Origin: an uncultured Actinomycetes bacterium
GTDB taxonomy: Bacteria > Actinomycetota > Thermoleophilia > UBA2241
Reading direction: 5' to 3'
Assembly (NCBI GenBank): GCA_963709345.1
Contig: CAVPVX010000011.1
Span: 192,001 to 256,000 of the forward strand
DNA length: 64,000 bases
Of this stretch, positions 1 to 64,000 are shown one piece after another. The notes below the pieces were generated by a model. The model ran no database searches. It had not been told where the DNA came from and saw only the letters and a list, made by a program, of their open reading frames with translations. Position numbers and translations under genes: made by a program. Each line of letters opens with the position of its first letter. The first letter of the stretch is position 1.

Positions 1-1
1 G

Positions 2-91
2 ATCATCGCCGCGGTGTACGTGGTCGCCAACCTGACGGCCGACATCCTCACGATCCTCGTCAGCCCACGACTCAGGACGGGCCTGCGATGA
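2..91 (+). CDS. ABC peptide/nickel-type permease (DppB/OppB-like), 3' end only
   Basis: Frame reads IIAAVYVVANLTADILTILVSPRLRTGLR*, the typical DppB C-terminus; its TGA overlaps the next ATG (ATGA). Confidence 0.85.
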   Translation: MIAAVYVVANLTADILTILVSPRLRTGLR

Positions 92-1011
92 GCACTCCAG
101 AGATGAGAGTGACCGACTCGGAGCTCGTCGAGCCGCCGGTCGTGCACGCCGACAACCGGCCCTCCGAGTGGCTCATGATGCTGCGCGAGGCGTGGCGCAT
201 GGGCCGCACCAAGATCGGCGTCGGCATCTTCGCGATCATCGTCCTCATCGCCGTCGTCGGCCCGTGGGTGGCGCCGTACTCGCCCACCGAGTTCGTCGCG
301 CCGCCGTTCTCGCCGCCCGAAGTCTCCAAGATGTGGCTGGGCAGCGACTACATCGGCCACGATGTGCTCACGCGCGTGCTCTACGGCGGCCGTACCGTCA
401 TCCTGCTCGCCCTCGCGGCCACGGTCATCGGCCTCGTCCTGGGCGTGACCCTGGGACTTGTCACCGGCTACGCGCGGCGCTGGATCGACGAGTCGATCAT
501 GCGCATCCTGGACGTCGTCCTCGCGTTCCCGCAGATCGTGCTCGCGCTGCTCTTCGTTTCGATCCTTGGGCCGAGGCTCTGGCTCATCGTGCTCATCGTC
601 GGCATTTCGCACGCGCCGCGCATCGCGCGCGTCGCGCGGGCTGCCACGCTCGAGGTCTCGCAGCGCGACTTCGTGCTCGCCGCCGAGGCCTTCGGCATCG
701 CGCGCTGGAAGATCCTCTTCAACGAGATCCTGCCGAGCATCACCAGCCCGCTGCTGGTCGAGTTCGGCCTGCGCCTCACCTACTCGATCGGTGTCATCGC
801 CGCGCTGTCGTTCCTCGGCTTCGGCATGCAGCCGCCGGCGGCCGACTGGGGCCTGATGATCAACGAGAACCGCATCGGCCTCATCATCCAGCCGTGGCCG
901 GTCGCGGTCCCCGTGATACTCATCGGCATCCTGACGATCGGCACCAACCTGATCGCGGACGGCCTCGGCCGCTCCCTGATCGGCATCGAGCGCGACACGG
1001 GGGTAGGGTGA
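88..1011 (+). CDS. ABC peptide-type permease (DppC/OppC-like)
   Basis: WLGSDYIGHDVLTRVLYGGR, EAA-type loop, ALSFLGFGMQPPAADWGLMI. Confidence 0.93.
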   Translation: MSTPEMRVTDSELVEPPVVHADNRPSEWLMMLREAWRMGRTKIGVGIFAIIVLIAVVGPWVAPYSPTEFVAPPFSPPEVSKMWLGSDYIGHDVLTRVLYGGRTVILLALAATVIGLVLGVTLGLVTGYARRWIDESIMRILDVVLAFPQIVLALLFVSILGPRLWLIVLIVGISHAPRIARVARAATLEVSQRDFVLAAEAFGIARWKILFNEILPSITSPLLVEFGLRLTYSIGVIAALSFLGFGMQPPAADWGLMINENRIGLIIQPWPVAVPVILIGILTIGTNLIADGLGRSLIGIERDTGVG

Positions 1012-2831
1012 TGGAGACCGCTACTGAGAACACCGCTGCTGCTCCGGAGCTCGAGGCCGTCCTCAAGGTCGAGGGACTGCGCATCGTCCTCGACCCCTCG
1101 GGCGTCGACATCGACGACGACATCTCGCTGGCGATCCACCGCGGCGAGGTTCTGGGGCTCGTCGGCGAGTCCGCGTCGGGCAAGACGACCGTCGGAACCA
1201 GCTTGCTCGATTACCAGCGCCGCGGCGCCAAGATCGCTGGGGGGCATGTCGAGATCGACGGCCGTGACATCCTTGCCATGGATCCCGGCACGTTGCGCAG
1301 CGTCCGCGGGGGGCAGATCAGCTATGTGCCCCAGGACTCCTCGGCGGCGCTGAACCCTGCGCTGCGCATCGGCACGCAGCTCATGGAGATCCTCGAGGTG
1401 CACGGCTTCGGCTCGTCGTCGGCGGACCGTGACGCCCGCCTTGCTCAGATGATGTCGGAGGTGCTGCTGCCGTCGGACAAGCAGTTCCTCCGCCGGTACC
1501 CGCATCAGCTCTCCGGCGGCCAGCAGCAGCGGGTCGCCATCGCCATGGCGTTCGCCAACCGGCCCAAGGTCATCGTCCTCGACGAGCCGACCACCGCCCT
1601 CGACGTGACCACCCAGGCGCACGTGCTCGACACCGTGCGCGACCTCACCAAGTCGTACGGGGTCGCGGCGCTGTACATCACCCACGACCTCGCCGTGGTC
1701 TCCAACCTCGCCGACCGCATCGCCGTCATGTACGCCGGCAGGGTGGTCGAGACGGGCACGCGCGACGAGCTGTTCGACCAGGGGCACCACCCGTACACGC
1801 GCAAGCTGCTCGCCTCGATCCCCGACATCACCGGGGAGCGCGCTCTGCGCGGCATACCCGGCTGGGCCCCCCGTCCGGGACAGCGACCCAGCGGCTGTTC
1901 CTTCACGCCGCGCTGCGACTGGGCGGTCGACAAGTGCGGGGAGCAGTTCCCGCCGGTTGAGCAGGTGAGCCCGGGGCACAACGTTCGCTGCTGGCGCTAC
2001 ACGGAGGTCGGCGCGCAGACGGCCGTGCTCGACGTCCAATTGCGCGACAAGTCGCTCTCCGCTCGTGAGACGCCGGACAAGCAGGTCATCAGCGTGCGCG
2101 ACGTGACGGCTTACTACCAGCACAAGGAGACGCTGCACGACATAAGTGCCAGTCTCAGCGAGCGCCGCTGCCTGTCGCTCGTCGGCGAGTCGGGGTCCGG
2201 CAAGACGACCTTGGCGCGCTGCATCGCCGGCCTGCACCGGCACAAGATCGTCGGCGACATCGACTTCATGGGCAAGCCCCTGGTGCGCGACGCGCGCCGC
2301 CGGCCGCGTGCGACCCGGCAGTCGATCCAGTACATCTTCCAGAGCCCCTACAGCTCGCTCAACCCGCGCAAGACGATCGCCCAGATCCTCTCGCAGCCGC
2401 TGAAGGTCTTCTTCGACCTCTCGCGCGACGAGATGGAGGATCGGATGGTGAAGGCGCTCGAGCAGGTGGCGCTCGACTCCTCTCTGCTGAGCCGCTACCC
2501 GGACCAGCTCTCCGGCGGCGAGCGCCAGCGTTTGGCCATCGCCCGCAGCCTGGCAGCCGAGCCCACGGTGCTGATCTGCGATGAGGTGACCTCGTGGCTG
2601 GACGTCTCCGTGCAGGCGGCGATCATCGAGCTGCTGGCGGCGCTGCAGCGCGACATGGGTCTCTCGATGCTGTTCGTGACCCACAACCTGGCGCTGGTGC
2701 GCAGCATCTCGCAGGAGGTCGCGGTGATGAACGAGGGCCGCATCGTCGAGTACGGGCTCGTCGACGCGGTGCTCGAAGACCCGCAGGCTGACTACACCAG
2801 GAAACTGCTGTCGGACACACCGACGGTGTAG
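1011..2831 (+). CDS. ABC peptide-type ATP-binding protein with two fused ATPase domains (DppD/F)
   Basis: ATG at 1011 overlaps the upstream stop; two Walker A motifs (GESASGKT, GESGSGKT), two LSGG signatures, Cys-rich oligopeptide-ABC segment. Confidence 0.93.
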   Translation: METATENTAAAPELEAVLKVEGLRIVLDPSGVDIDDDISLAIHRGEVLGLVGESASGKTTVGTSLLDYQRRGAKIAGGHVEIDGRDILAMDPGTLRSVRGGQISYVPQDSSAALNPALRIGTQLMEILEVHGFGSSSADRDARLAQMMSEVLLPSDKQFLRRYPHQLSGGQQQRVAIAMAFANRPKVIVLDEPTTALDVTTQAHVLDTVRDLTKSYGVAALYITHDLAVVSNLADRIAVMYAGRVVETGTRDELFDQGHHPYTRKLLASIPDITGERALRGIPGWAPRPGQRPSGCSFTPRCDWAVDKCGEQFPPVEQVSPGHNVRCWRYTEVGAQTAVLDVQLRDKSLSARETPDKQVISVRDVTAYYQHKETLHDISASLSERRCLSLVGESGSGKTTLARCIAGLHRHKIVGDIDFMGKPLVRDARRRPRATRQSIQYIFQSPYSSLNPRKTIAQILSQPLKVFFDLSRDEMEDRMVKALEQVALDSSLLSRYPDQLSGGERQRLAIARSLAAEPTVLICDEVTSWLDVSVQAAIIELLAALQRDMGLSMLFVTHNLALVRSISQEVAVMNEGRIVEYGLVDAVLEDPQADYTRKLLSDTPTV

Positions 2832-2843
2832 GTGGGCTCGGCG

Positions 2844-2869
2844 GGCGGGCGGACGCAACTCCGCCCGCC
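2844..2869 (+). terminator. GC-rich hairpin after the ABC operon
   Basis: GGCGGGCGGA-CGCAAC-TCCGCCCGCC; no clear U-tract. Confidence 0.4.
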
Positions 2870-2996
2870 GCCGGATCGCCTTCTCTCGTCGCACCCTGCC
2901 GCCGGTCGTGCCGGCTTCGCGGCTCCTCCGGCGCACGGAGTCCTACAGCGATCGGACCAACGGAATCGACCCAAGCATGAAGATCGGAGGAGGCCC

Positions 2997-4448
2997 GTGC
3001 GTGCGCACATGACCTGGCTGGACGAGACCGAGAAGCGGTCGTTCGTCGAAGAGGCGCTGGGCATCCTCGAGCGCGTGGGCGTCGAGCTCAAGGGGTCGGC
3101 GGCGCTGACCGTCCTCGCGGACCTCGGGGCGGACGTCGATCTCGCCACCGGGATCGTGCGTTTTCCGCCCGACCTGGTGCTGCGCGCCGTCGAGGCGTGC
3201 CCGCGCCGGGTGCTCTTCGCCGGGTCGTCGCCCGAGCACGACGTGGCGCTGGACGAGGGAGAGCCGGCGCACTTCTGCTCGTCGGGCTGCGCCGCGTTCG
3301 TGCTCGACCACGAGACGGGCAGCAGGCGTCCCTCGACGCTGACCGACCTGCAGGCGGCGACGATCCTGCTCGACGAAGTTCCCGAAGTCGACGTCCTGTG
3401 GACGACGATCACGGCCGGCGACGTGCCGGTCGAGATCCGCGAGCTGGTCGTCTGCTACGTGGTGCTCACCGAGACGCGCAAGCACGTCACGCTCGTCGAC
3501 AGCCCCTCGCAAGCCGAGCCGTTGCTGCGCATCATGGACGTGGTCTCGGGAGACGCCGAGGCGTTCCGGGAGCGGCCGCGGTTCAGCACGCTGCTCACCG
3601 CGGCGTCTCCGCTCCGCATCGACGGGCCGCTTCTCGACTTCCACGCGGCCACGGCGCGGCGCGGGGCGCCCGTCGAGGTCTACACAGTGCCCATGGCTGG
3701 AGCCACGTCGCCGGTGACGCCGGCCGGGACCGTCGTGCAGGGTCTGGCCGAGTTCCTGGCGATCGCGACCGCCCTGCAGGCGCTGGCTCCGGGGGCCCGG
3801 GTCGTCATGGGAGTCTCGGGCTCCATCATGGACATGCGTTCCGCGGGGGTCTCGTACGCAGCGCCGGAATGCACGCTGATGAACGTCGCCTGCGTGGAGC
3901 TCGCGCATCACCTGGGAGTGCCTGCGGCCGTTCCGGGCCTCGCGACCGACGCCAAGTACGCCGGCGTGCAGGCGGGGTATGAGAAGGCGCTCAAAGGCCT
4001 CGCGACGGCCGGCGTGGGCGCCGACGTGCTGAGCGGCGGCGTGGGCATGATCGACTCGGTCAACACGCTGTTCCTGCCCCAGATCGTCCTGGACGCGGAG
4101 GTGGCCGGAATGATCCGCCGCGTGCTCGGCGACGTCGCCACCGGGCGCGACGACATGATGGTGGAGATGATCGAGCGGGTGGGCATCGGCGGCGACTTTC
4201 TCAAGGAGAAGGAGACCGCCCGGCGGCTGCGCGCCGGCGAGCACTTCGCCCCCGCGATCTCGTCACGCCAGGCCTACGACCAGTGGGTCGGCGACGGGCG
4301 CGACGAGGTGGCTCGGGCGAGGGAGCGCATGGATGCGCTCTTCGCCGCCCGGGCCGAGCGCGGCCGGATGCTCCATGAGGAGACCCGGGCCGAGCTCGCC
4401 GCCGTCTGCGGGGTGACCGCGGAGATGGAGCTCGCGCTCGGCCACTGA
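2997..4448 (+). CDS. Trimethylamine:corrinoid methyltransferase (MttB) superfamily, non-pyrrolysine
   Basis: GTG after GGAGGAGG; SPL...MAGATSPVTPAGT, PGLATDAKYAGVQAGYEK, VGIGGDFL motifs; no in-frame amber codon. Confidence 0.9.
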   Translation: MRAHMTWLDETEKRSFVEEALGILERVGVELKGSAALTVLADLGADVDLATGIVRFPPDLVLRAVEACPRRVLFAGSSPEHDVALDEGEPAHFCSSGCAAFVLDHETGSRRPSTLTDLQAATILLDEVPEVDVLWTTITAGDVPVEIRELVVCYVVLTETRKHVTLVDSPSQAEPLLRIMDVVSGDAEAFRERPRFSTLLTAASPLRIDGPLLDFHAATARRGAPVEVYTVPMAGATSPVTPAGTVVQGLAEFLAIATALQALAPGARVVMGVSGSIMDMRSAGVSYAAPECTLMNVACVELAHHLGVPAAVPGLATDAKYAGVQAGYEKALKGLATAGVGADVLSGGVGMIDSVNTLFLPQIVLDAEVAGMIRRVLGDVATGRDDMMVEMIERVGIGGDFLKEKETARRLRAGEHFAPAISSRQAYDQWVGDGRDEVARARERMDALFAARAERGRMLHEETRAELAAVCGVTAEMELALGH

Positions 4449-4514
4449 CCGGCGGCATCCGCGTCGGCTCGGTGGACGCTGCCGGCGGGCGGCCGCGGCG
4501 CAGCGGGGACCATG

Positions 4515-4557
4515 TTGACACCTGGACGGGGAGCCCTTAGGTTTCCACCTGGGTGGA
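4515..4557 (+). promoter_or_regulatory. Sigma70-type promoter with an adjacent palindromic operator candidate
   Basis: TTGACA(4515)-N17-TAGGTT(4538), followed by TCCACC-TG-GGTGGA (4544-4557). Confidence 0.65.
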
Positions 4558-4579
4558 TACCGCAGGAGAGGAAGGAAGC

Positions 4580-5953
4580 ATGGCAGAGCAGGATCCGGCC
4601 GTGGCCGGGGGGGTCAAGGAGGAGTTTCTCGAGCAGCACCTCTGGCCGCCGTTCACGCAGATGCAGAACCTCAAGCCCATCGTGATGGAGCGAGCCGAGG
4701 GCGCGCTCGTCTGGGACAGCGACGGCAACGAGTACATCGACGCGTTCGCCAGCCTCTGGACGGTCAACGTTGGTCACGGCCGCACCGAGATCCACGACGC
4801 CATCAAGGCGCAGATGGAGAAGCTCTCCATCTACCACATCTTCCAGATCGCCAACGAGCCCGCGGTCAAGCTCGCGAACAAGGTCGCCCAACTGGCGCCC
4901 GGCGACCTCGACCACGTGTTCCTCACGCTCGGCGGCGGGGAGTCGGTCGAGACCGCCGTCAAGATGGTGCGCCAGTACTGGCGCAACAAGGGCAAGGGCA
5001 CCAAGTACATGGTCATGTTCCGCGACCGCTCGTACCACGGCACGACCATGACCAGCACCAGCGCCCAGGGCCTCACCGTGAACCGCGCCAAGTTCGAGCC
5101 CATGCTCCCGGGCTTCATCAAGCTCGGCGCTCCCTACTGCTACCGCTGTGCCTGGAACAAGACCTACGGTGAAGACTGCAAGATGGAGTGCGCGAAGCAG
5201 GTCGAGACGGAGATCGACTTCTACGGCCCCGAGAACGTCGGCACCATGCTCGGCGAGACCATGATCGGCACCGGCGGCGTGATCCCGCCGCCGCCGGAGT
5301 ACTGGCCGATGGTCAACGACATCTGCAGGGCGAACGACGTCCTCGTGATCAACGACGAGGTCATCACCGGCTTCGGTCGCAGCGGCACCTGGTTCGGCTT
5401 CGAGCAGTTCGGCTCGAACCCCGACCTCGTCACGCTCGCCAAGGGCCTCTCGAGCGGCTACCTGCCGCTCGGCGCGGTGCTCGCGCGCGACCACGTCTAC
5501 GAGGCGTTCCTCGGCGGCCCCGCCGAGGCGTTCATGAGCGGCGCCACCTACATGGGGCACCCACTGTGCTGCGCCGCCGGCGTCGCCAACCTCGAGATCA
5601 TCGAGCGCGAGAAGCTGGTCGAGCGCTGCGCCGAGGTGGGAGCGTATATGCAGGAGGGGCTCGCCACACTGCTCAAGCACCCCATCGTCGGCGACGTGCG
5701 CGGCGTCGGCCTCGTCGCCGGCATCGAGTACGTGCAGGACAAGGAGACGCGCGAGTGGTTCGCGCCGGCGCAGGGCGTCGCCGCCAAGATCCGCGACGAG
5801 GCCTTCAAGCGCGGCGTCTTCGTGCGTCTGCTGGGGGGCGGCCACGTGACCGCGGTCGCGCCGCCGTTCATCATCAGCAAGGAGCAGATCGACACCGTCG
5901 TCGGCGCCCTCGACGAGTCCATCGGCGTCGTCGAGAAGCAACTCGGTTACTGA
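4580..5953 (+). CDS. Class III PLP aminotransferase (omega-amine/putrescine:pyruvate-like)
   Basis: LWTVNVGHGR, GGESVETA, SYHGTT, DEVITGFGRSG, TLAKGLSSGYLPL with the PLP lysine. Confidence 0.93.
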   Translation: MAEQDPAVAGGVKEEFLEQHLWPPFTQMQNLKPIVMERAEGALVWDSDGNEYIDAFASLWTVNVGHGRTEIHDAIKAQMEKLSIYHIFQIANEPAVKLANKVAQLAPGDLDHVFLTLGGGESVETAVKMVRQYWRNKGKGTKYMVMFRDRSYHGTTMTSTSAQGLTVNRAKFEPMLPGFIKLGAPYCYRCAWNKTYGEDCKMECAKQVETEIDFYGPENVGTMLGETMIGTGGVIPPPPEYWPMVNDICRANDVLVINDEVITGFGRSGTWFGFEQFGSNPDLVTLAKGLSSGYLPLGAVLARDHVYEAFLGGPAEAFMSGATYMGHPLCCAAGVANLEIIEREKLVERCAEVGAYMQEGLATLLKHPIVGDVRGVGLVAGIEYVQDKETREWFAPAQGVAAKIRDEAFKRGVFVRLLGGGHVTAVAPPFIISKEQIDTVVGALDESIGVVEKQLGY

Positions 5954-5984
5954 CCGCTCACAGCGAACCGCAAGGAGCACGACA

Positions 5985-7004
5985 ATGGCAAAGCCCAGAG
6001 TAGGTGTGGTCGGCTACGGCGTCATCGGTCAGCGTCTGGCCGACGGCGTCGCCCTGCAGGAGGACATGGAGCTCGTCGGCGTCGTCGACGTGGCCCCGAC
6101 GCTCTCGACGAGGGCTCTCTGCGAGTCCGGCATGCCCTACGACCTGTACGTCGTCGAGGCGGGCCAGAAGGCCGCCTTCGACGCGGCCGGCATTCCCGTG
6201 AGCGGCACCATGGACGACCTGCTTGGCAAGGTCGACATCGTGCTCGACTCCTCGCCCGGCGGCGTCGGCCGCAAGAACAAGGAGCTCTACCAGGCGAAGG
6301 GCGTCAAGGCGATCTTCCAGGGCGGCGAGACGAACGACATCGTCGACGTCTTCTTCCACGGCTACGCCAATTACGAGAAGGGCGTCGGCAAGGACTACCT
6401 CAAGCTGACGAGCTGCAATACGACGGGCCTCATTCGCGCCGTCGACTGCCTCGACCGCGAGGTCGGCGTGGAGCGCGTGATCGTCACCATCGTGCGCCGC
6501 GTCGCCGACCCGGGCGACACGCACCGCGGCCTCGTCGACGTGGCCCAGGTGGAGCCGGTGCCGAACCATCAGGCGCTCGACCTCATGACGATCATGCCGC
6601 ACATCGAGGCCACCGGCCTGCTCGTGCACGTGCCGACCACGCACGGCCACATCATCAACGTCATCGCCACCACCAAGGGCGACATCAGCAAGGAGCGGGC
6701 GCTCGAGCTCTTCGAAGCCCACCCGCGCATCCGCAACGTCAAGATCGCCGACGGCTTCAACAGCAACTCGGCGCTCTTCCGCTACGCCCGTGAGCTCGGC
6801 AACAAGCGCGCCGACATGTACGACATCGCCGTGTTCGACGAGACCATCGCCAAGAGCGGCCGCGAGTTCATGTTCGCGATCAACATCCCGCAGGAGGCGG
6901 TCGTCATCCCCGAGACCGTCGACGGCATCCGCGCCGCGCTCTCCCTGCAGACCGACCGCCTTGAGGCCGTGGGCCTCACCAACACGTACCTCGGGCTCGC
7001 CTGA
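5985..7004 (+). CDS. Type II (archaeal-type) phosphorylating glyceraldehyde-3-phosphate dehydrogenase-like protein
   Basis: GYGVIGQRLADGVALQEDM, IFQGGE, catalytic SCNTTGL, RRVADP, QEAVVIPETVDGIRA. Confidence 0.9.
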   Translation: MAKPRVGVVGYGVIGQRLADGVALQEDMELVGVVDVAPTLSTRALCESGMPYDLYVVEAGQKAAFDAAGIPVSGTMDDLLGKVDIVLDSSPGGVGRKNKELYQAKGVKAIFQGGETNDIVDVFFHGYANYEKGVGKDYLKLTSCNTTGLIRAVDCLDREVGVERVIVTIVRRVADPGDTHRGLVDVAQVEPVPNHQALDLMTIMPHIEATGLLVHVPTTHGHIINVIATTKGDISKERALELFEAHPRIRNVKIADGFNSNSALFRYARELGNKRADMYDIAVFDETIAKSGREFMFAINIPQEAVVIPETVDGIRAALSLQTDRLEAVGLTNTYLGLA

Positions 7005-7052
7005 GCGGCACGGACTGACGGCACAAGCGGCTCGGGGAGGCGAGAGGCGCAG

Positions 7053-8303
7053 GTGAAGTACGGCATCCACACCCTGGATGACTTCGAGTGGGGCGGCAAG
7101 GTCGTGCTCTGCCGGGTCGACATCAACGCGCCGCTCGACCCCGAGACGGGGGGGCTGCGCGACGTCACCCGGCTGGAGGGTTGCGCGCCGACGGTCCGCG
7201 AGCTGGCGGAGGCCGGCGCCAGGGTCGTGCTCCTCGCCCACCAGGGCGGCGACCTCGAGTACCACAACTACGCGACGACCGAGAAGCACGCGCCGGTGGT
7301 GAGCGAGCTGACCAGGCGCCCCGTCGCCTTCATCGACGACGTCTGCGGGCCGGCCGCGCGCGAGGCCATCGGCCGGCTCGCGGACGGCGACGTCCTCCTG
7401 CTCGACAACGTGCGCTTCTGCGCCGAGGAGCTGACTCTCTTCGAGCGCAAACTCGACCTCTCGCCCGAGCAGCAGGCGAAGACGCTGGTGGTGCGCAAGC
7501 TGGCGCCGCTCGCCGACCTCTACGTGTGCGACGCATTTGCCGCCGCGCACCGCTCGCAGCCCACCCTGGTCGGCTTCGAGCAGCTCCTTCTGTCGGCCAT
7601 GGGCCGGCTTTTCGAGCGCGAGTACTCCAACCTTGCGCGTCTGCGCGCCGAGCCGGCGCGCCCGTGCGTGTTCGTGCTCGGCGGGACGAAGATCCAGGAG
7701 GCCTTCCCGATGATGGCAGCCGCTCTGCGCGACGGCATGGTCGACACCGTCCTCGCCGCCGGCGTCGTCGCGAACGTCATGCTCGCCGCCAAAGGCGTCG
7801 ACATAGGCGAGCCGTCCCTGGAGTTCATCAGGGCCGGCCAGCTGGAGAGGTTCATCGAGGAGTCGAAGGCGATCCTGGCCGATCACGGCGACAAGGTCGT
7901 GCTGCCCGCCGACGTCGCCTGCGTGAAGGCCGGCGGCCGCGTCGAGCTGGCGTCGGCCGATCTGCCCGTGGACGCGCAGCTCGTCGACATAGGCCACCGG
8001 GCCGTCGACGAGTACCGGCGGCGCATCGCCGCCGCCGGCACGGTGTTCGCCAACGGCCCGGCCGGCGTCTTCGAGCAGCCCGAGACCGAGTACGGCACGC
8101 GCTCGCTCTGGAAGGCGATGGCGACCACCGCCGGCTTCAGCGCCCTGGGCGGCGGCGACTCCGTCGCCGCCATGAACCGCTTCGGCCTCGCCGGCCGCTT
8201 CGACTACGTCTGCACGGCCGGCGGCGCCATGGTCCAGTTCCTCAGCGGCAAGCCGATGCCCGTGATCGAGGCGCTCAAGGCCTCGGCTGCGCGCTTCGCA
8301 TGA
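7053..8303 (+). CDS. Phosphoglycerate kinase-like protein (archaeal-like)
   Basis: RVDINAP, LLDNVRF, DAFAAAHRSQ, LGGTK, NGPAGVFE, GGGDS, TAGGA. Confidence 0.9.
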   Translation: MKYGIHTLDDFEWGGKVVLCRVDINAPLDPETGGLRDVTRLEGCAPTVRELAEAGARVVLLAHQGGDLEYHNYATTEKHAPVVSELTRRPVAFIDDVCGPAAREAIGRLADGDVLLLDNVRFCAEELTLFERKLDLSPEQQAKTLVVRKLAPLADLYVCDAFAAAHRSQPTLVGFEQLLLSAMGRLFEREYSNLARLRAEPARPCVFVLGGTKIQEAFPMMAAALRDGMVDTVLAAGVVANVMLAAKGVDIGEPSLEFIRAGQLERFIEESKAILADHGDKVVLPADVACVKAGGRVELASADLPVDAQLVDIGHRAVDEYRRRIAAAGTVFANGPAGVFEQPETEYGTRSLWKAMATTAGFSALGGGDSVAAMNRFGLAGRFDYVCTAGGAMVQFLSGKPMPVIEALKASAARFA

Positions 8304-9574
8304 AGCTGACGATCCCCTACGGCGACGGGGAACTGCCGTTCGAGTTGCCCGATGCCTGCCTGATGGACGTCGTACGCCCCGGCTGCGGCCTCGGGGAGGA
8401 GGCGGACCCGCCGACGGCGCCCTCCGCCGCCGAGGAGCAGGCGGAGATACGGCGTGCCCTGGCGGAGCCCGTCGGCACGCCGCCGCTCGCCGAGCTGGCG
8501 GCCGGGGCGGGCAGCGCGGCCGTCGTCGTCAGCGACGTCACGCGGCCATGCCCCTCGTATCGCTTTCTGCCGGCCCTGCTCGCCGAGCTGGCGCCGATCG
8601 CGCCGGAGCGCGTCAGCATCCTCTTCGCGCTCGGCGGTCATCGCGCCCACACGCACGAGGAGCAGGTGCGACTGGTCGGCGAGGAGGTGGCCGCGAGCGG
8701 CGTCCGCCTCCTCGACCTCGACCCGGCGCGCTGCGTGCCGGTCGGCACGACCTCGCGGGGCACGCGCCTCGAGGTCTTCAAGCCGTATCTGGACGCCGAC
8801 CTGCGCGTGTGCACCGGCAACATCGAGTACCACTACTTCGCCGGGTTCAGCGGCGGGGCCAAGGCCGTGGTGCCGGGTCTGTGCTCCTACGCCGCCATCA
8901 GCGACAACCACAGCATGATGCTGGCGCCGGCGGCGAGGGCCGGGGTCATGGACGGCAACCCGGTGCGCGAGGACATCGACGAGGCCGGCGGCATGATCGG
9001 CATCGACTCCATCTTCAACGTGCTGCTCGACGAGGACAAGCGCATCATCGGCGCTGTGGCCGGGCACCATCTGGAGGCTCACAGGGTGGGGGCGGCAGCG
9101 TACGACCGGCGCTGCGACCTGCGCATCCCCGCGCCTGCCGACATCGTGATCGCTTCGCCCGGGGGCAGACCCAAGGACATGAATCTCTACCAGGCGCAGA
9201 AGACGCTCGACAACGTGGGCGGCGCGGTCCGTGACGGAGGCGTCGTGATCCTCGTGGCGCGCTGCCGTGAGGGATTCGGTCAATCGGTCTTCGAGGATTG
9301 GATGCGCGGCATGGGCTCGCCGCAGGCGCTCATCGACAGGATCCGGGAGGAGTTCGTCCTCGGCGGCCACAAGGCGGCGGCGATCGCCGGGCTGCTCGCC
9401 CGGGCGCGCGTCTATCTGGTCTCGGAGTTCCCGGACGATGTGGTCGAGAGCATGTGCATGCGGCCCTTCGCCACCGTCGACGGCGCCGTGCGGGCCGCCC
9501 TTGCCGAGGTCGGCGCCGACGCTCGCAGCCTCGTCGTGCCGCACGGCAGCCGGGTCACGGCCGGGACCGCGTAG
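8300..9574 (+). CDS. larA: Nickel-pincer LarA-family 2-hydroxy acid racemase/epimerase
   Basis: ATGA-coupled to PGK; SDVTRP, GGHR, HYFAGFSGGAK, DNH, NLYQAQK catalytic and cofactor motifs. Confidence 0.9.
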   Translation: MKLTIPYGDGELPFELPDACLMDVVRPGCGLGEEADPPTAPSAAEEQAEIRRALAEPVGTPPLAELAAGAGSAAVVVSDVTRPCPSYRFLPALLAELAPIAPERVSILFALGGHRAHTHEEQVRLVGEEVAASGVRLLDLDPARCVPVGTTSRGTRLEVFKPYLDADLRVCTGNIEYHYFAGFSGGAKAVVPGLCSYAAISDNHSMMLAPAARAGVMDGNPVREDIDEAGGMIGIDSIFNVLLDEDKRIIGAVAGHHLEAHRVGAAAYDRRCDLRIPAPADIVIASPGGRPKDMNLYQAQKTLDNVGGAVRDGGVVILVARCREGFGQSVFEDWMRGMGSPQALIDRIREEFVLGGHKAAAIAGLLARARVYLVSEFPDDVVESMCMRPFATVDGAVRAALAEVGADARSLVVPHGSRVTAGTA

Positions 9575-9640
9575 TCGCGCCGGTGGAGCGGCCGGGCGCG
9601 GTGGCGCGCCCGTGCCGGCGCCCCGGGTCCGAGACGAGAA

Positions 9641-9678
9641 GAGAACGGCGGGCCGCCCTGCGGCGGCCCGCCGTTCTC
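9641..9678. terminator. Bidirectional hairpin between convergent operons
   Basis: GAGAACGGCGGGCCGCC-CTGC-GGCGGCCCGCCGTTCTC, perfect 17-bp stem. Confidence 0.75.
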
Positions 9679-9733
9679 CGCGTCTCCCCGGCGCTCGCGC
9701 GGGGAGGGCCTCGTCAGGACGACGGCGGGGACG

Positions 9734-10948
9734 TCACTTCGCCTTCGCCGCGGCCTTCTTCTCCTTGACCGGCTCGGTGCCGGGCTTGACGGCCATGTTG
9801 CGGTAGACCTGCTCCATGTCTTCGGCGGTGAACTTGCGCGGGTTGTTGTTCCAGAGCCGCGCCTGCGTGAGGGCGCCCTTGACCAGGTCCGGGATCGCCG
9901 ACTCGGGGATTCCGACCTCGTTCAGGTACTGCGGCACGCCGAGGTCGTCGGCCAGCGTGCGCAGCGCCTGCAGCGTGACCTCGCAACCCTCGCGGTCGCT
10001 CAGCCCTTCCATGTTCTCGCCCATGAGCTCGCCGATCTCGCGGAAGAACTGCGGGCAGGCCAGCATGTTGTACTCCATGACCCAGGGGAGCATGAGCGTG
10101 TTGGCGATGCCGTGCGGCACGTGGAACATGCCGCCGACCGGGTAGCTCATGGCGTGGACGGCGCCGACGCCGGCGTTGCCGAAGGCGATGCCGCCGAGCA
10201 GCGAGCCGATGGCCATGTTGTGGCGCGCCCAGGCGTTGGTCCCGTCGAAGACGGCGGTGCGGATGCTCTGGCTGATGAGCTTGATGCCCTCCGCGGCCAG
10301 CGGGTCGGTATGCATGGTGGCGTTGACCGAGATGTAGGCCTCGATGTTGTGGATGAGTGCGTCCATGCCGCTGGCGGCGGTGACGCCGGGCGGGCAGCTG
10401 TAGGTGAGCACGGGGTCGACCATGGCGATGTTGGGGATCAGGTGGGGGCTGACTACCCCCTGCTTCACATTGAGCTTCTCGTTGGCGAAGATGCCGATCG
10501 CGGTGACCTCGGTGCCCGTACCGGCCGTGGTCGGCACGGCGATGAACGGCAGCCCCTTCTTCGGCACCTGGTCGACGCCGACGTAGTCCTCGATGCGGTC
10601 GTCGGTGGGGGCGAGCACCGCGACCAGCTTGGCGACGTCGATGGCCGAGCCGCCGCCGAAGCCGACGATGAGGTCGTACTCGCCCTTCTTGGCGATGTCC
10701 ACGATCTTCTGGACGCTGCCCATGGGGGGCTCGGGGACGGCCTTGTCGCAGATGCCGACTTCCATACCCGCTTCACGCAGCGGGGCCTCGACGCTGTCCA
10801 CGGTGCCGCAGCAGGCCACGCCGGGGTCGGTGATGACGAGCACCTTGGTGGCGCGGAGCTTCTTCGCCTCGGCGCCGAGCTGCGCGACGCAACCGTTGCC
10901 GGTGATGAGCGTCTTGGGCGCCCGGTGGACGCGGATCTTGGTATCCAT
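9734..10948 (-). CDS. Iron-containing alcohol dehydrogenase (candidate 4-hydroxybutyrate dehydrogenase)
   Basis: GGGSAID, PTTAGTGTEVT, DALIHNIE, HAMSYPVGGMFHVPHG; substrate inferred from context. Confidence 0.9.
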   Translation of the reverse strand: MDTKIRVHRAPKTLITGNGCVAQLGAEAKKLRATKVLVITDPGVACCGTVDSVEAPLREAGMEVGICDKAVPEPPMGSVQKIVDIAKKGEYDLIVGFGGGSAIDVAKLVAVLAPTDDRIEDYVGVDQVPKKGLPFIAVPTTAGTGTEVTAIGIFANEKLNVKQGVVSPHLIPNIAMVDPVLTYSCPPGVTAASGMDALIHNIEAYISVNATMHTDPLAAEGIKLISQSIRTAVFDGTNAWARHNMAIGSLLGGIAFGNAGVGAVHAMSYPVGGMFHVPHGIANTLMLPWVMEYNMLACPQFFREIGELMGENMEGLSDREGCEVTLQALRTLADDLGVPQYLNEVGIPESAIPDLVKGALTQARLWNNNPRKFTAEDMEQVYRNMAVKPGTEPVKEKKAAAKAK

Positions 10949-10974
10949 GGCTCTTCTCTCCTCCGTTGTGACTG

Positions 10975-12285
10975 CTATCTCGTGAAGCGGCCGGGCCCGT
11001 AGACGGCGGCCGCCTCCTCGCGAATCTGGTCTCTGAATGCCGGGTCGGCGATCTCCAGCAGGGCTTCGGCACGCTGCCGCAGCCCCAGGCCGCGCAGGTG
11101 GGCGATGCCGTGCTCGGTGACGATGTAATCGACGTCGGCGCGCATCGTGGTGACGGCGGTGCCGGGGGCGAGGGCGGCGGCGATGCGCGACACCGTCCCC
11201 TTCTTCGCCGTGCTCGGCAGAGCGATGATCGCCTTGCCGTCGCGGCTGCGCGCGGCGCCGCGGACGAAGTCGACCTGGCCGCCGATGCCGGTGAACTGCG
11301 TCGCGCCCATCGTGTCGGCCACGACCTGCCCCATGACGTCGACCTGGAGGGCGGAGTTGATGGCGACGACGCGGTCGTTCTGGCCGATCAGGTACGGGTC
11401 GTTCGTGATGTTGACCGGGAACATGTTGACGGCCGGGTTGTCGTCGACGAAGTCGTAGAGACGGCGGGTCCCCATGAGGAAGGTCGCCGCTATCTTGTCG
11501 CGGTTGATCGCCTTGTTGCGGTTGGTGATCACGCCCTCGTTGTAGAGGTCGACGACGCCCTCGCTGAACATCTCGCTGTGGATGCCGAGGTCGTTCTTCT
11601 CGTGCAGGAAGGCGAGGACGGCGTCGGGGATCGCGCCGATACCGAGCTGCAGGCAGGCCCCGTCGTCGATGAGGCCGGCGATGTGCCTGCCGATGGCCTC
11701 TTCGACGGGGCCGATCCTGGGCGGCTGCAGTTCGATGATGTCCTGCTCCGTCTCGACGATGAAGTCGAGCTCGGAGACATGGATGAAGGAGTCGCCGTGG
11801 GTACGCGGCATCTTCGGGTTGACCTGCGCGACGACGGTCCGGGCGACCTGGGCCGCCGGCTTCGTGTAGTCCACGGAGATGCCGAAGGAGCAGAAGCCGT
11901 GCTTGTCCGGCGGCGAGACGTGGACGAGGACGACGTCCGGCGGCAGGTAGCCCTCGCAGAAGAGCCTGGGGATCTCGCTGAAGAAGACGGGGATGTAGTC
12001 GCCGCGGCCGTCCTTCACGGCTTCGCGTGAGGACGCGCCGACGAAGAGCGACTGGTGGAAGAAGGAGTCGGCGTACTCCGGCCGGCAGTACTCGCCGTTG
12101 CCCATCGCGACCATGTGGTTGATCTCGACGTTCTCGAGCTCGCCGGCCCGGGCGACCAGCGCGTCGACGAGCTCGAGCGGCTCGCCGCAGGCGTGCGCGA
12201 ACACGACGCGGTCGCCTGACCTCACGCACTGCATGGCCTCGGCGGCGGTGACGTGCTTGCCGGCGTAGTCGGTGTTCCAGTCCAT
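10975..12285 (-). CDS. Acetyl-CoA hydrolase/transferase family, 4-hydroxybutyrate CoA-transferase (Cat2/AbfT-like)
   Basis: LQLGIGAIPDAV, DLGIHSEM, GIGGQVDFVRGA, VTEHGIA. Confidence 0.9.
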   Translation of the reverse strand: MDWNTDYAGKHVTAAEAMQCVRSGDRVVFAHACGEPLELVDALVARAGELENVEINHMVAMGNGEYCRPEYADSFFHQSLFVGASSREAVKDGRGDYIPVFFSEIPRLFCEGYLPPDVVLVHVSPPDKHGFCSFGISVDYTKPAAQVARTVVAQVNPKMPRTHGDSFIHVSELDFIVETEQDIIELQPPRIGPVEEAIGRHIAGLIDDGACLQLGIGAIPDAVLAFLHEKNDLGIHSEMFSEGVVDLYNEGVITNRNKAINRDKIAATFLMGTRRLYDFVDDNPAVNMFPVNITNDPYLIGQNDRVVAINSALQVDVMGQVVADTMGATQFTGIGGQVDFVRGAARSRDGKAIIALPSTAKKGTVSRIAAALAPGTAVTTMRADVDYIVTEHGIAHLRGLGLRQRAEALLEIADPAFRDQIREEAAAVYGPGRFTR

Positions 12286-12287
12286 CT

Positions 12288-12584
12288 CTAGTGCTCCTTG
12301 AGCTTGCGCATGATGGCGGGCGCGAGCTCGTCCTGCGGCGTGGGAACGCCGTCGACGAGCTCGCCGGCGACGACCACCGCGGTGGGGTCGTCGCTGGTGA
12401 GCATCTGGTTCGACGCGCACGCGCGGGAGCAGCCGCTCAGGTGCACGGTCGCTCCCGGGCGTAGGTCCGGATCGTCGGCGGGCAGCTCGGCGGCGACTGC
12501 CGTGCGGTCGATCTGCGGGTTGCAGCCGCCGCAGTACGCGACCTTCACGCGCTTCCCGTCGTCCGCTGTGCCCTCGCCGGTCAT
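12288..12584 (-). CDS. Small Cys-rich hypothetical protein
   Basis: YCGGCNP and LSGCSRAC motifs; tightly packed between abfD and the CoA transferase. Confidence 0.75.
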   Translation of the reverse strand: MTGEGTADDGKRVKVAYCGGCNPQIDRTAVAAELPADDPDLRPGATVHLSGCSRACASNQMLTSDDPTAVVVAGELVDGVPTPQDELAPAIMRKLKEH

Positions 12585-12588
12585 CGAG

Positions 12589-14099
12589 TCAGTCGGCGGC
12601 CACCGCCGTGGGCCTCTTGATCCGCTCCTTGTCCCACGGCTTGCCGACCTCGGCGATGGCCTTGGCCAGCTCCTTCTTGTGGTTCAGGTTGGACTGGCGC
12701 GCGATCATGATGCGCTGCGCCTGCGGCGAGCCGGCGCCGTGCATGCTCTCGGTGAGGTAGCCCACGGCCGCCGCGCCCAGAGTGAGGTTCTCGACCAGGC
12801 GCAGTATCCGCATGCGGTCGATGGTCGGTCGTGTCGCAGTTGCGCCGACCAGGTACTTCTTCACGATGGGGCCGACCTTGGGGTCGGCCAGATCCTGGGC
12901 CGACGGCATCGTGACCATCAGGCCCCCGGCGATGTCCTGCGGCGAGGCGCGCGATCTCGTAGGGGAAGCGGGTCACGTTCTGCTTGTGACGTTGGCCAGC
13001 AGCAGGTCGATCTAGGTAGTTGCCGGCCGGCATCTTCCGCCCTCGGCTGAGCAGGCGATGCCGCAGGCGAACATCGTCTCGTTGAGGTGGGTCATCTCGA
13101 CGATCTTGTCCTTGATGTGCGCTGGCCTTGGCGACGCCGTTCATCTCGGCGGCGACGGCGGCCGCGCCGATGAGCACGTCGCCCACGCCGACCTTGCAGC
13201 CGCCGTAGCTCTGACCGGTGATAGCCGGCGAAGCGCTCGACCAGCGGACCGGCGAACTCGACCTCGCCGCACAGGAAGACGTGGTCCCATGGGACGAAGA
13301 CGTCCTCGAAGACCATCAGTGCTTCCTGCCCGCCGAAGTTGGACGTTGCCGATGTCGAGGTCGTTGCCCTCGAGCTTGCGCGTGTCGCAGGTCTGGCGGC
13401 CGTAGATGTAGGTACACGCCCTCGGCGTTCGCCGGGCAGGCGAAGCTGACGGCGTAGTCCTCGTCGCCCTCGCGCATGGCGATGGTCGGCATGACGACGA
13501 TCTCGTGCGAGTTGCAGGCGCCCGGTCTGGTGCGCCTTGGCGCCGCGCACGACGATGCCGTCGTCGCGCTTCTCGACGACGTGCAGGTACATGTCGGGGT
13601 CGGGCTGCTGGTGTGGCGGCAGGCTGCGGTCGCCCTTGGGGTCGGTCATGGCGCCGTCGGCGACGAGGTCGTTGTCCTGCAGGTACTGGACGTACCTCCG
13701 GAACCGCGCGTGATACTCCGTGCCCAGTTGGCCTGGTCGATCTCGTAGGTGACCGACCAGAGCGCGTTGAGGGCGTCCATGCCGACGCAGCGCTGGAAGC
13801 AGGAGCCGGTCTTCTGGCCCAGCAGCCGCAGCATCTTGACCTTGTTCAGCAGGTCGTCGGTGGACTGGTGCAGATTGGTGAACCGGTTGACCTTCTTGCC
13901 GGTCAGGTGGCTCGTCGCCAGCATGAGGTCTTCGTGCTCGGGCGTGCTGCGCCAGTTCGTAGGTCATGGCGATGCAGTTGATGCTGGGCCGTATGAGCGG
14001 GTGGTTGACGTAATCGTCGATCCGCTCGCCGAACAGATAGACCTGCAGGTGCAGGTCGGCGAGGCTCTGGATGAACTCCTCGGGTGTCTTGAGAGCCAT
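12589..14099 (-). CDS. abfD: 4-hydroxybutyryl-CoA dehydratase (HpaB-like fold), interrupted by several frameshifts
   Basis: Pieces in three frames: MALKTPEEF, GQKTGSCFQRCVGMDA, GAMTDPKGDRS, GAKAHQTG, FAGYHR, TESMHGAGSPQAQRI. Confidence 0.88.
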
Positions 14100-14281
14100 G
14101 CGGTGCACTCCTTCCTGGCGCCCTCGGGTGGTCGGGCGCTGCGCTGGCTTGCAGGCACGGGCGCGCGCATGGGCGGGAGCGCTCGCGCGTTGGTTCGCTC
14201 CGGCGGGGCGCGGACGGCTCGCGATCGACCGTGTGACGCTCGGCGCCCTCGTGGATTCAACTATAGGAGCGCCTCCGGCGT

Positions 14282-14342
14282 TAGTCAATTAGTGACTAGG
14301 AGTCGCCAATTCCGGGGGTAGTTCTTGTACCTCTTGTACAAG
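14282..14342. promoter_or_regulatory. Two palindromic operator candidates in the divergent abfD/gdhA region
   Basis: TAGTCA-N5-TGACTA (14282-14298) and CTTGTAC-N5-GTACAAG (14324-14342) in an AT-rich patch. Confidence 0.55.
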
Positions 14343-14632
14343 GCAAAGAGCGACCGGATGGCGTGTTCGGAAGGATATGCGCCGCCATCGCAGCCGAGAC
14401 GGCAGTGTCGCGGTGGCGTCAGAGAGCGCCCCGATGCTCCAGAGTGTACCAAGTGGCGCACGATGGCCGGAGAGGTTTGGCCCGAATGGCGACTGCGAGG
14501 TGGCTCGCGAGGGCGTATACTCCGGGCGCTCCGCGCCATCGTGCGCCGCCGCCGTGTCGCGCGCGTCCGCGCGGGGCTCTTTGAGGAGCCCAGGATCACC
14601 CAGACCTGCATCGCCTACGTGGAGGGCACTAC

Positions 14633-15994
14633 ATGAGCGCATTCGTCGACGAATTCATGGCCGAACTCACGGCCAAGAACCCCGCTGAGCCCGAGTTCCA
14701 CCAGGCCGTCCTCGAGGTGGCCGAGTCTCTCGAGGCCGTCCTCGACAAGAACCCCAAGTACCGCGAGGCCAAGGTCCTTGAGCGCATCGCCGAGCCGGAG
14801 CGGGTCATCATGTTCCGCGTTCCCTGGGTCGACGACAAGGGCGAGATCCAGCTCAACAAGGGCTACCGCGTCGAGATGAACAGCGCCATCGGCCCGTACA
14901 AGGGCGGCCTGCGCTTCCACCCCAGCGTGTACCTCGGCCTCCTCAAGTTCCTCGCCTTCGAGCAGGTCTTCAAGAACTCGCTGACGACGCTGCCCATGGG
15001 CGGCGGCAAGGGCGGCGCGAACTTCGACCCCAAGGGCAAGAGCGACCGCGAGGTCATGGCCTTCTGCCAGAGTTTCATGACCGAGCTCAGCCGCCACATC
15101 GGCGACCGCACCGACATCCCCGCCGGCGACATCGGCGTCGGCGGCCGTGAGATCGGCTTCATGTTCGGCCAGTACAAGCGCATCCGCAACGAGTTCGTCG
15201 GCGTGCTCACCGGCAAGGGTATCGAGTTCGGCGGGTCGCTCATCCGCCCCGAGGCCACCGGCTACGGCGCCGTGTACTTCGCCGCGGAGATGCTCACCAC
15301 GCGCAGCGAGACGCTCGAGGGCAAGACCTGCCTCGTCAGCGGCTCCGGCAACGTCGCCCAGTACGCCACCGAGAAGATCCTCGACCTCGGCGGCAAGCCC
15401 GTCACGCTGAGTGACTCCGGCGGCTACATCTACGACGAGGCCGGCATCGACCGCGAGAAGCTCGCCTTCGTGCTCGAGCTCAAGAACGTCAAGCGTGGCC
15501 GCATCCAGGAGTACGCCGACAAGTACGCGAGCGCCGTCTTCACGCCGCGGGACGACAGCAAGGACCACAATCCGCTGTGGGACCACAAGGCGGACTGTGC
15601 CTTCCCCTGCGCCACGCAGAACGAGATCAACGCCAAGGACGCCCGGAACCTCGTGGACAACGGCGTGTACCTGGTCTCCGAGGGCGCCAACATGCCGACG
15701 GTGCCCGAGGGCGTCAACCTCTTCGTCGACAAGAAGCTCCTCTACGGCCCCGGCAAGGCCGCCAACGCCGGCGGCGTCGCGACCTCCGGTCTCGAGCAGT
15801 CGCAGAACAGCCTGCGCCTCAGCTGGACGCGCGAGGAAGTGGACGCCCGTCTGCACGGCATCATGAAGAGCATCCACAAGCAGTGCGTCGACGCGGCCGC
15901 CGCCTACGGGGTCGAGGGCAACTACGTGGCGGGCGCCAACATCGCCGGCTTCCTCAAGGTCGCCAACGCGATGATGGCCCAGGGCGTCGTCTGA
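14633..15994 (+). CDS. gdhA: NADP-type glutamate dehydrogenase
   Basis: GPYKGGLRFHP, MGGGKGG, PAGDIGVG, RPEATGYG, GSGNVA, KAANAGGV. Confidence 0.96.
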   Translation: MSAFVDEFMAELTAKNPAEPEFHQAVLEVAESLEAVLDKNPKYREAKVLERIAEPERVIMFRVPWVDDKGEIQLNKGYRVEMNSAIGPYKGGLRFHPSVYLGLLKFLAFEQVFKNSLTTLPMGGGKGGANFDPKGKSDREVMAFCQSFMTELSRHIGDRTDIPAGDIGVGGREIGFMFGQYKRIRNEFVGVLTGKGIEFGGSLIRPEATGYGAVYFAAEMLTTRSETLEGKTCLVSGSGNVAQYATEKILDLGGKPVTLSDSGGYIYDEAGIDREKLAFVLELKNVKRGRIQEYADKYASAVFTPRDDSKDHNPLWDHKADCAFPCATQNEINAKDARNLVDNGVYLVSEGANMPTVPEGVNLFVDKKLLYGPGKAANAGGVATSGLEQSQNSLRLSWTREEVDARLHGIMKSIHKQCVDAAAAYGVEGNYVAGANIAGFLKVANAMMAQGVV

Positions 15995-16125
15995 TCCGGC
16001 TGCATCGCGCAGCGGCGTTTTGCGGCGCTTCGCTCACGGGTACGTACCCAAGCGACGCCGGCCATGAATGACCCAGTACATCCCGTGGCGGGCCATCCCG
16101 CCGCAGGATGAAAGGAGCGGCAAGC

Positions 16126-16467
16126 ATGAAGAAGATCGAGTGCTACATCCAGCCGTACAACCTCGACACGGTGGCCGAGGCTCTCGCGGTCGAGGGCGTG
16201 CTCGGCATGTCGGTCGCCGAGATCAAGGGCTTCGGCGTCCAGAAGGGCTTCATCCGCGACGAGGACGTCCAGCCCGGCCAGTTCCGCTTTCACCCCAAGA
16301 TGAAGGTCGAGATGGTCGTGCTCGAGAAGGACGTCGAGCGCATCATCGCGGCGATCAACGCGTCGCTCAAGAGCAACCAGATCGGCGAGGGCAAGATCTT
16401 CGTCACGCCGGTCGACGACGCCGTGCGCACGCGCACCGGCGAGCGCGGGCGCGACGCGATCAAGTAG
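16126..16467 (+). CDS. P-II family nitrogen regulator with an atypical T-loop
   Basis: MKKIECYIQP, KGFGVQKG, PKMKVE, IGEGKIFVTPVDDAVRTRTGERG. Confidence 0.9.
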   Translation: MKKIECYIQPYNLDTVAEALAVEGVLGMSVAEIKGFGVQKGFIRDEDVQPGQFRFHPKMKVEMVVLEKDVERIIAAINASLKSNQIGEGKIFVTPVDDAVRTRTGERGRDAIK

Positions 16468-16509
16468 TCGCCGGGCGGCCGCGAGGCCGCCGTTGCGACG
16501 CAGTGGAGA

Positions 16510-16547
16510 CGAGGGGCCCGGGCCCGCTTCGGCGCCCGGGCCCCTCG
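16510..16547 (+). terminator. Intrinsic terminator-like hairpin
   Basis: CGAGGGGCCCGGGC...GCCCGGGCCCCTCG followed by a pyrimidine-rich tail. Confidence 0.65.
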
Positions 16548-17227
16548 CCCTCGTTCTTTCCCGTCGCGCGCGCGAGCGCCGCACGCCTGCGTGAGAACGA
16601 TGAAGTTTTCCGGAGCTTCGTGTTGCGCCGCGAGCGCTCAGACGCTAAAGTGCCCCAAAGGACGTGCCCGGACGGGCGTCCGACGGCGTGGCAGCCGGCT
16701 TCGCACGCGAGCGGCGAGCCCAGGAGGCTCGTGCGGCTCCTGCGCCGGGCCGGCGATGCGTCACCACGGTGGAGGGGGAACCTGGCCCATCCGGTCACCC
16801 ACCACCAGGCATCACAGGTAACAAGGGGGGAGGTGGGTGCTGCTGCCGGAGAAGGAAAGTCGTGGCTCGCGTTGTAGAGTGATACCTGACAGAGTCGATC
16901 TGGAGGTCATCCGACCTTGAGAGCCCCCCACCCATGCCACGCGCGATCTGTGCTGTTTGGCGTTGGACTCGGCACACCGGTCGTTATAGAGTGTGAAGTT
17001 GTGTGGAGCAGTAGACACAGGGGGCGTCCCGCGTGTTCGTGCAGCGGCGCGCGGAACGGCGAAACAGGGCCGGCACATGGCCCCGACTCAGGCGGGTAAG
17101 GCTCCGCAAGCAAGCCTAGGAGGTGGTCGTGTCGTGAGAAACACATGCGTCCCCGTGGGATCTCGGTCCCACGTCAAGGTCAAATTGGCTGAAAGCCATC
17201 GTAGTGAACCAATCAGGAGGTCGTAAC

Positions 17228-19603
17228 ATGCAGCAAACGAAACGACGGAGTAAGAAGGGTCTGACTCTTCTTGCGTTGGCGATCGCCCTGTTGGTTGTGG
17301 CGATTGTGCCGGCCGGCGCGATGGGCGCAACGGCCAACGGCGTACTCGAGCCGGGTCTCGTTCTCGACGGCGCCGATGGCCAGGGTGGTCACGTCTGGTT
17401 CGGCGCCACCACCGACCCCGTCGACGGCTATTACAGTCCTTGGTACAACGATGCCCTGGAGGCGAGCTGGAACGGCATCGTCATCGAGCCGGTCTACGGC
17501 GGCGGCGTCATCGACGTCCTCGCCATCAACTGGATCATCGACGGCGACGCTGCTGGCCACGCGTTCAGCTACGTGCATCCGGGCGGACCGCCGCAGTACG
17601 TGAGCTTCGGCGCCGCTAGCCATCCCTCGGAAGGCCTGCACACCATCGACAGCTGGCTGCAGGAGACCACTGCGACGGCGCACGTGCTCGTCCGCAAGGC
17701 GACCGTCACCGACACGTTCGGCATCGACCAGACGGATCCCGAGTGGCAGCACGTGACCATCGACGAGGACTGCTACTACAACATCCCGGTCGAGTTCAGC
17801 GCCATCGCGTCTGATGACTACGGCTCGGGTGTGGCTCCTACTCCCACCGCTACGTGGACCGACCCAGTGGACGGCGCCATGGTCGCTGACGGCGTTCCGC
17901 TCACCTGGAACAAGTGGATCGTACGAAGTGACCGGCACGGTCAATCCTGTGGGCCATCCCTTCTACGGAACGGTCCCGGTCGTCTTCACCGCCACCGACA
18001 TGGTCGGCAACGTCAACGTTGACCAGTACGATGTCAACTTCGACCTGGTGGCCCCGGATACGTCCTACAAGGTCACCCCGGCCGGCTCCGATAACCAGAC
18101 CGGCTGGACCAACCAGCCCGTCACCGTGGACTTCACGGCGACCGACATCGGCGGCGCGGGCGTCGACTACACCGAGTACATCGTCAAGACGTCGGACACG
18201 ACGGCTCCGCCGGCGACTCCGGGTATCGACGAGTCCGGTACGAAGGGCAACTCGGTCGTCATCAACGAGACCGCCCCCATCGGCCCGAACTACGTGTACT
18301 ACCGCTCCGTCGACGCCGCTTGCCCCGAGGGCAACAAGGAAGCCTGGAAGCTCGTCATGGTCTTCTTTGACGACGTCGCTCCCGCCATGTCCGACGATAC
18401 TCCGGACTGGTGGATCAACAACAGCCTGCTCGACGGTTTCGACATGTGGGGCGAGATCGGCATCACGGCGTCCGATCACAACAGCGGCATTGCTCCTCCC
18501 GGCATCGAATGGGAGCTGGTCGGTCATCCGCTGCATCTACGGTAGCGGCATGGGTCCGACAATCTATGTCCCGATCCTGGCGCTCGGTATCGCTGACGGC
18601 ATCCGCGACTTCACGTACACCGCGACCGACAAGGCCGGCAACGTGGCCAACGGCGGCAACCGAGGTCAAGATCGACACCCGTGGTCCCGTCACCGACGGC
18701 GACTGCCGGCTGGGTCAACGGTCTTGAGCCGTACGTGCTCACCGCCACCGATCAGGTTCCGGGTTCGGGCGTCGCTGCGACCGTGTACCGCGTCGACCAG
18801 GCCACTCCGTGGTCCATCAACGAGGCCGGCGTCGTGGCTCCCACGCTCGATGACCGAGATCATGCTCACCGGTGGCCACGGCTCCATGCACACCATCGAC
18901 TTCGCGTCGGTGGATGCGGCGCTGCCGTTCTACTACGACGCAGCTACGTACATGACGCCGAGCTGGCACTACGGCAACTGGGAACTCGACGTTCTCAACC
19001 TGCTCACGACCGGGCTCGGTCTACAAGAGCCGCACCGTCACGCTCGACATCACGGCTCCTGAGGTCATGCTCGCCGATCCGGTTCAGCCTGACTGGCAGA
19101 AGGTCCCCGCGACCCTCAACTTCACGGGTACTGACGTGGGTTCGGGCTACGACTACACCGAGTGGAGCACCGACGGCGGCGCCACCGTCAACAAGGGCGA
19201 AGTCGCCCAGATCGGCGGCAACGGCGTCATCACCGTGAACTACCGCGGTGTGGACAAGGTGGGCATCAGGTCCGCCTGGAAGGCCACGACGGTCACGGTC
19301 GCCACGACTCGCCCGAGCGTCAAGGCCAGCAACGTGACCGTCAAGAAGGGCAAGAAGGCCAAGTTCCGCTTCAACATCACCGCGGTCACGCCGACGGCCA
19401 CCAGCGTCGTCATCGAGATCCGCACCAGGGCCGGCAAGACCGTCAGCACGCACCGTTATGCCAACGTGAAGACGAACTCCGACCAGTCGCGCCGCTTCAG
19501 GGTCAACCTGAAGAAGGGCAAGTACCTCGTCCGCATCAGCGCCGTCGATGCAGCGGGTAACATCCAGGCCAAGCGTGGTACCGCGACGTTGAGCGTGAAG
19601 TAA
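17228..19603 (+). CDS. Large secreted Ig-like repeat surface protein 1 (frameshifted)
   Basis: RBS AGGAGG; signal peptide MQQTKRRSKKGLTLLALAIAL; repeated TATD..SGV...Y and D.AGN units across four or more frames; basic C-terminal domain. Confidence 0.8.
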
Positions 19604-19638
19604 GTCACGACCGCCTTCGAACCTGAAGGTAGCTGCAG

Positions 19639-19668
19639 TGGGCGGGGCGCCGAAAGGCGCCCCGCCCA
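19639..19668 (+). terminator. Intrinsic terminator
   Basis: TGGGCGGGGCGCC-GAAA-GGCGCCCCGCCCA followed by TTTCT. Confidence 0.8.
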
Positions 19669-19793
19669 TTTCTGCGTTCGGAATGGGTCCGCCGCTGCGC
19701 GTCGAACTTGTCTTATGGCGCTCGTGTGCGTAGGACTACTGTAAGTGACCGTCGGCGTTGCGCTCGCCGGCCCACCCGTACTGGAGGTAGCGC

Positions 19794-21401
19794 ATGGGTA
19801 GCAGCACTGAACGGGCAGGAAGGCGCCGGCTGAAGCGTGGCCTGCGCGGCTTTGGATTGGCGGCGGGGCTGCTGCTGCTGGCTGCGGCGCCGGTACTCGC
19901 GGCAGTCGTGGGGCCGACGAGCAGCTCCAGCTACACCTTCGCTGCCGAGCGGGGCCCAGGGCGCCGCGGGGCACTGGCAGAACAGCACCCAGTCCGTCTC
20001 CGTCACGGCCACGCCCTCTGTCGACGCTACCGTGACGGCCCACTTCAGCGCCGACGGCGGCATCAGCTGGACGACGAGGTCTGCGGCGAACACGCAGACC
20101 GCGACGTGGAGCTTCGTGGTCGACGACGAGGGCTCGAACGCGATCAGGTACTTCGCGAGTGACTCGTCGGGCAACCCTGACGAAGCAATGCACTCTCCAG
20201 GCTTCGTGAACATCGACTTCACGGAGCCGACGATCACGGCGACGAGCCTCGAGACGACCTCGACGCAGAGCGAGGCGGCAGGCTGGTCGCAGGACACGAC
20301 CGGGACGGTCACCTTCACGGCTGCGGACCCGGTGCCGCCCTCGGGCGCCGAGACCTCAGGGCTGGAGCAGATCTCGCGCACCGTGAACGGCGGCGGTGCG
20401 GTCGTGACGACCGGGACCGCTACCGTGGACTACGAGTGGGTCAAGGGCGCCGCCGGCGTGGTCGAGGGCAGCAACGAGGTCACCTACTCGGCCAAGGACT
20501 GGGCCGGCAACAGCGTCAGCATGACCGGGTTCATCAACATCGACACGGTTGCCCCGACGACCACGCCGTCGCCGGCGCTGGCGTCCAGCCCCACGACGGG
20601 GTGGCGCAGCACCGAGGTGACGGTGACGCTCGAGCTGGCTGGACGTCTCGTCCGGTGTGCCGCCGCTGGGCACGGTCTACCGGCTGGGCGACGCCCTGAA
20701 TCCCACCGTCTACGTGAATCCGTTCGGGGTGAAGGTGGAGGGTTCGACCCGGCTGGAGTACTCGTCGTTCGACCGGGCCGGCAACCTCGAGGCCACGCAG
20801 ACCGCCTACGTGAACATCGACAAGAGCGTCCCGACCGCGAGCGCCACGACGACGCCGGCGGGCAACGACGGGTGGTACAAGACCGACGTCAAGGTGACGC
20901 TGGCGGGTAGCGGATCGCCCTCCGGCATCGCCAAGACCCAGTACCGGCCGGACGACGACCCGTCGCCGGCCTGGCAGGACGCGGCGAGCAACCAGTTCAC
21001 GGTATCGGCGGCCACAGAGCGGCTTCAAGACCTACGAGTATCGTGCGGTCAACGGGGCCGGCACGGCGAGCGCCGTCAAGAGCCTCGTGCTCAAGATGGA
21101 CACGGTCAGGCCGCGGGTCGTCGGCAAGAAGGCCTCCGGCAAGAGGAACAAGAGGATGACGCTCAAGTACCGGTTCACGGACAACCTCAGCCCCAAGATC
21201 AAGACCGTCTACGTCAAGATCACGAACTCCCGGGGCAAGGTCGTCTCCACGAAGCGGCTGGGGGCGGTCAAGAACGTGAAGAGGTGGTACTCCTTCACGT
21301 GGAAGACGAGCAAGAAGGGCACGTACAGGTACTACCTGCACGGCAGCGACCTCGCCGGTAACCGGTCTCAGACGAAGCCGGCGAAGATCAGGGTGAAGTG
21401 A
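19794..21401 (+). CDS. Secreted Ig-like repeat surface protein 2 (frameshifted)
   Basis: RBS GGAGG; signal peptide; Y.A.D..GN and NID...P repeats; basic C-terminal domain. Confidence 0.78.
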
Positions 21402-21463
21402 CCGGCGTAGCGAAGCCGGCGCCGGCCCGCTGACTCGGGCGTGCGCCGCCGGTGAAGAGCGGG

Positions 21464-21499
21464 GAGGGGCGGGGCGCCCGAAGGGGCTCCCCGCCCCTC
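21464..21499 (+). terminator. GC-rich hairpin
   Basis: GAGGGGCGGGG...CCCCGCCCCTC. Confidence 0.55.
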
Positions 21500-21592
21500 G
21501 CGCGTACGCGTGCGCCGAAGGACTGCTTGGGGCATCCGCGACGCGCGTAGTACACTACGGGCGACAGCACGATCCCCGGGGGGCCCGAAGCA

Positions 21593-23097
21593 GTGCGCAG
21601 CGGCAGTCGAACCAAGGTCGTCACCGTCATCGCGGCGGTGCTCGTGCTGTCGCTCGCCTGCGCCGCGCAGGCGCCCGCCGAGCCCTCGGCCGACAACCCG
21701 GCGCCGAGCATAAGCTCCCTGTCTCCGGCGGTGGCGGCCACCGGGGGCGCGGAGTTCACCCTGACGGTCACCGGTCTCGGCTTCGTCGCCGCCTCACAGG
21801 TGTACTGGAACGGCGAGGCGCGGCCCACCGTCTTCGTCTCGACCACGCAACTGCAGGCGCAGATCGCGGCCGGTGACATCGCCGCCGACCAGACGGCCGC
21901 CGTCACCGTCGTTCAACCCGGCGCCCGGCGGGGGCATGTCGCCGGCCGTGAGCTTCCGCGTCGCGGCGCTCGAGCCCGGTCCCGGAGATCACCGGTCTCA
22001 GCCCCGCGCAGGCGCTTGCGGGCGACACCGCCTTCGGCATCACCGTGATCGGCAGTGGGTTCGTGCCCGGCGCCGAGGTGTTGTGGAACGGGGAGGACCG
22101 CGCGACCGGGTACGTGAACTCATTCATGCTCGCGGCCACCATCCGCGCGAGCGACGTCGCCGAGGCCGGCACGGCCTACGTGAGCGTGGTCAACCCGCCG
22201 CCGGGCGGGGGGCAGTCGCTGGAGGCGCGCATCTTCACCATCGTCCACCCGGCGCCGACGCTCGAAGGGCTGGAACCGGCTTCGGTGTGGGCGGGAGGCT
22301 CGTCCTTCACGCTGGCCGTGAACGGGAGCCGGTTCGCGCCCGGCTCAGTCGTGCAGGTGGCCGGAGTGGATCTGCCCACCACCTTCGTCTCCGCTGAGCG
22401 CCTGGAAGCGCCGGTGCCCGCGGCTGCGATCGCCCACGCCGGGTCGCCCAGCGTGCGCGTGTTCACACCCGACCCCGGCGGGGGGCTGAGCGAGCCGGTG
22501 CTCCTGGCGGTCGAGGACGACCCGTATCCTACGGAGACCTCGGTGAGCGGGCTGGCCGGCGTCTGGTACCGCAAGACGGTCACCTTCACCCTGGTTGCGA
22601 CGGATGTCGGCCGGGGGGTGTGGAAGACCTTCTATCGCATCGGAGAGGCCGGCGACTACAAGGAGGGCACCACGGTCCGTGTACCCGCGCCCGCGAACCA
22701 CTCCAAGGACGGTCTCTACCTGGTGCGGTTCTACTCCGTCGACGAGGCGCTGAACTGGGAGCAGCCCAAGGAGGTGTCGGTAGGCATCGACACCCGGCGT
22801 CCCAAGACGTGCGTCACGTCCCGCACCGTGAAGAGGGGCGCCACGCTGCGCCCGCGCTACCGCGTCGACGACGCCCTGAGCTCGCGGGCGCGGGACGCGA
22901 CGCTGCGGGTCACGAACAAGGCCGGCAAGGTCGTACTGCGCTGCTACCTCGGGCGGCCGCTCACGCGCAGGTGGCGCACGGGCGCGGGGTGCAAAGTGAC
23001 CTTGCCGCGCGGCACCTACAAGATGCGCGTCTTCGCTCACGACCTCGCAGGCAACCCGCAGGGCGGCATCCGGTCGGGGACTCTGAAGGTCTACTAG
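21593..23097 (+). CDS. Secreted IPT/TIG-repeat surface protein 3 (frameshifted near 21.9-22.0 kb)
   Basis: Signal peptide; three P.I..LSP...F.L.V.G..F...V.NP.PGGG repeats; basic C-terminal domain. Confidence 0.8.
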
Positions 23098-23227
23098 AGG
23101 GTCAGCTTCGAGTCTCCGCACCCGGCCGTGGCGGCGCCTCCGCGCAGGGGCTAGAATCACGGTCGTGTACACGCCGCAGGGGCAGGCTTCCTGCCCGATC
23201 CCGCCGACAGTGAGCAGGGCGCACCAC

Positions 23228-25114
23228 GTGCTGAAGCGAGTCTGGGAGTACCTGAACGAGTTCCTGCGCATCAACGCCATCAGGCGGATGCTGGCGATCG
23301 TCGACGTCAAGGCATCCGAGATCGGCGGGCTTGTCGGACTCGCAGTGCTCTTCGCCGTCTTCGAGGGCATCGGCCTCTCGCTGCTGCTGCCGATACTGCA
23401 GTACGCCGACGGCGGTCAGACGGCGATCATCGAGAGCTCGGGCTTCGTCTGGCAGGCGATCGCGTCGTTCATGGACCTCTTCGACCTGCCCATCACGCTC
23501 CCCGTGCTGCTGGTGCTCGCCTTCATCCCCATCCTGATGCGCCAGGCGGTATTTTACGTCAACGCCTGGTACTCGGCTGTGGTCTCGACGCGTATCGGCC
23601 TGCGGCTGCGGATGCAGACGCTCGATCGCGTGCTGGACGCCGACCCCGCGTTCTTCTCTCACCATTCGATCGGGCATCTGGTGAGCATCATCCTGACCCA
23701 GACGGCGGTGGGCAGCAGCGCCATCCTCGCCGTCATCAGGCTGCTCTCCATCGCGCTGCTCATGCTCGTCTACGTCGCGATCCTCCTGGCGCTCTCGGTG
23801 CCGCTCACGTTCAGCATCCTGCTGTTTGCCGTCGTGGTGTCGCTGGCGATCCGGGCGAACATCGCTCACATCCGGGAGTACGGTACCGTGACCGCCAAGG
23901 TCACGCAGGAGGTCTGGATCACGCTCGTCGAGCGCGTCGGGATGATCCGGCTCATCAAGCTGCGCGACCAGAAGGCGGCCGAGTCGGCGCGGATCCGGAC
24001 GTTCCTGGACAGGCTCCGGGCGGTCGACGTGCGCCAGGCCCGCCTGGGGGCGAACATCGAGGTGACGGCAGATCCCTTGCTCATGCTCTCGGCGTTCGTC
24101 ACGCTCTACATCGGCATCGCCGTTCTGGGCATGACGCTGCCCCAGCTGGGGCTGCTGCTCTTCGTGCTCAACCGCATGAACGCCAAGGTCAAGGAGTTCA
24201 ACGCCGGCCGCCAGGCGATCTCGCAGAACATGGCCGGCCTGCTGCTCGTCAACGAGCTGGCGCACGACGCCGCCGCCGCGAACACCATCGGCCGGGGCGC
24301 TCTGCCGTTCGGCGGTCTCGAGCGTGAGATCGTGCTCGATGACGTCACGTTCGAGTATCCCGACGACGCGGCGCCCGGCGCCCCGGTGGCCGCCGGGGAT
24401 GGGGCACCCGACCCGGAGGCCGCCGCCGACGGCCGGGTCGTGCTCAAGGGCGTCACGCTCTCGATCCCCGCCGGGTCGTTCACGGCGCTGGTCGGTCGCT
24501 CGGGCGCGGGCAAGTCCACGCTGGTCGAGCTCCTCCCTCGCCTGCGGGACGCGACCAGCGGCAGCATCACCCTCGACGGCACCGACATCCGGGCGTTCGA
24601 CGTGGGCACGCTGCGCAGGGGGGTCGGCTACCTCACCCAGGACGCCATGCTGTTCAACGACACCGTGCGCGAGAACCTGGTGTACGGGCTCGGGTCCGAG
24701 CCGTCGGACGAACAGATCCGCGACGCGCTGGAAGGCGCCCACGCGGGGTTCGTCCTCGACCTGCCGAACGGGCTCGAGACCAAGCTCGGCGACCGCGGTG
24801 TGCGGTTCTCCGGAGGCGAGCAGCAGCGCATCGCGCTGGCGCGCGTGCTGCTCGAGGACACATCGATCCTCATTCTCGACGAGCCCACCAGCGCCCTCGA
24901 CTCGGAGTCCGAGCAGTACATCCAGGATGCGCTCGCCCGGCTGCACGGGCGCAAGACCATCATCGTCATCGCGCACCGCCTGGCGACCGTCATCCAGGCG
25001 GACCAGCTCCTGGTGATCGAGGAGGGGCGCATCGCGGAGCGCGGCACGCACGACGAGCTCGTCGCTCAGGCCGGCGCGTACCACAAGCTCTTCCAGAGCC
25101 AGTTGCTGGGCTGA
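23228..25114 (+). CDS. ABC exporter, fused permease/ATPase (MsbA/PglK-like, candidate glycan flippase)
   Basis: N-terminal TM helices, GRSGAGKS, FSGGEQQR, ILDEPTSALD, IAHRL; start could be 23165. Confidence 0.9.
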   Translation: MLKRVWEYLNEFLRINAIRRMLAIVDVKASEIGGLVGLAVLFAVFEGIGLSLLLPILQYADGGQTAIIESSGFVWQAIASFMDLFDLPITLPVLLVLAFIPILMRQAVFYVNAWYSAVVSTRIGLRLRMQTLDRVLDADPAFFSHHSIGHLVSIILTQTAVGSSAILAVIRLLSIALLMLVYVAILLALSVPLTFSILLFAVVVSLAIRANIAHIREYGTVTAKVTQEVWITLVERVGMIRLIKLRDQKAAESARIRTFLDRLRAVDVRQARLGANIEVTADPLLMLSAFVTLYIGIAVLGMTLPQLGLLLFVLNRMNAKVKEFNAGRQAISQNMAGLLLVNELAHDAAAANTIGRGALPFGGLEREIVLDDVTFEYPDDAAPGAPVAAGDGAPDPEAAADGRVVLKGVTLSIPAGSFTALVGRSGAGKSTLVELLPRLRDATSGSITLDGTDIRAFDVGTLRRGVGYLTQDAMLFNDTVRENLVYGLGSEPSDEQIRDALEGAHAGFVLDLPNGLETKLGDRGVRFSGGEQQRIALARVLLEDTSILILDEPTSALDSESEQYIQDALARLHGRKTIIVIAHRLATVIQADQLLVIEEGRIAERGTHDELVAQAGAYHKLFQSQLLG

Positions 25115-25224
25115 CGGCCGCGGGCCCGGCTGGGCAGGCGGTCGCGGCTGTTGCGGAACCCCCTCAGAACCGCTAGGTTCCGTTTGCTTGGAGGACGTGA
25201 TTCGGCACTCTGGAGGCGCCGGCG

Positions 25225-26265
25225 GTGACAGCCCGAGACGGCGGAAAGAGGATGGCGCGGTGGCTCGTTCAGGAATCCCTGCTGTCCACCCCTCTTCATC
25301 GGTTCCTGGCGAAGGTCTTTCGAGTCACGGCCTTCACCGGAGCAGGAAGCGACATCTGCCTGCGAGAGGGGTACCTTCCGATTCCCATCCACTTCTATTC
25401 GCCCGTACCGGACATTGCCGACCTGCAGGCCCGAAGCGTCTGGGACAAGCGCAGCCTGATGGCCGGGATCGACTTCCGTGAGGCTGCACAGGAGCAGCTT
25501 CTTGCTCGGTTGGGGGCGGCGCATGGAGACGAGTGCCTCTGGCCGTTCGACTCCGTCGGCGATCCGGCGCAGTTCTATCTGAACAACCAGTCGTTCAGCT
25601 TCGGCTGCGCCGCCGCCACCCACTGCGTGATCCGTCGGTTCCAGCCTCGCTTGGTGATCGAGATCGGCTCCGGCCAGTCCTCCCGCGTGATCGCTGCAGC
25701 GATGCAGCGCAACCGGGTCGACAATGGCGTCTCGGGACGCCACATCATCGTGGATCCTTACCCGGAGCAGGTCTTGCGCGGAGAGGCCTTCCCCTCGACC
25801 ACAGTGATCTCCGAGCGGGTGGAGCTGGCGGATGCGTCCCTGTTCTCGGCGCTCGGCGAAGGGGACATCCTCTTCATCGACTCGGGCCATACAGTCAGGA
25901 TCGGCGGCGACGTGAACTCCCTGTTCCTGGATGTGCTACCTGGACTGGCGCCCGGTGTCATCGTCCACGTTCACGACATCGCCCTGCCGTTCGAGTATCC
26001 AAAGGCGTACGCGACCAACGAGAGCTTCCGGCAGTTCTGGACCGAGCAGTACCTGCTTCAGGCGTTCCTCTGTTTCAACCGGGAGTTCGAGATCCTGTTG
26101 GCGATGAACTGGCTCATGGTGGAGCGCATGGGGCTGGTGCGCGCCGCGTTCCCGCACTATGACCCGGCGGTCCACCCGTTCCTCAGTGGCAGCTTCTGGA
26201 TGCGCCGGGCGCCCGCGGGCGGGGCGGTCCCGAGCGGGGGGCGAAGCACGGCAAGCTCCGCGTAG
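25225..26265 (+). CDS. Class I SAM-dependent methyltransferase (Methyltransf_24-like)
   Basis: HFYSPVPD, IEIGSGQSS, ILFIDSGH, VHVHDI, WTEQYLLQAFL. Confidence 0.85.
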   Translation: MTARDGGKRMARWLVQESLLSTPLHRFLAKVFRVTAFTGAGSDICLREGYLPIPIHFYSPVPDIADLQARSVWDKRSLMAGIDFREAAQEQLLARLGAAHGDECLWPFDSVGDPAQFYLNNQSFSFGCAAATHCVIRRFQPRLVIEIGSGQSSRVIAAAMQRNRVDNGVSGRHIIVDPYPEQVLRGEAFPSTTVISERVELADASLFSALGEGDILFIDSGHTVRIGGDVNSLFLDVLPGLAPGVIVHVHDIALPFEYPKAYATNESFRQFWTEQYLLQAFLCFNREFEILLAMNWLMVERMGLVRAAFPHYDPAVHPFLSGSFWMRRAPAGGAVPSGGRSTASSA

Positions 26266-27383
26266 AGACCCACGTAGCCCTCGACCATCTGGTCGAGGGC
26301 GAAACGCTCCTCGACCCGCTGCGCGCCCGCGGCGGCAAGAGAGCGCGCCAGGGCGGGGTCGCCCAGGAGGCGGCGTACCGCGCCGGCAATGGCCCCCGCA
26401 TCGCCCGGCGGCGCGAGCAGGCCCGTCACGCCGTCGAGCACGACCTCGGGCAAGCCGCCCACTCGTGAGGCCACGACGGGTACGTTCAGCGCCAGCGCTT
26501 CGATGGCGGTGAGTCCGGACGCCTCCGACAGCGAGGGGACGACCACCACGTCGAGCGCGGCCAGGAGCCCCGGCGCCGACTCCACGTAGCCGACGAAGTC
26601 GACGGTGTCCCCGAGGCCCAACTCGGCGGCGAGCGCGCGTAACTCGCCGGCGCGGGATCCCGTGCCGGCCACCACGAAGCGCGCGTCGGGATGGTCTGCC
26701 GCCAGCAGCGCCGCGGCGCGGATGAAGAACTCGCATCCCTTGACCTTCTCCAGGCGCCCGACGAAGCCGACGCGCCTGCTCGTCTCTGCAAGCGTGACGC
26801 AGGCGTCGCGCGAGGCCGTCTCTCGGAGCGCGGCAGTGTCGACGCCGTTGGGAATCACCACGATCCGGCTAGGGTCGACACCGTCGGCCGTCAGGCCGTT
26901 GCCGACAGCCTCCGAGACGGCCACGAAGCGGGCCACGGTCCTTCGGCTCGCACGATTGAGCAATGCCCGCACCGCTGCCTGCGTGGCTGGTTCACCATCC
27001 AGGCGTGCGGCCCCGGGGACGACGTGGACCGTGTTGACCACCGGGGCGTGGGTGCGGGCGCCGACCCGCCGCGCGATCAGATCGGTCAGAAAGCCCGTGC
27101 CCTGGACGATCTGGGCGCTCTTGAGCTTCGCCGCCAGAGCAGCGGTGAGCGACATCACGGATCGAGGCGCGAAGTCGACGGGGAGGACGACGACTCCCCG
27201 AAGCGCGCGCGCCTCGCGCTCCAGCGCCGAGCCCGCCGCGCAGACCACGACGGGCCTGACGCCGGCGGCCGGCAGCCTGCCGGAGCAGAGCGAGCAGCTG
27301 CACCTCGCCACCGCCCAGGGTGGGCCCGGGGAAGTTGTTGATGACGGCCAGCGCGATGTCCGCCGGGCGGGCGCGCTCGGCAC
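26157..27383 (-). CDS. GT4 glycosyltransferase (5' end frameshifted, possibly fused to the upstream GT2)
   Basis: GGGEVQL, VIPNGVD, VGRLEKVKG, PSLSEASGLTAIEA, VGGLPEVV. Confidence 0.82.
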   Translation of the reverse strand: MPSAPARRTSRWPSSTTSPGPPWAVARCSCSLCSGRLPAAGVRPVVVCAAGSALEREARALRGVVVLPVDFAPRSVMSLTAALAAKLKSAQIVQGTGFLTDLIARRVGARTHAPVVNTVHVVPGAARLDGEPATQAAVRALLNRASRRTVARFVAVSEAVGNGLTADGVDPSRIVVIPNGVDTAALRETASRDACVTLAETSRRVGFVGRLEKVKGCEFFIRAAALLAADHPDARFVVAGTGSRAGELRALAAELGLGDTVDFVGYVESAPGLLAALDVVVVPSLSEASGLTAIEALALNVPVVASRVGGLPEVVLDGVTGLLAPPGDAGAIAGAVRRLLGDPALARSLAAAGAQRVEERFALDQMVEGYVGLYAELAVLRPPLGTAPPAGARRIQKLPLRNGWTAGS

Positions 27384-28270
27384 GGTCCGCCCGCGCGTCT
27401 GGTGAGGCTCGCGACCACGCTCGCACGCGGCGCACGCGGCGAGCATCCGTTCGAGCGTCCGCGGGACCGATGGCTCCGGCCAGTGCCCTCCTCGTGCCGG
27501 ATGCTCCGCCGGAGCCGCACCGCCGATGTCGCGCCGGCGGCGAGCTGCGCCTCGGAGAGCAGGCCGGTGCCCATGACCTCGGTGACCACGCGCAGGTCGG
27601 TCTCGCGCATCAGGAGTGCATCGGCCGACTTCTGCGCCTCGGTGCGCCGATGCACGGACAGCGGCCGCGGGATGTGCCGGTGCCTGTGACCGTGGGCGAG
27701 CGCGAGCAGCCAGAACAGGTAGTCCTCGGCGTAGATGCCTTCGCGGAAGCCGCCGACGGCGTCGAACACCGCGCGCCTGTACACCGCGCCCACGCCGTAG
27801 AAGCAGGCGTCGAGCAGTTCCTCCAGGGTGCAGCCGGCCGGATCGGCCCAGCGCGCTCTGCGGCCGTGCGGCCTCGCGTCGCCCGTCGTCGTACTCGTAC
27901 CAGCCATCGGACGTGAAGACCGAGGCGCCGGGGTCGTCGCGGATGCAGGCGTCGAACGTGGCCAGATGACCGGGGAGCAGCAGGTCGTCGGCGGAGAGCA
28001 TCACGAGGAGCTCACCGCGGGCGCTGCGCACCGCGGTGTTGTAGGCGCCGCCGGAACCGCGGTTCTCCTGCGAGACGACGCGGATCCGCGAATCCGTCGC
28101 CGGGCCAGTCGCTCGGCCACGGCGCGGGTCTCGTCGGTGGAACCGTCGTCGACGATGACGATCTCCCAGTCGGTGAAGGTCTGCGCCAGCACCGACTCGA
28201 CGGTCTCGGCCAGCGTCGCCCGGGCGTTGTAGGCCGGGATCGTGACCGAGAAACGCGGCCTACCGGCCAT
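27384..28270 (-). CDS. GT2 glycosyltransferase (frameshifted, 3' end uncertain)
   Basis: FSVTIPAYNA, VDDGSTD, LSADD, EDYLFWL. Confidence 0.8.
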
Positions 28271-30490
28271 CGAGCACGCTCCGGTACACCTCGAGGATCT
28301 GCGCGGCCACCACGTCGGGGGCGAAACGCTCGACGGCGTAGCCGGTGGAGCGCGATCCGGGTCGAACTCGCGGAAGTGATCCAGCATCCAGTCGAGTCCC
28401 TCCAGCGAGGGCCTCCACGCTGCCCGCCTCGATGAGCCGGCCGACATCCGCCGTGACGAACTCCTCGGGCCCTCCGCAGCGCGTCGAGAGCACCGGGCGC
28501 CCGCACATGAGCGACTCCGCGGCCGCCACCGAGAAGGTCTCGTGCGTGCTGCTGACCACCGAGAAGGCCGAGTCGGCCAGGAGCGCGGGGACCTCGGCGG
28601 CCGGCACACGACCGGTGAACTCCACGACGCCGCCGAGCTCGGAGCGCGGCCGCCATCCGCTCCAGTTCGGCTCGCGACTCGCCGTCTCCGATGAGGCGCA
28701 GCACGAAGTCCGTGCGCCGCCGGCGCAAGCGGTCGACGGCCTGGAGCAGCGCGCCCAGGTTCTTCGCCGGCCCCATGATCGAGACGTGGGCGATCGCATG
28801 CCGCTCGGCGACGGGTGGCGGGACAGGTTCCGTCACCGGCACCACATTGGGGATGACCACCGGCTCCACGGCCAGACCGAGCTCCGTCAGGCGCTCGGCC
28901 AGGAACCGGCTCACGACGATCGTGCGCGACGCGCCCCGCGCGAGCGGACGCAGCAGGAAGCGCACCACGCCGGGAGTCCTCACCAGACGTCGCTCGCTCG
29001 CGGCCAGATACTCCTCGGAGTGCTCGGTGACCACGTAGGGGATGCCGTAGCGACGCTTGATCGCGCAGGCGATCAAGCCGGCCGGCCAGAGCGCCTGCAC
29101 GTGGACGATGTCCGGGGCGCCCCGGACAGTCGCGCAGGATCTCGAAGGCGGCCAGGCCGACGCGCGGATAGCGATAGAGCTTGTTGAAGAGATTGGTGGC
29201 CACCGCCCGCGCGCGCCCGGGGACCGTGCGCGAGACGGGGGGCATCTTGAGCTGAGCGCGCACGACGGTGCTTGCCCCCTCGCTCGTCGCGCGCGGCCTC
29301 AGCCCCTCCTCGGCCTCCCGCACGTACACCACGGCGATCCCGGCTCGCTCTTCGAGCGCCTCCACCTGCTGCTGGATGAAGATGCCCGCCGTCGGCTGCT
29401 CGAGGCTCGGATACCAGCTCGGGATGACGAGGACCTTCAAGGCGCCATCGAGCGAGGACCGGTCGAGCGCGAGGGTCCGCTGGCTCACACGATCCTGGTG
29501 GTTCTCCAGCCTCGCGTCGAGCGCCCTGTACGCCAGTATCCGCGCGAGCGATCGGCGGATGGGCCTGGCAGCAGTCGTCACGCTCCGCAGGTGGGAGAGC
29601 GCGGCGCTTGCGCCTGGTTCTCCGAGACACCTCTCGAGGGTCCTCCGCAACCAGACCGCCTGCCGGGCGAGCGCCTGGTCGTCCGCATCGCCCAGTAGCC
29701 AGCGCCGCCGACGCGCGAGGGCCTGCTCGGTCCTCGAGACCATCGCCGGCGGGACCATGCCCTGCTTCAGGAGATCGTCGAGCGACCCGACGACGGCCAT
29801 CGCCCCTTCCCGTCCATCGTCGTTGCGCGGCTCGGGACGATCGAGGTGGTACACGTACAACTCCTCGGGCAAGTACAGGGCCCGCATCCCGCGTGCCGTC
29901 GCCCGCAGCCAGAGGTCGTAGTCCTGGGCGCGCACCATGGGGCGGAAGCCGCCCAGATCATCGAAGCGCGTGCGCTTGATCAGCGTCCCGCCGGCGGCGA
30001 TGACGCATTTGTCCAGGAGGTCCTCGAAGCCGAACGAGCAGACGTCAAGACGAGCGCAGAATGGCGACACCGTCCCGTCCTCGGCGACGACGGTGAGGTT
30101 CGGATGGTAGATGTCGAACCCGGGATGCCGGCTGATGAACGCGCGCATGGCGCGAAGGTAGTGCGGGTCCAGCTCGTCATCAGCGTCGAGGAAGCCGACG
30201 AACTCGGTGTCGCTCCTCGCCACGCCGTTGTTGCGGCCCTTTCCGACGCCGAGCTTCTCCTGTACGACCACCTCGATCCGTGCGTCGCGCGCCGCATAGC
30301 GGCGGGCGACGGCCGCGGTCTCGTCGGTGGAGCCATCATCGACGACGACGAGGCGCCAATCCGGGCAGCTCTGGGCGAGGACTGAATCGATGGCCCTGCC
30401 GAGGGTGTTCTCCTCGTTGTGGGCGCAGATCACGATCGCGTAGAGGGGGGCCGTCGAGTCGCCGCACGCGCCGGTCGGTGCGCCCATCAT
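28260..30490 (-). CDS. GT2-GT4 fusion glycosyltransferase (GT4 part frameshifted)
   Basis: GT2 motifs VDDGSTD, FLDADD, QDYDLWLR continue in frame into GT4 LVIPSWYP; later VVTEHS and ETFSVAAAES. Confidence 0.82.
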
Positions 30491-31380
30491 GTGACTCTGC
30501 GGCCGACGATGGATCGGAGCTGCTCGAGGAGTTGCCGGGCGCGCCGCTCACCAAGCAGCCACGCCGCCGTGCTCATGGCGGCGGCCTGCCTCTTCGGCGT
30601 CAGAAGACGCGGAGGTCTTGCGATTTGGGCGAGCAGTCGCTCGCGCTCCCGGATGCACTCGTCGACGGCGCGAACGTCCTCGGGGCCAAGCGCGAAGTCG
30701 CGCCGCAGATCGGAGACGAGGCGGATGTCGGAACGATAGGCGGCCACCAGGTTCGCTGATTTCTGGCCGGGGCTCACCCGGTGAAGCGAGAGGGGCTCCG
30801 GGAGGTAGCGGTGTCGTGCGCCCCCCGCCATCGCCCTGAGCCAGAAGTCGTAGTCCTCGCCGAACACTCCCACCCGGTAGCCGCCGACCGCGTCGAACAA
30901 CTCCCGCCTGTACGTGGCGCCGACGCCGTAGAAGCAGTTGCCGATCACATCGGCGAGCGACAGGGACTCCGGGATCGCCTCCGGGGGGTAGACCTCTCGG
31001 CGGGAGCCGTCCGGGTGCAGATAGTAGCCGTTGCACGAGTAGATGTCGTAGCCGCCGACATCGACCGCGCGCGCCATCCCGGCCAGATGCTGCGGCAGCA
31101 GGATGTCGTCGGCGGAGCACAGCACGACGTAGTCCCCCTCGGCCAGGGCCACGCCGGTGTTGTACGCGCCGGCAGACCCCCTGTTCGCCTGAGACACGAC
31201 TCGGACGCGCGCATCGCGCGCCGCGAACGACGCGGCGATCACCGGCGTGTCGTCGTCCGAGCCGTCGTCGACGACGACGCACTCCCAGTCGTCCCATTCC
31301 TGATCCAGGACGGCGTCGAGTGTGTCGGCGAGGGTCTCCTGAGCATTGAAGGCAGGGACGACGATGGAAAACCGCGGCAT
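30487..31380 (-). CDS. GT2 glycosyltransferase
   Basis: FSIVVPAFNA, VDDGSDD, CSADD, EDYDFWLR. Confidence 0.9.
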   Translation of the reverse strand: MPRFSIVVPAFNAQETLADTLDAVLDQEWDDWECVVVDDGSDDDTPVIAASFAARDARVRVVSQANRGSAGAYNTGVALAEGDYVVLCSADDILLPQHLAGMARAVDVGGYDIYSCNGYYLHPDGSRREVYPPEAIPESLSLADVIGNCFYGVGATYRRELFDAVGGYRVGVFGEDYDFWLRAMAGGARHRYLPEPLSLHRVSPGQKSANLVAAYRSDIRLVSDLRRDFALGPEDVRAVDECIRERERLLAQIARPPRLLTPKRQAAAMSTAAWLLGERRARQLLEQLRSIVGRRVT

Positions 31381-31441
31381 GGAGCTCCCGTGTCGGTGCG
31401 GGCGTCCCAAGAGCTTGGACGCTTCTTCCTCCCGATAGAAT

Positions 31442-31753
31442 ATGCTAGGCGACGTGGCCGCGGATCGGGATACGCCTCACCAGCGAACGAGACCCGGACA
31501 GGATCCCGCAAGCGCTGATCCTGCCCGCCACCCTGTCGACGACATCGACTACTCCACTCCGGAAGCCCAGCGCGCCTTGATGTGGGCATCGCAGATGCTC
31601 CTGGAGGTCCGTCGCGAGTATGTCAAGTCGGCGTCTCGGAAGATAGCGCTCTACGAGCGCTCGCTGGGTCTGGCGGTCATCCCGGTGTTGCTGCGCAGAG
31701 GCGTGATCGTCCTGGCCAGGAAGGCGCGCCGCGGGCCTCGCGGCCTCTCGTGA
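31442..31753 (+). CDS. Small hypothetical protein
   Basis: 103-aa ORF whose stop overlaps the next GTG; start uncertain. Confidence 0.45.
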   Translation: MLGDVAADRDTPHQRTRPGQDPASADPARHPVDDIDYSTPEAQRALMWASQMLLEVRREYVKSASRKIALYERSLGLAVIPVLLRRGVIVLARKARRGPRGLS

Positions 31754-34263
31754 AGGTCCTCCAGGTCAACTGCACGGACCTCCCCGGCAGACGGTTCAAC
31801 GGCTACGATCTGCTCACCGACCTGAGGTCGAGGGGGATCCGGGGTGAGCAGGCGGTCCTCTTCAGGCGGAGCGAGGACCCCGACGTCCGCACCCTCATGA
31901 GCGACCCCGGCGATGACCGGCTGCAGGAGGCGGTGTACCAGGCCGAACTACGCCACTCCATGGACGATCTCCTGTATCCTTGGGGAAGGGTGCTGGCCGC
32001 GACCCCCGAGTTCATGGGGGCCGATGTCGTCCACTACCACCTGGTGCACGGGCGGATGATCTCGCTGTTCGACCTGCCCTGGCTGAGCACGCTCAAGCCG
32101 TCGGTGTGGACGATGCATGACGCGTGGGCGCTCACCGGCCATTGCATCCAGCCTGGAGAGTGCGTCGGCTGGCGCGAGGGATGCGCCGCCTGCCCCGACT
32201 TGGATTCAGTGTTCCCGCTGAGAACGGATCGCGCCGATCAGATGTGGCGCGTCAAGCAGCGGGTGCTGGCGGATGTCGACATGGACATCGTCGTGGCCTC
32301 CGAGTTCATGCTCGACATGGTCAGACGCAGCCCGCTCACGCAGCACTTCGACCGTGTTCACCTCATCCCGTTCGGGATCGACGTGAGCACGTTTCTGGCG
32401 GACGAGGAAAGAGCGGCCAGCCGCAAGCTCTTGGGGATCGGCGCCGATGAGTTCGTGATCTGCTTCAGGTCCACCGCCGCGCCGATCAAGGGTCTCGAGT
32501 ACATCAAGGAAGCTCTCGGCTCTCAACCACCGGCGCGCCCCACCACGCTGCTGACCGTCGACGAGCCGGGCTTGCTCCAGGACCTGGCCGCCGACTACCG
32601 GATCGTCGAGCTGGGTTGGGTCGAGGACGAGTCCCGGTACCGGCGTCTGCTATCGGCGTGCGACGTCTTCGTCATGCCGTCGACGGCCGAGGCCTTCGGG
32701 CTGATGGCGGTGGAGGCCATGGCGGCGGGACGACCGGTGATCTGCTTCGAGGGCACCGCGCTGGCGGCGGTGACGCACGCCCCGGACTGCGGGATCGCCG
32801 TCAAGGCGCGTGACTCGATGGCCCTGCGCGCCGCCCTGGACGAACTGCGGGATCGACCCGAGGAGGCGGCGCGGCGAGGGCGTCAGGGAAGGAAGATCGC
32901 GGTCGAGCAGTACGGGCACGATCGCTATCTTGACGCTCTGGCCGCGCTGTACGGCTCCGTCCTGGCACGGTCGCGCCGGGCGCGTCTCTTGACGGGTGAC
33001 GTGGCGGACATCCCGCATGATCCCGCACGAGGAAAGGCGCCGCTTGCGGGCGTGCGGGTGTGTCTCGTCTTCGAGCACAGCCTCTCGCACTACACGCGCC
33101 TCCTGGACGAGATCGAGGCGCTTCAGAGCGCGGGCGCGCGCGTGCACTGGCTGACGTCGAACCAGGACGACGAGGCCCCGCCGCCCGGTGTCGGCAAGAC
33201 CGTCGCGCCTCTCGTCGAGCCCCCGAGCGAATCGGCTGCTCGCTGGCGGCCGCTGCGCGTCGCGAGCAACGTGTCCCGGGAAGCTGTACGTCTCCCTCGC
33301 GACGCGCGCGCGCCCCAGGAGGGCGGCGCGCTTTCGCGTCGCCGCCCTGACGAGGATCGGCCGGCGCGCCGACCTGTTCTGGGTCGTCGACTTCCCGGGC
33401 CTTCCCACGGTCATGGCCGTCGCCGCAAGGACGAAGACGAGGGTCGTCTACGAGACCGTCGACCTCGTTCCGGAGTACCGCTATCTGGGAGACGAGCATC
33501 GTTCCCGGAGCCTGCAGGAGGAGCGGCGTCTCATCGGACGGGTCGACGGGTTCATCACCGCGTGCGACTGGTACGCGGACTACTACGTGGAACGCCATGG
33601 CGATGTGCTACGACGACCGCCCGTCGTGCGCGACAACATGCCGAGACTCCTGGCCGAGGGAGTCAGGGCCACGACGAGACCACTGCGGATGGTCTTCCTG
33701 GGAACGCTCATGTTCGATCGACCGGTGAAGGAGCTCTTGCAGGCGATGGCCCTCTCGTCCGCCGACAGCACACTGACCCTCCAGGGGAAGAACCTCCTCG
33801 GTGAGGCCCCGGCGGCTCTCATCTCGGAGTTGGGGCTGCAGGACCGCGTGGAAGTGGTGGGTCCTTGCCCGCCCTCAGCGATCGTGGAGACCGCGGCGTC
33901 CTACGACATCGGAGTGGTCGCGCTGTGGGGGCGCGACGAGAACGAGCGCCGCGCCGCCACGTCCAAGATCTTCACGTACATGGCGGCGGGTCTGGCGGTC
34001 TTCGGGATCCGATCTCCCCGGGATCGCGCGGATCGTCAGGCGGCACTCGAACGGCGTCCTCGCCGAAGGCATGCGACCGGAGGCGTGGGCGACGGCGATG
34101 GATGAGCTCGCGCTCCTTGCCCACCGCCGCGATCGACGACATGAAGCGACGATCGCTCGAGGCCGCGCGGCTCCACGCCTGGCAGCGGCAGGCGCCCGCG
34201 TTCCTGGGGGAGTTCAGCCGGGCGCTTGGCCGGCCGGGTGGTGAGGGTCCCCGTGGGACGTAG
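31750..34263 (+). CDS. Tandem GT4-GT4 glycosyltransferase (WcaC-like N-terminal domain; C-terminal half frameshifted)
   Basis: WTMHDAWALTGHC...C..CP, EAFGLMAVEAMAAG; then VYETVD and SKIFTYMAAG in shifted frames. Confidence 0.8.
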
Positions 34264-35023
34264 CGTGCGAGCAGCCCTCGGCAAGACGCGTGTCGCCGCC
34301 CGTGCGCGCGGCCTGCGCCACGACCTCATGGGCGCCTGGACGCCCCTGAGGAACACGCTGGTGGGTTGCCGGGTGCATGCGCGCGGGACGGGCAATCGCG
34401 TCGCCTGCGCGCGGACCCGGCAGCTGAGCAAAGCCACGATCACGATCGTCGGGAATGGCAACTCGGTCGTGATCGCCCACGATGCCCAGGTCCGATCCTT
34501 CACCGTCGTCATCCGCGGCGACGGCAACCAGGTCTGGATCGGCCCTTCGTACCTCGACGGAGTCGGCGCCACGATCTCGGGCAATGGCAACGTCATCGCC
34601 ATCGAGGGCGGCTGCATGCTGCTCAGCCTGGGTCTCGTGTGTGAGGACGACGCCAACGCCATCTCGATCGGCGCGGCGACGCAGATCCACGGCTCCACGG
34701 AACTGGCCGCCATCGAGGGTACCCGCATCACCGTTGGAGAGGGCTGCCTGTTCTCCGGCGGCATCAGCTTCCGCACCGGCGACAGCCACTCTCTGACAGA
34801 CCGCGAGGGCAGGCGCATCAATCCGTCGCAAGACATCACGATCGGCGACCGCGTGTGGATCGGGATGAAGGCCACGGTCCTCAAGGGCGCGTCCGTGGCC
34901 GGCTTCTCGGTCGTCGGCGCCTGCTCAGTCGTGTCCGGGAGGTTCGACCGGCCGAACTGCGTCATCGCCGGCAACCCTGCGCGCGTCGTTCGCGAGGAGA
35001 TCGACTGGCGAGTCGAGCGGTGA
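34241..35023 (+). CDS. Hexapeptide-repeat (LbH) acyltransferase
   Basis: RTGDSH, IGDRVWIG, VIAGNPARVV. Confidence 0.88.
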   Translation: MRVPVGRSVRAALGKTRVAARARGLRHDLMGAWTPLRNTLVGCRVHARGTGNRVACARTRQLSKATITIVGNGNSVVIAHDAQVRSFTVVIRGDGNQVWIGPSYLDGVGATISGNGNVIAIEGGCMLLSLGLVCEDDANAISIGAATQIHGSTELAAIEGTRITVGEGCLFSGGISFRTGDSHSLTDREGRRINPSQDITIGDRVWIGMKATVLKGASVAGFSVVGACSVVSGRFDRPNCVIAGNPARVVREEIDWRVER

Positions 35024-35123
35024 GTCGAGCCTGCTAGGACGGGAACGGGCCAGCGCGGACTGCGTTCTGGCGGCGTCCGAAGATGCTGATCGGGCATGTC
35101 GCGTCGTACCTGCCGTCGCCGGT

Positions 35124-36023
35124 CTACGCGCCCCGGCGTCCGGCGGCACGGGACGCGCGCAGCGGCCACTCGGCAGCCAGGTCGGCGAGCATAGCGTCCC
35201 AGCCCGGCGGCGCCCAGCCCGTCCTCTCGCGGAAGCGGGTGCTGTCCAGAGAGCGGTCGATGGCCGGCTGGTCCACCGGGTCGAGTCGCACCTCCCAGCC
35301 GAGGTGGCCGGCCAGCTCGGTGAGCAGCGTGTACTTGTCGATCGGGGCGGCGGACAGGTGCCAGAGCCCGTGGAGGCTCACGTCTGGCAGGATCACGTCG
35401 CGGACGACGGCCGTGAAGGCGTCGGTGGTCAGCCCGCTGAAGACGGCTCTGGTGAAGCCCTTGAGCGGCTCGTGACGGTGGGCGGCGAACCAGCCCGCCA
35501 GCGCGGTGGGCTCGCCGATCTGCCAGCCGATGATGGACGTCCGCAGGGTGACGACGTTGTCACGGTCGGCGACCTCGCCGAGCAGCTTGGAGCGCCCGTA
35601 GAGGTCGCGGGCGTCGGGCACGTCGTCCTCGGTGTAGCCGCCTCGCGCGCCGCTGAACACGCAGTCGGTGCTCACGTGGACCATGCGCGCGCCGTGGGCG
35701 CTGCACGCGTCCGCGAGGACGTGCGGCCAGAGGCTGTTGACGGTGATCGAGGGGATCGCCGCCCTGGCCGCGTCGAGCTGCTTGACGATGCCGACGGCGT
35801 TGAGCACGAGATCCGGCCGCACGCGCTCGAAGAGCGCGGCCGCCGACGCGGTGTCGGCGGCGTCGAACCCCTCGACGATGCGGCCGGCCGGCACGCCGAG
35901 ATCGGCGATCGAGCGCCGGTCGCGGCAGGCGCCCCACACCTCGAAGTCCGGCGCCAGTACTCGCAGGGCCTCGTGGCCCAGCATCCCCGTGGCGCCGACG
36001 ACCAGGATGCGCGGCGTGCTCAT
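35124..36023 (-). CDS. RmlD-like NDP-4-keto-6-deoxysugar reductase (QnlA/WbvR-like)
   Basis: GATGMLG, HVSTDCVFSG, YGRSK, LRTSIIG. Confidence 0.88.
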   Translation of the reverse strand: MSTPRILVVGATGMLGHEALRVLAPDFEVWGACRDRRSIADLGVPAGRIVEGFDAADTASAAALFERVRPDLVLNAVGIVKQLDAARAAIPSITVNSLWPHVLADACSAHGARMVHVSTDCVFSGARGGYTEDDVPDARDLYGRSKLLGEVADRDNVVTLRTSIIGWQIGEPTALAGWFAAHRHEPLKGFTRAVFSGLTTDAFTAVVRDVILPDVSLHGLWHLSAAPIDKYTLLTELAGHLGWEVRLDPVDQPAIDRSLDSTRFRERTGWAPPGWDAMLADLAAEWPLRASRAAGRRGA

Positions 36024-37099
36024 GCGATGCCCAGCACGATCCTTGCGACAGTGTCCGACACGTTCTCGGCGAGGTACTCGGGCGGCGGCGTCCAGGTGCC
36101 GGCGGACCGCACGGCGAGCTCGATGGCCGGCAGGATCCGCTCGGCCTCCACGCCGGCGAGCAGGTTGCTGCCGCACTCGATGGTCTCCGGTCTTTCGGTG
36201 ACGTCGCGCATCGTCACAGTCGGCACGCCGAAGATGCAGCACTCTTCCTGCACCGTGCCGCTGTCGGAGAGCACGCAGAGGGCCTCCTTTTCGAGCCGCA
36301 CGAAGTCGAAGAGGCCCAGCGGGGGGACGAACCCGATCTTGCCCGCGTCGACGCCGAACGCGCGCAGCTTGTCCGCCGTCCGCGGGTGCAGCGACGCCAG
36401 GATGGGCAGGTCGAACTTCTCGATCGCGGCGTTGAGCGCCGCGATGAGCGCCGCGAGCCGCACAGGATCGTCCACCGTCTCGGCCCGGTGGGCGGTGACG
36501 AGGAAGTATCGGCCGGGCTCCACGCCGAAGTCCGTGAACGGGTCGGCGGCCTCGATCTGCCCGGCGTAGTGGTCGAGCACTTCTTTGATCGGGTTGCCGG
36601 TCACGTAGATGCGCCGGCGCTCGATGCCCTCGCGCACCAGGTTCTCGGCGCTGCGGTGCGTGTACGGCATGAGGACCGTGCTCGAATGGTCGATGACCCG
36701 GCGGTTGACCTCTTCCGGCACGCGGTCGTCGAAGCAGCGGTTGCCTGCCTCCATGTGACAGACGCGGATGCCCATGCGCTTGGCCACGAAGGCGGCGAGG
36801 CCGCGTGTTGGTGTCGCCCAGAATGAGGACCGTGTCGGGCGTCTTCCGCGCGAAAGAGCTCTTCGCACTTCGCGAGGATCTGCCCGATCTGGTCGGCGAA
36901 CCCCGTGCCGCGCACGCCCATGAACAGGTCCGGCTCGCGGAGCCCGAGGTCGCGGAAGAACATGCCGCTCAGCCGGTCGTCGAAGTTCTGGCCGGTGTGG
37001 ACGAGCAGGTGGTCGCACGACTGGTCGAGCGACCTCGATCACCCGCGACAGGCGGATGATCTCGGGCCGCGTGCCCAGCAGGGTGATGACCTTGGTCAT
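36020..37099 (-). CDS. Non-hydrolysing UDP-HexNAc 2-epimerase (FnlC/QnlB-like; compensating frameshifts)
   Basis: LGTRPEIIRL, HMEAGNRCFD, PEEVNR, TAHRAE, SDSGTVQEE, TERPE. Confidence 0.88.
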   Translation of the reverse strand: MTKVITLLGTRPEIIRLSRVIEVARPVVRPPARPHRPELRRPAERHVLPRPRAPRAGPVHGRARHGVRRPDRADPREVRRALSRGRRPTRSSFWATPTRGLAAFVAKRMGIRVCHMEAGNRCFDDRVPEEVNRRVIDHSSTVLMPYTHRSAENLVREGIERRRIYVTGNPIKEVLDHYAGQIEAADPFTDFGVEPGRYFLVTAHRAETVDDPVRLAALIAALNAAIEKFDLPILASLHPRTADKLRAFGVDAGKIGFVPPLGLFDFVRLEKEALCVLSDSGTVQEECCIFGVPTVTMRDVTERPETIECGSNLLAGVEAERILPAIELAVRSAGTWTPPPEYLAENVSDTVARIVLGIA

Positions 37100-38162
37100 C
37101 TACGACTCCAGATAGCGCCGGCCGAGGACCTCGGGGATCCTTGCGCTTGAGGAAGTCGGCGAGGTCTTCCGCACTCATGAGGGCGTTCGCCGAGCTGTAG
37201 TCGCCCACCAGCGCCGGCTGGTCGACCGGATCGGCCAGCTCGGGGAGCATGGGGCGCAGGGCGAAGTAGCCCTCCTGCCCGTCGATCGGTGCGAGTGGCT
37301 TCTTCTTCGCGACAGGAGGATCTCGTGGATCTTCTCGCCCGGGCGGATCCCGGTGATGACCGTCTCGATGTCGCGATCGCCGATGAGGCGCGGCCGCAAG
37401 ATCCGTCATCCTGCGCGCTCGGGCAGCGCGGGATGTAGGTCTCGCCGGGGCTCGCGGAGCGCACCGCCGCGAAGATGGTGTCCACGGCGTCCTCGAGCGT
37501 GAGGAGAAAGCGCGTCATGTCGGCGGTGGTGATGGTGACCGGCCCGCCGGCGGCGATCTGCTCGAGGAAGAGCGGGACGACGGAGCCGCGCGAGGCGAGC
37601 ACGTTGCCGTAGCGCACGCAGATGAACCGCGTCTCCGGGCAGTGGAGGTTGCCGTCGATGTAGACGCGCTCCTGGATGGCCTTGGTCATGCCCATGACGT
37701 TGACCGGCTTGCAGGCCTTGTCCGTCGAGATGCCCATCACGGTCTCGACGGGCAGGCGGAACTCGGAGATGGCCCGCACGATGTTGACGGCGCCCTCGAT
37801 GTTGGTCCTGCACCGCCTCCCACGGGAAGTACTCGCAGCTGGGCACCTGCTTGAGGGCGGCGGCGCTGAAGACGACGTCCGCCTCCTTCACGGCGCGCAC
37901 CACGCTGCCGTAGTCGCGCACGTCGCCGATCCGGAACTTCAGCCGCTGTCTGGAAGTTCTCGAAGATGACTTCGTCGGTGGCGGCGTTGCGCTGCATGAA
38001 GTCCAGACGCATGTAGTGCTGCTTGGCCTCGTCGCGCGAGAAGACGGTGACGCTCTCGGGGACGCCCTCGACGCCGCTCATGAGCCGGCGCGTGAGCACC
38101 TGTCCGAGCGAGCCGGTGCCTCCGGTGACGAGGATGCGCTTGCCTTCGAACACTCCTGCCAT
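37100..38162 (-). CDS. UDP-GlcNAc 4,6-dehydratase/5-epimerase (FnlA/CapE-like; frameshifted)
   Basis: TGGTGSLG, SRDEAKQ, AAALKQVPSCEYFP, STDKACKPVNVMGMTK, RYGNVLASRGSVVP. Confidence 0.88.
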
Positions 38163-38278
38163 CTCCAAACCCCCGTCGATTCTGCTGCTGTCACTCACCG
38201 TCCGGACCGCTTCCGCATTCTAGCAGCACGTCGCGGAGGGGGAGGACCGTCGGGCCGCGTCGCCTCAGACGATGTTGC

Positions 38279-39154
38279 TCAGGCTCGGCTCGAGAGCCAG
38301 TCCGAGATACCCTGTGCCGAGAGCAGCCGAGGGTGGGGGGCGGGGGCCGCCCAGCGTGCGCACACTCTCTCACGGAGCCACGGCCCGTACCACGGCAGGG
38401 CCTGGCGGCCGAGGTGCAGCCCGTCCGACGCCATCGGGCGGCGGAGGATGCCCTGCTCGTCGGCCACGTGCGAGAACAGGTCGACGTAGTCGACGCCGTG
38501 CTCGTGGCACCACGCCTCGAGCTCCTTGTTGAAGAGCTGCGCGATGTGGCCGCGCACGCCGATGTCACCCGAATGGTCGAACCACCCGTACTCCTCCGTG
38601 TGGGCCGCGCCGACCACGCTTTGGGCAGCCACCCGGAAGCCGCGCTCCCGTACCAGGTCGATCGCCGTGCCGTAGCGCACCACGGTCTCGTGGGCGAGCT
38701 CCTCGAGGGATCTCCGTCCCGACGAGCGCAGGTGCTGATCGTTGATGTGGAGCCGGCAGTCGGTGCCGCCGGCGGTGAGCAGGATGATGTCCCTGCGAGG
38801 ATCCGCCGACCGGAGCGCCTCGAGCAGACGGGTCCGCGACTGGGTCGAACTGGTGGGTGACGCGAGGTTGTACGCGGTCAGTGGTGCGATGTTGTGGACG
38901 ATGAACGGCCACACGCCCGTCAGCATGACCGTGTGGCTGTCGCCGATCGCATGCACCACCGGTGCACCCACCAGGCGACTGCGCGCCACGATGAGCGCAT
39001 CGCGGATCTCCGCCGGGTTCATCGTCACCTTCGCGCGGAGAGGGTCGACCCCCTGGGTCCAGGCCAGCACGAAGGCACGGCGAAGGACGAGAGGCGACCC
39101 GCCTTCGTCGAGGGCCTTGCGGACTTTGCGCTGAATGTGAGTGAGCGTCTGCAT
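38279..39154 (-). CDS. SGNH/GDSL hydrolase-like protein
   Basis: IGDSH, G..DCRLH, SDGLHL. Confidence 0.7.
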   Translation of the reverse strand: MQTLTHIQRKVRKALDEGGSPLVLRRAFVLAWTQGVDPLRAKVTMNPAEIRDALIVARSRLVGAPVVHAIGDSHTVMLTGVWPFIVHNIAPLTAYNLASPTSSTQSRTRLLEALRSADPRRDIILLTAGGTDCRLHINDQHLRSSGRRSLEELAHETVVRYGTAIDLVRERGFRVAAQSVVGAAHTEEYGWFDHSGDIGVRGHIAQLFNKELEAWCHEHGVDYVDLFSHVADEQGILRRPMASDGLHLGRQALPWYGPWLRERVCARWAAPAPHPRLLSAQGISDWLSSRA

Positions 39155-39240
39155 CGCGTTCGCCGGCGCAATGGTACCGCGCCGGATCGTCGTCGGCCCA
39201 GCGCCTCCCTTCTCGTGCGGTCGTGAGAGAATAGCGCCCG

Positions 39241-40488
39241 ATGAAGACGCCCGACCGCCCGCCTCGCGTCACGATGGTCAACAAGTACTACTCGCCGCCG
39301 CACCTGGGCGGCGTGGAGACGGTCGTGCGCACCCTGTCGGAGGGGCTCGTGGAGCACGCCGGCGTGCAGGTGCGCGCGCTGGTGAGCAACGAGAGCCGCG
39401 AGCGCGTCGAGGAGACCATCGGCGGCGTGCGCGTCGTGCGCCTCCCGCGGCAGCTGGCGGTGTCGTCGGCGCCGGTCGCCGCAGGCATGCCCGGCGCCCT
39501 GCGCGCGGAGATGCGCGGCGCGCCGCCGCCCGGGTCCGCGCCGCCCGACGTCCTCAACCTGCACTCACCCTATCCGTGGGGCGAGCTCTCGTTCCTGCAG
39601 GCGAATCCGGACGTCCCCAGCGTGGTGCTGTACCACAGCGACATCGTGCGCCAGAAGCGCCTGCTCGCGGCCTACAGTCCCTTCTTGCATCGCTTTCTCG
39701 ATAGAGTCGACCTCATCGTGACGTCGTCCCCGCAGATGGTCCGCCACTCGCCGTATCTCGCGCCTCGCGCCGAGAAGTGCCGCGTCGTGCCGTTCGGGCT
39801 GCCGGCCGGCAAGCTGACGGCTGCGCCCGGGGTGGAGGAGCGCGCGGCGGAGCTGCGCGCGGCGCACGCCGGGCGGCCCCTCGTGCTCTTCGTCGGCCGG
39901 CTCGTCTACTACAAAGGCGCCGACGTGCTGGTGCGCGCCATGGCGCAGGTCGACGCTGACCTCGTGCTCGTCGGCCGGGGTCCGCTCGAGGGCGAGCTGC
40001 GCGCGCTGGCCGCCGCACTCGGGATAGGCGGGCGCACCACGTTCCTGCCGCCGCAGGACGACGCCGAGCTCGCCGCCTGGTACCACGCCGCCGACGTCTT
40101 CTGCCTGCCCAGCGTCGCCCGCAGCGAGGCCTTCGGCCTCGTGCAGATCGAGGCGCACGCGGCGGGCACCCCGGTCGTGTCCACCGACCTGCCGACCGGG
40201 GTGCCGTACGCGAACCCGGACGGCGTGACCGGGCTCACGGTGCCGCCGGGCGACGCCGCGGCTCTCGCCGCGGCGCTGGGCCGGCTGCTCGGCGACGACG
40301 AGCTGCGCGCGCGGCTCGGCGGCCAGGCGCAGGCGCGCGCACGGCGCGAGTTCACCGTGCCGCGCATGGTCGCGCGCACGCTGGACGTGTACACGGAGGC
40401 GACGGCGCGTCATGAGGCAGGCCGGGCGTCGCGGGCGGGTGCGCGCCGCAGCGCAGCAGCGCCGGCGCGTCGGGGGGGCGTCCGCTAG
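39241..40488 (+). CDS. GT4 glycosyltransferase
   Basis: YHSDIVRQ, FVGRLVYYKG, SEAFGLVQIEA. Confidence 0.92.
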   Translation: MKTPDRPPRVTMVNKYYSPPHLGGVETVVRTLSEGLVEHAGVQVRALVSNESRERVEETIGGVRVVRLPRQLAVSSAPVAAGMPGALRAEMRGAPPPGSAPPDVLNLHSPYPWGELSFLQANPDVPSVVLYHSDIVRQKRLLAAYSPFLHRFLDRVDLIVTSSPQMVRHSPYLAPRAEKCRVVPFGLPAGKLTAAPGVEERAAELRAAHAGRPLVLFVGRLVYYKGADVLVRAMAQVDADLVLVGRGPLEGELRALAAALGIGGRTTFLPPQDDAELAAWYHAADVFCLPSVARSEAFGLVQIEAHAAGTPVVSTDLPTGVPYANPDGVTGLTVPPGDAAALAAALGRLLGDDELRARLGGQAQARARREFTVPRMVARTLDVYTEATARHEAGRASRAGARRSAAAPARRGGVR

Positions 40489-41883
40489 ATGTCCCGCACC
40501 CGCTTCATCATCCTCTCCGTCGTCACCGACGCCGTGCTGGTCAACGCCGGCTTCGTCCTCGCCTTCCTGCTGCGCTTCGAGGGCCGGCTGCCGGCGTTCA
40601 ACTTCGAGGCGTATCTGCTGCTGGCGCCGCTGCTCACGCTGTTCTACCTCGGCGGCGCCTGGACCTACGGGCTCTACGACCCGGAGCGCGCCGACACCGC
40701 CTGGGCGGTCGTGCGCGGCGCCGTGGCCGCGGTGACCGTCGGCACGCTGCTCACCGCCGCGGTCGCTTTCTTCGGCGGCGAGCGTACGGCGTCGTTCGCG
40801 CGCTCCACGATCCTGCTCGCGTGGCTCATCGACCTCGTGCTGCTCACCGGCTGGCGTCTCGCCTTCTTGCACCTCGCGCGCATCAGCTGGCCGGAGCAGC
40901 GCGTGCTGATCGTCGGCACCGGCCCGGCGGCCGTCGAGCTCGCGCAGCACGTCTCGGCGCGCGACCGCTGGGGCTGGACGGTCACCGGGCTGATCGAGGC
41001 CGATCCCGACGCCTGGGGGGCGGGCTTCTCGGCGGCCGGGGACGAGTCGTCCACGGCCGGGGGCTTCCCCATCCTTGGGGGCGCCCAGGACGTGGCGCGC
41101 ATCGCCGGTGAGCAGGGCGCGAACCGCGTGATCGTCGTCAGCCCGATCGCCCTGCGCGAGCTGGTCGAGTCCCTCGTGCTCGCCGACGAGGCGAGCGTGC
41201 GCGTCGACGTCGTGCCCGGGCTCTACGAGATCTTCATCGGCACGGTGGACGCGATCGTCGGCGACGTGCCGCTCATGGAGATCACGCACGCCTCGGTCCC
41301 GCGCTACTACGCCGCCATGAAGCGCGTACTCGACCTGGTCGCCGCCGCGCTCCTGCTGGTCCTGACCAGCCCGCTCCTGCTGGTCGCCGTCGTCGCCGTC
41401 GCCCTCGACGACGGCTTGCCCGCGTTCTTCTCGCAGGAGCGGTCCGGCCGGGGGATGAAGCCGTTCCGGATGCACAAGCTGCGCACGATGGTCAAGGACG
41501 CGGAGGCGGCCAGCGGCCCCGTGCTCGCCGAGGCGGACGACGCGCGCATCACCACGGTCGGCCGCGTGCTGCGCCGCTTTCGCATCGACGAGCTGCCCCA
41601 GCTGGTCAACATCCTGAGGGGCGAGATGAGCTTCGTGGGGCCGCGCCCGGAACGGCCCTTCTTCGTGGAGCAGTACCTGAAGGAGACGCCGGGCTACCGC
41701 GAGCGCTTCACCGTCAAGCCCGGCGTCACCGGTCTGGCCCAGGTCAGCGGCGGCTACGCGACCACGCCGGAGCGCAAGCTCAAGTACGACCTCATCTACA
41801 TGTATCATCAGACGCCGGCCATGGACGCCCAGATCGTGGCCGAGACCCTGCGCGTGGTGCTCACCGGGCGCGGAGCGAGATAA
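40489..41883 (+). CDS. Polyprenyl-phosphate priming sugar transferase (WcaJ/WbaP family)
   Basis: N-terminal TMs, KRVLD, KLRTM, DELPQLVNILRGEMSFVGPRPE, KPGVTGLAQV. Confidence 0.93.
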   Translation: MSRTRFIILSVVTDAVLVNAGFVLAFLLRFEGRLPAFNFEAYLLLAPLLTLFYLGGAWTYGLYDPERADTAWAVVRGAVAAVTVGTLLTAAVAFFGGERTASFARSTILLAWLIDLVLLTGWRLAFLHLARISWPEQRVLIVGTGPAAVELAQHVSARDRWGWTVTGLIEADPDAWGAGFSAAGDESSTAGGFPILGGAQDVARIAGEQGANRVIVVSPIALRELVESLVLADEASVRVDVVPGLYEIFIGTVDAIVGDVPLMEITHASVPRYYAAMKRVLDLVAAALLLVLTSPLLLVAVVAVALDDGLPAFFSQERSGRGMKPFRMHKLRTMVKDAEAASGPVLAEADDARITTVGRVLRRFRIDELPQLVNILRGEMSFVGPRPERPFFVEQYLKETPGYRERFTVKPGVTGLAQVSGGYATTPERKLKYDLIYMYHQTPAMDAQIVAETLRVVLTGRGAR

Positions 41884-41895
41884 GGAAGCACGCGC

Positions 41896-44184
41896 TTGGC
41901 CAAGAGCGACAAGAACGCCCGCGCGGCACGCCGGCAGGCGGCGCGCAAGAAGGCGGCTCGCGAAGAGGCGGCGCGCAAGCGCTCGCCGCGGCCGCCCGCC
42001 GCGGCCGCGCCCGCCGAGCGGCCGCCCGCCAAGCCGTCGCACACCGCGGCCGGGGAGTCTGCCGCCGCGGCCGAGAAGCCCTCCCGCGCGGCCGAGCCGC
42101 CCGAGTCGCCGGACGAGGCGATGAGCCTCGCCCGTCGCATCGCCTGGTGGGCGCTCCTGGCGATGGTGTTCCTGGTGCCCATCGCCATGAGCAACTTCAC
42201 CTTCATCGGCATCGACATGCCGTTCACCTACGACCAGTTCGACATCGTCAAGGTGGCCCTGCAGCGGGTGCTCGGCCTCGTCGCGCTCGGCGCCTGGGCC
42301 TGGGACATGCTCCGCAACGGCGGCAAGCTGCGCCGCACCCCCGTCGACTGGCTCATCCTCGCCTTCCTCGTCTGGGCGGCGATCACCACGATCACGTCGA
42401 TCCACTGGCCGATGGCTCTGTTCGGCAAGCCGCGGCGGTACGAGGGTCTGCTGTCCTTCGTCAACTACGCGGTCATCTACTTCCTCGTGCTGCAGTTCGC
42501 CTGCACGGCGGCGCGGGTGCGCATGCTGGCGCGGTCTCTCTTCTTCGGCAGCCTCGTGGTCGCCGGTTACGGCGCGCTCCAGGCCGTCGGGGTCGACCCG
42601 GTCCAGTGGGCCGCGCTGCCGTTCGAGGCCAACCGCGTCCTTCTCCACCTACGGCAACCCCGACCTGCTGGGCGGCTTCCTCATCTTCGCCGTCACCGTG
42701 GCGCTGGGCCTGGCGCTCACCGAGAAGAACCTCGTGTGGCGGCTCGTCTACTGGGCCGGCTTCGGCCTGAGCGGCCTGGTGCTGATCACCGCGTTCACGC
42801 GCGGCGCCTGGATCGGCGGCGGGCTGAGCCTGCTGCTTCTCGGGGTCATCGCCTGGCGTCATCGCGCGCCGCTGCGCCGTCTCGACTGGATCCCTGCGGG
42901 CGTGAGCGCCGCCGTGGGCATCGGCGTCATCGTGCGCAGTCTCTCGAGCTCCGACGACGTCATGAACTTCGGCAAGCGCCTCGCCTCGATCTTCGAGTTC
43001 GACGCCGGCAGCGGCCAGACGCGCACGGAGATCTGGCAGGCGGCGATCGCCGCCATCAAGGAGCGGCCCGTGCTCGGGTGGGGCGCCGACACGTTCCGCC
43101 TCGTGTTCCCCCAGTTCAAGCCGGTGGAATACGTGCGCGACGCCGGCGGTATGTCCGTGGCCGACAACGCGCACAACTACCCGCTGCAGCTGGCGGCGGG
43201 CGTGGGCATTCCCGGCATGCTCCTGCTGTACGGCGTCTTCGTGTGGGCCGGCATACGCTCGTTCCGCACCGTGTTCGGGCGCTCGCACGACGCCTCCCGC
43301 ATCGTCATCGGCGCCTTCTGGGCCGCCGCCGCCGGGTACCTCGTGCAGCTCTTCTTCGGGCTCTCGGTCACCGGCACCACGTTCCTGCTGTGGGCCGCGA
43401 TCGGCCGTGGTGCTCGCGCCGACCGCCCGGGTCGTGACCGTGAAGGCGCCGCGCTGGGGCGCCGCGGTGGCCGTGGTGATCCTCTGCGCCGCCGCCCTGG
43501 GCATCGGCTACCAGGGGCTCTTCATCCTCGCCGACAACGCGTATCTGCGGGCCGAGGCGACCGGCGACGGCGCCGAGAGCATCGAGTTGGTGCGCCGGGC
43601 CGCCCGGCTGCAGCCGCTGAACGGCACCTACAAGGAAGCCGTCGGGCTGGCCTACGCCGCGCGGGCGCGCGAGTATCTGCGGGCCGGCGCCGCCGCGCAG
43701 CAGCGCGGCGACGACACGACCCCGTACGCCGAAGCGCTTCAGGCAGAACTTCGCGAACGCGGAACGGGCGCTCAAGGAGGCGATCGCCTTCGTGCCGAGC
43801 GAGTACGACTCGTACGTCTCGCTGGCCGAGCTGTTCGTCCTCGGCGGAGAGGCGCTTCGCGAGGACCTGTACCAGAGCGCCGTCCAGGTCGCGCGCCAGG
43901 GCATCGAGGTCGAGCCCTTCGGCACGGCGATACGCGTGCAGCTCGCCCGCGCGCTTCTCGCGCAGGGCAAGACGGACGAAGCCGTCGAGGCGCTCGAGTA
44001 CGTGGTGCGCATCGACCCGTCGGACGGCCGCGCGGCGCTGCTCCTCGCGGGGGTCTATCAGCAGCGGGGCAAGACCGCCGAGGCGCTCGCCTTGCTCCGG
44101 GCCGTCGATGCACGGCTGCCCGGTCAGGCCGGCGTCGCCGAGGCTATCCGGCAGCTCGAGGCGGGCGAGCAGCCCGAGCAGTGA
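41896..44184 (+). CDS. O-antigen ligase/O-oligosaccharyltransferase family membrane protein with C-terminal TPRs (frameshifted)
   Basis: STYGNP, TRGAWIG, RTEIW, RPVLGWGADTF, DNAHNYPLQ; TPR-like helices at 43.8-44.2 kb. Confidence 0.83.
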
Positions 44185-44243
44185 CGCCGGCCGCCCGGCA
44201 GCGGCGCCGGCGACGGGCGCGGGCGCAGCGCGAGGCCGTACGC

Positions 44244-44288
44244 GACGAGGGAGGCCCGGGAACCGCAGGTTCCCGGGCCTCCCTCGTC
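44244..44288. terminator. Bidirectional hairpin between convergent genes
   Basis: Perfect 21-bp stem GACGAGGGAGGCCCGGGAACC-GCA-GGTTCCCGGGCCTCCCTCGTC. Confidence 0.78.
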
Positions 44289-44312
44289 AGCCGCCGAGCG
44301 TGTGCCGTCCGG

Positions 44313-44636
44313 TCAGGCGATCTCGAACTCCCGCAGGAAGTCCGCCTTGGAGCGCGCGCCGATGACCTTCTTCGCCGGCTCGCCGTCCTTGAACAGGATG
44401 ATCGTCGGGATGCTCATGATGCCGAACTTCTGCGCCGTCGCCGGATTCTCGTCGACGTTGAGCTTGCCGATGCTCACCTTGTCGCCGTGCTCGTCGGCGA
44501 TCTCGTCGAGCACGGGGCCGACCATGCGGCAGGGGCCGCACCACGGCGCCCAGAAGTCGACGATTATCGGATTGCTCGCGGCCGTCAGTTCGGTCTCGAA
44601 GGTCGCGTCGGTCAGGGTCTTCACTTCGGCTGCCAC
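44313..44636 (-). CDS. trxA: Thioredoxin
   Basis: DFWAPWCGPC, SIPT; RBS AGGAGG. Confidence 0.95.
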   Translation of the reverse strand: MAAEVKTLTDATFETELTAASNPIIVDFWAPWCGPCRMVGPVLDEIADEHGDKVSIGKLNVDENPATAQKFGIMSIPTIILFKDGEPAKKVIGARSKADFLREFEIA

Positions 44637-44693
44637 TTGGTCTCCTCCTTGGGGGGCAGGTCAGGCCCTGCCGGGTTGATCGTTGCGGTCGTG

Positions 44694-45086
44694 CTACAGC
44701 TTCTCGATGACGCGGCCCAGCCGAGCCTGGATGTCGTCGGCGATCGGGACGAGCTCCGCATTACCCACCATACCCAGCATCGCGCCGGCGTTCACGACGG
44801 TGACTCTGGTGCCGCCGTCGGTCTCGTAGACGACGACGTTGCAGGGCAGCAGGACCCCGATGTCCGGCTCGACGCCGATGGCGTCGTGGGCGGACTGCGG
44901 TCTGCAGGCTCCGAGGATCAAGTAGGGCCGGACGTCGGCGTCGAGCTTGTCCTTCATCGTCTGTTTGACGTCGATCTCGGTGATCACTCCGAAGCCCTCG
45001 GCCTTGAGGGCGTCGCGAACGCGCGCGACGACGATGTCGTAGGCGTCGTCGAACTCGCGACCGGTGCCGTATGCAGATGCGCTCAT
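44694..45086 (-). CDS. DUF302 family protein
   Basis: GFGVITEIDV, YLILGAC, IGVLLPCNVVV. Confidence 0.88.
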   Translation of the reverse strand: MSASAYGTGREFDDAYDIVVARVRDALKAEGFGVITEIDVKQTMKDKLDADVRPYLILGACRPQSAHDAIGVEPDIGVLLPCNVVVYETDGGTRVTVVNAGAMLGMVGNAELVPIADDIQARLGRVIEKL

Positions 45087-45120
45087 GGCAGGACTCCTCG
45101 GTGGTGGGGCTGCCGAGCTT

Positions 45121-45136
45121 ATACCCATTGGGGTAT
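45121..45136. promoter_or_regulatory. CsoR/CstR-family operator candidate
   Basis: ATACCC-ATTG-GGGTAT, about 35 bp upstream of the DUF302 start. Confidence 0.7.
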
Positions 45137-45322
45137 GCTTCCACGCCTCCGCGCGGCTGGGGCGCTCATGGCTACCATGCCCGCGCGATGCCGCCGCCAA
45201 TCGTTGGATCCGCGCCGGCGCTCCTCGCCGACTCCATGCCGTTTCCGGTATCATCGTAGGCTCACGGCCGTCGTTGCTCCGCAGCGCGGCCGGCACAGCT
45301 CCGTGACGAGAAGGTGGAACTT

Positions 45323-46980
45323 GTGAGAAGCGACGAGATCAAGCGCGGCGTGGCGCGCGCACCGCACCGGTCGCTGCTGCGCGCCCTCGGCATCAGCGAT
45401 GCGGAGATGGAGCGCCCCTTCATCGGCATCGCCAACTCGTTCAGCGAGGTCGTCCCCGGCCACGTGCATCTGCGTACCGTGGTCGATGCGGTCAAGGCCG
45501 GTGTGCGCGGGGCCGGGGGCGTGCCGCTCGAGTTCGGCGTCATGGGCATCTGCGACGGCATCGCCATGAACCACTCGGGCATGAACTACTCGCTGCCGAG
45601 CCGCGAGCTGATCGCCGACACGGTCGAGTCGATGACGCTGGCACATGCGTTCGACGCGCTCGTGCTGGTCCCGTGCTGCGACAAGATCGTGCCCGGCATG
45701 CTCATGGCGGCGATGCGCCTCAACGTGCCGGCCGTCATGGTGAGCGGCGGCGCCATGCTGGCGGGGCGCCTGGAAGGCCGTACCCTCGACCTGAACAGCG
45801 TGTTCGAAGCCGTGGGGCGGCACCAGGCCGGCGACCTCGGCGACGAAGGGCTCAAGGCGATCGAGTGCAGCGCCTGCCCGACCTGCGGGTCGTGCTCGGG
45901 CATGTTCACGGCGAACTCCATGAACTGCCTCGCCGAGGTCATCGGCATGGCTCTTCCCGGCAACGGCACGATCCCCGCCGTGTACAGCGAGCGACTGCGC
46001 TTCGCCAAAGAAGGCGGCGCGAAGGTCATGGACGTGCTCGCCGCCGACCTCAAGCCGCGCGACATCCTCACCGACGCGGCGGTGGGCAACGCGCTCGCCG
46101 CCGACGCCAGCCTGGGCTGCAGCACCAACACCGTGCTGCACCTGGCGGCTATCGCCACCGAGGCCGGGCTCGAGTTCGACCTGCGCCGGATCAACGAGGT
46201 AGCGGCGAAGGTCCCGCACCTCTGCAGGATGGCTCCCGCCGGCGCGCATCACATGGAAGACCTGTACCACGCCGGCGGCATCCAGGCGGTCATGAAGCAG
46301 CTCATCGAGGCCGGCCTCATGGACGGCTCCGCCCTCAGCGTGGCCGGCGGCACGGTGGGCGAGGCGGTGGCCGGCGCCCGCGTCGTCGACGACGACGTGA
46401 TCCGGCCCCTCGACCGGCCCTACCACGCCACCGGCGGCCTGGCCGTGCTGTTCGGGAACCTCGCTCCCGACGGCTCCGTGGTCAAGGAGGCCGCCGTCGC
46501 CGACGAGATGCTGCGGCACAGCGGGCCCGCGCGCGTGTTCGAGAGCGAAGAGGCCGCTGTGGCGGCCATCGCGGCGCGTGACATCGCGACCGGCTCGGTC
46601 GTCGTCATCCGCAACGAAGGCCCCAAGGGCGCGCCCGGCATGCCCGAGATGCTGAGCGCCACCTCCATGCTGTCCGGCCAGGGCCGCGACAAGGACGTCG
46701 CGCTCATCACCGACGGCCGCTTCAGCGGCGCGACGCGCGGCGCAGCCATCGGCCACGTGGCGCCGGAGGCCCAGGCCGGCGGCCTCATCGGCCTCGTCCA
46801 CGACGGCGACCCGATCACCATCGACATCCCCGCTCGCTCCCTCACACTCGACGTCTCGGAGGATGAGATCGCGCGGCGCAGGGCGGCGCAGCCGCCCATC
46901 ACGCCGCGCGAAGGCGTATCCGGGTATCTCGCCCGCTACGTCAAACTCGTCTCCGGCGCGGAGAAGGGAGCTGTTCTCCA

Positions 46981-46984
<4 letters not shown>
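45323..46984 (+). CDS. ilvD: Dihydroxy-acid dehydratase
   Basis: CDGIAM, CDKIVPG, CSGMFTANSM, EGPKGAPGMPEM, TDGRFSG. Confidence 0.96.
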
Positions 46985-48701
<1,717 letters not shown>

Positions 48702-48705
<4 letters not shown>

Positions 48706-49181
48706 AGCACACGCTCTCCATCCTCGTCGAGAACAAGCCCGGCGTGCTCACGCGGGTCGCCGGGCTCTTCGCCCGCCGCGGCTTCAACATCGAGAGCCTG
48801 GCCGTCGGCATGAGCGAGGATCCCCAGCTGAGCCGCATCACCATCGTCATCGACGGCGACGAGCACCCGGTGGACCAGGTCACGAAGCAGCTGCACAAGC
48901 TCATCAACGTGCTCAAGATCCGCGACCTCGACCCCGGCAACGCCGTGGCGGCCGAGCTGCTTCTGGTGCGCGTCGCCGGTGAGGGCGACAAGCGCGACGA
49001 GGTGCTGCAGATCGCCGAGATATTCAAGGCCAAGATCGTCGACGTCGACCGGCGGACGCTCGCGCTGCGAGTGGTCGGCACCAACGACAAGCTCGAGGCG
49101 CTGCTCGAACTGCTGCAGCCGCTCGGCGTGCTCGAGGTGGTGCGCACGGGGACGATCGCGATGGGGCGGGGGCGCGGCTGA
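48702..49181 (+). CDS. ilvN: Acetolactate synthase small subunit
   Basis: VENKPGVLTRVAGLFARRGFNIESL ACT domain. Confidence 0.96.
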
Positions 49182-49241
49182 GGCTGCGCCCGGCCGCTTC
49201 GTACGATCGCGCCGGTGTGCGCGTACCGGCGAGAGCGCGGC

Positions 49242-49925
49242 ATGAGCCCTGAGCTCGCCGCCGCGCTGTCGCTGGGCGCGCAGGCCTTCATCGTGGGGCT
49301 CTCGGGTGCCATGTCCCCGGGCCCGTACCTCACGGTGACGATCGCGCGCACCATGCAGAAGGGTCCCTTCTCAGCGGCGCTGATGCTCGTCGGGCACGCC
49401 GTCTTGGAGGCCGTGCTGCTGATCGGCTTCGCCTTTGGCCTGCAGCACGTTCTCCAGCTCTCGACCGTGATGCTGGTGCTCGCGCTTGCGGGCGGCGCGG
49501 TCGTGTTGTGGATGGGCTACGGCCTGCTGGCCGGAGCCGTACGAGGCACTATCGCCGCCGATCTGGAGAGCGCCGAGGGCGTCGCCGGCATGTCCGGTCA
49601 TCCCCTCGGCGCCGTCGCCCACGGCGCGATCGTCTCGCTCTCGAATCCCTTCTGGACGATCTGGTGGGCGACGATCGGCGTCAAACTCGCGGCCGACGGC
49701 CTTGCGATCGGGCCGATCGGTGTGGCCGCGTTCTTCATCGGGCACGAGCTTGCAGACATCTCGTGGTACGGGTTCGTGATCGCGGTCGTGCATCGCGGCA
49801 AGGGGCTGCTCACACCGCGCGTGTACTGCATCATCATGGGCGTGCTCGGTGCGGCCCTGCTCTACATCGGTCTGCGCTTCGTCGGCGAGGGACTCGGGAT
49901 CCACCTGCCCTGGCTGCCGCTGTAG
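49242..49925 (+). CDS. LysE family exporter
   Basis: GLSGAMSPGP, SLSNPFWTIWW. Confidence 0.85.
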   Translation: MSPELAAALSLGAQAFIVGLSGAMSPGPYLTVTIARTMQKGPFSAALMLVGHAVLEAVLLIGFAFGLQHVLQLSTVMLVLALAGGAVVLWMGYGLLAGAVRGTIAADLESAEGVAGMSGHPLGAVAHGAIVSLSNPFWTIWWATIGVKLAADGLAIGPIGVAAFFIGHELADISWYGFVIAVVHRGKGLLTPRVYCIIMGVLGAALLYIGLRFVGEGLGIHLPWLPL

Positions 49926-50049
49926 GCGACCCGGCCGGATCCGAGGTGGTCGCGCCACCGCCATGTGGCCGCTGCACGCGGCACTCTTGTGCCCGTCGTG
50001 TCGGCTCGTGGTACGGTGAGCCCGTCATGCGTTCGCGCGAGACTACAGA

Positions 50050-51294
50050 GTGAAGAGACTCCTGGGGCGGAGAAGCCGGTCGGAGCCACCCGAGGCGCTC
50101 AGTCACGACGCCGCAAGCCGCGCCGTGGGGCGCGTTGCTCTGTGGGGCGTGGTCGTCAGCCTTGCTCTTCTCGCCCTCACCGTGGTCATCGCGCTGGCAT
50201 CTCGCAGCCTTGCTCTCACCGCCGCGGCCGTGGACTGTGCCGTCGATGTCGTCGCTGCGCTCGTCCTCTGGTTGGGTCTCAAGCTCGCCGACCGCAAGTC
50301 GTCCAGGTTCCCGTTCGGCCTCTACAAGATCGAGAACCTGCTGCAAGTGACGATCGCCATCCTCATCTTCATCGCGGCATATGAGATCGGGGTGCAGGCG
50401 TTCAGCCCACGACAGGATGAAGCCAGCATCGACTTGTGGATCATCGCCGGCGTGGTGGTCGCCATCGTGGCCACCTGGGCCTACGGGTGGTACGCGGCCT
50501 CCTGGGGCAAGCGGGTCTCGTCGCCGGCACTGATCGCCGACGGCAAGCACCGCCAGACAGACGTCCTCTCGACCTCGCTCGTGCTCGCTGCCGTGATCTC
50601 GACCTACGCGGGTCTCGACATCGACCGGGTCGCGGCCGTCGTCATCCTCGTGTTCGCCGTCTACTCGGGCTGGGGTCTGCTCGTGGGCGGCATGAAGGTG
50701 CTTCTGGATGCATCGGTGGATGCCGCGACGACGGCGCAGATCCAGCGCCTGCTCGCAGCCGAGGCGCTGGTGGCTCAGGTCGACGATCTGGCGGTGCGCA
50801 GCGCCGGCCGCTATCTCTTTCTCGAGGCCACGCTGCGGCTGCGCACCGAGGACCTGGCCAAGGCTCATGCGACAAGTGAGCGTCTGGAGGCGGAGGTCCG
50901 CGCGGCGATCCCGGCAATCGAGCGGGTGAACTTCCACCTCGAGCCGCGGCGCCGCGAGATCCTTCATGTGGCCGTCCCGCTGGCTTCGGCGGACGGGGAC
51001 ATGAGCGGCGAGTTCGGCGAGGCACCGTACTTCGGCTTCGCCGAGGTGCGGGCGGCCGATGGCCGGGTGCTGCGGCAGGAGGTCATCGTGAACCCCAAGG
51101 CCGGGGCCGAGAAGCAGAAGGGCATCCTGGTCGCCGAGTGGCTCGTGGAACACCGCATCGATGTGCTCGTCACACGGCACGCGGTGAACAAGGGCCCGAG
51201 CTACGTGCTGCGAGAGGCCGGGGTGGAGACACGGATCGCGCAGCATCCCCGGTGGAGCGACGAGCTGGACAGGCTCCGGTCCGACGCCGGTTAG
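50050..51294 (+). CDS. Cation diffusion facilitator fused to a NifB/NifX-type domain
   Basis: FPFGLYKIE, ALIADGKHRQTD; C-terminal FGEAPYF...KGILVAEWL. Confidence 0.88.
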   Translation: MKRLLGRRSRSEPPEALSHDAASRAVGRVALWGVVVSLALLALTVVIALASRSLALTAAAVDCAVDVVAALVLWLGLKLADRKSSRFPFGLYKIENLLQVTIAILIFIAAYEIGVQAFSPRQDEASIDLWIIAGVVVAIVATWAYGWYAASWGKRVSSPALIADGKHRQTDVLSTSLVLAAVISTYAGLDIDRVAAVVILVFAVYSGWGLLVGGMKVLLDASVDAATTAQIQRLLAAEALVAQVDDLAVRSAGRYLFLEATLRLRTEDLAKAHATSERLEAEVRAAIPAIERVNFHLEPRRREILHVAVPLASADGDMSGEFGEAPYFGFAEVRAADGRVLRQEVIVNPKAGAEKQKGILVAEWLVEHRIDVLVTRHAVNKGPSYVLREAGVETRIAQHPRWSDELDRLRSDAG

Positions 51295-51305
51295 ACCTCG
51301 TCGCG

Positions 51306-51325
51306 TTGTGGGCATAAGCCCATAA
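51306..51325. promoter_or_regulatory. Palindromic operator candidate (related copy at 53397-53416)
   Basis: TTGTGGGCATAAGCCCATAA. Confidence 0.55.
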
Positions 51326-51347
51326 CCTTTCGACCTACTGGAGCACC

Positions 51348-52370
51348 ATGGACTCTCGCCTGCGGCATCTTCCCGTCTCGATGTTCTCGCTTATCCTCGG
51401 CCTTGCCGGCTACACCGTCGCCACGCAGCGCGTGTTCGGCTATCTCGGCTGGAACCCCACGATCGCGAACGTTCTCCTGGTCGCGATCACCGTGTTCTAC
51501 GTCGTGCTGCTGGTAGCGTACGGTCTCAAGGTGGCGATCTACCGGGACGCCATGCTCGCCGAGTTCCGCCATCCGGTGATGATCAACTTCTTCCCCACGA
51601 TCACGATCTCTCTCCTCCTGCTCAGCATCGCCTACGCGGGGCTGAGCACGCCGCTCTCGTACTACCTCTGGATCGCCGGCGCGGCGCTCAACTTCATCCT
51701 CACCATCGTCGTGCTCTCGACCTGGATGCGACACACGCGCTTCGAGATCACGCACTTCAGCCCGGCGTGGTTCATCCCCGTCGTCGGAAACCTGATCGTG
51801 CCCATTGTGGGGGTGCAGCACGCCCCGGCCGACATCTCCTGGCTGTTCTTCGCGACGGGTCTGGTGTTCGCGGTCGTCTTGATGGTGATCTTCGTGTACC
51901 GCATGGTGTTCCATCAGCCGCTCCACGACCGGCATCTGCCGACGCTGTTCATCATCATCGCGCCACCGGCCATTGGGATGATCGCCTACGTCAAGCTCAC
52001 GGGAGCGTTCGACTCGTTCGCGCGGATCCTGTACTTTCTCGCCGTGTTCTTCGTGATCTTCCTCGTCGCGCACATCCGCCTGTTCAGCCGGCTGCGCTTC
52101 TACCTCTCGTGGTGGGCGTACACCTTCCCGCTGGCGGCATTCACCATCGCGACGTTCCTGGTCGGCGAAGAGACGGGGACGGGCTTCTACCTGGATGCGG
52201 CAACGGTCCTCTGGGGGGCAGTGACAGTGCTGATCGTAGGGCTGCTCATGCGCACGGGGGTCGCGATGCGACGGCGAGAGATCTGCGTCGCCGAACCGGG
52301 AGTGGTGAAGGACGATCCTGCGCCGGATGCCGACGCACTTGCGCCGGAGGACAGCGCGGCCCGGGCGTGA
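51348..52370 (+). CDS. SLAC1/TehA (TDT) family anion channel
   Basis: HPVMINFFP, PAWFIPVVGN, SWWAYTFPL. Confidence 0.9.
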   Translation: MDSRLRHLPVSMFSLILGLAGYTVATQRVFGYLGWNPTIANVLLVAITVFYVVLLVAYGLKVAIYRDAMLAEFRHPVMINFFPTITISLLLLSIAYAGLSTPLSYYLWIAGAALNFILTIVVLSTWMRHTRFEITHFSPAWFIPVVGNLIVPIVGVQHAPADISWLFFATGLVFAVVLMVIFVYRMVFHQPLHDRHLPTLFIIIAPPAIGMIAYVKLTGAFDSFARILYFLAVFFVIFLVAHIRLFSRLRFYLSWWAYTFPLAAFTIATFLVGEETGTGFYLDAATVLWGAVTVLIVGLLMRTGVAMRRREICVAEPGVVKDDPAPDADALAPEDSAARA

Positions 52371-52394
52371 CGAGCCCGGCTCCCCGGGTAGTCC

Positions 52395-53291
52395 TCAGCC
52401 TGCCGTCGGCGAGCGGAGCAGGGCATGGGCCTGCAGGGGCAGGCCCGAATGGTGAGCCACGAGCGGGCACTTCACCTTGAACAGGAAGAAGATGTCGGCG
52501 CCGGCGTCACTCAGGGTCTCGTAGTTGCCCTGGCCCTTGGCGATGATCAGATCGGCCCGGTTGAAGACGTCACGAAAGCCCGGCGAGCAGTCGTCGAGGA
52601 GTGTGCCCGGCGCGTCGGAGCCGTTGTCGATCACCGGGGCCAACTCGTTGAGGCCGGCGGTGGCGGCATCGTCCAGCGTGGCATCGTTGAGCACCGGCCG
52701 GCCGCGGACCGCGATGGTCAGCCGCTCCGTGGGGAGTTGCTCGACCAGCAGGCGGTCGACTACGATCTCGCCGCTGTTGTCGGTGAGAAGCAGCAGTCGC
52801 CGGGCGTGTGCGACGGCGGCGCGGAAGTCGTCCACATCGCCGCGGAGAGGTTCCGTGAGGCCGGATTCGAGAGCCTGCACGACCCCGTTGCCGTCTTGTG
52901 ACGATCCCTCTTGCAGAGCGCCGGCCACGGCCGCTGCGTTCATCCCCGCATCCAGAACGTTGGCCGCAATCGCCAGGTGCGCCGCGCTGGCGAGGGGGTC
53001 GGCGGAGTCCTGCACCAGAGTCCGCAGACGCGGCAGCGCCGCGAGCGCCGCGCTGTTGGAGCGGCGCTTGATCTCGGCGTAGGGATCGTCGTTCTCCGTC
53101 AGACGGCGCACCAGACGATGGATGAGCTGGCCGATGTGCGGCGGAGACTGACCGGTCTTGATCTCCGCCGCCAGCATGGCCAGCGCTTCCTGCATGATCC
53201 GATGCTGCGTGGCGTCGTCGTCCGCGGCGGACCGTGCCGCCTCAAGAGCCTGACGCACGAGGCACGGTGTGCAGTCGAGCGTGGTGAGCAT
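52395..53291 (-). CDS. ARMT1/DUF89 damage-control phosphatase
   Basis: CTPC, DNSGEIVVD, PVLNDAT, KGQGNYETL, KVKC. Confidence 0.9.
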   Translation of the reverse strand: MLTTLDCTPCLVRQALEAARSAADDDATQHRIMQEALAMLAAEIKTGQSPPHIGQLIHRLVRRLTENDDPYAEIKRRSNSAALAALPRLRTLVQDSADPLASAAHLAIAANVLDAGMNAAAVAGALQEGSSQDGNGVVQALESGLTEPLRGDVDDFRAAVAHARRLLLLTDNSGEIVVDRLLVEQLPTERLTIAVRGRPVLNDATLDDAATAGLNELAPVIDNGSDAPGTLLDDCSPGFRDVFNRADLIIAKGQGNYETLSDAGADIFFLFKVKCPLVAHHSGLPLQAHALLRSPTAG

Positions 53292-53512
53292 GGGAGCCTC
53301 GAAGGCCTTTCGATCGCTGATGACGCGAGAGCGCTCGTGCCGATCGGACGCAGGTTCGAGGCGTGCGATCCTGCTGCCGACTCGGGCCCCACATGATAGT
53401 GGGCATATGCCTGTGCGACCACCCGCCGAGGCGGCCGGCCGTGGCGATGCGCCCTACGCAGTCTGTAGAATCCAGAGTTGGGCGTAGCGGTACCGTTCGA
53501 TTGGGGGATTCC

Positions 53513-54043
53513 GTGCGAATCGATGAGGCCGTTGCTAGCGATCTCGGCAGCGTGTTGGCCGTCGAACGCGCGGCGTTTGGTGGAGACGAGGAGGCGGGAC
53601 TCGTATACGACCTGCTCAACGATCCCAGCGCGAAACCACTGCTGTCGCTTCTTGCACGTGAAGGCGATCGCGCAGTCGGACACATCCTGTTCACTGCGGC
53701 TCGGCTGGATGGAGCAGATCGACACGTCTCAGTTGCGATACTCGCCCCGCTCGCAGTTGCCCCGGAATACCAACGGATCGGCATTGGCGGGAGCTTGATC
53801 GAGGAAGGTATCGCGCATCTGGCGTCGTCGGGTGTCGAGCTCGTCTTCGTGCTGGGGCATCCTCACTACTACCCTCGTCACGGTTTCGTTCCCGCGGGAC
53901 GCCTGGGGCTTTCTGCGCCGTATCCGATCGAGCCGGAGGATGCCTGGATGGTGCGGGCACTTCGTCAGGGAGTCATCGGAGACGTGCGCGGAATGGTCAT
54001 GTGCGCGCACGCGATGGATAAGCCGGAGTACTGGCGCGAGTAG
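53513..54043 (+). CDS. GNAT N-acetyltransferase (YhbS-like)
   Basis: LAPLAVAPEYQRIGIG, FVLGHPHYYPRHGF; start GTG after GGGGG. Confidence 0.9.
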   Translation: MRIDEAVASDLGSVLAVERAAFGGDEEAGLVYDLLNDPSAKPLLSLLAREGDRAVGHILFTAARLDGADRHVSVAILAPLAVAPEYQRIGIGGSLIEEGIAHLASSGVELVFVLGHPHYYPRHGFVPAGRLGLSAPYPIEPEDAWMVRALRQGVIGDVRGMVMCAHAMDKPEYWRE

Positions 54044-54073
54044 TGCACGCGCGGCACTCGGCTAGTTCGGGCC

Positions 54074-54161
54074 GCCCGACAAGCGCACCCAGCAGACGGC
54101 CAGAAGGTAGGATCGGGAAGAGAGGCGCACCGGCCGCAGCTGATGCGCAACAAGGCTAGAC
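54074..54161 (+). mobile_element. Degenerate attC-like integron cassette recombination site
   Basis: GCCCGAC-AAGCG-CACCCAGC-AGACGGCC...GGCCG-CA-GCTGATG-CGCAACAAG-GCTAGAC; R''/L''/L'/R' layout with an extra L'' base. Confidence 0.6.
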
Positions 54162-54177
54162 GGACAAGGACCGCTCG

Positions 54178-54738
54178 CTGTCACCTGACTACCTCATCAA
54201 CCCCGCTGCCCGTGAGCATCTCGAGGCGCTTCCGGCCATCGAGTTGCGCGCCGCGACCCGTTTCTCCGGGTATGACGTCCCGCCCAGCGTGTTCGCGGAG
54301 GCGACCCCGGCCGCGGTCTTTGCGACCGCGCAGGCCGAGGGCCACCTCTGGGTCGCACTCGCCTCGGTTGGCGAGTGCGTAGGCTTTGCGCTTGTCGCGC
54401 CCTCGGGTAGACGCCTCCATCTCGCGGAGCTCGACGTCCTGCCCGAACATGGTGGCCGCGGCATAGGCAGCGCGCTTGTGGGCGAGGTTGAGCGCTGGGC
54501 TAGTGAGGCTCGCTTCGCCGAGCTCACCCTGACGACCTACCGCGACGTGGCCTGGAACGCGCCCTTCTACGTGCGGCTGGGCTTTGCGATCGTCGAGTCG
54601 GCCGCACTCGACGCCGAGCTCACGGCGCGGTTGGCGGCTGAGGCCGAGCGGGGGCTGGACTCGATGCCACGCGTTGCCCTGCGCAAACCGGTGGGTCGTC
54701 CAAGAAGCGCATCGAGCAGACAGGCCCCGCAGGCATGA
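54178..54738 (+). CDS. GNAT N-acetyltransferase (putative gene cassette)
   Basis: LPAIELRAA, LAELDVLPEHGGRGIG, TLTTYRDVAWNAPFY; start uncertain (CTG after AAGGA). Confidence 0.85.
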   Translation: MSPDYLINPAAREHLEALPAIELRAATRFSGYDVPPSVFAEATPAAVFATAQAEGHLWVALASVGECVGFALVAPSGRRLHLAELDVLPEHGGRGIGSALVGEVERWASEARFAELTLTTYRDVAWNAPFYVRLGFAIVESAALDAELTARLAAEAERGLDSMPRVALRKPVGRPRSASSRQAPQA

Positions 54739-54789
54739 TGGCTTCGAAGCGACGGCGATGGTCTGCTTCTCATGTGCGACCCGTTCGAT
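54698..54789 (+). mobile_element. Degenerate attC-like site
   Basis: GTCCAAG-AAGCG-CATCGAGC-AGACAGGCC...GGTCTG-CT-TCTCATG-TGCGACCC-GTTCGAT. Confidence 0.62.
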
Positions 54790-54926
54790 GCACGGACGGA
54801 TGCGGACCGAAGCCCCGGTCCAGCCGGGTTGAACCCGCGCAGGGACGGCCTCGGGTCCGGGACCACGCGGTGCGACATCGTGTAACGGACTCGAAGACCT
54901 GGACACGACGGGGAGGAGAAACGGGC

Positions 54927-55325
54927 ATGAAGAAGAGCGAATCGGAGGACAGCAGGTCTCCCTCCCAGCTGATAGACGCGAGAATCGAGGAACTGGGCGA
55001 TTGGCGGGGCAAGATGCTCAGCCGGCTTCGCACCCTGGTCGCGGAAGCCGATCCCGAGGTCGTCGAGGAGTGGAAGTGGCGAGGGGTCCCGGTGTGGTCG
55101 CACGACGGAATGGTCTGTACGGGCGAGACCTACAAGAACGTGGTGAAGATGACCTTCGCCAAGGGGGCGGCTCTGAAGGATCCGTCGGGCCTGTTCAACT
55201 CCAGTCTCGACGGGAACACGAGGCGTGCCATCGACTTTCATGAGGGCGAGGAGATAGACGAGGAGGCGCTCAAGACTCTCGTTCGCGCCGCCGTGACCCT
55301 GAACAGGTCCACAACTCGAAGCTGA
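54927..55325 (+). CDS. DUF1801 family protein
   Basis: [40 protein letters not shown]. Confidence 0.88.
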
Positions 55326-55393
55326 CCCACGGAATGGGGATAGGGTGCGTGGCCCGCCATTCCGAGTAGGCAAGGATCGACGGTCGGAGGACC

Positions 55394-55746
55394 GTGACTT
55401 CCTGGGATCCGAGCCGTTACCTGCGTTTCGCGGACCAGCGCACTCGGCCGTCGGTCGATCTGACGGCACGCGTCGCGCCGGTCGCTCCGCGAAGGTGATC
55501 GACCTCGGCTGTGGCCCGGGCAACAGCACCATGGTGCTGCGAGATCGCTGGCCTGAAGCCGGCGTGATCGGCCTGGACAGCTCATCGATCGTCTGTTTGC
55601 GGCCGTTCCTCGAGGTCCTCGACCGGTCGGAGGCTGCGCGGTTCAAGAACCAACTCGTCGGTCGGGTCGAGGGGGCGTATCGGCGCCGCGTCGACGGGCG
55701 CGTGCTCTTCCCGTTCCGCCGGACCTTCGTCATCACCTGCAAGTAG
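55394..55746 (+). pseudogene. tam: Trans-aconitate methyltransferase remnant with a frameshift and an internal deletion
   Basis: [20 protein letters not shown] and [10 protein letters not shown]...GLDSS joined directly to the C-terminal LRPFL...LFPFRRTFV. Confidence 0.75.
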
Positions 55747-55830
55747 GCGAGGGCTGCTTGCCTGGAGAAGCGAGGCAGCCTGCCTTCGTGCGATGGCGCC
55801 GGGCTCGCAAACCGCATACCCTACGGCTCG

Positions 55831-57318
55831 ATGAACGGCGACCCGCTGCATGATCTCGTTCTTCTCATCCGCTCTCGCTACGGGGCTTTGCTGATCGACA
55901 CGGCAGAAGAGGACCGCGCGGAGGCACTGGTGCAGCGCGCGGCAGAGCAGCTGCAGCTCGCGCTGTTCGTGTGGCGGCGCGCCTCGGGGCTCAAGCGGGT
56001 GGGCACGCTGACAGGCATCTACGGCACCCAGGACCCGCGCATGGCCCTCAGTCATGTCGTGAGCTCCGAGCTGCCGGCCCTGTACGTGTTCCACGGCCTC
56101 GGCCCCGACCTCGAGCGGCCTGAGGTGGCCGACCTTCTGCGCGAGGCGGCGCAGCGGCTGGTCGGCTTCTCGGGCGCCGTCGTGCTCTCCGGCGCCGGCG
56201 TCCACCTGCCCGAATCGCTGCGCACCGTGGTCGGCCCGGTGCGCGTGCCGGCCCCCACGCGCGAGGACTACCGGCGACTCCTGCGCCGCGTCGTCCACGA
56301 TGTCTCCACGCGGATGAAGGTCGACGATTCGCTGGCCCGGCAGGACGAAGACCGTCTGCTGGCCAATCTGCAGGGTCTGGCGCTCGCCGAGGCCGAGAAG
56401 CTGCTGACCCGGGCGATCGTCGAGGACGGTCGACTGTCCGCGGACGACCTCGCCCGCGTCGCCGCGGCCAAACGGGATCTGGTGGAGCGGGACGGCCTGC
56501 TGGAGTACTGCCCGGCTGCCGGATCCCTGGACGAGATCGCGGACCTCGTGCGGCTCAAGGAGTGGCTCGGAAAGCGACGGATGTTCATGGACGACCCGCA
56601 GCGGGCCACGCAGTTCGGCCTCGAGTTCCCGCGCGGCGTGCTGCTCGTGGGCGTGCCCGGATGCGGCAAGAGTCTCTGCGCCAAGGCGGTGGCCGCGGCG
56701 TGGGCGCTGCCGCTGGTGCGGCTCGACCCGGGCGCGCTGTACGACAAGTACGTGGGTGCGACCGAGCAGAACTTTCGCGAAGCGATGGGCTCCGCCGACC
56801 GGCTGGCGCCGCTGGTACTCTGGATCGACGAGATCGAGAAGGCGTTCGCAGCCGGCGGGGAGGAGGACAGCGGCACCTCCCAGCGCGTGCTCGGGACGTT
56901 CCTCTCGTGGCTGCAGGAGCGCAGAGGCGACGTGTTCGTGGTCGCGACGGCCAACGACGTTCAGCGGCTGCCGCCTGAGCTACTGCGCAAGGGCCGCTTC
57001 GACGAGACGTTCTTTGTGGATCTGCCCGACGAGGCGGCGAGGGCGATCATCTTCGCGATCCACCTGCGCAAGCGTAAGCAGGCGGTCGAGGGCTTTGACC
57101 TGCCCGTGCTGGCGCGCGAGAGCGAGGGCTACAGCGGCGCGGAGCTGGAGCAGGTCGTCGTCTCCGGTCTGTACACCGCGTTCGCGACGGACGCGCCGCT
57201 GACGGACCGTCTGCTGCTCGATGAGCTGCGACAGATGCCGCCGATCGTCTCGACCGCCCGCGAGAAGATCGCGGCGCTGCGCGCGTGGGCCGAAGGCCGG
57301 ACTGTCTCGGCCAACTGA
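55831..57318 (+). CDS. AAA+ ATPase (Ycf46-like)
   Basis: GVPGCGKS, LWIDEIEK, LLRKGRFDETFFVDLP. Confidence 0.88.
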   Translation: MNGDPLHDLVLLIRSRYGALLIDTAEEDRAEALVQRAAEQLQLALFVWRRASGLKRVGTLTGIYGTQDPRMALSHVVSSELPALYVFHGLGPDLERPEVADLLREAAQRLVGFSGAVVLSGAGVHLPESLRTVVGPVRVPAPTREDYRRLLRRVVHDVSTRMKVDDSLARQDEDRLLANLQGLALAEAEKLLTRAIVEDGRLSADDLARVAAAKRDLVERDGLLEYCPAAGSLDEIADLVRLKEWLGKRRMFMDDPQRATQFGLEFPRGVLLVGVPGCGKSLCAKAVAAAWALPLVRLDPGALYDKYVGATEQNFREAMGSADRLAPLVLWIDEIEKAFAAGGEEDSGTSQRVLGTFLSWLQERRGDVFVVATANDVQRLPPELLRKGRFDETFFVDLPDEAARAIIFAIHLRKRKQAVEGFDLPVLARESEGYSGAELEQVVVSGLYTAFATDAPLTDRLLLDELRQMPPIVSTAREKIAALRAWAEGRTVSAN

Positions 57319-57381
57319 CGGCGCGGGCGGACCGGTCGCTCGCGAGTCAAGCGCCGAATCAGGCAGTGGGGCGATGGACTC

Positions 57382-57570
57382 CTACAGGCTGGCCGACTGC
57401 TCGGCTCGGGGCGCCCAGTCCGGCAGGTCCCCGCCGGCCTGCTGCGTTCCCGCTCCGGAGGCCGGAGGCCGGTTCACCTGATCGCCGCCCGCCGAGGCGG
57501 CCGCCGGCGCCGCCAGGAAGACCGAAAGCATCGCTGTCAGCACCACTGCAGTCAGTTTGTTCCGAGTCAT
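57382..57570 (-). CDS. Short signal-peptide ORF, possibly a truncated secreted protein
   Basis: MTRNKLTAVVLTAMLSVFLAAPAAA; RBS-like GAAGGGAG upstream. Confidence 0.4.
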   Translation of the reverse strand: MTRNKLTAVVLTAMLSVFLAAPAAASAGGDQVNRPPASGAGTQQAGGDLPDWAPRAEQSASL

Positions 57571-57858
57571 CTTCGAGCTCCCTTCGTCCATCGGTTCATG
57601 TGTCTGTATCGGCAGACCGTCCGGGGGCGTTAGTCCTGTGCAGTGGTCGGGCGCCGAGTCGGATCGCATCCAGCGATGTGGCAGGCGTTGAACACTCTCG
57701 CTACAGTGAGCACCACGAGCGCAGCCTGGAGTCTTGCCCGCAGCCCCTGTCTCGCCTGGGTAGACTCAGCCTTGCGCCGGTGGGCCGAGCCTCGCGCCTT
57801 CCGGCCGGGGTTGTGTGGCATCGAGCAGCGTACCCGCCGACCGAAAGGAAGTGGCGTC

Positions 57859-58185
57859 ATGGCCGTGGATGCGGAGTTCGTCGAGTATGTCTCTGAGCAG
57901 ATGAGCGATGCCGGCCAGATCACCTCCCGGATGATGTTCGGCGGTTGTGCCATCTACTGCGACGGCAAGGTGGTCGCGCTGGTCGGGGACGACCGTCTCT
58001 ACGTGAAGCAGACGCCGGGTGGGAGAGCGTTTGTCGGCGATGCCGCGGAAGAGCCGCCGTATGAAGGCGCGAAGCCCCACTTCCTGATCGAAGAGAAGCT
58101 TGACGACCGCCACTGGCTTTCAGCCCTCATACGGATCACCGCGAGTGAGCTGCCTCAGCCCGAGCCGAAGAAACGGAAGCAGTAG
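57859..58185 (+). CDS. TfoX/Sxy N-terminal family protein
   Basis: RMMFGG, KVVALVGDDRLYVK, PPYEGAKPHF. Confidence 0.88.
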   Translation: MAVDAEFVEYVSEQMSDAGQITSRMMFGGCAIYCDGKVVALVGDDRLYVKQTPGGRAFVGDAAEEPPYEGAKPHFLIEEKLDDRHWLSALIRITASELPQPEPKKRKQ

Positions 58186-58225
58186 CCGATGGCCGTCCCC
58201 GGGGCCGAGTGCGCAAGGACGCACG

Positions 58226-59311
58226 GTGACTGACACGCATGGGCTGGAGGCCTTCGGCTACTCTCCGCGCTGGGAAGCGCTCTTTGAGCCCTACTCGGCC
58301 CTGGGTGTGACGCCGGCGCGGGTGATCCGCAGCGACCGCGGCAGCGCGCTCGTCGCCACACCGGACGGGACGGTGCGCGCCAAGCCGTCCGCTCGTCTGG
58401 TGAAGACCGCCAAGGGCGCCGGCGACCTGCCCGCCGTAGGCGACTGGGTGGCGGTGCTGGCCGGGGACGACTTCGACGTGCCTCTGATCGAGGCGGTGCT
58501 CCATCGCGCGAGCGCTATCACACGCGGCGACCCCGGCGGGAGCTCTGATCTGCAGGTGCTCGCCGCCAACGTCGACACGGTGTTCGTCGTGCACCCGATC
58601 GCCGAGTGGCCCAACCTCCGCCGCCTCGAGCGCGAGCTCTCGCTGGCGTGGGAGTCCGGCGCCGCCCCGGTCGTGGTCCTCACCAAGGCGGATCTATCGC
58701 CCGACCCGGACGCGGCGCGTGCGGCGGTGGAACCTGTCGCGCTTGGTGTAGACGTTCTCTCGACCAACGCACTCGCCGGTGACGGCGTGGAGCCGCTGGC
58801 CGGCTACATCTCTGGTCACCGCACCGCGGTGCTGATCGGTGCGTCCGGTGCCGGCAAGTCCACGCTCGTCAACGCACTGCTCGGCGAGGAGCGCCAAGCC
58901 ACTCGTGAGGTTCGCGAGAGCGACGGGCGTGGGCGCCACACGACCGTGACCCGCGAGCTGATCCCTATGGCGGGTGGCGGCGTGCTCATCGACACGCCCG
59001 GGCTGCGTTCGCTGGGCCTCACCGGGTCGGAAGCGGGGATTGCCTCGGCGTTCCCGGACATCGACGACCTGGCTCTGTCGTGCCGCTTCCGCGACTGCAC
59101 GCATCGCAAGGAGCCGGGGTGTGCGGTCGTGGCCGCTGTGGAGTCGGGAGCGCTGCCGTCGGAGCGCCTGGCGAGCTACCACAAGCTCATCCGCGAAGCC
59201 CAGGTCGCGGCCATGAAGACGGATCATCGCCTGCGTTCAGAAGAGGTCCGCAAGTGGAAGATCATCCACAAGTCGGTCAAGGGCCTGGACAAGCGGACCG
59301 GTCGCGGGTGA
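58226..59311 (+). CDS. rsgA: Ribosome small subunit-dependent GTPase A
   Basis: VGDWV, AANVD, TKAD, GASGAGKSTLVN, GRHTT, DTPG, CRFRDCTHRKEPGC. Confidence 0.93.
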   Translation: MTDTHGLEAFGYSPRWEALFEPYSALGVTPARVIRSDRGSALVATPDGTVRAKPSARLVKTAKGAGDLPAVGDWVAVLAGDDFDVPLIEAVLHRASAITRGDPGGSSDLQVLAANVDTVFVVHPIAEWPNLRRLERELSLAWESGAAPVVVLTKADLSPDPDAARAAVEPVALGVDVLSTNALAGDGVEPLAGYISGHRTAVLIGASGAGKSTLVNALLGEERQATREVRESDGRGRHTTVTRELIPMAGGGVLIDTPGLRSLGLTGSEAGIASAFPDIDDLALSCRFRDCTHRKEPGCAVVAAVESGALPSERLASYHKLIREAQVAAMKTDHRLRSEEVRKWKIIHKSVKGLDKRTGRG

Positions 59312-59326
59312 TGGGAGCCTGGGCGG

Positions 59327-59953
59327 ATGGCGGGCACAGGGAGCGATCTCTACAGCAAGTACCACAGCTCGAGGCAGGACGAGCGCCTCGGGCTCTTTCG
59401 CGGTCTTGTCGAGCGGTACGGCGTCTCGTCGGCGCTCTATCCCGGTTGCTTCGTCCACGTCACGCCGTCGTTCGTGATCCCCAGAGTCGTGTACATGGAC
59501 ACGGACGCCCGCGCCGCACGCTTCTTCAGCGGGCCGGCTGCGCTCGGTCTCGTGTGCAGTGAGCGCGAATATGCGGCGGATCCCCAAGTGACGTTCCATC
59601 GCGGCGACTACACGGCGCCCATCGCCGAGGACGACGAGGCCTTCGACCTGCTCATCTCGCAGTATGCGGGCTTCGTCTCCCGAGCCTGCAAGCGCCACCT
59701 GCTCGTCGGCGGTCACCTGGTCGCGAACAACAGCCACGGCGATGCCAGCATGGCGGCGCTGGACCCGGACTTCGACCTCGTCGCCGTGTACGGCCGCAGA
59801 GGTGAGACGTTCACGTTCACGTCCGACGAGCTGGAGACGTACATGCGACCCAAGCGCGGCGTGGCGCCCAGTCAGGCCGATCTGGAACGCACGAGGACCG
59901 GCCCCGCCTTCACTCGCGCGGCGGCGGGCTACGTGTTCCGGCGGACCGGGTGA
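59327..59953 (+). CDS. Hypothetical protein with weak methyltransferase-like features
   Basis: Open ORF with normal codon usage; ALYPGCFVH, FDLLISQYAG. Confidence 0.65.
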   Translation: MAGTGSDLYSKYHSSRQDERLGLFRGLVERYGVSSALYPGCFVHVTPSFVIPRVVYMDTDARAARFFSGPAALGLVCSEREYAADPQVTFHRGDYTAPIAEDDEAFDLLISQYAGFVSRACKRHLLVGGHLVANNSHGDASMAALDPDFDLVAVYGRRGETFTFTSDELETYMRPKRGVAPSQADLERTRTGPAFTRAAAGYVFRRTG

Positions 59954-60024
59954 GTGATCCACACGTCCGTGCGCAGGTACGGTCGTGTCGCAGGCGGCGG
60001 ACCAGCGAAAGGCAGGTCGAAGCG

Positions 60025-60384
60025 ATGGCGAAGAGACAGGTGGCCGCGTCCGTGGATGAGTACATCGCGGCGTTTCCCGAGGAGACTCGCGGGGTCCTGG
60101 AGGAGCTCCGGGCGCTCATCAGCGCCGCGGCACCCGGCGCGACGGAGAAGATGAGCTACGCGATCCCGACGTACTACCTGAACGGGAACCTGGTGCATTT
60201 TGCAGGCTACGAGAAGCACATGGGGTTCTACCCGGGCGCGAACGGGATCAGAGTATTCAAAGCCGAGCTGACGCCCTACAAGAGCGGCAAAGGGTCGATT
60301 CAGTTTCCCCTGGACGAGCCGTTGCCGGCGGACCTGATCCGCCGGATCGTCGAGTTCCGCGTAGCGGAGAACACGGCGGGCTGA
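60025..60384 (+). CDS. DUF1801/YdhG-like protein
   Basis: [29 protein letters not shown]. Confidence 0.88.
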
Positions 60385-60464
60385 GGCGCGTCGCGCAAGC
60401 CGCCGCCGCGTCCCGTACACTTGGCAGTACGTCAGAACACCACCCACGGGTCGAGAGGTCACGG

Positions 60465-61697
<1,233 letters not shown>

Positions 61698-61714
61698 GCG
61701 CCGGGACCCGCACG

Positions 61715-62716
61715 ATGACGCACGCAGGCCTTGGGGAAGGCGCACGAGGCGGCCGCCCGGCGCGCTACCGCGACGCGTTGCCGCAGCTGGGCGGTGAGCT
61801 CTTCCTCGCGGACGGCGGCATCGAGACGAGCATCATCGTACACGAGGGGCTGGAGCTCACGGACTTCGCGGTGTTCCCGCTGCTCGGCAGCCCCGAGGGG
61901 GAGGCGGCGCTGCGTCGCTACTACCGTCTCTATGCGGCGATCGCGCGGGCCCACGGCGTGGGGCTCGTACTCGAGAGCGCGACGTGGCGCGCGAGCCCCC
62001 GGTGGGGCGCCCGGCTGGGCTTCACCGCGGTGATGCTCGAGGAGAGCGATCGCAGGGCGATCCGCCTGCTCGAGGCCATGCGCGAGGAGTTCGAGGGCGG
62101 GCCGACGCGCATCGTCATCAGCGGTTGCGTCGGTCCGCGGTGCGACGGCTACGACCCCGCGGACGCGCCGTCCGAGGACGAGGCGGAGGCGTATCACGCC
62201 GCGCAGATCGCGGCGTTCGCCGGCACCTCCGCGGACATGGTCGCCGCTCTCACGCTGACGAGTATCGCGGAGGCCACAGGCATCGCGCGGGCGGCCGCGC
62301 GGGCCGGCATGCCGGTCGCGATATCATTCACCGTCGAGACCGACGGCCGGCTCGCGTCGGGCCAGAGCCTGGGGCAGGCGATCGAGGCAGTCGACGAGGC
62401 CACGTCGGCGTATCCGTCGTACTACATGGTCAACTGCGCCCACCCGGCGCACTTCCGCGACGTGCTCACCGCCGGCGGGCCCTGGGCTGCGAGGATCCGC
62501 GGCTTGCGCGCGAACGCCTCGCGCCTGAGCCACGCCGAGCTGGACGAGCTGCCGACGCCGGATGCCGGCGAGCCTGAGGAGCTGGGGCGCGAGTACGCGG
62601 CGCTTAAGCGGCGGCTGCCGCAGCTGAGCGTGCTCGGCGGGTGCTGCGGTACCGACCACCGGCACATCGACCACGTTGCGACGGCCTGCGGGCCGCTCTT
62701 CCCACATGGCTCGTGA
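61715..62716 (+). CDS. Homocysteine S-methyltransferase family protein
   Basis: ADGG, VNCAHP, GGCCGTD. Confidence 0.88.
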   Translation: MTHAGLGEGARGGRPARYRDALPQLGGELFLADGGIETSIIVHEGLELTDFAVFPLLGSPEGEAALRRYYRLYAAIARAHGVGLVLESATWRASPRWGARLGFTAVMLEESDRRAIRLLEAMREEFEGGPTRIVISGCVGPRCDGYDPADAPSEDEAEAYHAAQIAAFAGTSADMVAALTLTSIAEATGIARAAARAGMPVAISFTVETDGRLASGQSLGQAIEAVDEATSAYPSYYMVNCAHPAHFRDVLTAGGPWAARIRGLRANASRLSHAELDELPTPDAGEPEELGREYAALKRRLPQLSVLGGCCGTDHRHIDHVATACGPLFPHGS

Positions 62717-62738
62717 CAGGCGAGGCACCGGCGGCGGC

Positions 62739-64000
<1,262 letters not shown>

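What the first reader, a model, noticed from the sequence alone, without database searches (positions are those of the whole stretch)
4515..9574. Candidate new catabolic pathway: aminotransferase + repurposed type II GAPDH/PGK + LarA racemase, making ATP from a non-phosphorylated 2-hydroxyaldehyde
Seen: one promoter precedes a class III aminotransferase, archaeal-type GAPDH, PGK and LarA, with PGK and larA translationally coupled. No tpi, pgm or eno gene lies nearby. Established: class III aminotransferases make aldehydes from terminal amines, GAPDH/PGK turn an aldehyde into an acyl phosphate and then acid + ATP, and LarA homologues racemise 2-hydroxy acids (lactate, malate and others). Inference: amino-hydroxy substrate -> 2-hydroxyaldehyde -> acyl phosphate -> 2-hydroxy acid + ATP -> racemisation. 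The best-fitting candidate is 4-amino-3-hydroxybutyrate (demethylated carnitine) -> malic semialdehyde, where CH2-COO- mimics the CH2-O-phosphate of G3P -> D-malate -> L-malate. Alternatives are 1-amino-2-propanol -> lactaldehyde -> lactate, or sulfolactaldehyde.
Basis: partly seen in the sequence, partly recalled or inferred. Interest (0 to 1): 0.88.

Follow-up and report, generated by a model that had tools for sequence, protein, structure and literature searches.

The report
ATP-yielding malate-semialdehyde pathway from repurposed GAPDH/PGK
A soil actinobacterium carries extra, archaeal-type copies of two glycolytic enzymes next to a nickel-dependent racemase and an aminotransferase. Comparison with other genomes suggests they burn a four-carbon hydroxy-aldehyde (malic semialdehyde) to malate while making ATP, a route that does not seem to have been described.

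Summary
Window 4580-9574 (+) encodes a class III aminotransferase, a type II (archaeal-type) GAPDH, an archaeal-type PGK and a LarA homologue. PGK and larA overlap by ATGA, and a strong hairpin follows larA. The genome also has a canonical gap-pgk-tpi operon elsewhere.

The GAPDH-II/PGK pair is a conserved cassette in at least 584 bacterial loci from many phyla. Of 80 loci fetched, PGK is adjacent in 69 of 71 testable. The usual partners point to D-malate as the product:
- LarA, always with the LarAH6 malate-racemase model as best match.
- Malic enzyme, found only together with LarA.
- A tartrate/D-malate dehydrogenase, never found together with LarA.

Upstream feeders differ between lineages. 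Clostridia and others have a split transketolase plus iolG/E/D/B without iolC. Some loci have an acetoin-dehydrogenase-like complex. The Thermoleophilia lineage has the aminotransferase (17 of 17 loci).

The linked PGK clade has lost the Arg65 equivalent, one of three arginines that hold the 3-phosphate of 3-PG.

Best reading: malic semialdehyde -> D-malyl phosphate -> D-malate + ATP -> L-malate. Here the aldehyde would come from transamination of 4-amino-3-hydroxybutyrate, possibly derived from carnitine-type methylated amines. Nothing has been shown biochemically.

The parts
55..1011 (+). ABC transporter permease, last of two. The family-5 solute-binding protein and the first permease lie just upstream of the window, at G000:C11:189254-192091.
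   Evidence: Coding frame by GC3. SBP_bac_5 hit for L086:13254-14939. The permease itself was not scanned against families; the label comes from its position.
996..2831 (+). Fused double ABC ATPase of the Opp/Dpp type.
   Evidence: Pfam ABC_tran in two stretches plus oligo_HPY. Start estimated from the GC3 frame.
2832..4448 (+). Member of the MttB superfamily without pyrrolysine; putative corrinoid-dependent methylamine/quaternary-amine methyltransferase. It starts at the base after the ATPase stop.
   Evidence: Pfam MTTB 255.6 bits. TIGR02369 334.7 bits, below the cut-off of 525. Nearest structures are a putative methyltransferase (2qne) and a glycine betaine methyltransferase (9yce), both at 171 bits. 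Present at 50% identity or more in 11 of 14 related loci that reach far enough upstream.
4515..4543 (+). Promoter-like TTGACA, 17 nt, TAGGTT in the 131-nt gap before the aminotransferase gene.
   Evidence: Read from the sequence. Not reported by the sigma-70 scan.
4580..5953 (+). Class III (omega) aminotransferase. Proposed to convert 4-amino-3-hydroxybutyrate to malic semialdehyde.
   Evidence: Aminotran_3 323 bits. Best NCBIfam and PDB relatives are omega-amine:pyruvate, putrescine and 4-aminobutyrate transaminases. An ortholog (75-93% identity) lies directly upstream of GAPDH-II in 17 of 17 testable loci of the lineage.
5985..7004 (+). Type II (archaeal-type) GAPDH paralogue. Proposed NAD-dependent, phosphorylating malic semialdehyde dehydrogenase.
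   Evidence: NF003251 387.8 bits. Catalytic residues and both substrate-site arginines are kept; His194 is Gln and the NADP-linked Lys is Asp. 584 relatives found in bacterial genomes.
7053..8303 (+). Archaeal-type PGK paralogue. Proposed D-malyl-phosphate:ADP phosphotransferase, the ATP-forming step.
   Evidence: Pfam PGK 340.5 bits. Belongs to a clade of GAPDH-II-linked PGKs (support 0.995) that lacks the Arg65 equivalent.
8300..9574 (+). LarA homologue (nickel-pincer enzyme). Proposed malate racemase, D- to L-malate.
   Evidence: Best family is the LarAH6 malate racemase, 458.4 bits against a cut-off of 500. Best structure is Mar2, 340.7 bits. Shares Mar2's Tyr172, Gln293 and Lys351 equivalents, but has Phe where Mar2 has Lys173. 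LarB, LarC and LarE are present in the genome.
9641..9678 (.). Hairpin with a 17-bp perfect stem between the convergent larA and Fe-ADH genes; likely a terminator for both.
   Evidence: -53.6 kcal/mol, z -5.57.
9734..10996 (-). Iron-containing alcohol dehydrogenase (lactaldehyde reductase / 4-hydroxybutyrate dehydrogenase-like).
   Evidence: Fe-ADH and ADH_Fe_C; NCBIfam list. Present in 7 of 12 related loci. A 44%-identical homologue lies directly upstream of GAPDH-II in L080.
10975..12318 (-). CoA-transferase of the butyryl-CoA:acetate / 4-hydroxybutyrate type.
   Evidence: TIGR03948 321 bits, below its cut-off. Present in 7 of 11 related loci.
12589..14100 (-). HpaB-family gene, the family that (from recall) includes 4-hydroxybutyryl-CoA dehydratase. 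It is broken by several frameshifts in this assembly.
   Evidence: HpaB_N and HpaB hits on two ORF pieces. tblastn of the intact L008 ortholog switches between three frames.

Best explanation
The genes at window 4580-9574 encode a catabolic route in four steps.
1. A class III omega-aminotransferase turns a terminal amine into (R)-malic semialdehyde (3-hydroxy-4-oxobutanoate). The amine is most likely (R)-4-amino-3-hydroxybutyrate.
2. A type II GAPDH paralogue oxidises this 2-hydroxyaldehyde, probably with NAD+ and phosphate, to D-malyl 1-phosphate.
3. An archaeal-type PGK paralogue passes the acyl phosphate to ADP, giving D-malate and ATP.
4. A nickel-pincer LarA homologue racemises D-malate to L-malate, which enters central metabolism. 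A malic enzyme is encoded elsewhere in the genome.

Steps 2 to 4 form a widespread bacterial cassette. In other phyla the same aldehyde would come from ThDP-dependent cleavage: a split transketolase acting on inositol-derived 5-dehydro-2-deoxy-D-gluconate, or an acetoin-dehydrogenase-like complex.

In this lineage the amine may come from an imported methylated amine of the carnitine type. The upstream ABC transporter and the MttB-family methyltransferase point that way.

Shown here: gene identities, synteny, co-occurrence patterns and residue changes. Inferred: every substrate and activity. The carnitine origin is the weakest link.
For: 1. These are extra copies. A canonical gap-pgk-tpi operon lies at C7:140889-143383.

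2. The cassette is conserved. 584 of 598 pattern matches in genome contigs encode a relative, and the best 80 were fetched, from Actinomycetota, Bacillota, Chloroflexota, Atribacterota, Aminicenantes and others. PGK lies within 400 nt in 69 of the 71 loci with at least 1.4 kb downstream.

3. The neighbours handle malate. One search examined 39 loci with at least 6 kb on both sides.
- LarA is present in 23, malic enzyme in 10 and a TTC-type dehydrogenase in 7; at least one of the three in 30 of 39.
- Malic enzyme occurs only with LarA (10 of 10).
- The TTC type never occurs with LarA (0 of 7).
- This is the pattern expected if D-malate is either racemised and then decarboxylated as L-malate, or decarboxylated directly.

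4. The family assignments agree.
- The LarAH6 malate-racemase model is the best hit for the window LarA and for 10 of 10 LarAs from other loci; 2 of those 10 pass the cut-off.
- Mar2 is the closest solved structure.
- 32 of 40 cassette-linked LarA rows share the HYF/GAK pair of motifs.
- TIGR02089 is the best hit for 9 of 9 TTC-like proteins, and 5 of 9 pass its cut-off.

5. Whole operons are accounted for. Examples are L038, L071 and L084: LacI, sugar ABC, malic enzyme, GAPDH-II, PGK, TK-N, TK-C, IolB, IolD, IolE, IolG, LarA. They hold no kinase or aldolase. IolC passes its cut-off in only 1 of 5 such genomes. Transketolase cleavage of the IolB product would leave OHC-CHOH(D)-CH2-COO- (my inference).

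6. The PGK has changed where the 3-phosphate binds.
- The linked PGKs form a clade with support 0.995: 59 linked sequences plus 11 representatives, against 110 other representatives and the genome's own canonical PGK.
- The Arg65 equivalent is Arg in 104 of 111 sequences outside the clade and in 0 of 70 inside (Gly, Asp or Ser instead).
- Inside the clade a Tyr is inserted (68 of 70) and an Asn replaces Asp (64 of 70).
- Arg65, Arg122 and Arg170 bind the 3-phosphate, while Asp23 and Asn25 bind the 2-OH (PMC7729029, section 3.1). The 2-OH and carboxyl ligands are kept.

7. GAPDH-II keeps the equivalents of Cys140, His219, Arg167 and Arg168. The Lys linked to NADP+ preference is Asp in 16 of 16 clade members, against Lys in 4 of 4 archaeal structures. 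That fits an oxidative, NAD+-dependent role (general rule, recalled).

8. The lineage-specific feeder is conserved. Aminotransferase 17 of 17, PGK 14 of 14, LarA 13 of 13. L011 adds malic enzyme after LarA.

9. L-carnitine-derived malic semialdehyde gives D-malate, which is consumed by a decarboxylating dehydrogenase, in Acinetobacter (PMC11353897, abstract).

10. LarB, LarC and LarE are present, and a malic enzyme homologue lies on C4.
Against: - No activity has been measured for any member of these clades.
- GAPDH-II keeps both arginines assigned to the phosphate of G3P, and PGK keeps two of the three phosphate-binding arginines plus His62. Phosphorylated, sulfonated or phosphonated substrates are therefore not excluded by sequence.
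- 9 of 39 well-flanked loci showed no malate gene within 10 kb. Two of these, L014 and L028, do have a LarA that the coverage filter missed.
- 14 of 39 showed neither a ThDP module nor an aminotransferase hit. That aminotransferase count used an out-of-frame query; after the correction, L009 has an adjacent aminotransferase.
- The window LarA scores below the curated cut-off (458 against 500), and all cassette-linked LarAs carry Phe where Mar2 has the substrate-facing Lys173.
- 4 of 9 TTC-like proteins fall below the TTC cut-off. 5 of the 9 also pass a 3-isopropylmalate dehydrogenase model. In four Actinomycetota loci (L037, L039, L061, L076) they sit beside purA, purB and serA, which may be housekeeping neighbours.
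- The MttB link is weak. This genome has 64 MTTB matches, so adjacency by chance is not rare. 3 of 14 related loci lack it. In the one abstract read (PMC8604678), members act on trimethylamine, L-carnitine or gamma-butyrobetaine. That they remove only one methyl group, which does not yield a primary amine, is my recollection.
- The family-5 binding protein is not the usual betaine type (recalled).
- The convergent Fe-ADH / CoA-transferase / HpaB-family genes resemble a 4-hydroxybutyrate pathway. The aminotransferase could therefore serve GABA instead.
Confidence: 0.55

Rival explanations
1. The pair is an ordinary second GAPDH/PGK set acting on glyceraldehyde 3-phosphate and 1,3-bisphosphoglycerate. 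It would be co-expressed with catabolic operons that release G3P (for example through transketolase) or used for gluconeogenesis, as in archaea. LarA and the aminotransferase would be unrelated neighbours.
For: Both proteins pass or match the generic family models. The catalytic residues, both substrate-site arginines of GAPDH-II, and Arg122, Arg170 and His62 of PGK are kept. Transketolase reactions do involve G3P (textbook).
Against: - The genome already has gap-pgk-tpi.
- Arg65 is lost in 70 of 70 members of the linked PGK clade but kept in 104 of 111 others.
- This reading does not explain the mutually exclusive LarA+malic enzyme versus TTC pattern.
- It leaves the C4 fragment of the iol/transketolase operons without an enzyme.
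- An aminotransferase cannot make G3P from any common amine.
- The clade is tightly conserved (66-96% identity to the window protein over the 80 loci) and sequence-distinct from the four solved archaeal enzymes (206-247 bits).
Confidence: 0.12
2. The chemistry is the same (2-hydroxyaldehyde -> acyl phosphate -> 2-hydroxy acid + ATP -> racemisation), but on another substrate. Candidates are sulfolactaldehyde, a phosphonate analogue, D-glyceraldehyde, lactaldehyde or tartronate semialdehyde.
For: - The distal anion site of both enzymes is only partly changed.
- LarA homologues racemise many 2-hydroxy acids, including glycerate (PMC11770544, abstract and passages).
- The cassette LarAs differ from Mar2 at Lys173.
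- The window LarA is below the curated malate-racemase cut-off.
- Sulfate-assimilation genes lie 5-9 kb upstream of the window.
Against: - Malic enzyme and TTC-type dehydrogenases are the recurrent partners.
- No sulfoquinovose, sulfite or C-P lyase genes were labelled among the recurrent neighbours.
- Tartronate is achiral, so it would need no racemase.
- The LarAH6 malate-racemase model beats the lactate and LarAH10 models in 11 of 11 proteins tested.
- The iol genes predict a carboxylated C4 aldehyde.
Confidence: 0.15
3. The aminotransferase is not functionally tied to GAPDH-II/PGK. It would serve the convergent 4-hydroxybutyrate-type cluster: GABA -> succinic semialdehyde -> 4-hydroxybutyrate -> CoA ester -> crotonyl-CoA. 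Alternatively it has another amine substrate, and the cassette receives its aldehyde from elsewhere.
For: - Fe-ADH, a 4-hydroxybutyrate-type CoA-transferase and an HpaB-family gene lie next to the operon and recur in 7 of 12 and 7 of 11 related loci.
- PDB relatives include 4-aminobutyrate transaminases.
- An Fe-ADH sits directly upstream of GAPDH-II in L080, so an alcohol could be the feeder.
Against: - The aminotransferase is directly upstream of GAPDH-II, 20-180 nt away and on the same strand, in 17 of 17 testable loci. The 324-nt distance printed for L028 stems from a partial GAPDH-II hit.
- The Fe-ADH and CoA-transferase genes are on the opposite strand, behind a strong hairpin, and are missing in 5 of 12 and 4 of 11 loci.
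- The HpaB-family gene is frameshifted here.
Confidence: 0.1
4. The operon runs in the reductive, biosynthetic direction: L-malate -> D-malate -> D-malyl phosphate -> malic semialdehyde -> 4-amino-3-hydroxybutyrate, as a precursor of a carnitine-like solute.
For: Archaeal type II GAPDH/PGK work in the gluconeogenic direction (recalled). All steps are reversible in principle.
Against: - The position that is Lys in NADP+-preferring archaeal enzymes is Asp in 16 of 16 clade members.
- Elsewhere the cassette sits in catabolic operons with LacI regulators, importers and iol genes.
- An importer and a demethylase-type MttB lie upstream here.
Confidence: 0.07

Closest known systems
Lower glycolysis/gluconeogenesis pair: archaeal type II GAPDH plus PGK
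   Same: Same two protein families and the same proposed chemistry: thiohemiacetal oxidation, phosphorolysis to an acyl phosphate, then phosphoryl transfer to ADP. The catalytic Cys/His, the two substrate arginines of GAPDH, and the 2-OH and carboxyl ligands of PGK are conserved.
   Different: These are extra copies beside a canonical gap-pgk-tpi. They form a separate bacterial clade. PGK lacks the Arg65 equivalent and has a Tyr-containing insertion in that loop. In GAPDH, His194 is Gln and the NADP-linked Lys is Asp. The proposed substrate carries a carboxylate instead of a phosphate ester.
Acinetobacter baumannii L-carnitine pathway: CntA/B oxygenase, malic semialdehyde dehydrogenase, decarboxylating D-malate dehydrogenase (PMC11353897, abstract read)
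   Same: Same proposed intermediates, malic semialdehyde then D-malate. Many cassette loci use the same kind of decarboxylating D-malate dehydrogenase (TTC family) as the exit.
   Different: There the aldehyde dehydrogenase has catalytic Cys290 and Glu256 and uses NAD(P)+. That it is of the ALDH type and conserves no energy is my reading. The C-N bond is cleaved by an oxygenase that releases trimethylamine. Here the route would be a phosphorylating GAPDH-type enzyme plus a kinase (ATP gain), transamination instead of oxygenolysis, and a racemase exit.
Malate racemase Mar2 / LarAH6 (Thermoanaerobacterium thermosaccharolyticum; PMC7583248, passages read)
   Same: Closest solved structure (340.7 bits) and best family model. 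The Tyr172, Gln293 and Lys351 equivalents and the cofactor ligands are conserved.
   Different: The window protein is below the curated cut-off (458 against 500). All cassette-linked LarAs have Phe at Mar2 Lys173. The papers call the in vivo role of malate racemases an open question and do not mention GAPDH, PGK, transketolase or inositol in their main text. Their supplementary context tables could not be read.
Canonical myo-inositol catabolism: IolG, E, D, B, C, J, A
   Same: In the Clostridia-type loci, IolG, IolE, IolD and IolB are present and pass or approach their curated models.
   Different: IolC kinase and IolJ aldolase are replaced by a split transketolase plus the GAPDH-II/PGK/LarA/malic enzyme set. 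IolC passes its cut-off in 1 of 5 such genomes. The window genome itself has no iol pathway.
Synthetic malyl-phosphate route to 2,4-dihydroxybutyrate (PMC5481828, PMC12104201; search listing and abstracts only)
   Same: Uses a malyl phosphate and a malate semialdehyde as intermediates.
   Different: It is man-made and runs reductively. From recall, it activates the other carboxyl (C4), using engineered aspartate kinase and aspartate-semialdehyde dehydrogenase.
MttB-superfamily quaternary amine methyltransferases: MtgB, MtcB, MtyB (PMC8604678, abstract read)
   Same: The gene at 2832-4448 belongs to the family and has no in-frame amber codon.
   Different: It is only distantly related to the solved members (171 bits) and matches no curated equivalog. 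Its substrate is unknown.

Membership tests
Type II (archaeal-type) phosphorylating GAPDH | Sequence membership: passes the curated family model | tested here: met
   NF003251 387.8 bits (cut-off 185); TIGR01546 296.7 bits (cut-off 232.9).
Type II (archaeal-type) phosphorylating GAPDH | Catalytic Cys140 and His219, with flanking Ser139, Asn141 and Thr142 (M. fervidus numbering, PMC12041015 section 38) | tested here: met
   Window Ser143, Cys144, Asn145, Thr146 and His222, invariant in 16 of 16 clade members.
Type II (archaeal-type) phosphorylating GAPDH | Anion sites: Arg167 and Arg168 (substrate phosphate); Ser139, Asn141, Arg167, His193 and His194 (second site) | tested here: inconclusive
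   Arg171, Arg172 and His195 are kept. His194 is Gln196 in 16 of 16 clade members, against His in 4 of 4 archaeal structures. This does not decide the substrate.
Type II (archaeal-type) phosphorylating GAPDH | Activity on D-glyceraldehyde 3-phosphate | not testable with these tools
   Needs an enzyme assay.
Phosphoglycerate kinase | Sequence membership and catalytic core: equivalents of Arg38 and Lys215, nucleotide-binding motifs | tested here: met
   Pfam PGK 340.5 bits. Arg40, Lys213 and the glycine motifs are conserved both in the clade and outside it.
Phosphoglycerate kinase | Basic patch for the 3-phosphate: His62, Arg65, Arg122, Arg170 (PMC7729029 section 3.1) | tested here: not met
   His63, Arg121 and Arg167 are kept. 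The Arg65 equivalent is Gly66 in the window, and Arg occurs in 0 of 70 members of the linked clade against 104 of 111 outside it.
LarA superfamily, malate racemase (LarAH6/Mar2) | Passes the curated LarAH6 equivalog model | tested here: not met
   458.4 bits against a cut-off of 500. It is nevertheless the best of 5 models. 2 of 10 cassette-linked LarAs from other loci pass.
LarA superfamily, malate racemase (LarAH6/Mar2) | Substrate-facing residues of Mar2: Tyr172, Lys173, Gln293, Lys351 (PMC7583248 section 7) | tested here: inconclusive
   Tyr, Gln and Lys are conserved; Lys173 is Phe (HYF) in the window. 32 of 40 cassette-linked LarA rows carry HYF together with GAK, including those that pass the curated model.
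LarA superfamily, malate racemase (LarAH6/Mar2) | Nickel-pincer cofactor synthesis genes larB, larC and larE in the genome | tested here: met
   LarB 276 bits (cut-off 175), LarC Pfam 339 bits, LarE 306 bits (cut-off 150).
Class III (omega) aminotransferase | Sequence membership | tested here: met
   Aminotran_3 323 bits. No NCBIfam equivalog cut-off is reached.
MttB superfamily | Family domain, and presence or absence of the in-frame amber (pyrrolysine) codon | tested here: met
   MTTB 255.6 bits with an uninterrupted frame, so a non-Pyl member.
MttB superfamily | Cognate corrinoid protein and activating or methyl-accepting partners next to the gene | tested here: not met
   None among the genes annotated from the AsnC regulator to larA. 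A corrinoid protein was seen only at C11:17666-18316, in the pyl region.

The most novel reading that the evidence does not exclude
A widespread, undescribed bacterial 'malate-semialdehyde trunk' exists. It consists of an NAD-dependent phosphorylating dehydrogenase and an acyl-phosphate kinase recruited from archaeal-type GAPDH and PGK, followed by the nickel-pincer malate racemase or a decarboxylating D-malate dehydrogenase. It conserves one ATP per C4 aldehyde.

The trunk would give malate racemases, the largest LarA group, their missing physiological role. It would underlie a transketolase-dependent, kinase- and aldolase-free route of anaerobic myo-inositol fermentation.

In a pyrrolysine-decoding Thermoleophilia with dozens of MttB paralogues, it would be the end point of complete corrinoid-dependent demethylation of carnitine to 4-amino-3-hydroxybutyrate, without release of trimethylamine.
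Probability: 0.3. Interest if true: 0.92.

Novelty: new variant of a known kind. Interest (0 to 1): 0.82.

Why it matters
If true, three things follow.
- It would be a rare case of both enzymes of the glycolytic substrate-level phosphorylation couple being recruited together for a non-phosphorylated substrate. That adds an ATP-conserving aldehyde oxidation to the short list of such reactions in fermenters.
- It would explain why malate racemases are so common. The LarA papers call their in vivo role an open question (PMC7583248 discussion; PMC11770544).
- It would define an unrecognised myo-inositol route in Clostridia, Lachnospiraceae and other anaerobes, and a trimethylamine-free fate for carnitine-type compounds in soil actinobacteria.

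It also matters for annotation. Hundreds of genomes label these genes as plain GAPDH and PGK, which inflates apparent glycolytic redundancy in metabolic models.

Tried and rejected
Literature. Eight searches of the held open-access library were run.
- No paper among those listed or read links malate racemase with inositol or transketolase, describes a phosphorylating malate semialdehyde dehydrogenase, or describes bacterial catabolism of 4-amino-3-hydroxybutyrate.
- The Dysosmobacter inositol paper uses the aldolase route and does not mention malate, GAPDH or PGK.
- Subscription journals are not covered and supplements were closed. Table S1 of PMC7583248, which lists LarA gene contexts, may bear on the novelty claim.

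Sulfolactaldehyde or phosphonate reading. No sulfoquinovose, sulfite or C-P genes were labelled among the recurrent neighbours.

GAPDH-PGK fusion proteins as support for coupling.
- P0005 (566 aa) carries a GAPDH domain and only a partial PGK domain, so it looks like a broken gene call.
- P0131 and P0161 are tandem PGK-PGK proteins, not GAPDH-PGK.
- This line was rejected as evidence.

Expression.
- No public run holds more than 0.22 of the sampled words.
- Contigs of one soil metatranscriptome (X20) and one cDNA-labelled run (X19) lie on parts of the stretch at 88-99% likeness. They come from relatives, may contain DNA, and cannot show a transcript or its ends, so they are not used as evidence of expression.
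- DNA contigs of X4 and X1 bridge MttB-aminotransferase-GAPDH, GAPDH-PGK and PGK-LarA in relatives at about 95% identity (table 8). This only repeats the synteny result.

Promoter. The consensus scan found none.

My own error. In some searches the aminotransferase query began at 4581 instead of 4580, so it was out of frame. Those aminotransferase counts are void and were replaced. The ORF clustering used the correct frame.

Rows dropped.
- For the PGK tree, 29 of 150 representatives were left out (length outside 370-445 aa), as were 8 of 67 linked PGK ORFs (outside 390-450 aa).
- In one search, hits covering less than half of the query were ignored. This hid frameshifted LarA genes in L014 and L028.

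The region of the window beyond about 16.5 kb was not studied.

Full report
What is in the window. The region is 66-74% G+C. Third-position G+C picks out a same-strand gene row: ABC permease (55-1011), fused ABC ATPase (996-2831), MttB-family gene (2832-4448), a 131-nt gap, class III aminotransferase (4580-5953), type II GAPDH (5985-7004), PGK (7053-8303) and LarA (8300-9574).

The family assignments are clear.
- Aminotran_3, 323 bits.
- NF003251 type II GAPDH, 387.8 bits against a cut-off of 185.
- Pfam PGK, 340.5 bits.
- Lar_N plus LarA_C, 186 and 77 bits.

The PGK stop and the larA start overlap as ATGA. The other gaps are 31 and 48 nt, each with a purine-rich ribosome-binding stretch. A 17-bp perfect hairpin (-53.6 kcal/mol, z -5.6) follows larA, ahead of a convergent Fe-ADH gene.

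Upstream of the window the operon begins with a family-5 solute-binding protein and a permease. An AsnC/Lrp regulator and an EamA transporter are transcribed divergently from it.

These are extra copies. The window's genome (3.11 Mb, 11 contigs, 98% complete) has a second PGK at 509 bits and a second GAPDH at 226 bits. Together with tpi they form a canonical operon at C7:140889-143383. The window PGK and GAPDH are both closest to archaeal-type solved structures. That entry 2cun is the Pyrococcus horikoshii enzyme is my recollection, not a tool result.

The cassette elsewhere. A profile of 16 close homologues (A1) found 598 pattern matches in one-genome-per-species contigs. The best 80 were fetched with up to 10 kb of flank. 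Their record titles name Thermoleophilia and other Actinomycetota at 83-96% identity. At 66-75% identity they name Bacillota (including the cultured Clostridium magnum, C. peptidivorans, C. pascui, C. tanneri, C. ganghwense and Fonticella tunisiensis), Chloroflexota, Atribacterota, Aminicenantes, Planctomycetota, Treponema and others. The window's organism is therefore most likely a Thermoleophilia bacterium.

PGK lies within 400 nt of GAPDH-II in 69 of the 71 loci that have at least 1.4 kb downstream; the misses are L073 and L079.

I clustered all ORFs of the loci and scanned cluster representatives against families. The recurrent neighbours are:
- LarA;
- a split transketolase (N and C halves);
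- IolG, IolE, IolD and IolB;
- ribose-type sugar ABC transporters and LacI regulators;
- malic enzyme;
- a TIGR02089-type tartrate/D-malate dehydrogenase;
- in a further set, an acetoin/pyruvate-dehydrogenase-like E1 alpha/beta, E2, E3 with lipoyl synthase.

The product is probably D-malate. One search examined the 39 loci with at least 6 kb on both sides. LarA was found in 23, malic enzyme in 10, the TTC-type dehydrogenase in 7, and at least one of the three in 30. All 10 malic enzymes occur together with LarA, and none of the 7 TTC-type genes does. This is what one expects if the cassette delivers D-malate. D-malate must then either be racemised and decarboxylated as L-malate by malic enzyme, or be decarboxylated directly by a D-malate dehydrogenase.

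Clostridium ganghwense (L085) shows the swap inside an otherwise identical operon. It has TTC between iolD and iolE, and neither LarA nor malic enzyme.

The family scores agree.
- The LarAH6 malate-racemase model is the best hit for the window LarA (458 bits, cut-off 500) and for 10 of 10 LarAs from other loci. Two of them, from C. magnum and a Lachnospiraceae genome, pass the cut-off.
- The closest solved structure is malate racemase Mar2.
- Of the four Mar2 residues proposed to face the substrate (Tyr172, Lys173, Gln293, Lys351; PMC7583248 section 7), three are conserved and Lys173 is Phe. 32 of 40 cassette-linked LarA rows share the HYF and GAK motifs, including those that pass the curated model. 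The window enzyme thus belongs to one functional group with the iol-linked ones.
- TIGR02089 is the best model for 9 of 9 TTC-like proteins, and 5 of 9 pass its cut-off.

Against this reading, five of the nine also pass a 3-isopropylmalate dehydrogenase model. In four Actinomycetota loci the gene sits beside purA, purB and serA, which may be housekeeping neighbours.

Where the aldehyde comes from. In L038, L071, L077, L078, L084, L085, L043, L056 and L081 the operon reads: LacI, sugar ABC, (malic enzyme), GAPDH-II, PGK, TK-N, TK-C, IolB, IolD, IolE, IolG, (LarA). There is no kinase or aldolase. IolC passes its curated cut-off in only 1 of 5 of these genomes.

IolG, E, D and B make 5-dehydro-2-deoxy-D-gluconate (textbook pathway). 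Written from its keto end, this compound has the D-threo configuration that transketolase donors need. Cleavage would leave OHC-CH(OH)-CH2-COO- with a D-configured hydroxyl. That is the carboxylate analogue of D-glyceraldehyde 3-phosphate, and its oxidation gives D-malate. This stereochemical argument is my inference from established chemistry, not a tool result.

It accounts for every gene in these operons. No other gene in them could handle the C4 fragment. The acetoin-dehydrogenase-like complexes (L030, L035, L040, L044, L047, L051) would be a second ThDP-dependent way to release an aldehyde next to a ketone. An Fe-ADH directly upstream of GAPDH-II in L080 suggests a third feeder.

The feeder in this lineage. 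In the 18 loci whose GAPDH-II is 83-96% identical to the window's (L021, a Chloroflexia record, excluded), one search gives these counts among loci that reach far enough:

| Gene | Present / testable |
|---|---|
| Aminotransferase ortholog (75-93% identity, directly upstream) | 17 / 17 |
| PGK | 14 / 14 |
| LarA | 13 / 13 |
| MttB gene (at least 50% identity) | 11 / 14 |
| ABC ATPase | 8 / 12 |
| Fe-ADH | 7 / 12 |
| CoA-transferase | 7 / 11 |

(See.) L011 adds malic enzyme after LarA. Other loci have only unrelated class III aminotransferases at 26-34% identity, several kilobases away.

The aminotransferase groups with omega-amine:pyruvate, putrescine and 4-aminobutyrate transaminases. The only simple amine whose transamination gives malic semialdehyde is 4-amino-3-hydroxybutyrate. 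Its (R) form has the configuration of L-carnitine, and carnitine-derived malic semialdehyde is oxidised to D-malate in Acinetobacter (PMC11353897, abstract).

Residue evidence for a changed substrate. I aligned three sets: 121 of the 150 best 50%-identity representatives found with the window PGK, 59 PGKs linked to GAPDH-II in the fetched loci, and the genome's canonical PGK.
- The linked PGKs and 11 representatives form one clade with support 0.995.
- Residues that bind the 2-hydroxyl (Asp23, Asn25) and the carboxyl/transferred phosphate (Arg38, Lys215 equivalents), and His62, Arg122 and Arg170, are conserved inside and outside the clade.
- The Arg65 equivalent is Arg in 104 of 111 sequences outside and in 0 of 70 inside (Gly 28, Asp 27, Ser 13).
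- Inside the clade that loop also carries an inserted Tyr (68 of 70) and an Asn for Asp (64 of 70). A Phe-Glu insertion follows the Arg122 motif.
- According to the PGK review, Arg65, Arg122 and Arg170 hold the 3-phosphate (PMC7729029 section 3.1).

Loss of one of three arginines fits a singly charged carboxylate, but it does not prove it.

In GAPDH-II the catalytic residues and both arginines assigned to the substrate phosphate are kept. His194 of the second anion site is Gln. The Lys tied to NADP+ preference is Asp in 16 of 16 clade members, against Lys in 4 of 4 archaeal structures. An acidic residue there usually means NAD+ (recalled rule), which suits an oxidative role.

Supporting genes. 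LarB, LarC and LarE are present, so the nickel-pincer cofactor can be made. A malic enzyme homologue lies on C4. The genome has no iol pathway.

The methylamine context. This genome has 64 matches to the MTTB family. Nine carry one in-frame TAG and four carry one in-frame TGA. Twelve kilobases upstream of the window lie a trimethylamine and a dimethylamine methyltransferase gene, each interrupted by a single TAG at the expected place. PylB, PylD, split PylS, a corrinoid protein and a tRNA with anticodon CUA lie at C11:12206-19304.

The organism is thus a methylated-amine specialist. This makes a methylated precursor of the transaminase substrate plausible, but it also makes chance adjacency of an MttB gene likelier. 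From recall, known family members remove a single methyl group, so two further demethylations would have to be postulated to reach a primary amine from carnitine. I regard this step as the weakest.

The convergent genes are an Fe-ADH, a 4-hydroxybutyrate-type CoA-transferase and an HpaB-family gene that is frameshifted in this assembly. They resemble the 4-hydroxybutyrate branch of GABA fermentation (recalled). They may handle gamma-butyrobetaine-derived GABA or a reduced fate of the same aldehyde. They also support a rival in which the aminotransferase serves them instead.

Comparison with what is known. The chemistry is that of lower glycolysis, and the intermediates are those of the Acinetobacter carnitine pathway. 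That pathway uses an oxygenase and a dehydrogenase with catalytic Cys290 and Glu256; that this enzyme is of the ALDH type and conserves no energy is my reading. The synthetic malyl-phosphate route is man-made (PMC5481828 abstract) and, from recall, activates the other carboxyl.

Eight searches of the held library found no description of a natural phosphorylating malate semialdehyde dehydrogenase, of a transketolase-dependent inositol route ending in malate, or of a physiological role for malate racemases. The LarA papers call that role an open question and describe malate racemases as the largest group of the superfamily.

Verdict.
- About 0.55 that the pathway works as stated in this window.
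- Roughly 0.65-0.7 that the GAPDH-II/PGK/LarA trunk acts on malic semialdehyde and D-malate in general.
- Roughly 0.25-0.35 for the carnitine origin.

All activities await biochemistry.

Noticed in passing
G000:C11:180033-182931 (L086:4033-6931), 9-12 kb upstream of the window start: A trimethylamine methyltransferase (MTTB) gene and a dimethylamine methyltransferase (Dimeth_Pyl) gene are each interrupted by one in-frame TAG at the position where pyrrolysine is expected.
   Followed up: partly
G000:C11:12206-19304 (L096:3206-10304): A pyrrolysine system in what is most likely a Thermoleophilia genome. PylB is partial at 280 bits, PylD 213 bits, PylS N-terminal subunit 123 bits and PylS C-terminal subunit 318 bits; the last three are over their cut-offs. 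A pyl-type corrinoid protein is present, and aragorn finds a tRNA with anticodon CUA at C11:14991-15063. Whether Pyl decoding is already known for this class was not checked.
   Followed up: partly
Whole genome G000: There are 64 matches to the MTTB family in a 3.1-Mb genome. Nine have one in-frame TAG and four have one in-frame TGA. A tRNA-Sec is predicted at C1:120215-120312. Whether the TGA cases are selenocysteine, frameshifts or errors is open.
   Followed up: no
window 12589-14100 (-): The HpaB-family gene matches the intact ortholog of L008 only by switching between three reading frames. It is either a pseudogene or carries indel errors of the assembly. Similar breaks split genes in L007, L009, L014 and L028.
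   Followed up: partly
L030, L031, L035, L040, L044, L047, L051: GAPDH-II-PGK sits next to an acetoin/pyruvate-dehydrogenase-like E1 alpha, E1 beta, E2, E3 set. In L030, L035 and L040 a lipoyl synthase is also present, and in L030 and L035 a TTC-type dehydrogenase. This may be a second ThDP-dependent way to make the aldehyde.
   Followed up: partly
L038 and L040 (both Clostridium magnum DSM 2767): One genome carries two GAPDH-II-PGK cassettes. One is in the iol/transketolase operon. The other follows an E1/E2/E3 complex and malic enzyme, with its own LarA.
   Followed up: no
L037, L039, L061, L076: In these Actinomycetota loci, TTC-GAPDH-II-PGK follows bona fide purA and purB, with serA further upstream. 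A CoA-acylating methylmalonate-semialdehyde dehydrogenase, and in three of the four an unrelated class III aminotransferase, lie on the opposite strand.
   Followed up: no
P0131 and P0161 (proteins): Proteins of 795-797 aa with two complete PGK domains in tandem. They were left out of the tree because of their length.
   Followed up: no
G000:C11:183273-187104 (L086:7273-11104): A sulfotransferase-domain protein, an ATP sulfurylase and a SulP/STAS sulfate permease lie between the Pyl methyltransferase genes and the transporter operon.
   Followed up: no
window 14633-16467 (+): NADP-type glutamate dehydrogenase (741 bits, over its cut-off) is followed by a P-II nitrogen regulator. GDH is also downstream in the related loci L007-L010, L016, L018, L019 and L028. 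It could recycle the amino-group acceptor, but this was not examined.
   Followed up: no

Follow-up and report, generated by a model that had tools for sequence, protein, structure and literature searches.

A paired GAPDH-like and PGK-like gene module predicted to convert D-malic semialdehyde to D-malate and ATP in bacteria

In the window (the whole 64,000-nucleotide stretch of DNA analysed here, from an uncultured, soil-type actinobacterium of the Thermoleophilia), adjacent genes encode homologues of archaeal-type glyceraldehyde-3-phosphate dehydrogenase (GAPDH) and phosphoglycerate kinase (PGK), termed GAP2 and PGK2, which, as predicted from sequence and genomic context, probably act together to convert D-malic semialdehyde via 1-phospho-D-malate to D-malate and ATP, with racemization to follow. 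On balance, we lean towards the broader reading that archaeal-type GAPDH and PGK together make up a widespread substrate-level-phosphorylation module, as yet undescribed, which takes D-malic semialdehyde to D-malate and ATP and serves as the common lower half of several unrecognized anaerobic routes. Under this reading, one such route would degrade myo-inositol by way of transketolase and could dispense with IolC, IolJ and IolA; another, in the Thermoleophilia lineage, would lead to malate from an amine of the carnitine or GABOB type and would not depend on oxygen. The sequence changes, pairing, second-copy status and neighbour statistics given below are direct observations; the module's substrate, stereochemistry, cofactor and reaction direction are what we infer.

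GAP2 (positions 5,985–7,004, forward strand; 339 amino acids; Pfam Gp_dh_C) is a homologue of the type-II, or archaeal-type, phosphorylating GAPDH. It passed two NCBIfam equivalog models, scoring 387.8 bits against NF003251 (cut-off 185) and 296.7 bits against TIGR01546 (cut-off 232.9), and aligned over its full length (E values from 1e-72 to 6e-60) with the four archaeal enzymes of known structure that served as the basis of comparison (1cf2, 2czc, 2yyy and 1b7g). An earlier sequence-only reading of this DNA, which had given the correct coordinates and reading frames for both genes, noted that the SCNT and RRxxDP motifs are kept, and this holds for the window and all 79 family rows: each has the catalytic Cys140 (SCNTT) and RRxADP, with the equivalents of Arg167 and Arg168 (RRvADP in the window). 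The general base, His219, is likewise kept, within the motif THGH. The same reading's replacement of the archaeal SHHGPD by NHQALD was borne out against 1cf2, 2czc and 2yyy (PNHQALD in the window, PSHHGPD in those three), with 1b7g differing from them (PSHHAKD), and the form [SN]HQ[AC]xD stands in place of the archaeal SHH in 79 of 79 rows. Further family-wide changes, each in 79 of 79 rows, comprise His221 to Ile, Leu217-Met218 to His-Gly, GPIN to GL[VT][DN] and an aspartate at the Lys33 position ([VA]D[VLI]AP). Lys33 of archaeal GAPDH is tied to NADP+ use in the excerpted text of PMC12041015, and aspartate in place of this NADP-linked lysine suggests that GAP2 is a catabolic, NAD+-using enzyme.

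Which phosphate the altered GAP2 motif would contact matters here, as the sequence-only reading held that both enzymes had changed the motifs that bind the substrate 3-phosphate. The phosphate of glyceraldehyde 3-phosphate (GAP) is assigned to Arg167 and Arg168 in the same excerpts (PMC12041015), which, citing Charron 2000, list Ser139, Asn141, Arg167, His193 and His194 as a further phosphate site; we read the latter as the inorganic phosphate site because it lies beside the catalytic cysteine. At this second phosphate site, GAP2 keeps four of the five residues, with His194 replaced by Gln in all 79 rows. Since only His194 is changed and Arg167 and Arg168 are kept, the altered motif is distinct from the site to which the substrate 3-phosphate is assigned, and the claim fails for GAP2. 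The retained arginines fit a substrate whose distal group is still anionic, for example a carboxylate, but not loss of the anion. Having passed the equivalog cut-offs and kept the substrate-phosphate arginines, GAP2 may also still act on GAP.

For PGK2 (7,053–8,303, forward strand; 416 amino acids), an archaeal-type PGK homologue without the Arg65 equivalent, the claim stands. The Pfam PGK profile matched at 340.5 bits over positions 1–379 of 379, with the two-domain architecture intact, and the best PDB match was 2cun from Pyrococcus horikoshii (E = 1.7e-83). The sequence-only reading listed D/N, R, R and HR as kept; PGK2 has equivalents of D23 and N25, which are the 2-hydroxyl ligands, and of R38, H62, R122 and R170, those of H62, R122 and R170 being invariant. 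D23, N25, R40 and K213 (window numbering; K213 is the catalytic lysine of GGxK) reach at least 90% conservation inside the PGK2 group and outside it. According to excerpts of PMC7729029, the 3-phosphate ligands of PGK are Arg65, Arg122 and Arg170, making Arg65 a true ligand. Its equivalent is Gly in the window (AHQGGDLEY) and Gly, Asp or Ser in all 68 PGK2 family rows, followed by acidic residues, as the sequence-only reading had described for the window, and the resulting acidic loop, HQG[GDS][DT]x[ED]Y, is one residue longer than the canonical loop. In a tree of 133 PGK rows (FastTree with SH-like supports; representative proteins without taxonomy), the window's PGK2 fell inside a 22-row clade with a support of 97, in which none of the 22 rows has a basic residue at the Arg65 column; R or K occupies that column in 107 of the 111 rows outside the clade. 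This clade-wide loss exceeds chance. The equivalent of Asp218, the partner of Arg65, showed no compensating change in PGK2. Yeast PGK mutated at Arg65 is reported to be still active on 3-phosphoglycerate, and the loss of Arg65 alone is no proof of a new substrate. Taken with the retention of both GAP2 arginines, the loss in PGK2 of Arg65 alone, the outer of the 3-phosphate ligands, would fit an anion that is shorter and carries a single charge. Across the family, variation in the GAP2 motifs goes along with variation in those of PGK2, as is expected from co-inheritance, and we take no evidence of co-evolution from it.

GAP2 and PGK2 are always inherited as a pair, and the pair is a second copy. 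Among 80 related loci, PGK2 adjoins GAP2 in 73, and the other 7 end less than 600 bp after GAP2 (that is, 73 of 73 with room); the pair is also present in all 43 loci that extend 4 kb or more to either side. The window's genome encodes a canonical type-I gap beside a canonical pgk on another contig, so GAP2 is not its sole GAPDH, and a canonical PGK is also kept in all five other carriers examined (six of six genomes with the window's own). At least 553 matching stretches were found among species-representative genomes, with carriers spanning many anaerobe phyla, and the members are currently annotated as glycolytic enzymes. We consider it fairly probable, taking this jointly with the malic semialdehyde module, that GAP2 and PGK2 are neofunctionalized bacterial descendants of archaeal-type GAPDH and PGK that spread horizontally.

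Gene neighbourhoods were counted in these 43 of the 80 related loci. Of the 43, 33 carry a gene for malate handling (LarA, malic enzyme or a TTC-type dehydrogenase), the other 10 having none within 8 kb, and 32 carry an aldehyde-making enzyme (the N-terminal half of transketolase, E1 alpha or the transaminase); only 2 loci (L074 and L085) have neither. Malic enzyme occurs in 11 of all 80 loci, and tartrate/D-malate dehydrogenase is also seen among the malate-enzyme neighbours. Among the aldehyde-makers, the transketolases are split and accompanied by iolG, iolE, iolD and iolB, and the E1 is acetoin-dehydrogenase-like. The conserved neighbours would supply a 2-hydroxy aldehyde acid that bears no phosphate and would use malate, which fits a changed distal-group specificity for both enzymes. 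Such a shared specificity, which the sequence-only reading had proposed from parallel motif changes, is thus favoured by the second copy, the obligate pairing and the neighbour genes, and loses the GAPDH half of its motif argument. Where the setting suggests hexuronate or 5-keto-gluconate use (UxaE, 3 of 80 loci), tartrate semialdehyde may be the aldehyde instead; idonate-dehydrogenase-like genes also lie at some GAP2/PGK2 loci.

Two or more iol genes were found in 10 of the 80 loci, all 10 of which also have a split transketolase. Clostridium magnum, of which strain DSM 2767 has the pair in two copies (L037 and L040), encodes IolD, IolE and IolG that score above the respective NCBIfam equivalog cut-offs and an IolB-like protein that falls below its own (105 versus 205 bits). 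No IolC above the cut-off was found in the five iol-transketolase genomes searched, which do contain PfkB kinases that score below it.

Immediately downstream in the window, and overlapping the PGK2 stop codon by four bases (ATGA), starts a LarA-family nickel-pincer racemase (8,300–9,574, forward strand), of the malate-racemase type by its PDB match and signature. Its best match is the malate racemase Mar2 (6d6z; E = 1.2e-100, versus about 1e-62 to 1e-60 for lactate racemases), and at the positions of LarA1 W358 and T359 it has H-K, as do all 31 family LarAs; H or Q followed by K is typical of malate racemases in the excerpted text of PMC11770544. The catalytic His108 and His174, together with Lys184, His200, Asp72, Arg75, Tyr294, Gln295 and Lys298 (LarA1 numbering), are identical in an alignment with 5huq inspected by eye. 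Of five LarA-family models, NF052593 scored best, at 457.3 bits against a cut-off of 500, and LarC (PF01969) occurs once elsewhere in the genome (339 bits). The in vivo role of malate racemases has been termed an open question (PMC7583248); in Table S1 of that study, 3 of 18 contexts of LarAH group 4 have PGK alongside, and the term 'phosphoglycerate' is absent from its main text.

The operon probably starts with transporter genes. An Opp/Dpp/Nik-type ABC permease (88–1,011) and a fused double ATPase (1,008–2,831), both on the forward strand and assigned by Pfam, follow a solute-binding protein (SBP_bac_5), a first permease and a divergent Lrp/AsnC regulator that lie just upstream of the window. 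Their best NCBIfam matches are nickel-type Opp components, mostly below cut-offs, and the ATPase passes several unrelated cut-offs; the cargo may be nickel, destined for the cofactor of the racemase, or else the amine substrate. Next come an MttB-superfamily methyltransferase without an in-frame stop, and hence of the non-pyrrolysine type (2,832–4,448, forward; Pfam MTTB, 255.6 bits), and a class-III omega-aminotransferase (4,553–5,953, forward; Pfam Aminotran_3, 323 bits). The MttB homologue scored 334.7 bits against TIGR02369 (below the cut-off of 525), has glycine betaine methyltransferases (2qne and 9yce) as its best PDB matches and has counterparts of at least 50% identity in 9 of 80 loci; our guess is that it possibly demethylates a methylated amine precursor. 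The best PDB matches of the transaminase are pyruvate-dependent amine, putrescine and GABA transaminases, and counterparts of at least 50% identity occur in 17 of 80 loci, which are those of close relatives of the window's GAP2 (at least 81% identity). We propose it as the aldehyde-generating step here, converting, for example, 4-amino-3-hydroxybutyrate to malic semialdehyde, the choice of amine being a guess. A consensus scan for promoters found none, and the one terminator-like site, inside the MttB gene, is at or below shuffle expectation. RNA-library runs cover 0.05–0.08 of the stretch, through contigs of relatives that are about 90–95% alike, with no run reaching half; one 1,153-base record bridges the transaminase–GAP2 junction, a weak hint of expression, as RNA libraries can contain DNA.

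Convergent to this operon, on the reverse strand (9,734–14,288), lie a Fe-alcohol dehydrogenase (9,734–10,948), a CoA-transferase of the acetyl-CoA hydrolase/transferase family (10,975–12,420) and a 4-hydroxybutyryl-CoA-dehydratase-like gene in pieces (12,589–12,918 and 13,092–14,288), all assigned by Pfam. The first two are conserved beside the operon at seven loci (L007, L008, L010, L011, L016, L019 and L025). This cluster, only putatively part of the system, may provide a reductive branch, or it may serve 4-hydroxybutyrate metabolism as a route of its own.

In the pathway that we propose, GAP2, as an NAD-dependent, phosphorylating D-malic semialdehyde dehydrogenase, would use NAD+ and phosphate to oxidize D-malic semialdehyde (3-hydroxy-4-oxobutanoate, OHC-CHOH-CH2-COO-), yielding 1-phospho-D-malate, from which PGK2 would transfer the acyl phosphate to ADP (1-phospho-D-malate + ADP -> D-malate + ATP). 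The translationally coupled LarA-type racemase would then convert D-malate to L-malate, which central metabolism can use; the step after PGK2 would fall in other hosts to malic enzyme or to an enzyme of the tartrate/D-malate-dehydrogenase type. The window's aldehyde would be supplied by the omega-transaminase from a 4-amino-3-hydroxybutyrate-type amine and, in clostridia and others, by transketolase cleavage of the 2-deoxy-5-keto-D-gluconate produced by IolG/E/D/B. Such cleavage would leave an aldehyde with the D-GAP configuration, which would be oxidized to D-malate, and a D-malate product would in turn explain the racemase or D-malate-type dehydrogenase.

Other readings of the pair need to be weighed against this one. 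It is quite unlikely, in our estimation, that GAP2 and PGK2 are extra glycolytic or gluconeogenic isozymes of archaeal origin, acting on GAP, 1,3-bisphosphoglycerate and 3-phosphoglycerate and merely lying near sugar operons that yield triose phosphates. Ordinary isozymes would leave unexplained the Arg65-equivalent loss throughout a clade when 107 of 111 other rows keep R or K, the presence at 33 of 43 large loci of a malate racemase, a malic enzyme or a dehydrogenase of the D-malate type, the missing above-cut-off IolC in iol-transketolase genomes and the coupling to an omega-transaminase, as no common amine yields GAP; the canonical PGK in six of six genomes, and the canonical gap–pgk operon in the window's own, also speak against them. 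They do agree with GAP2 exceeding both type-II GAPDH equivalog cut-offs while keeping its catalytic residues and both GAP-phosphate arginines, with PGK2 keeping all catalytic residues and two of three phosphate arginines, and with the reported activity of the yeast Arg65 mutants. In their favour, too, transketolases normally act on phosphorylated sugars.

It is also unlikely that the pair has a new specificity for a different distal group or chain, be it a sulfonate (with sulfolactaldehyde converted to sulfolactate) or a phosphonate, or that it acts on tartrate semialdehyde or on a 2-hydroxy aldehyde without charge. The kept arginines would bind a sulfonate or phosphonate too, and split transketolases also serve sulfoquinovose degradation (excerpts of PMC11659671); these two substrate classes were nonetheless rejected, as sulfolactate sulfo-lyase, sulfite exporter and PEP mutase were absent from the 33 neighbour-cluster representatives scanned. 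An uncharged substrate would make the conserved arginines needless. For tartrate semialdehyde, UxaE and the idonate-dehydrogenase-like genes suggest C6 keto-acids, from which transketolase cleavage would give this aldehyde, and malate racemases, as excerpts of PMC11770544 describe, epimerize tartrate as well; against it, IolG/E/D/B plus transketolase would give malic semialdehyde by simple chemistry, and malate is favoured both by the occurrence of malic enzyme in 11 of 80 loci and by the H-K signature that 31 of 31 racemases share. Very improbable, finally, is a reductive, ATP-consuming module in which malate is activated, reduced to malic semialdehyde and aminated, by analogy with ArgB/ArgC/ArgD biosynthesis. 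Both reactions are reversible in the parent enzymes, and the transaminase–dehydrogenase–kinase gene order resembles the kinase/reductase/transaminase logic of the arginine and aspartate-family biosynthetic pathways, but the operons hold transporters, LacI/AraC/DeoR regulators and catabolic iol genes, with no downstream biosynthetic genes seen; aspartate for the NADP-linked lysine suggests NAD+, and the carriers are mostly anaerobes, for which extra ATP is valuable.

If oxidation of D-malic semialdehyde is the true function, the 'type II GAPDH' and 'PGK' genes of hundreds of bacterial genomes are mis-annotated and represent a new ATP-yielding anaerobic step, with natural malyl-phosphate chemistry that, in the literature searched, is known only from engineered pathways. 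Malate racemases would gain a physiological D-malate source, and the energy yields and substrate ranges (inositol/phytate, keto-sugar acids and possibly carnitine-derived amines) of gut, sediment and soil anaerobes would need revision. The single-loop change in PGK would be a compact, testable case of a phosphate-binding site retuned for a carboxylate. Our searches of the open-access literature turned up no account of inositol breakdown by way of transketolase, of a phosphorylating malic semialdehyde dehydrogenase occurring in nature, or of type-II GAPDH and PGK paired in bacteria.

Compared with known enzymes, GAP2 resembles the archaeal type-II GAPDHs of Methanothermus fervidus (1CF2), Pyrococcus horikoshii (2CZC), Methanocaldococcus jannaschii (2YYY) and Sulfolobus solfataricus (1B7G) in Ser139-Cys140-Asn141, His219, Arg167, Arg168 and His193 but, unlike them, is bacterial, a second copy, always accompanied by PGK2 and located in catabolic operons. 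PGK2 shares D23, N25, R38, H62, R122, R170 and the catalytic lysine with P. horikoshii PGK (2CUN) and canonical PGKs, and differs in its G/D/S at the Arg65 equivalent, its longer acidic loop and its separate 22-row clade. The racemase aligns with Mar2 (LarAH6 of Thermoanaerobacterium thermosaccharolyticum, 6D6Z) in the H-K pair and the catalytic and NPN-binding residues, and differs in falling below the NF052593 cut-off and in having a specific, proposed upstream source of D-malate.

Among pathways, the closest in intermediates is the aerobic L-carnitine pathway of Acinetobacter baumannii, in which, according to excerpts of PMC11353897, CntAB, a malic semialdehyde dehydrogenase and a decarboxylating D-malate dehydrogenase act, and malic semialdehyde derived from L-carnitine is oxidized to D-malate. 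Malic semialdehyde, D-malate and a dedicated D-malate enzyme are thus shared with our proposal; in that route, the aldehyde is made by an oxygenase and then oxidized, without any gain of ATP, by a non-phosphorylating enzyme of the ALDH family, whereas the GAP2/PGK2 route is predicted to use a transaminase- or transketolase-made aldehyde, an acyl phosphate, a nickel-pincer racemase and a step that gains ATP. A synthetic malyl-phosphate pathway to 2,4-dihydroxybutyrate combines a malate kinase with a phosphorylating malate semialdehyde dehydrogenase (excerpts of PMC5481828 and PMC12104201), there being no natural pathway to that product according to the abstract. That pathway, as far as those excerpts describe it, shares the malyl phosphate intermediate with our module but is engineered and runs reductively, whereas the proposed module is natural and oxidative. 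Its enzymes were reportedly engineered from aspartate kinase and aspartate-semialdehyde dehydrogenase, and it seems, on our own reading of the chemistry, to activate the carboxyl distal to the hydroxyl carbon. The canonical myo-inositol pathway (IolG, IolE, IolD, IolB, IolC, IolJ and IolA) has its upper part, IolG/E/D with or without IolB, in common with 10 of the 80 loci, where the lower part appears to be replaced by the split transketolase, GAP2 and PGK2, with or without the racemase and malic enzyme. The inositol route of Dysosmobacter is, in excerpts of PMC13311982, of the IolC/aldolase type, unlike the transketolase route suggested here, which would gain one ATP at PGK2 where the canonical pathway spends one at IolC.

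GAP2, the type-II GAPDH homologue of the window, and PGK2, the PGK homologue that adjoins it, are a second copy in their genome and an obligate pair. On another contig of this genome (98% complete), a type-I gap gene adjoins a high-scoring pgk, and each of five further carriers has a canonical PGK (510–563 bits) in addition to PGK2 (367–385 bits). Among 80 loci with GAP2 relatives, drawn from species-representative genomes (GAP2 identity 66–96%), PGK2 adjoins GAP2 in 73, and the remaining 7 terminate less than 600 bases past GAP2. Hosts of these loci span the Actinomycetota, Bacillota, Chloroflexota, Spirochaetota, Aminicenantes, Atribacterota, Desulfovibrionaceae and others, and in the class to which the window belongs, 11 of 121 sampled genomes (3 of 65 genera) have the gene; this high identity across phyla, combined with patchy presence, fits an accessory module that spread horizontally. 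One cultured strain, Clostridium magnum DSM 2767, bears two copies of the pair (loci L037 and L040), one in a myo-inositol (iol)–transketolase operon and the other with E2/E3, a radical-SAM protein, malic enzyme, LarA and 3-hydroxyacyl-CoA dehydrogenase, which makes it a convenient test organism.

In the window (G+C approximately 69%; closest relatives are MAGs of Thermoleophilia and other Actinomycetota), the pair belongs to seven genes running head to tail on the + strand (88–9574): an Opp/Nik-type ABC permease (88–1011), a fused ABC ATPase (1008–2831), an MttB-family methyltransferase (2832–4448), a class-III aminotransferase (4553–5953), GAP2 (5985–7004), PGK2 (7053–8303) and a LarA-family protein (8300–9574). 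Gaps of 31 and 48 bases flank GAP2, and the PGK2 stop and LarA start share four bases. Just upstream of the window lie a divergent Lrp/AsnC regulator, a first permease and a solute-binding protein (L087:4381–10831), and the operon seems to start with this regulator and an Opp/Dpp/Nik-type ABC importer. The top NCBIfam matches of the importer (L087:4381–10831 plus window 88–2831) are nickel transporters, mostly sub-threshold, and the importer might bring in nickel for the cofactor of the racemase. In an RNA-labelled sludge library (sequencing run X20), a contig of 1153 bases spans the transaminase–GAP2 junction of a relative (approximately 90% alike; window 5378–6517), a weak hint of co-transcription, with DNA carry-over possible. 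Convergent to the operon on the − strand are Fe-alcohol dehydrogenase and CoA-transferase genes (9734–12420), an arrangement kept in seven related loci (L007, L008, L010, L011, L016, L019 and L025), which may form a reductive branch acting on the aldehyde proposed for the operon, or a separate GABA/4-hydroxybutyrate route. A 4-hydroxybutyryl-CoA-dehydratase-like gene on the same strand (HpaB_N, 13092–14288; HpaB C-terminal part, 12589–12918) is broken across at least two frames (12589–14288), and represents a pseudogene with a frameshift unless the assembly is in error. Elsewhere, a glycosyltransferase/sugar-epimerase cluster and genes of branched-chain amino-acid metabolism, namely ilvD and those for ketol-acid reductoisomerase and both subunits (large and small) of acetolactate synthase (28260–41883, 45314–49181 and 63253–63999) are ordinary and bear no relation to the GAP2–PGK2 finding.

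A sequence-only reading had claimed that both enzymes altered their substrate 3-phosphate motifs, a claim that is confirmed in part, holding for PGK2 and not for GAP2. According to a review that cites the M. fervidus structure (PMC12041015), one phosphate site of archaeal GAPDH comprises Ser139, Asn141, Arg167, His193 and His194, and the phosphate of GAP is bound by Arg167 and Arg168. Aligned with four solved archaeal GAPDHs, window GAP2 has PNHQALD in place of PSHHGPD or PSHHAKD, much as that reading had seen, and TTHGHII in place of TTLMHxH; His194 is the single change in the first site, and Arg167 and Arg168 are unchanged, so 'substrate 3-phosphate motif' is an imprecise label for the HQ change. 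We read the site containing His194 as a Pi site because it is positioned beside the catalytic Cys. SCNTT and RRxADPGD occur in each of the 79 family rows, which represent the window and 78 loci (2 of the 80 loci were left out as incomplete matches), as do [SN]HQ[AC]xD and THGH[IL][IV] (THGHI in 77). Every row also has Asp at the position of a Lys tied to NADP+ use in archaeal GAPDH (available text of PMC12041015), the pattern expected of a catabolic NAD+ enzyme.

For PGK, a review (PMC7729029) assigns the 3-phosphate to Arg65, Arg122 and Arg170, the bridging oxygen to His62, and the 2-hydroxyl to Asp23 and Asn25. Window PGK2 retains the equivalents of Asp23, Asn25, His62, Arg122 and Arg170, and Arg65 is replaced by Gly in AHQGGDLEY, bearing out the earlier description of a lost basic Arg among otherwise present ligands; a basic residue occupies this position in none of 68 family rows (67 of the 73 loci, at ≥90% coverage and with no stop, plus the window). 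We queried PGK2 against 1.84 billion cluster representatives and aligned 122 of the best 150 matches (370–460 residues long) with 10 locus PGK2s, window PGK2 and the genome's own canonical PGK, leaving out one row gapped at the Arg65 column. In the FastTree tree of these 133 rows (approximate and in effect unrooted), window PGK2 falls within a 22-row group lacking any R or K at that column (SH-like support 97), and 107 of the 111 remaining rows have one or the other. A scan for group-separating positions identified the Arg65 loop as the sole known ligand position differing between the groups, which have in common D23, N25, R40, H63, R121, H166, R167 and K213 (window numbering).

To characterize the surroundings of the pair, 868 ORFs of the 80 loci were clustered, 33 cluster representatives were scanned with Pfam and families were then counted by tblastn. 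In the 43 loci that have 4 kb or more on both flanks, PGK2 is present in all, at least one malate gene in 33 (LarA in 24, malic enzyme in 10, a tartrate-dehydrogenase-type enzyme in 8) and at least one aldehyde-maker in 32 (transketolase N-half in 18, E1 alpha of an acetoin/pyruvate-dehydrogenase-like complex in 6, the window-type transaminase in 8); two loci (L074 and L085) have neither. Two or more of iolB/D/E/G occur in 10 of the 80 loci, all 10 with a split transketolase. In C. magnum the genes run AraC, sugar ABC transporter, malic enzyme, GAP2, PGK2, transketolase halves, IolB-like, IolD, IolE and IolG, where IolD, IolE and IolG score above NCBIfam equivalog cut-offs and the IolB-like protein below its own; IolC exceeds its cut-off in none of five iol–transketolase genomes (best 223 versus 300 bits), which have other PfkB kinases. 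An acetoin/pyruvate-dehydrogenase-like E1 precedes the pair in 8 of the 80 loci (L031, L033, L048, L052, L053, L057, L080 and L083), usually with E2/E3, often with a tartrate-dehydrogenase-type gene and in some with lipoate-ligase or radical-SAM genes, which suggests a second, CoA-linked cut of a ketol to the shared aldehyde. In Actinomycetota-type loci L039, L044, L063 and L081 (and L050), the pair follows purA-/purB-like genes and a tartrate-dehydrogenase-type gene, and in L039, L063 and L081 it also adjoins a CoA-acylating methylmalonate-semialdehyde dehydrogenase and an MFS transporter.

Window LarA matches the malate racemase Mar2 at E 1.2e-100, and its matches to lactate racemases reach about 1e-62 to 1e-60. 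At the W358/T359 positions of LarA1, it has H-K, as do all 31 family rows (30 of the 40 LarA-bearing loci plus the window); this pair is typical of malate racemases, with the Lys proposed to hold the second carboxylate (available text of PMC11770544). Catalytic and cofactor-binding residues are retained in the alignment, the top NCBIfam model is LarAH6 malate racemase (score slightly below cut-off) and LarC is encoded in the same genome.

The recurrent upstream partners would all form an aldehyde (transketolase or E1 by α-ketol cleavage, the transaminase from a primary amine) and the recurrent downstream partners would all use malate. The simplest aldehyde joining them would be malic semialdehyde (OHC-CHOH-CH2-COO−), in effect GAP with its phosphate ester replaced by carboxylate. 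It would be released when transketolase cleaves 2-deoxy-5-keto-D-gluconate, which IolB produces, and GAP2 and PGK2 are predicted to convert it to D-malate, with ATP. Viewed from its keto end, 2-deoxy-5-keto-D-gluconate has the D-fructose configuration; therefore, by standard stereochemistry, the aldehyde would have the D-GAP configuration and give D-malate, a product that would explain why the next enzymes are either a racemase together with one that uses L-malate, or else a dehydrogenase of the tartrate/D-malate type. In the window, the simplest transaminase substrate giving malic semialdehyde would be a 4-amino-3-hydroxybutyrate-type amine, which we guess is either made from carnitine, demethylated by the MttB homologue, or taken up by the ABC system. 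UxaE-bearing loci may use tartrate semialdehyde instead.

The residue pattern fits malic semialdehyde: PGK2 retains the 2-hydroxyl ligands and inner arginines, the dehydrogenase retains its two substrate-anion arginines and has Asp for the NADP+-linked Lys, and the outermost PGK phosphate ligand is lost, with an acidic loop in its place. Counting against a new substrate, curated models still assign GAP2 to type-II GAPDH, yeast PGK with Arg65 mutated reportedly remains active, and, for malate specifically, a malate gene is absent from about a quarter of the 43 large loci. The earlier proposal of a shared specificity for a different distal group is partly supported: its motif argument stands for PGK and falls for GAPDH, and its main point is probably right.

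We found no description of a GAP2–PGK2 module or pathway in the open-access literature, where malyl phosphate appeared, in the text available to searching, only within a synthetic pathway. In a supplementary table of PMC7583248, PGK is a neighbour of one LarA group in 3 of 18 contexts; the term 'phosphoglycerate' does not occur in the main text of that paper. In Acinetobacter, carnitine-derived malic semialdehyde is converted specifically to D-malate, from which a decarboxylating dehydrogenase gives pyruvate (available text of PMC11353897). Together, GAP2 and PGK2 are best regarded as variants of GAPDH-II and PGK with a new function.
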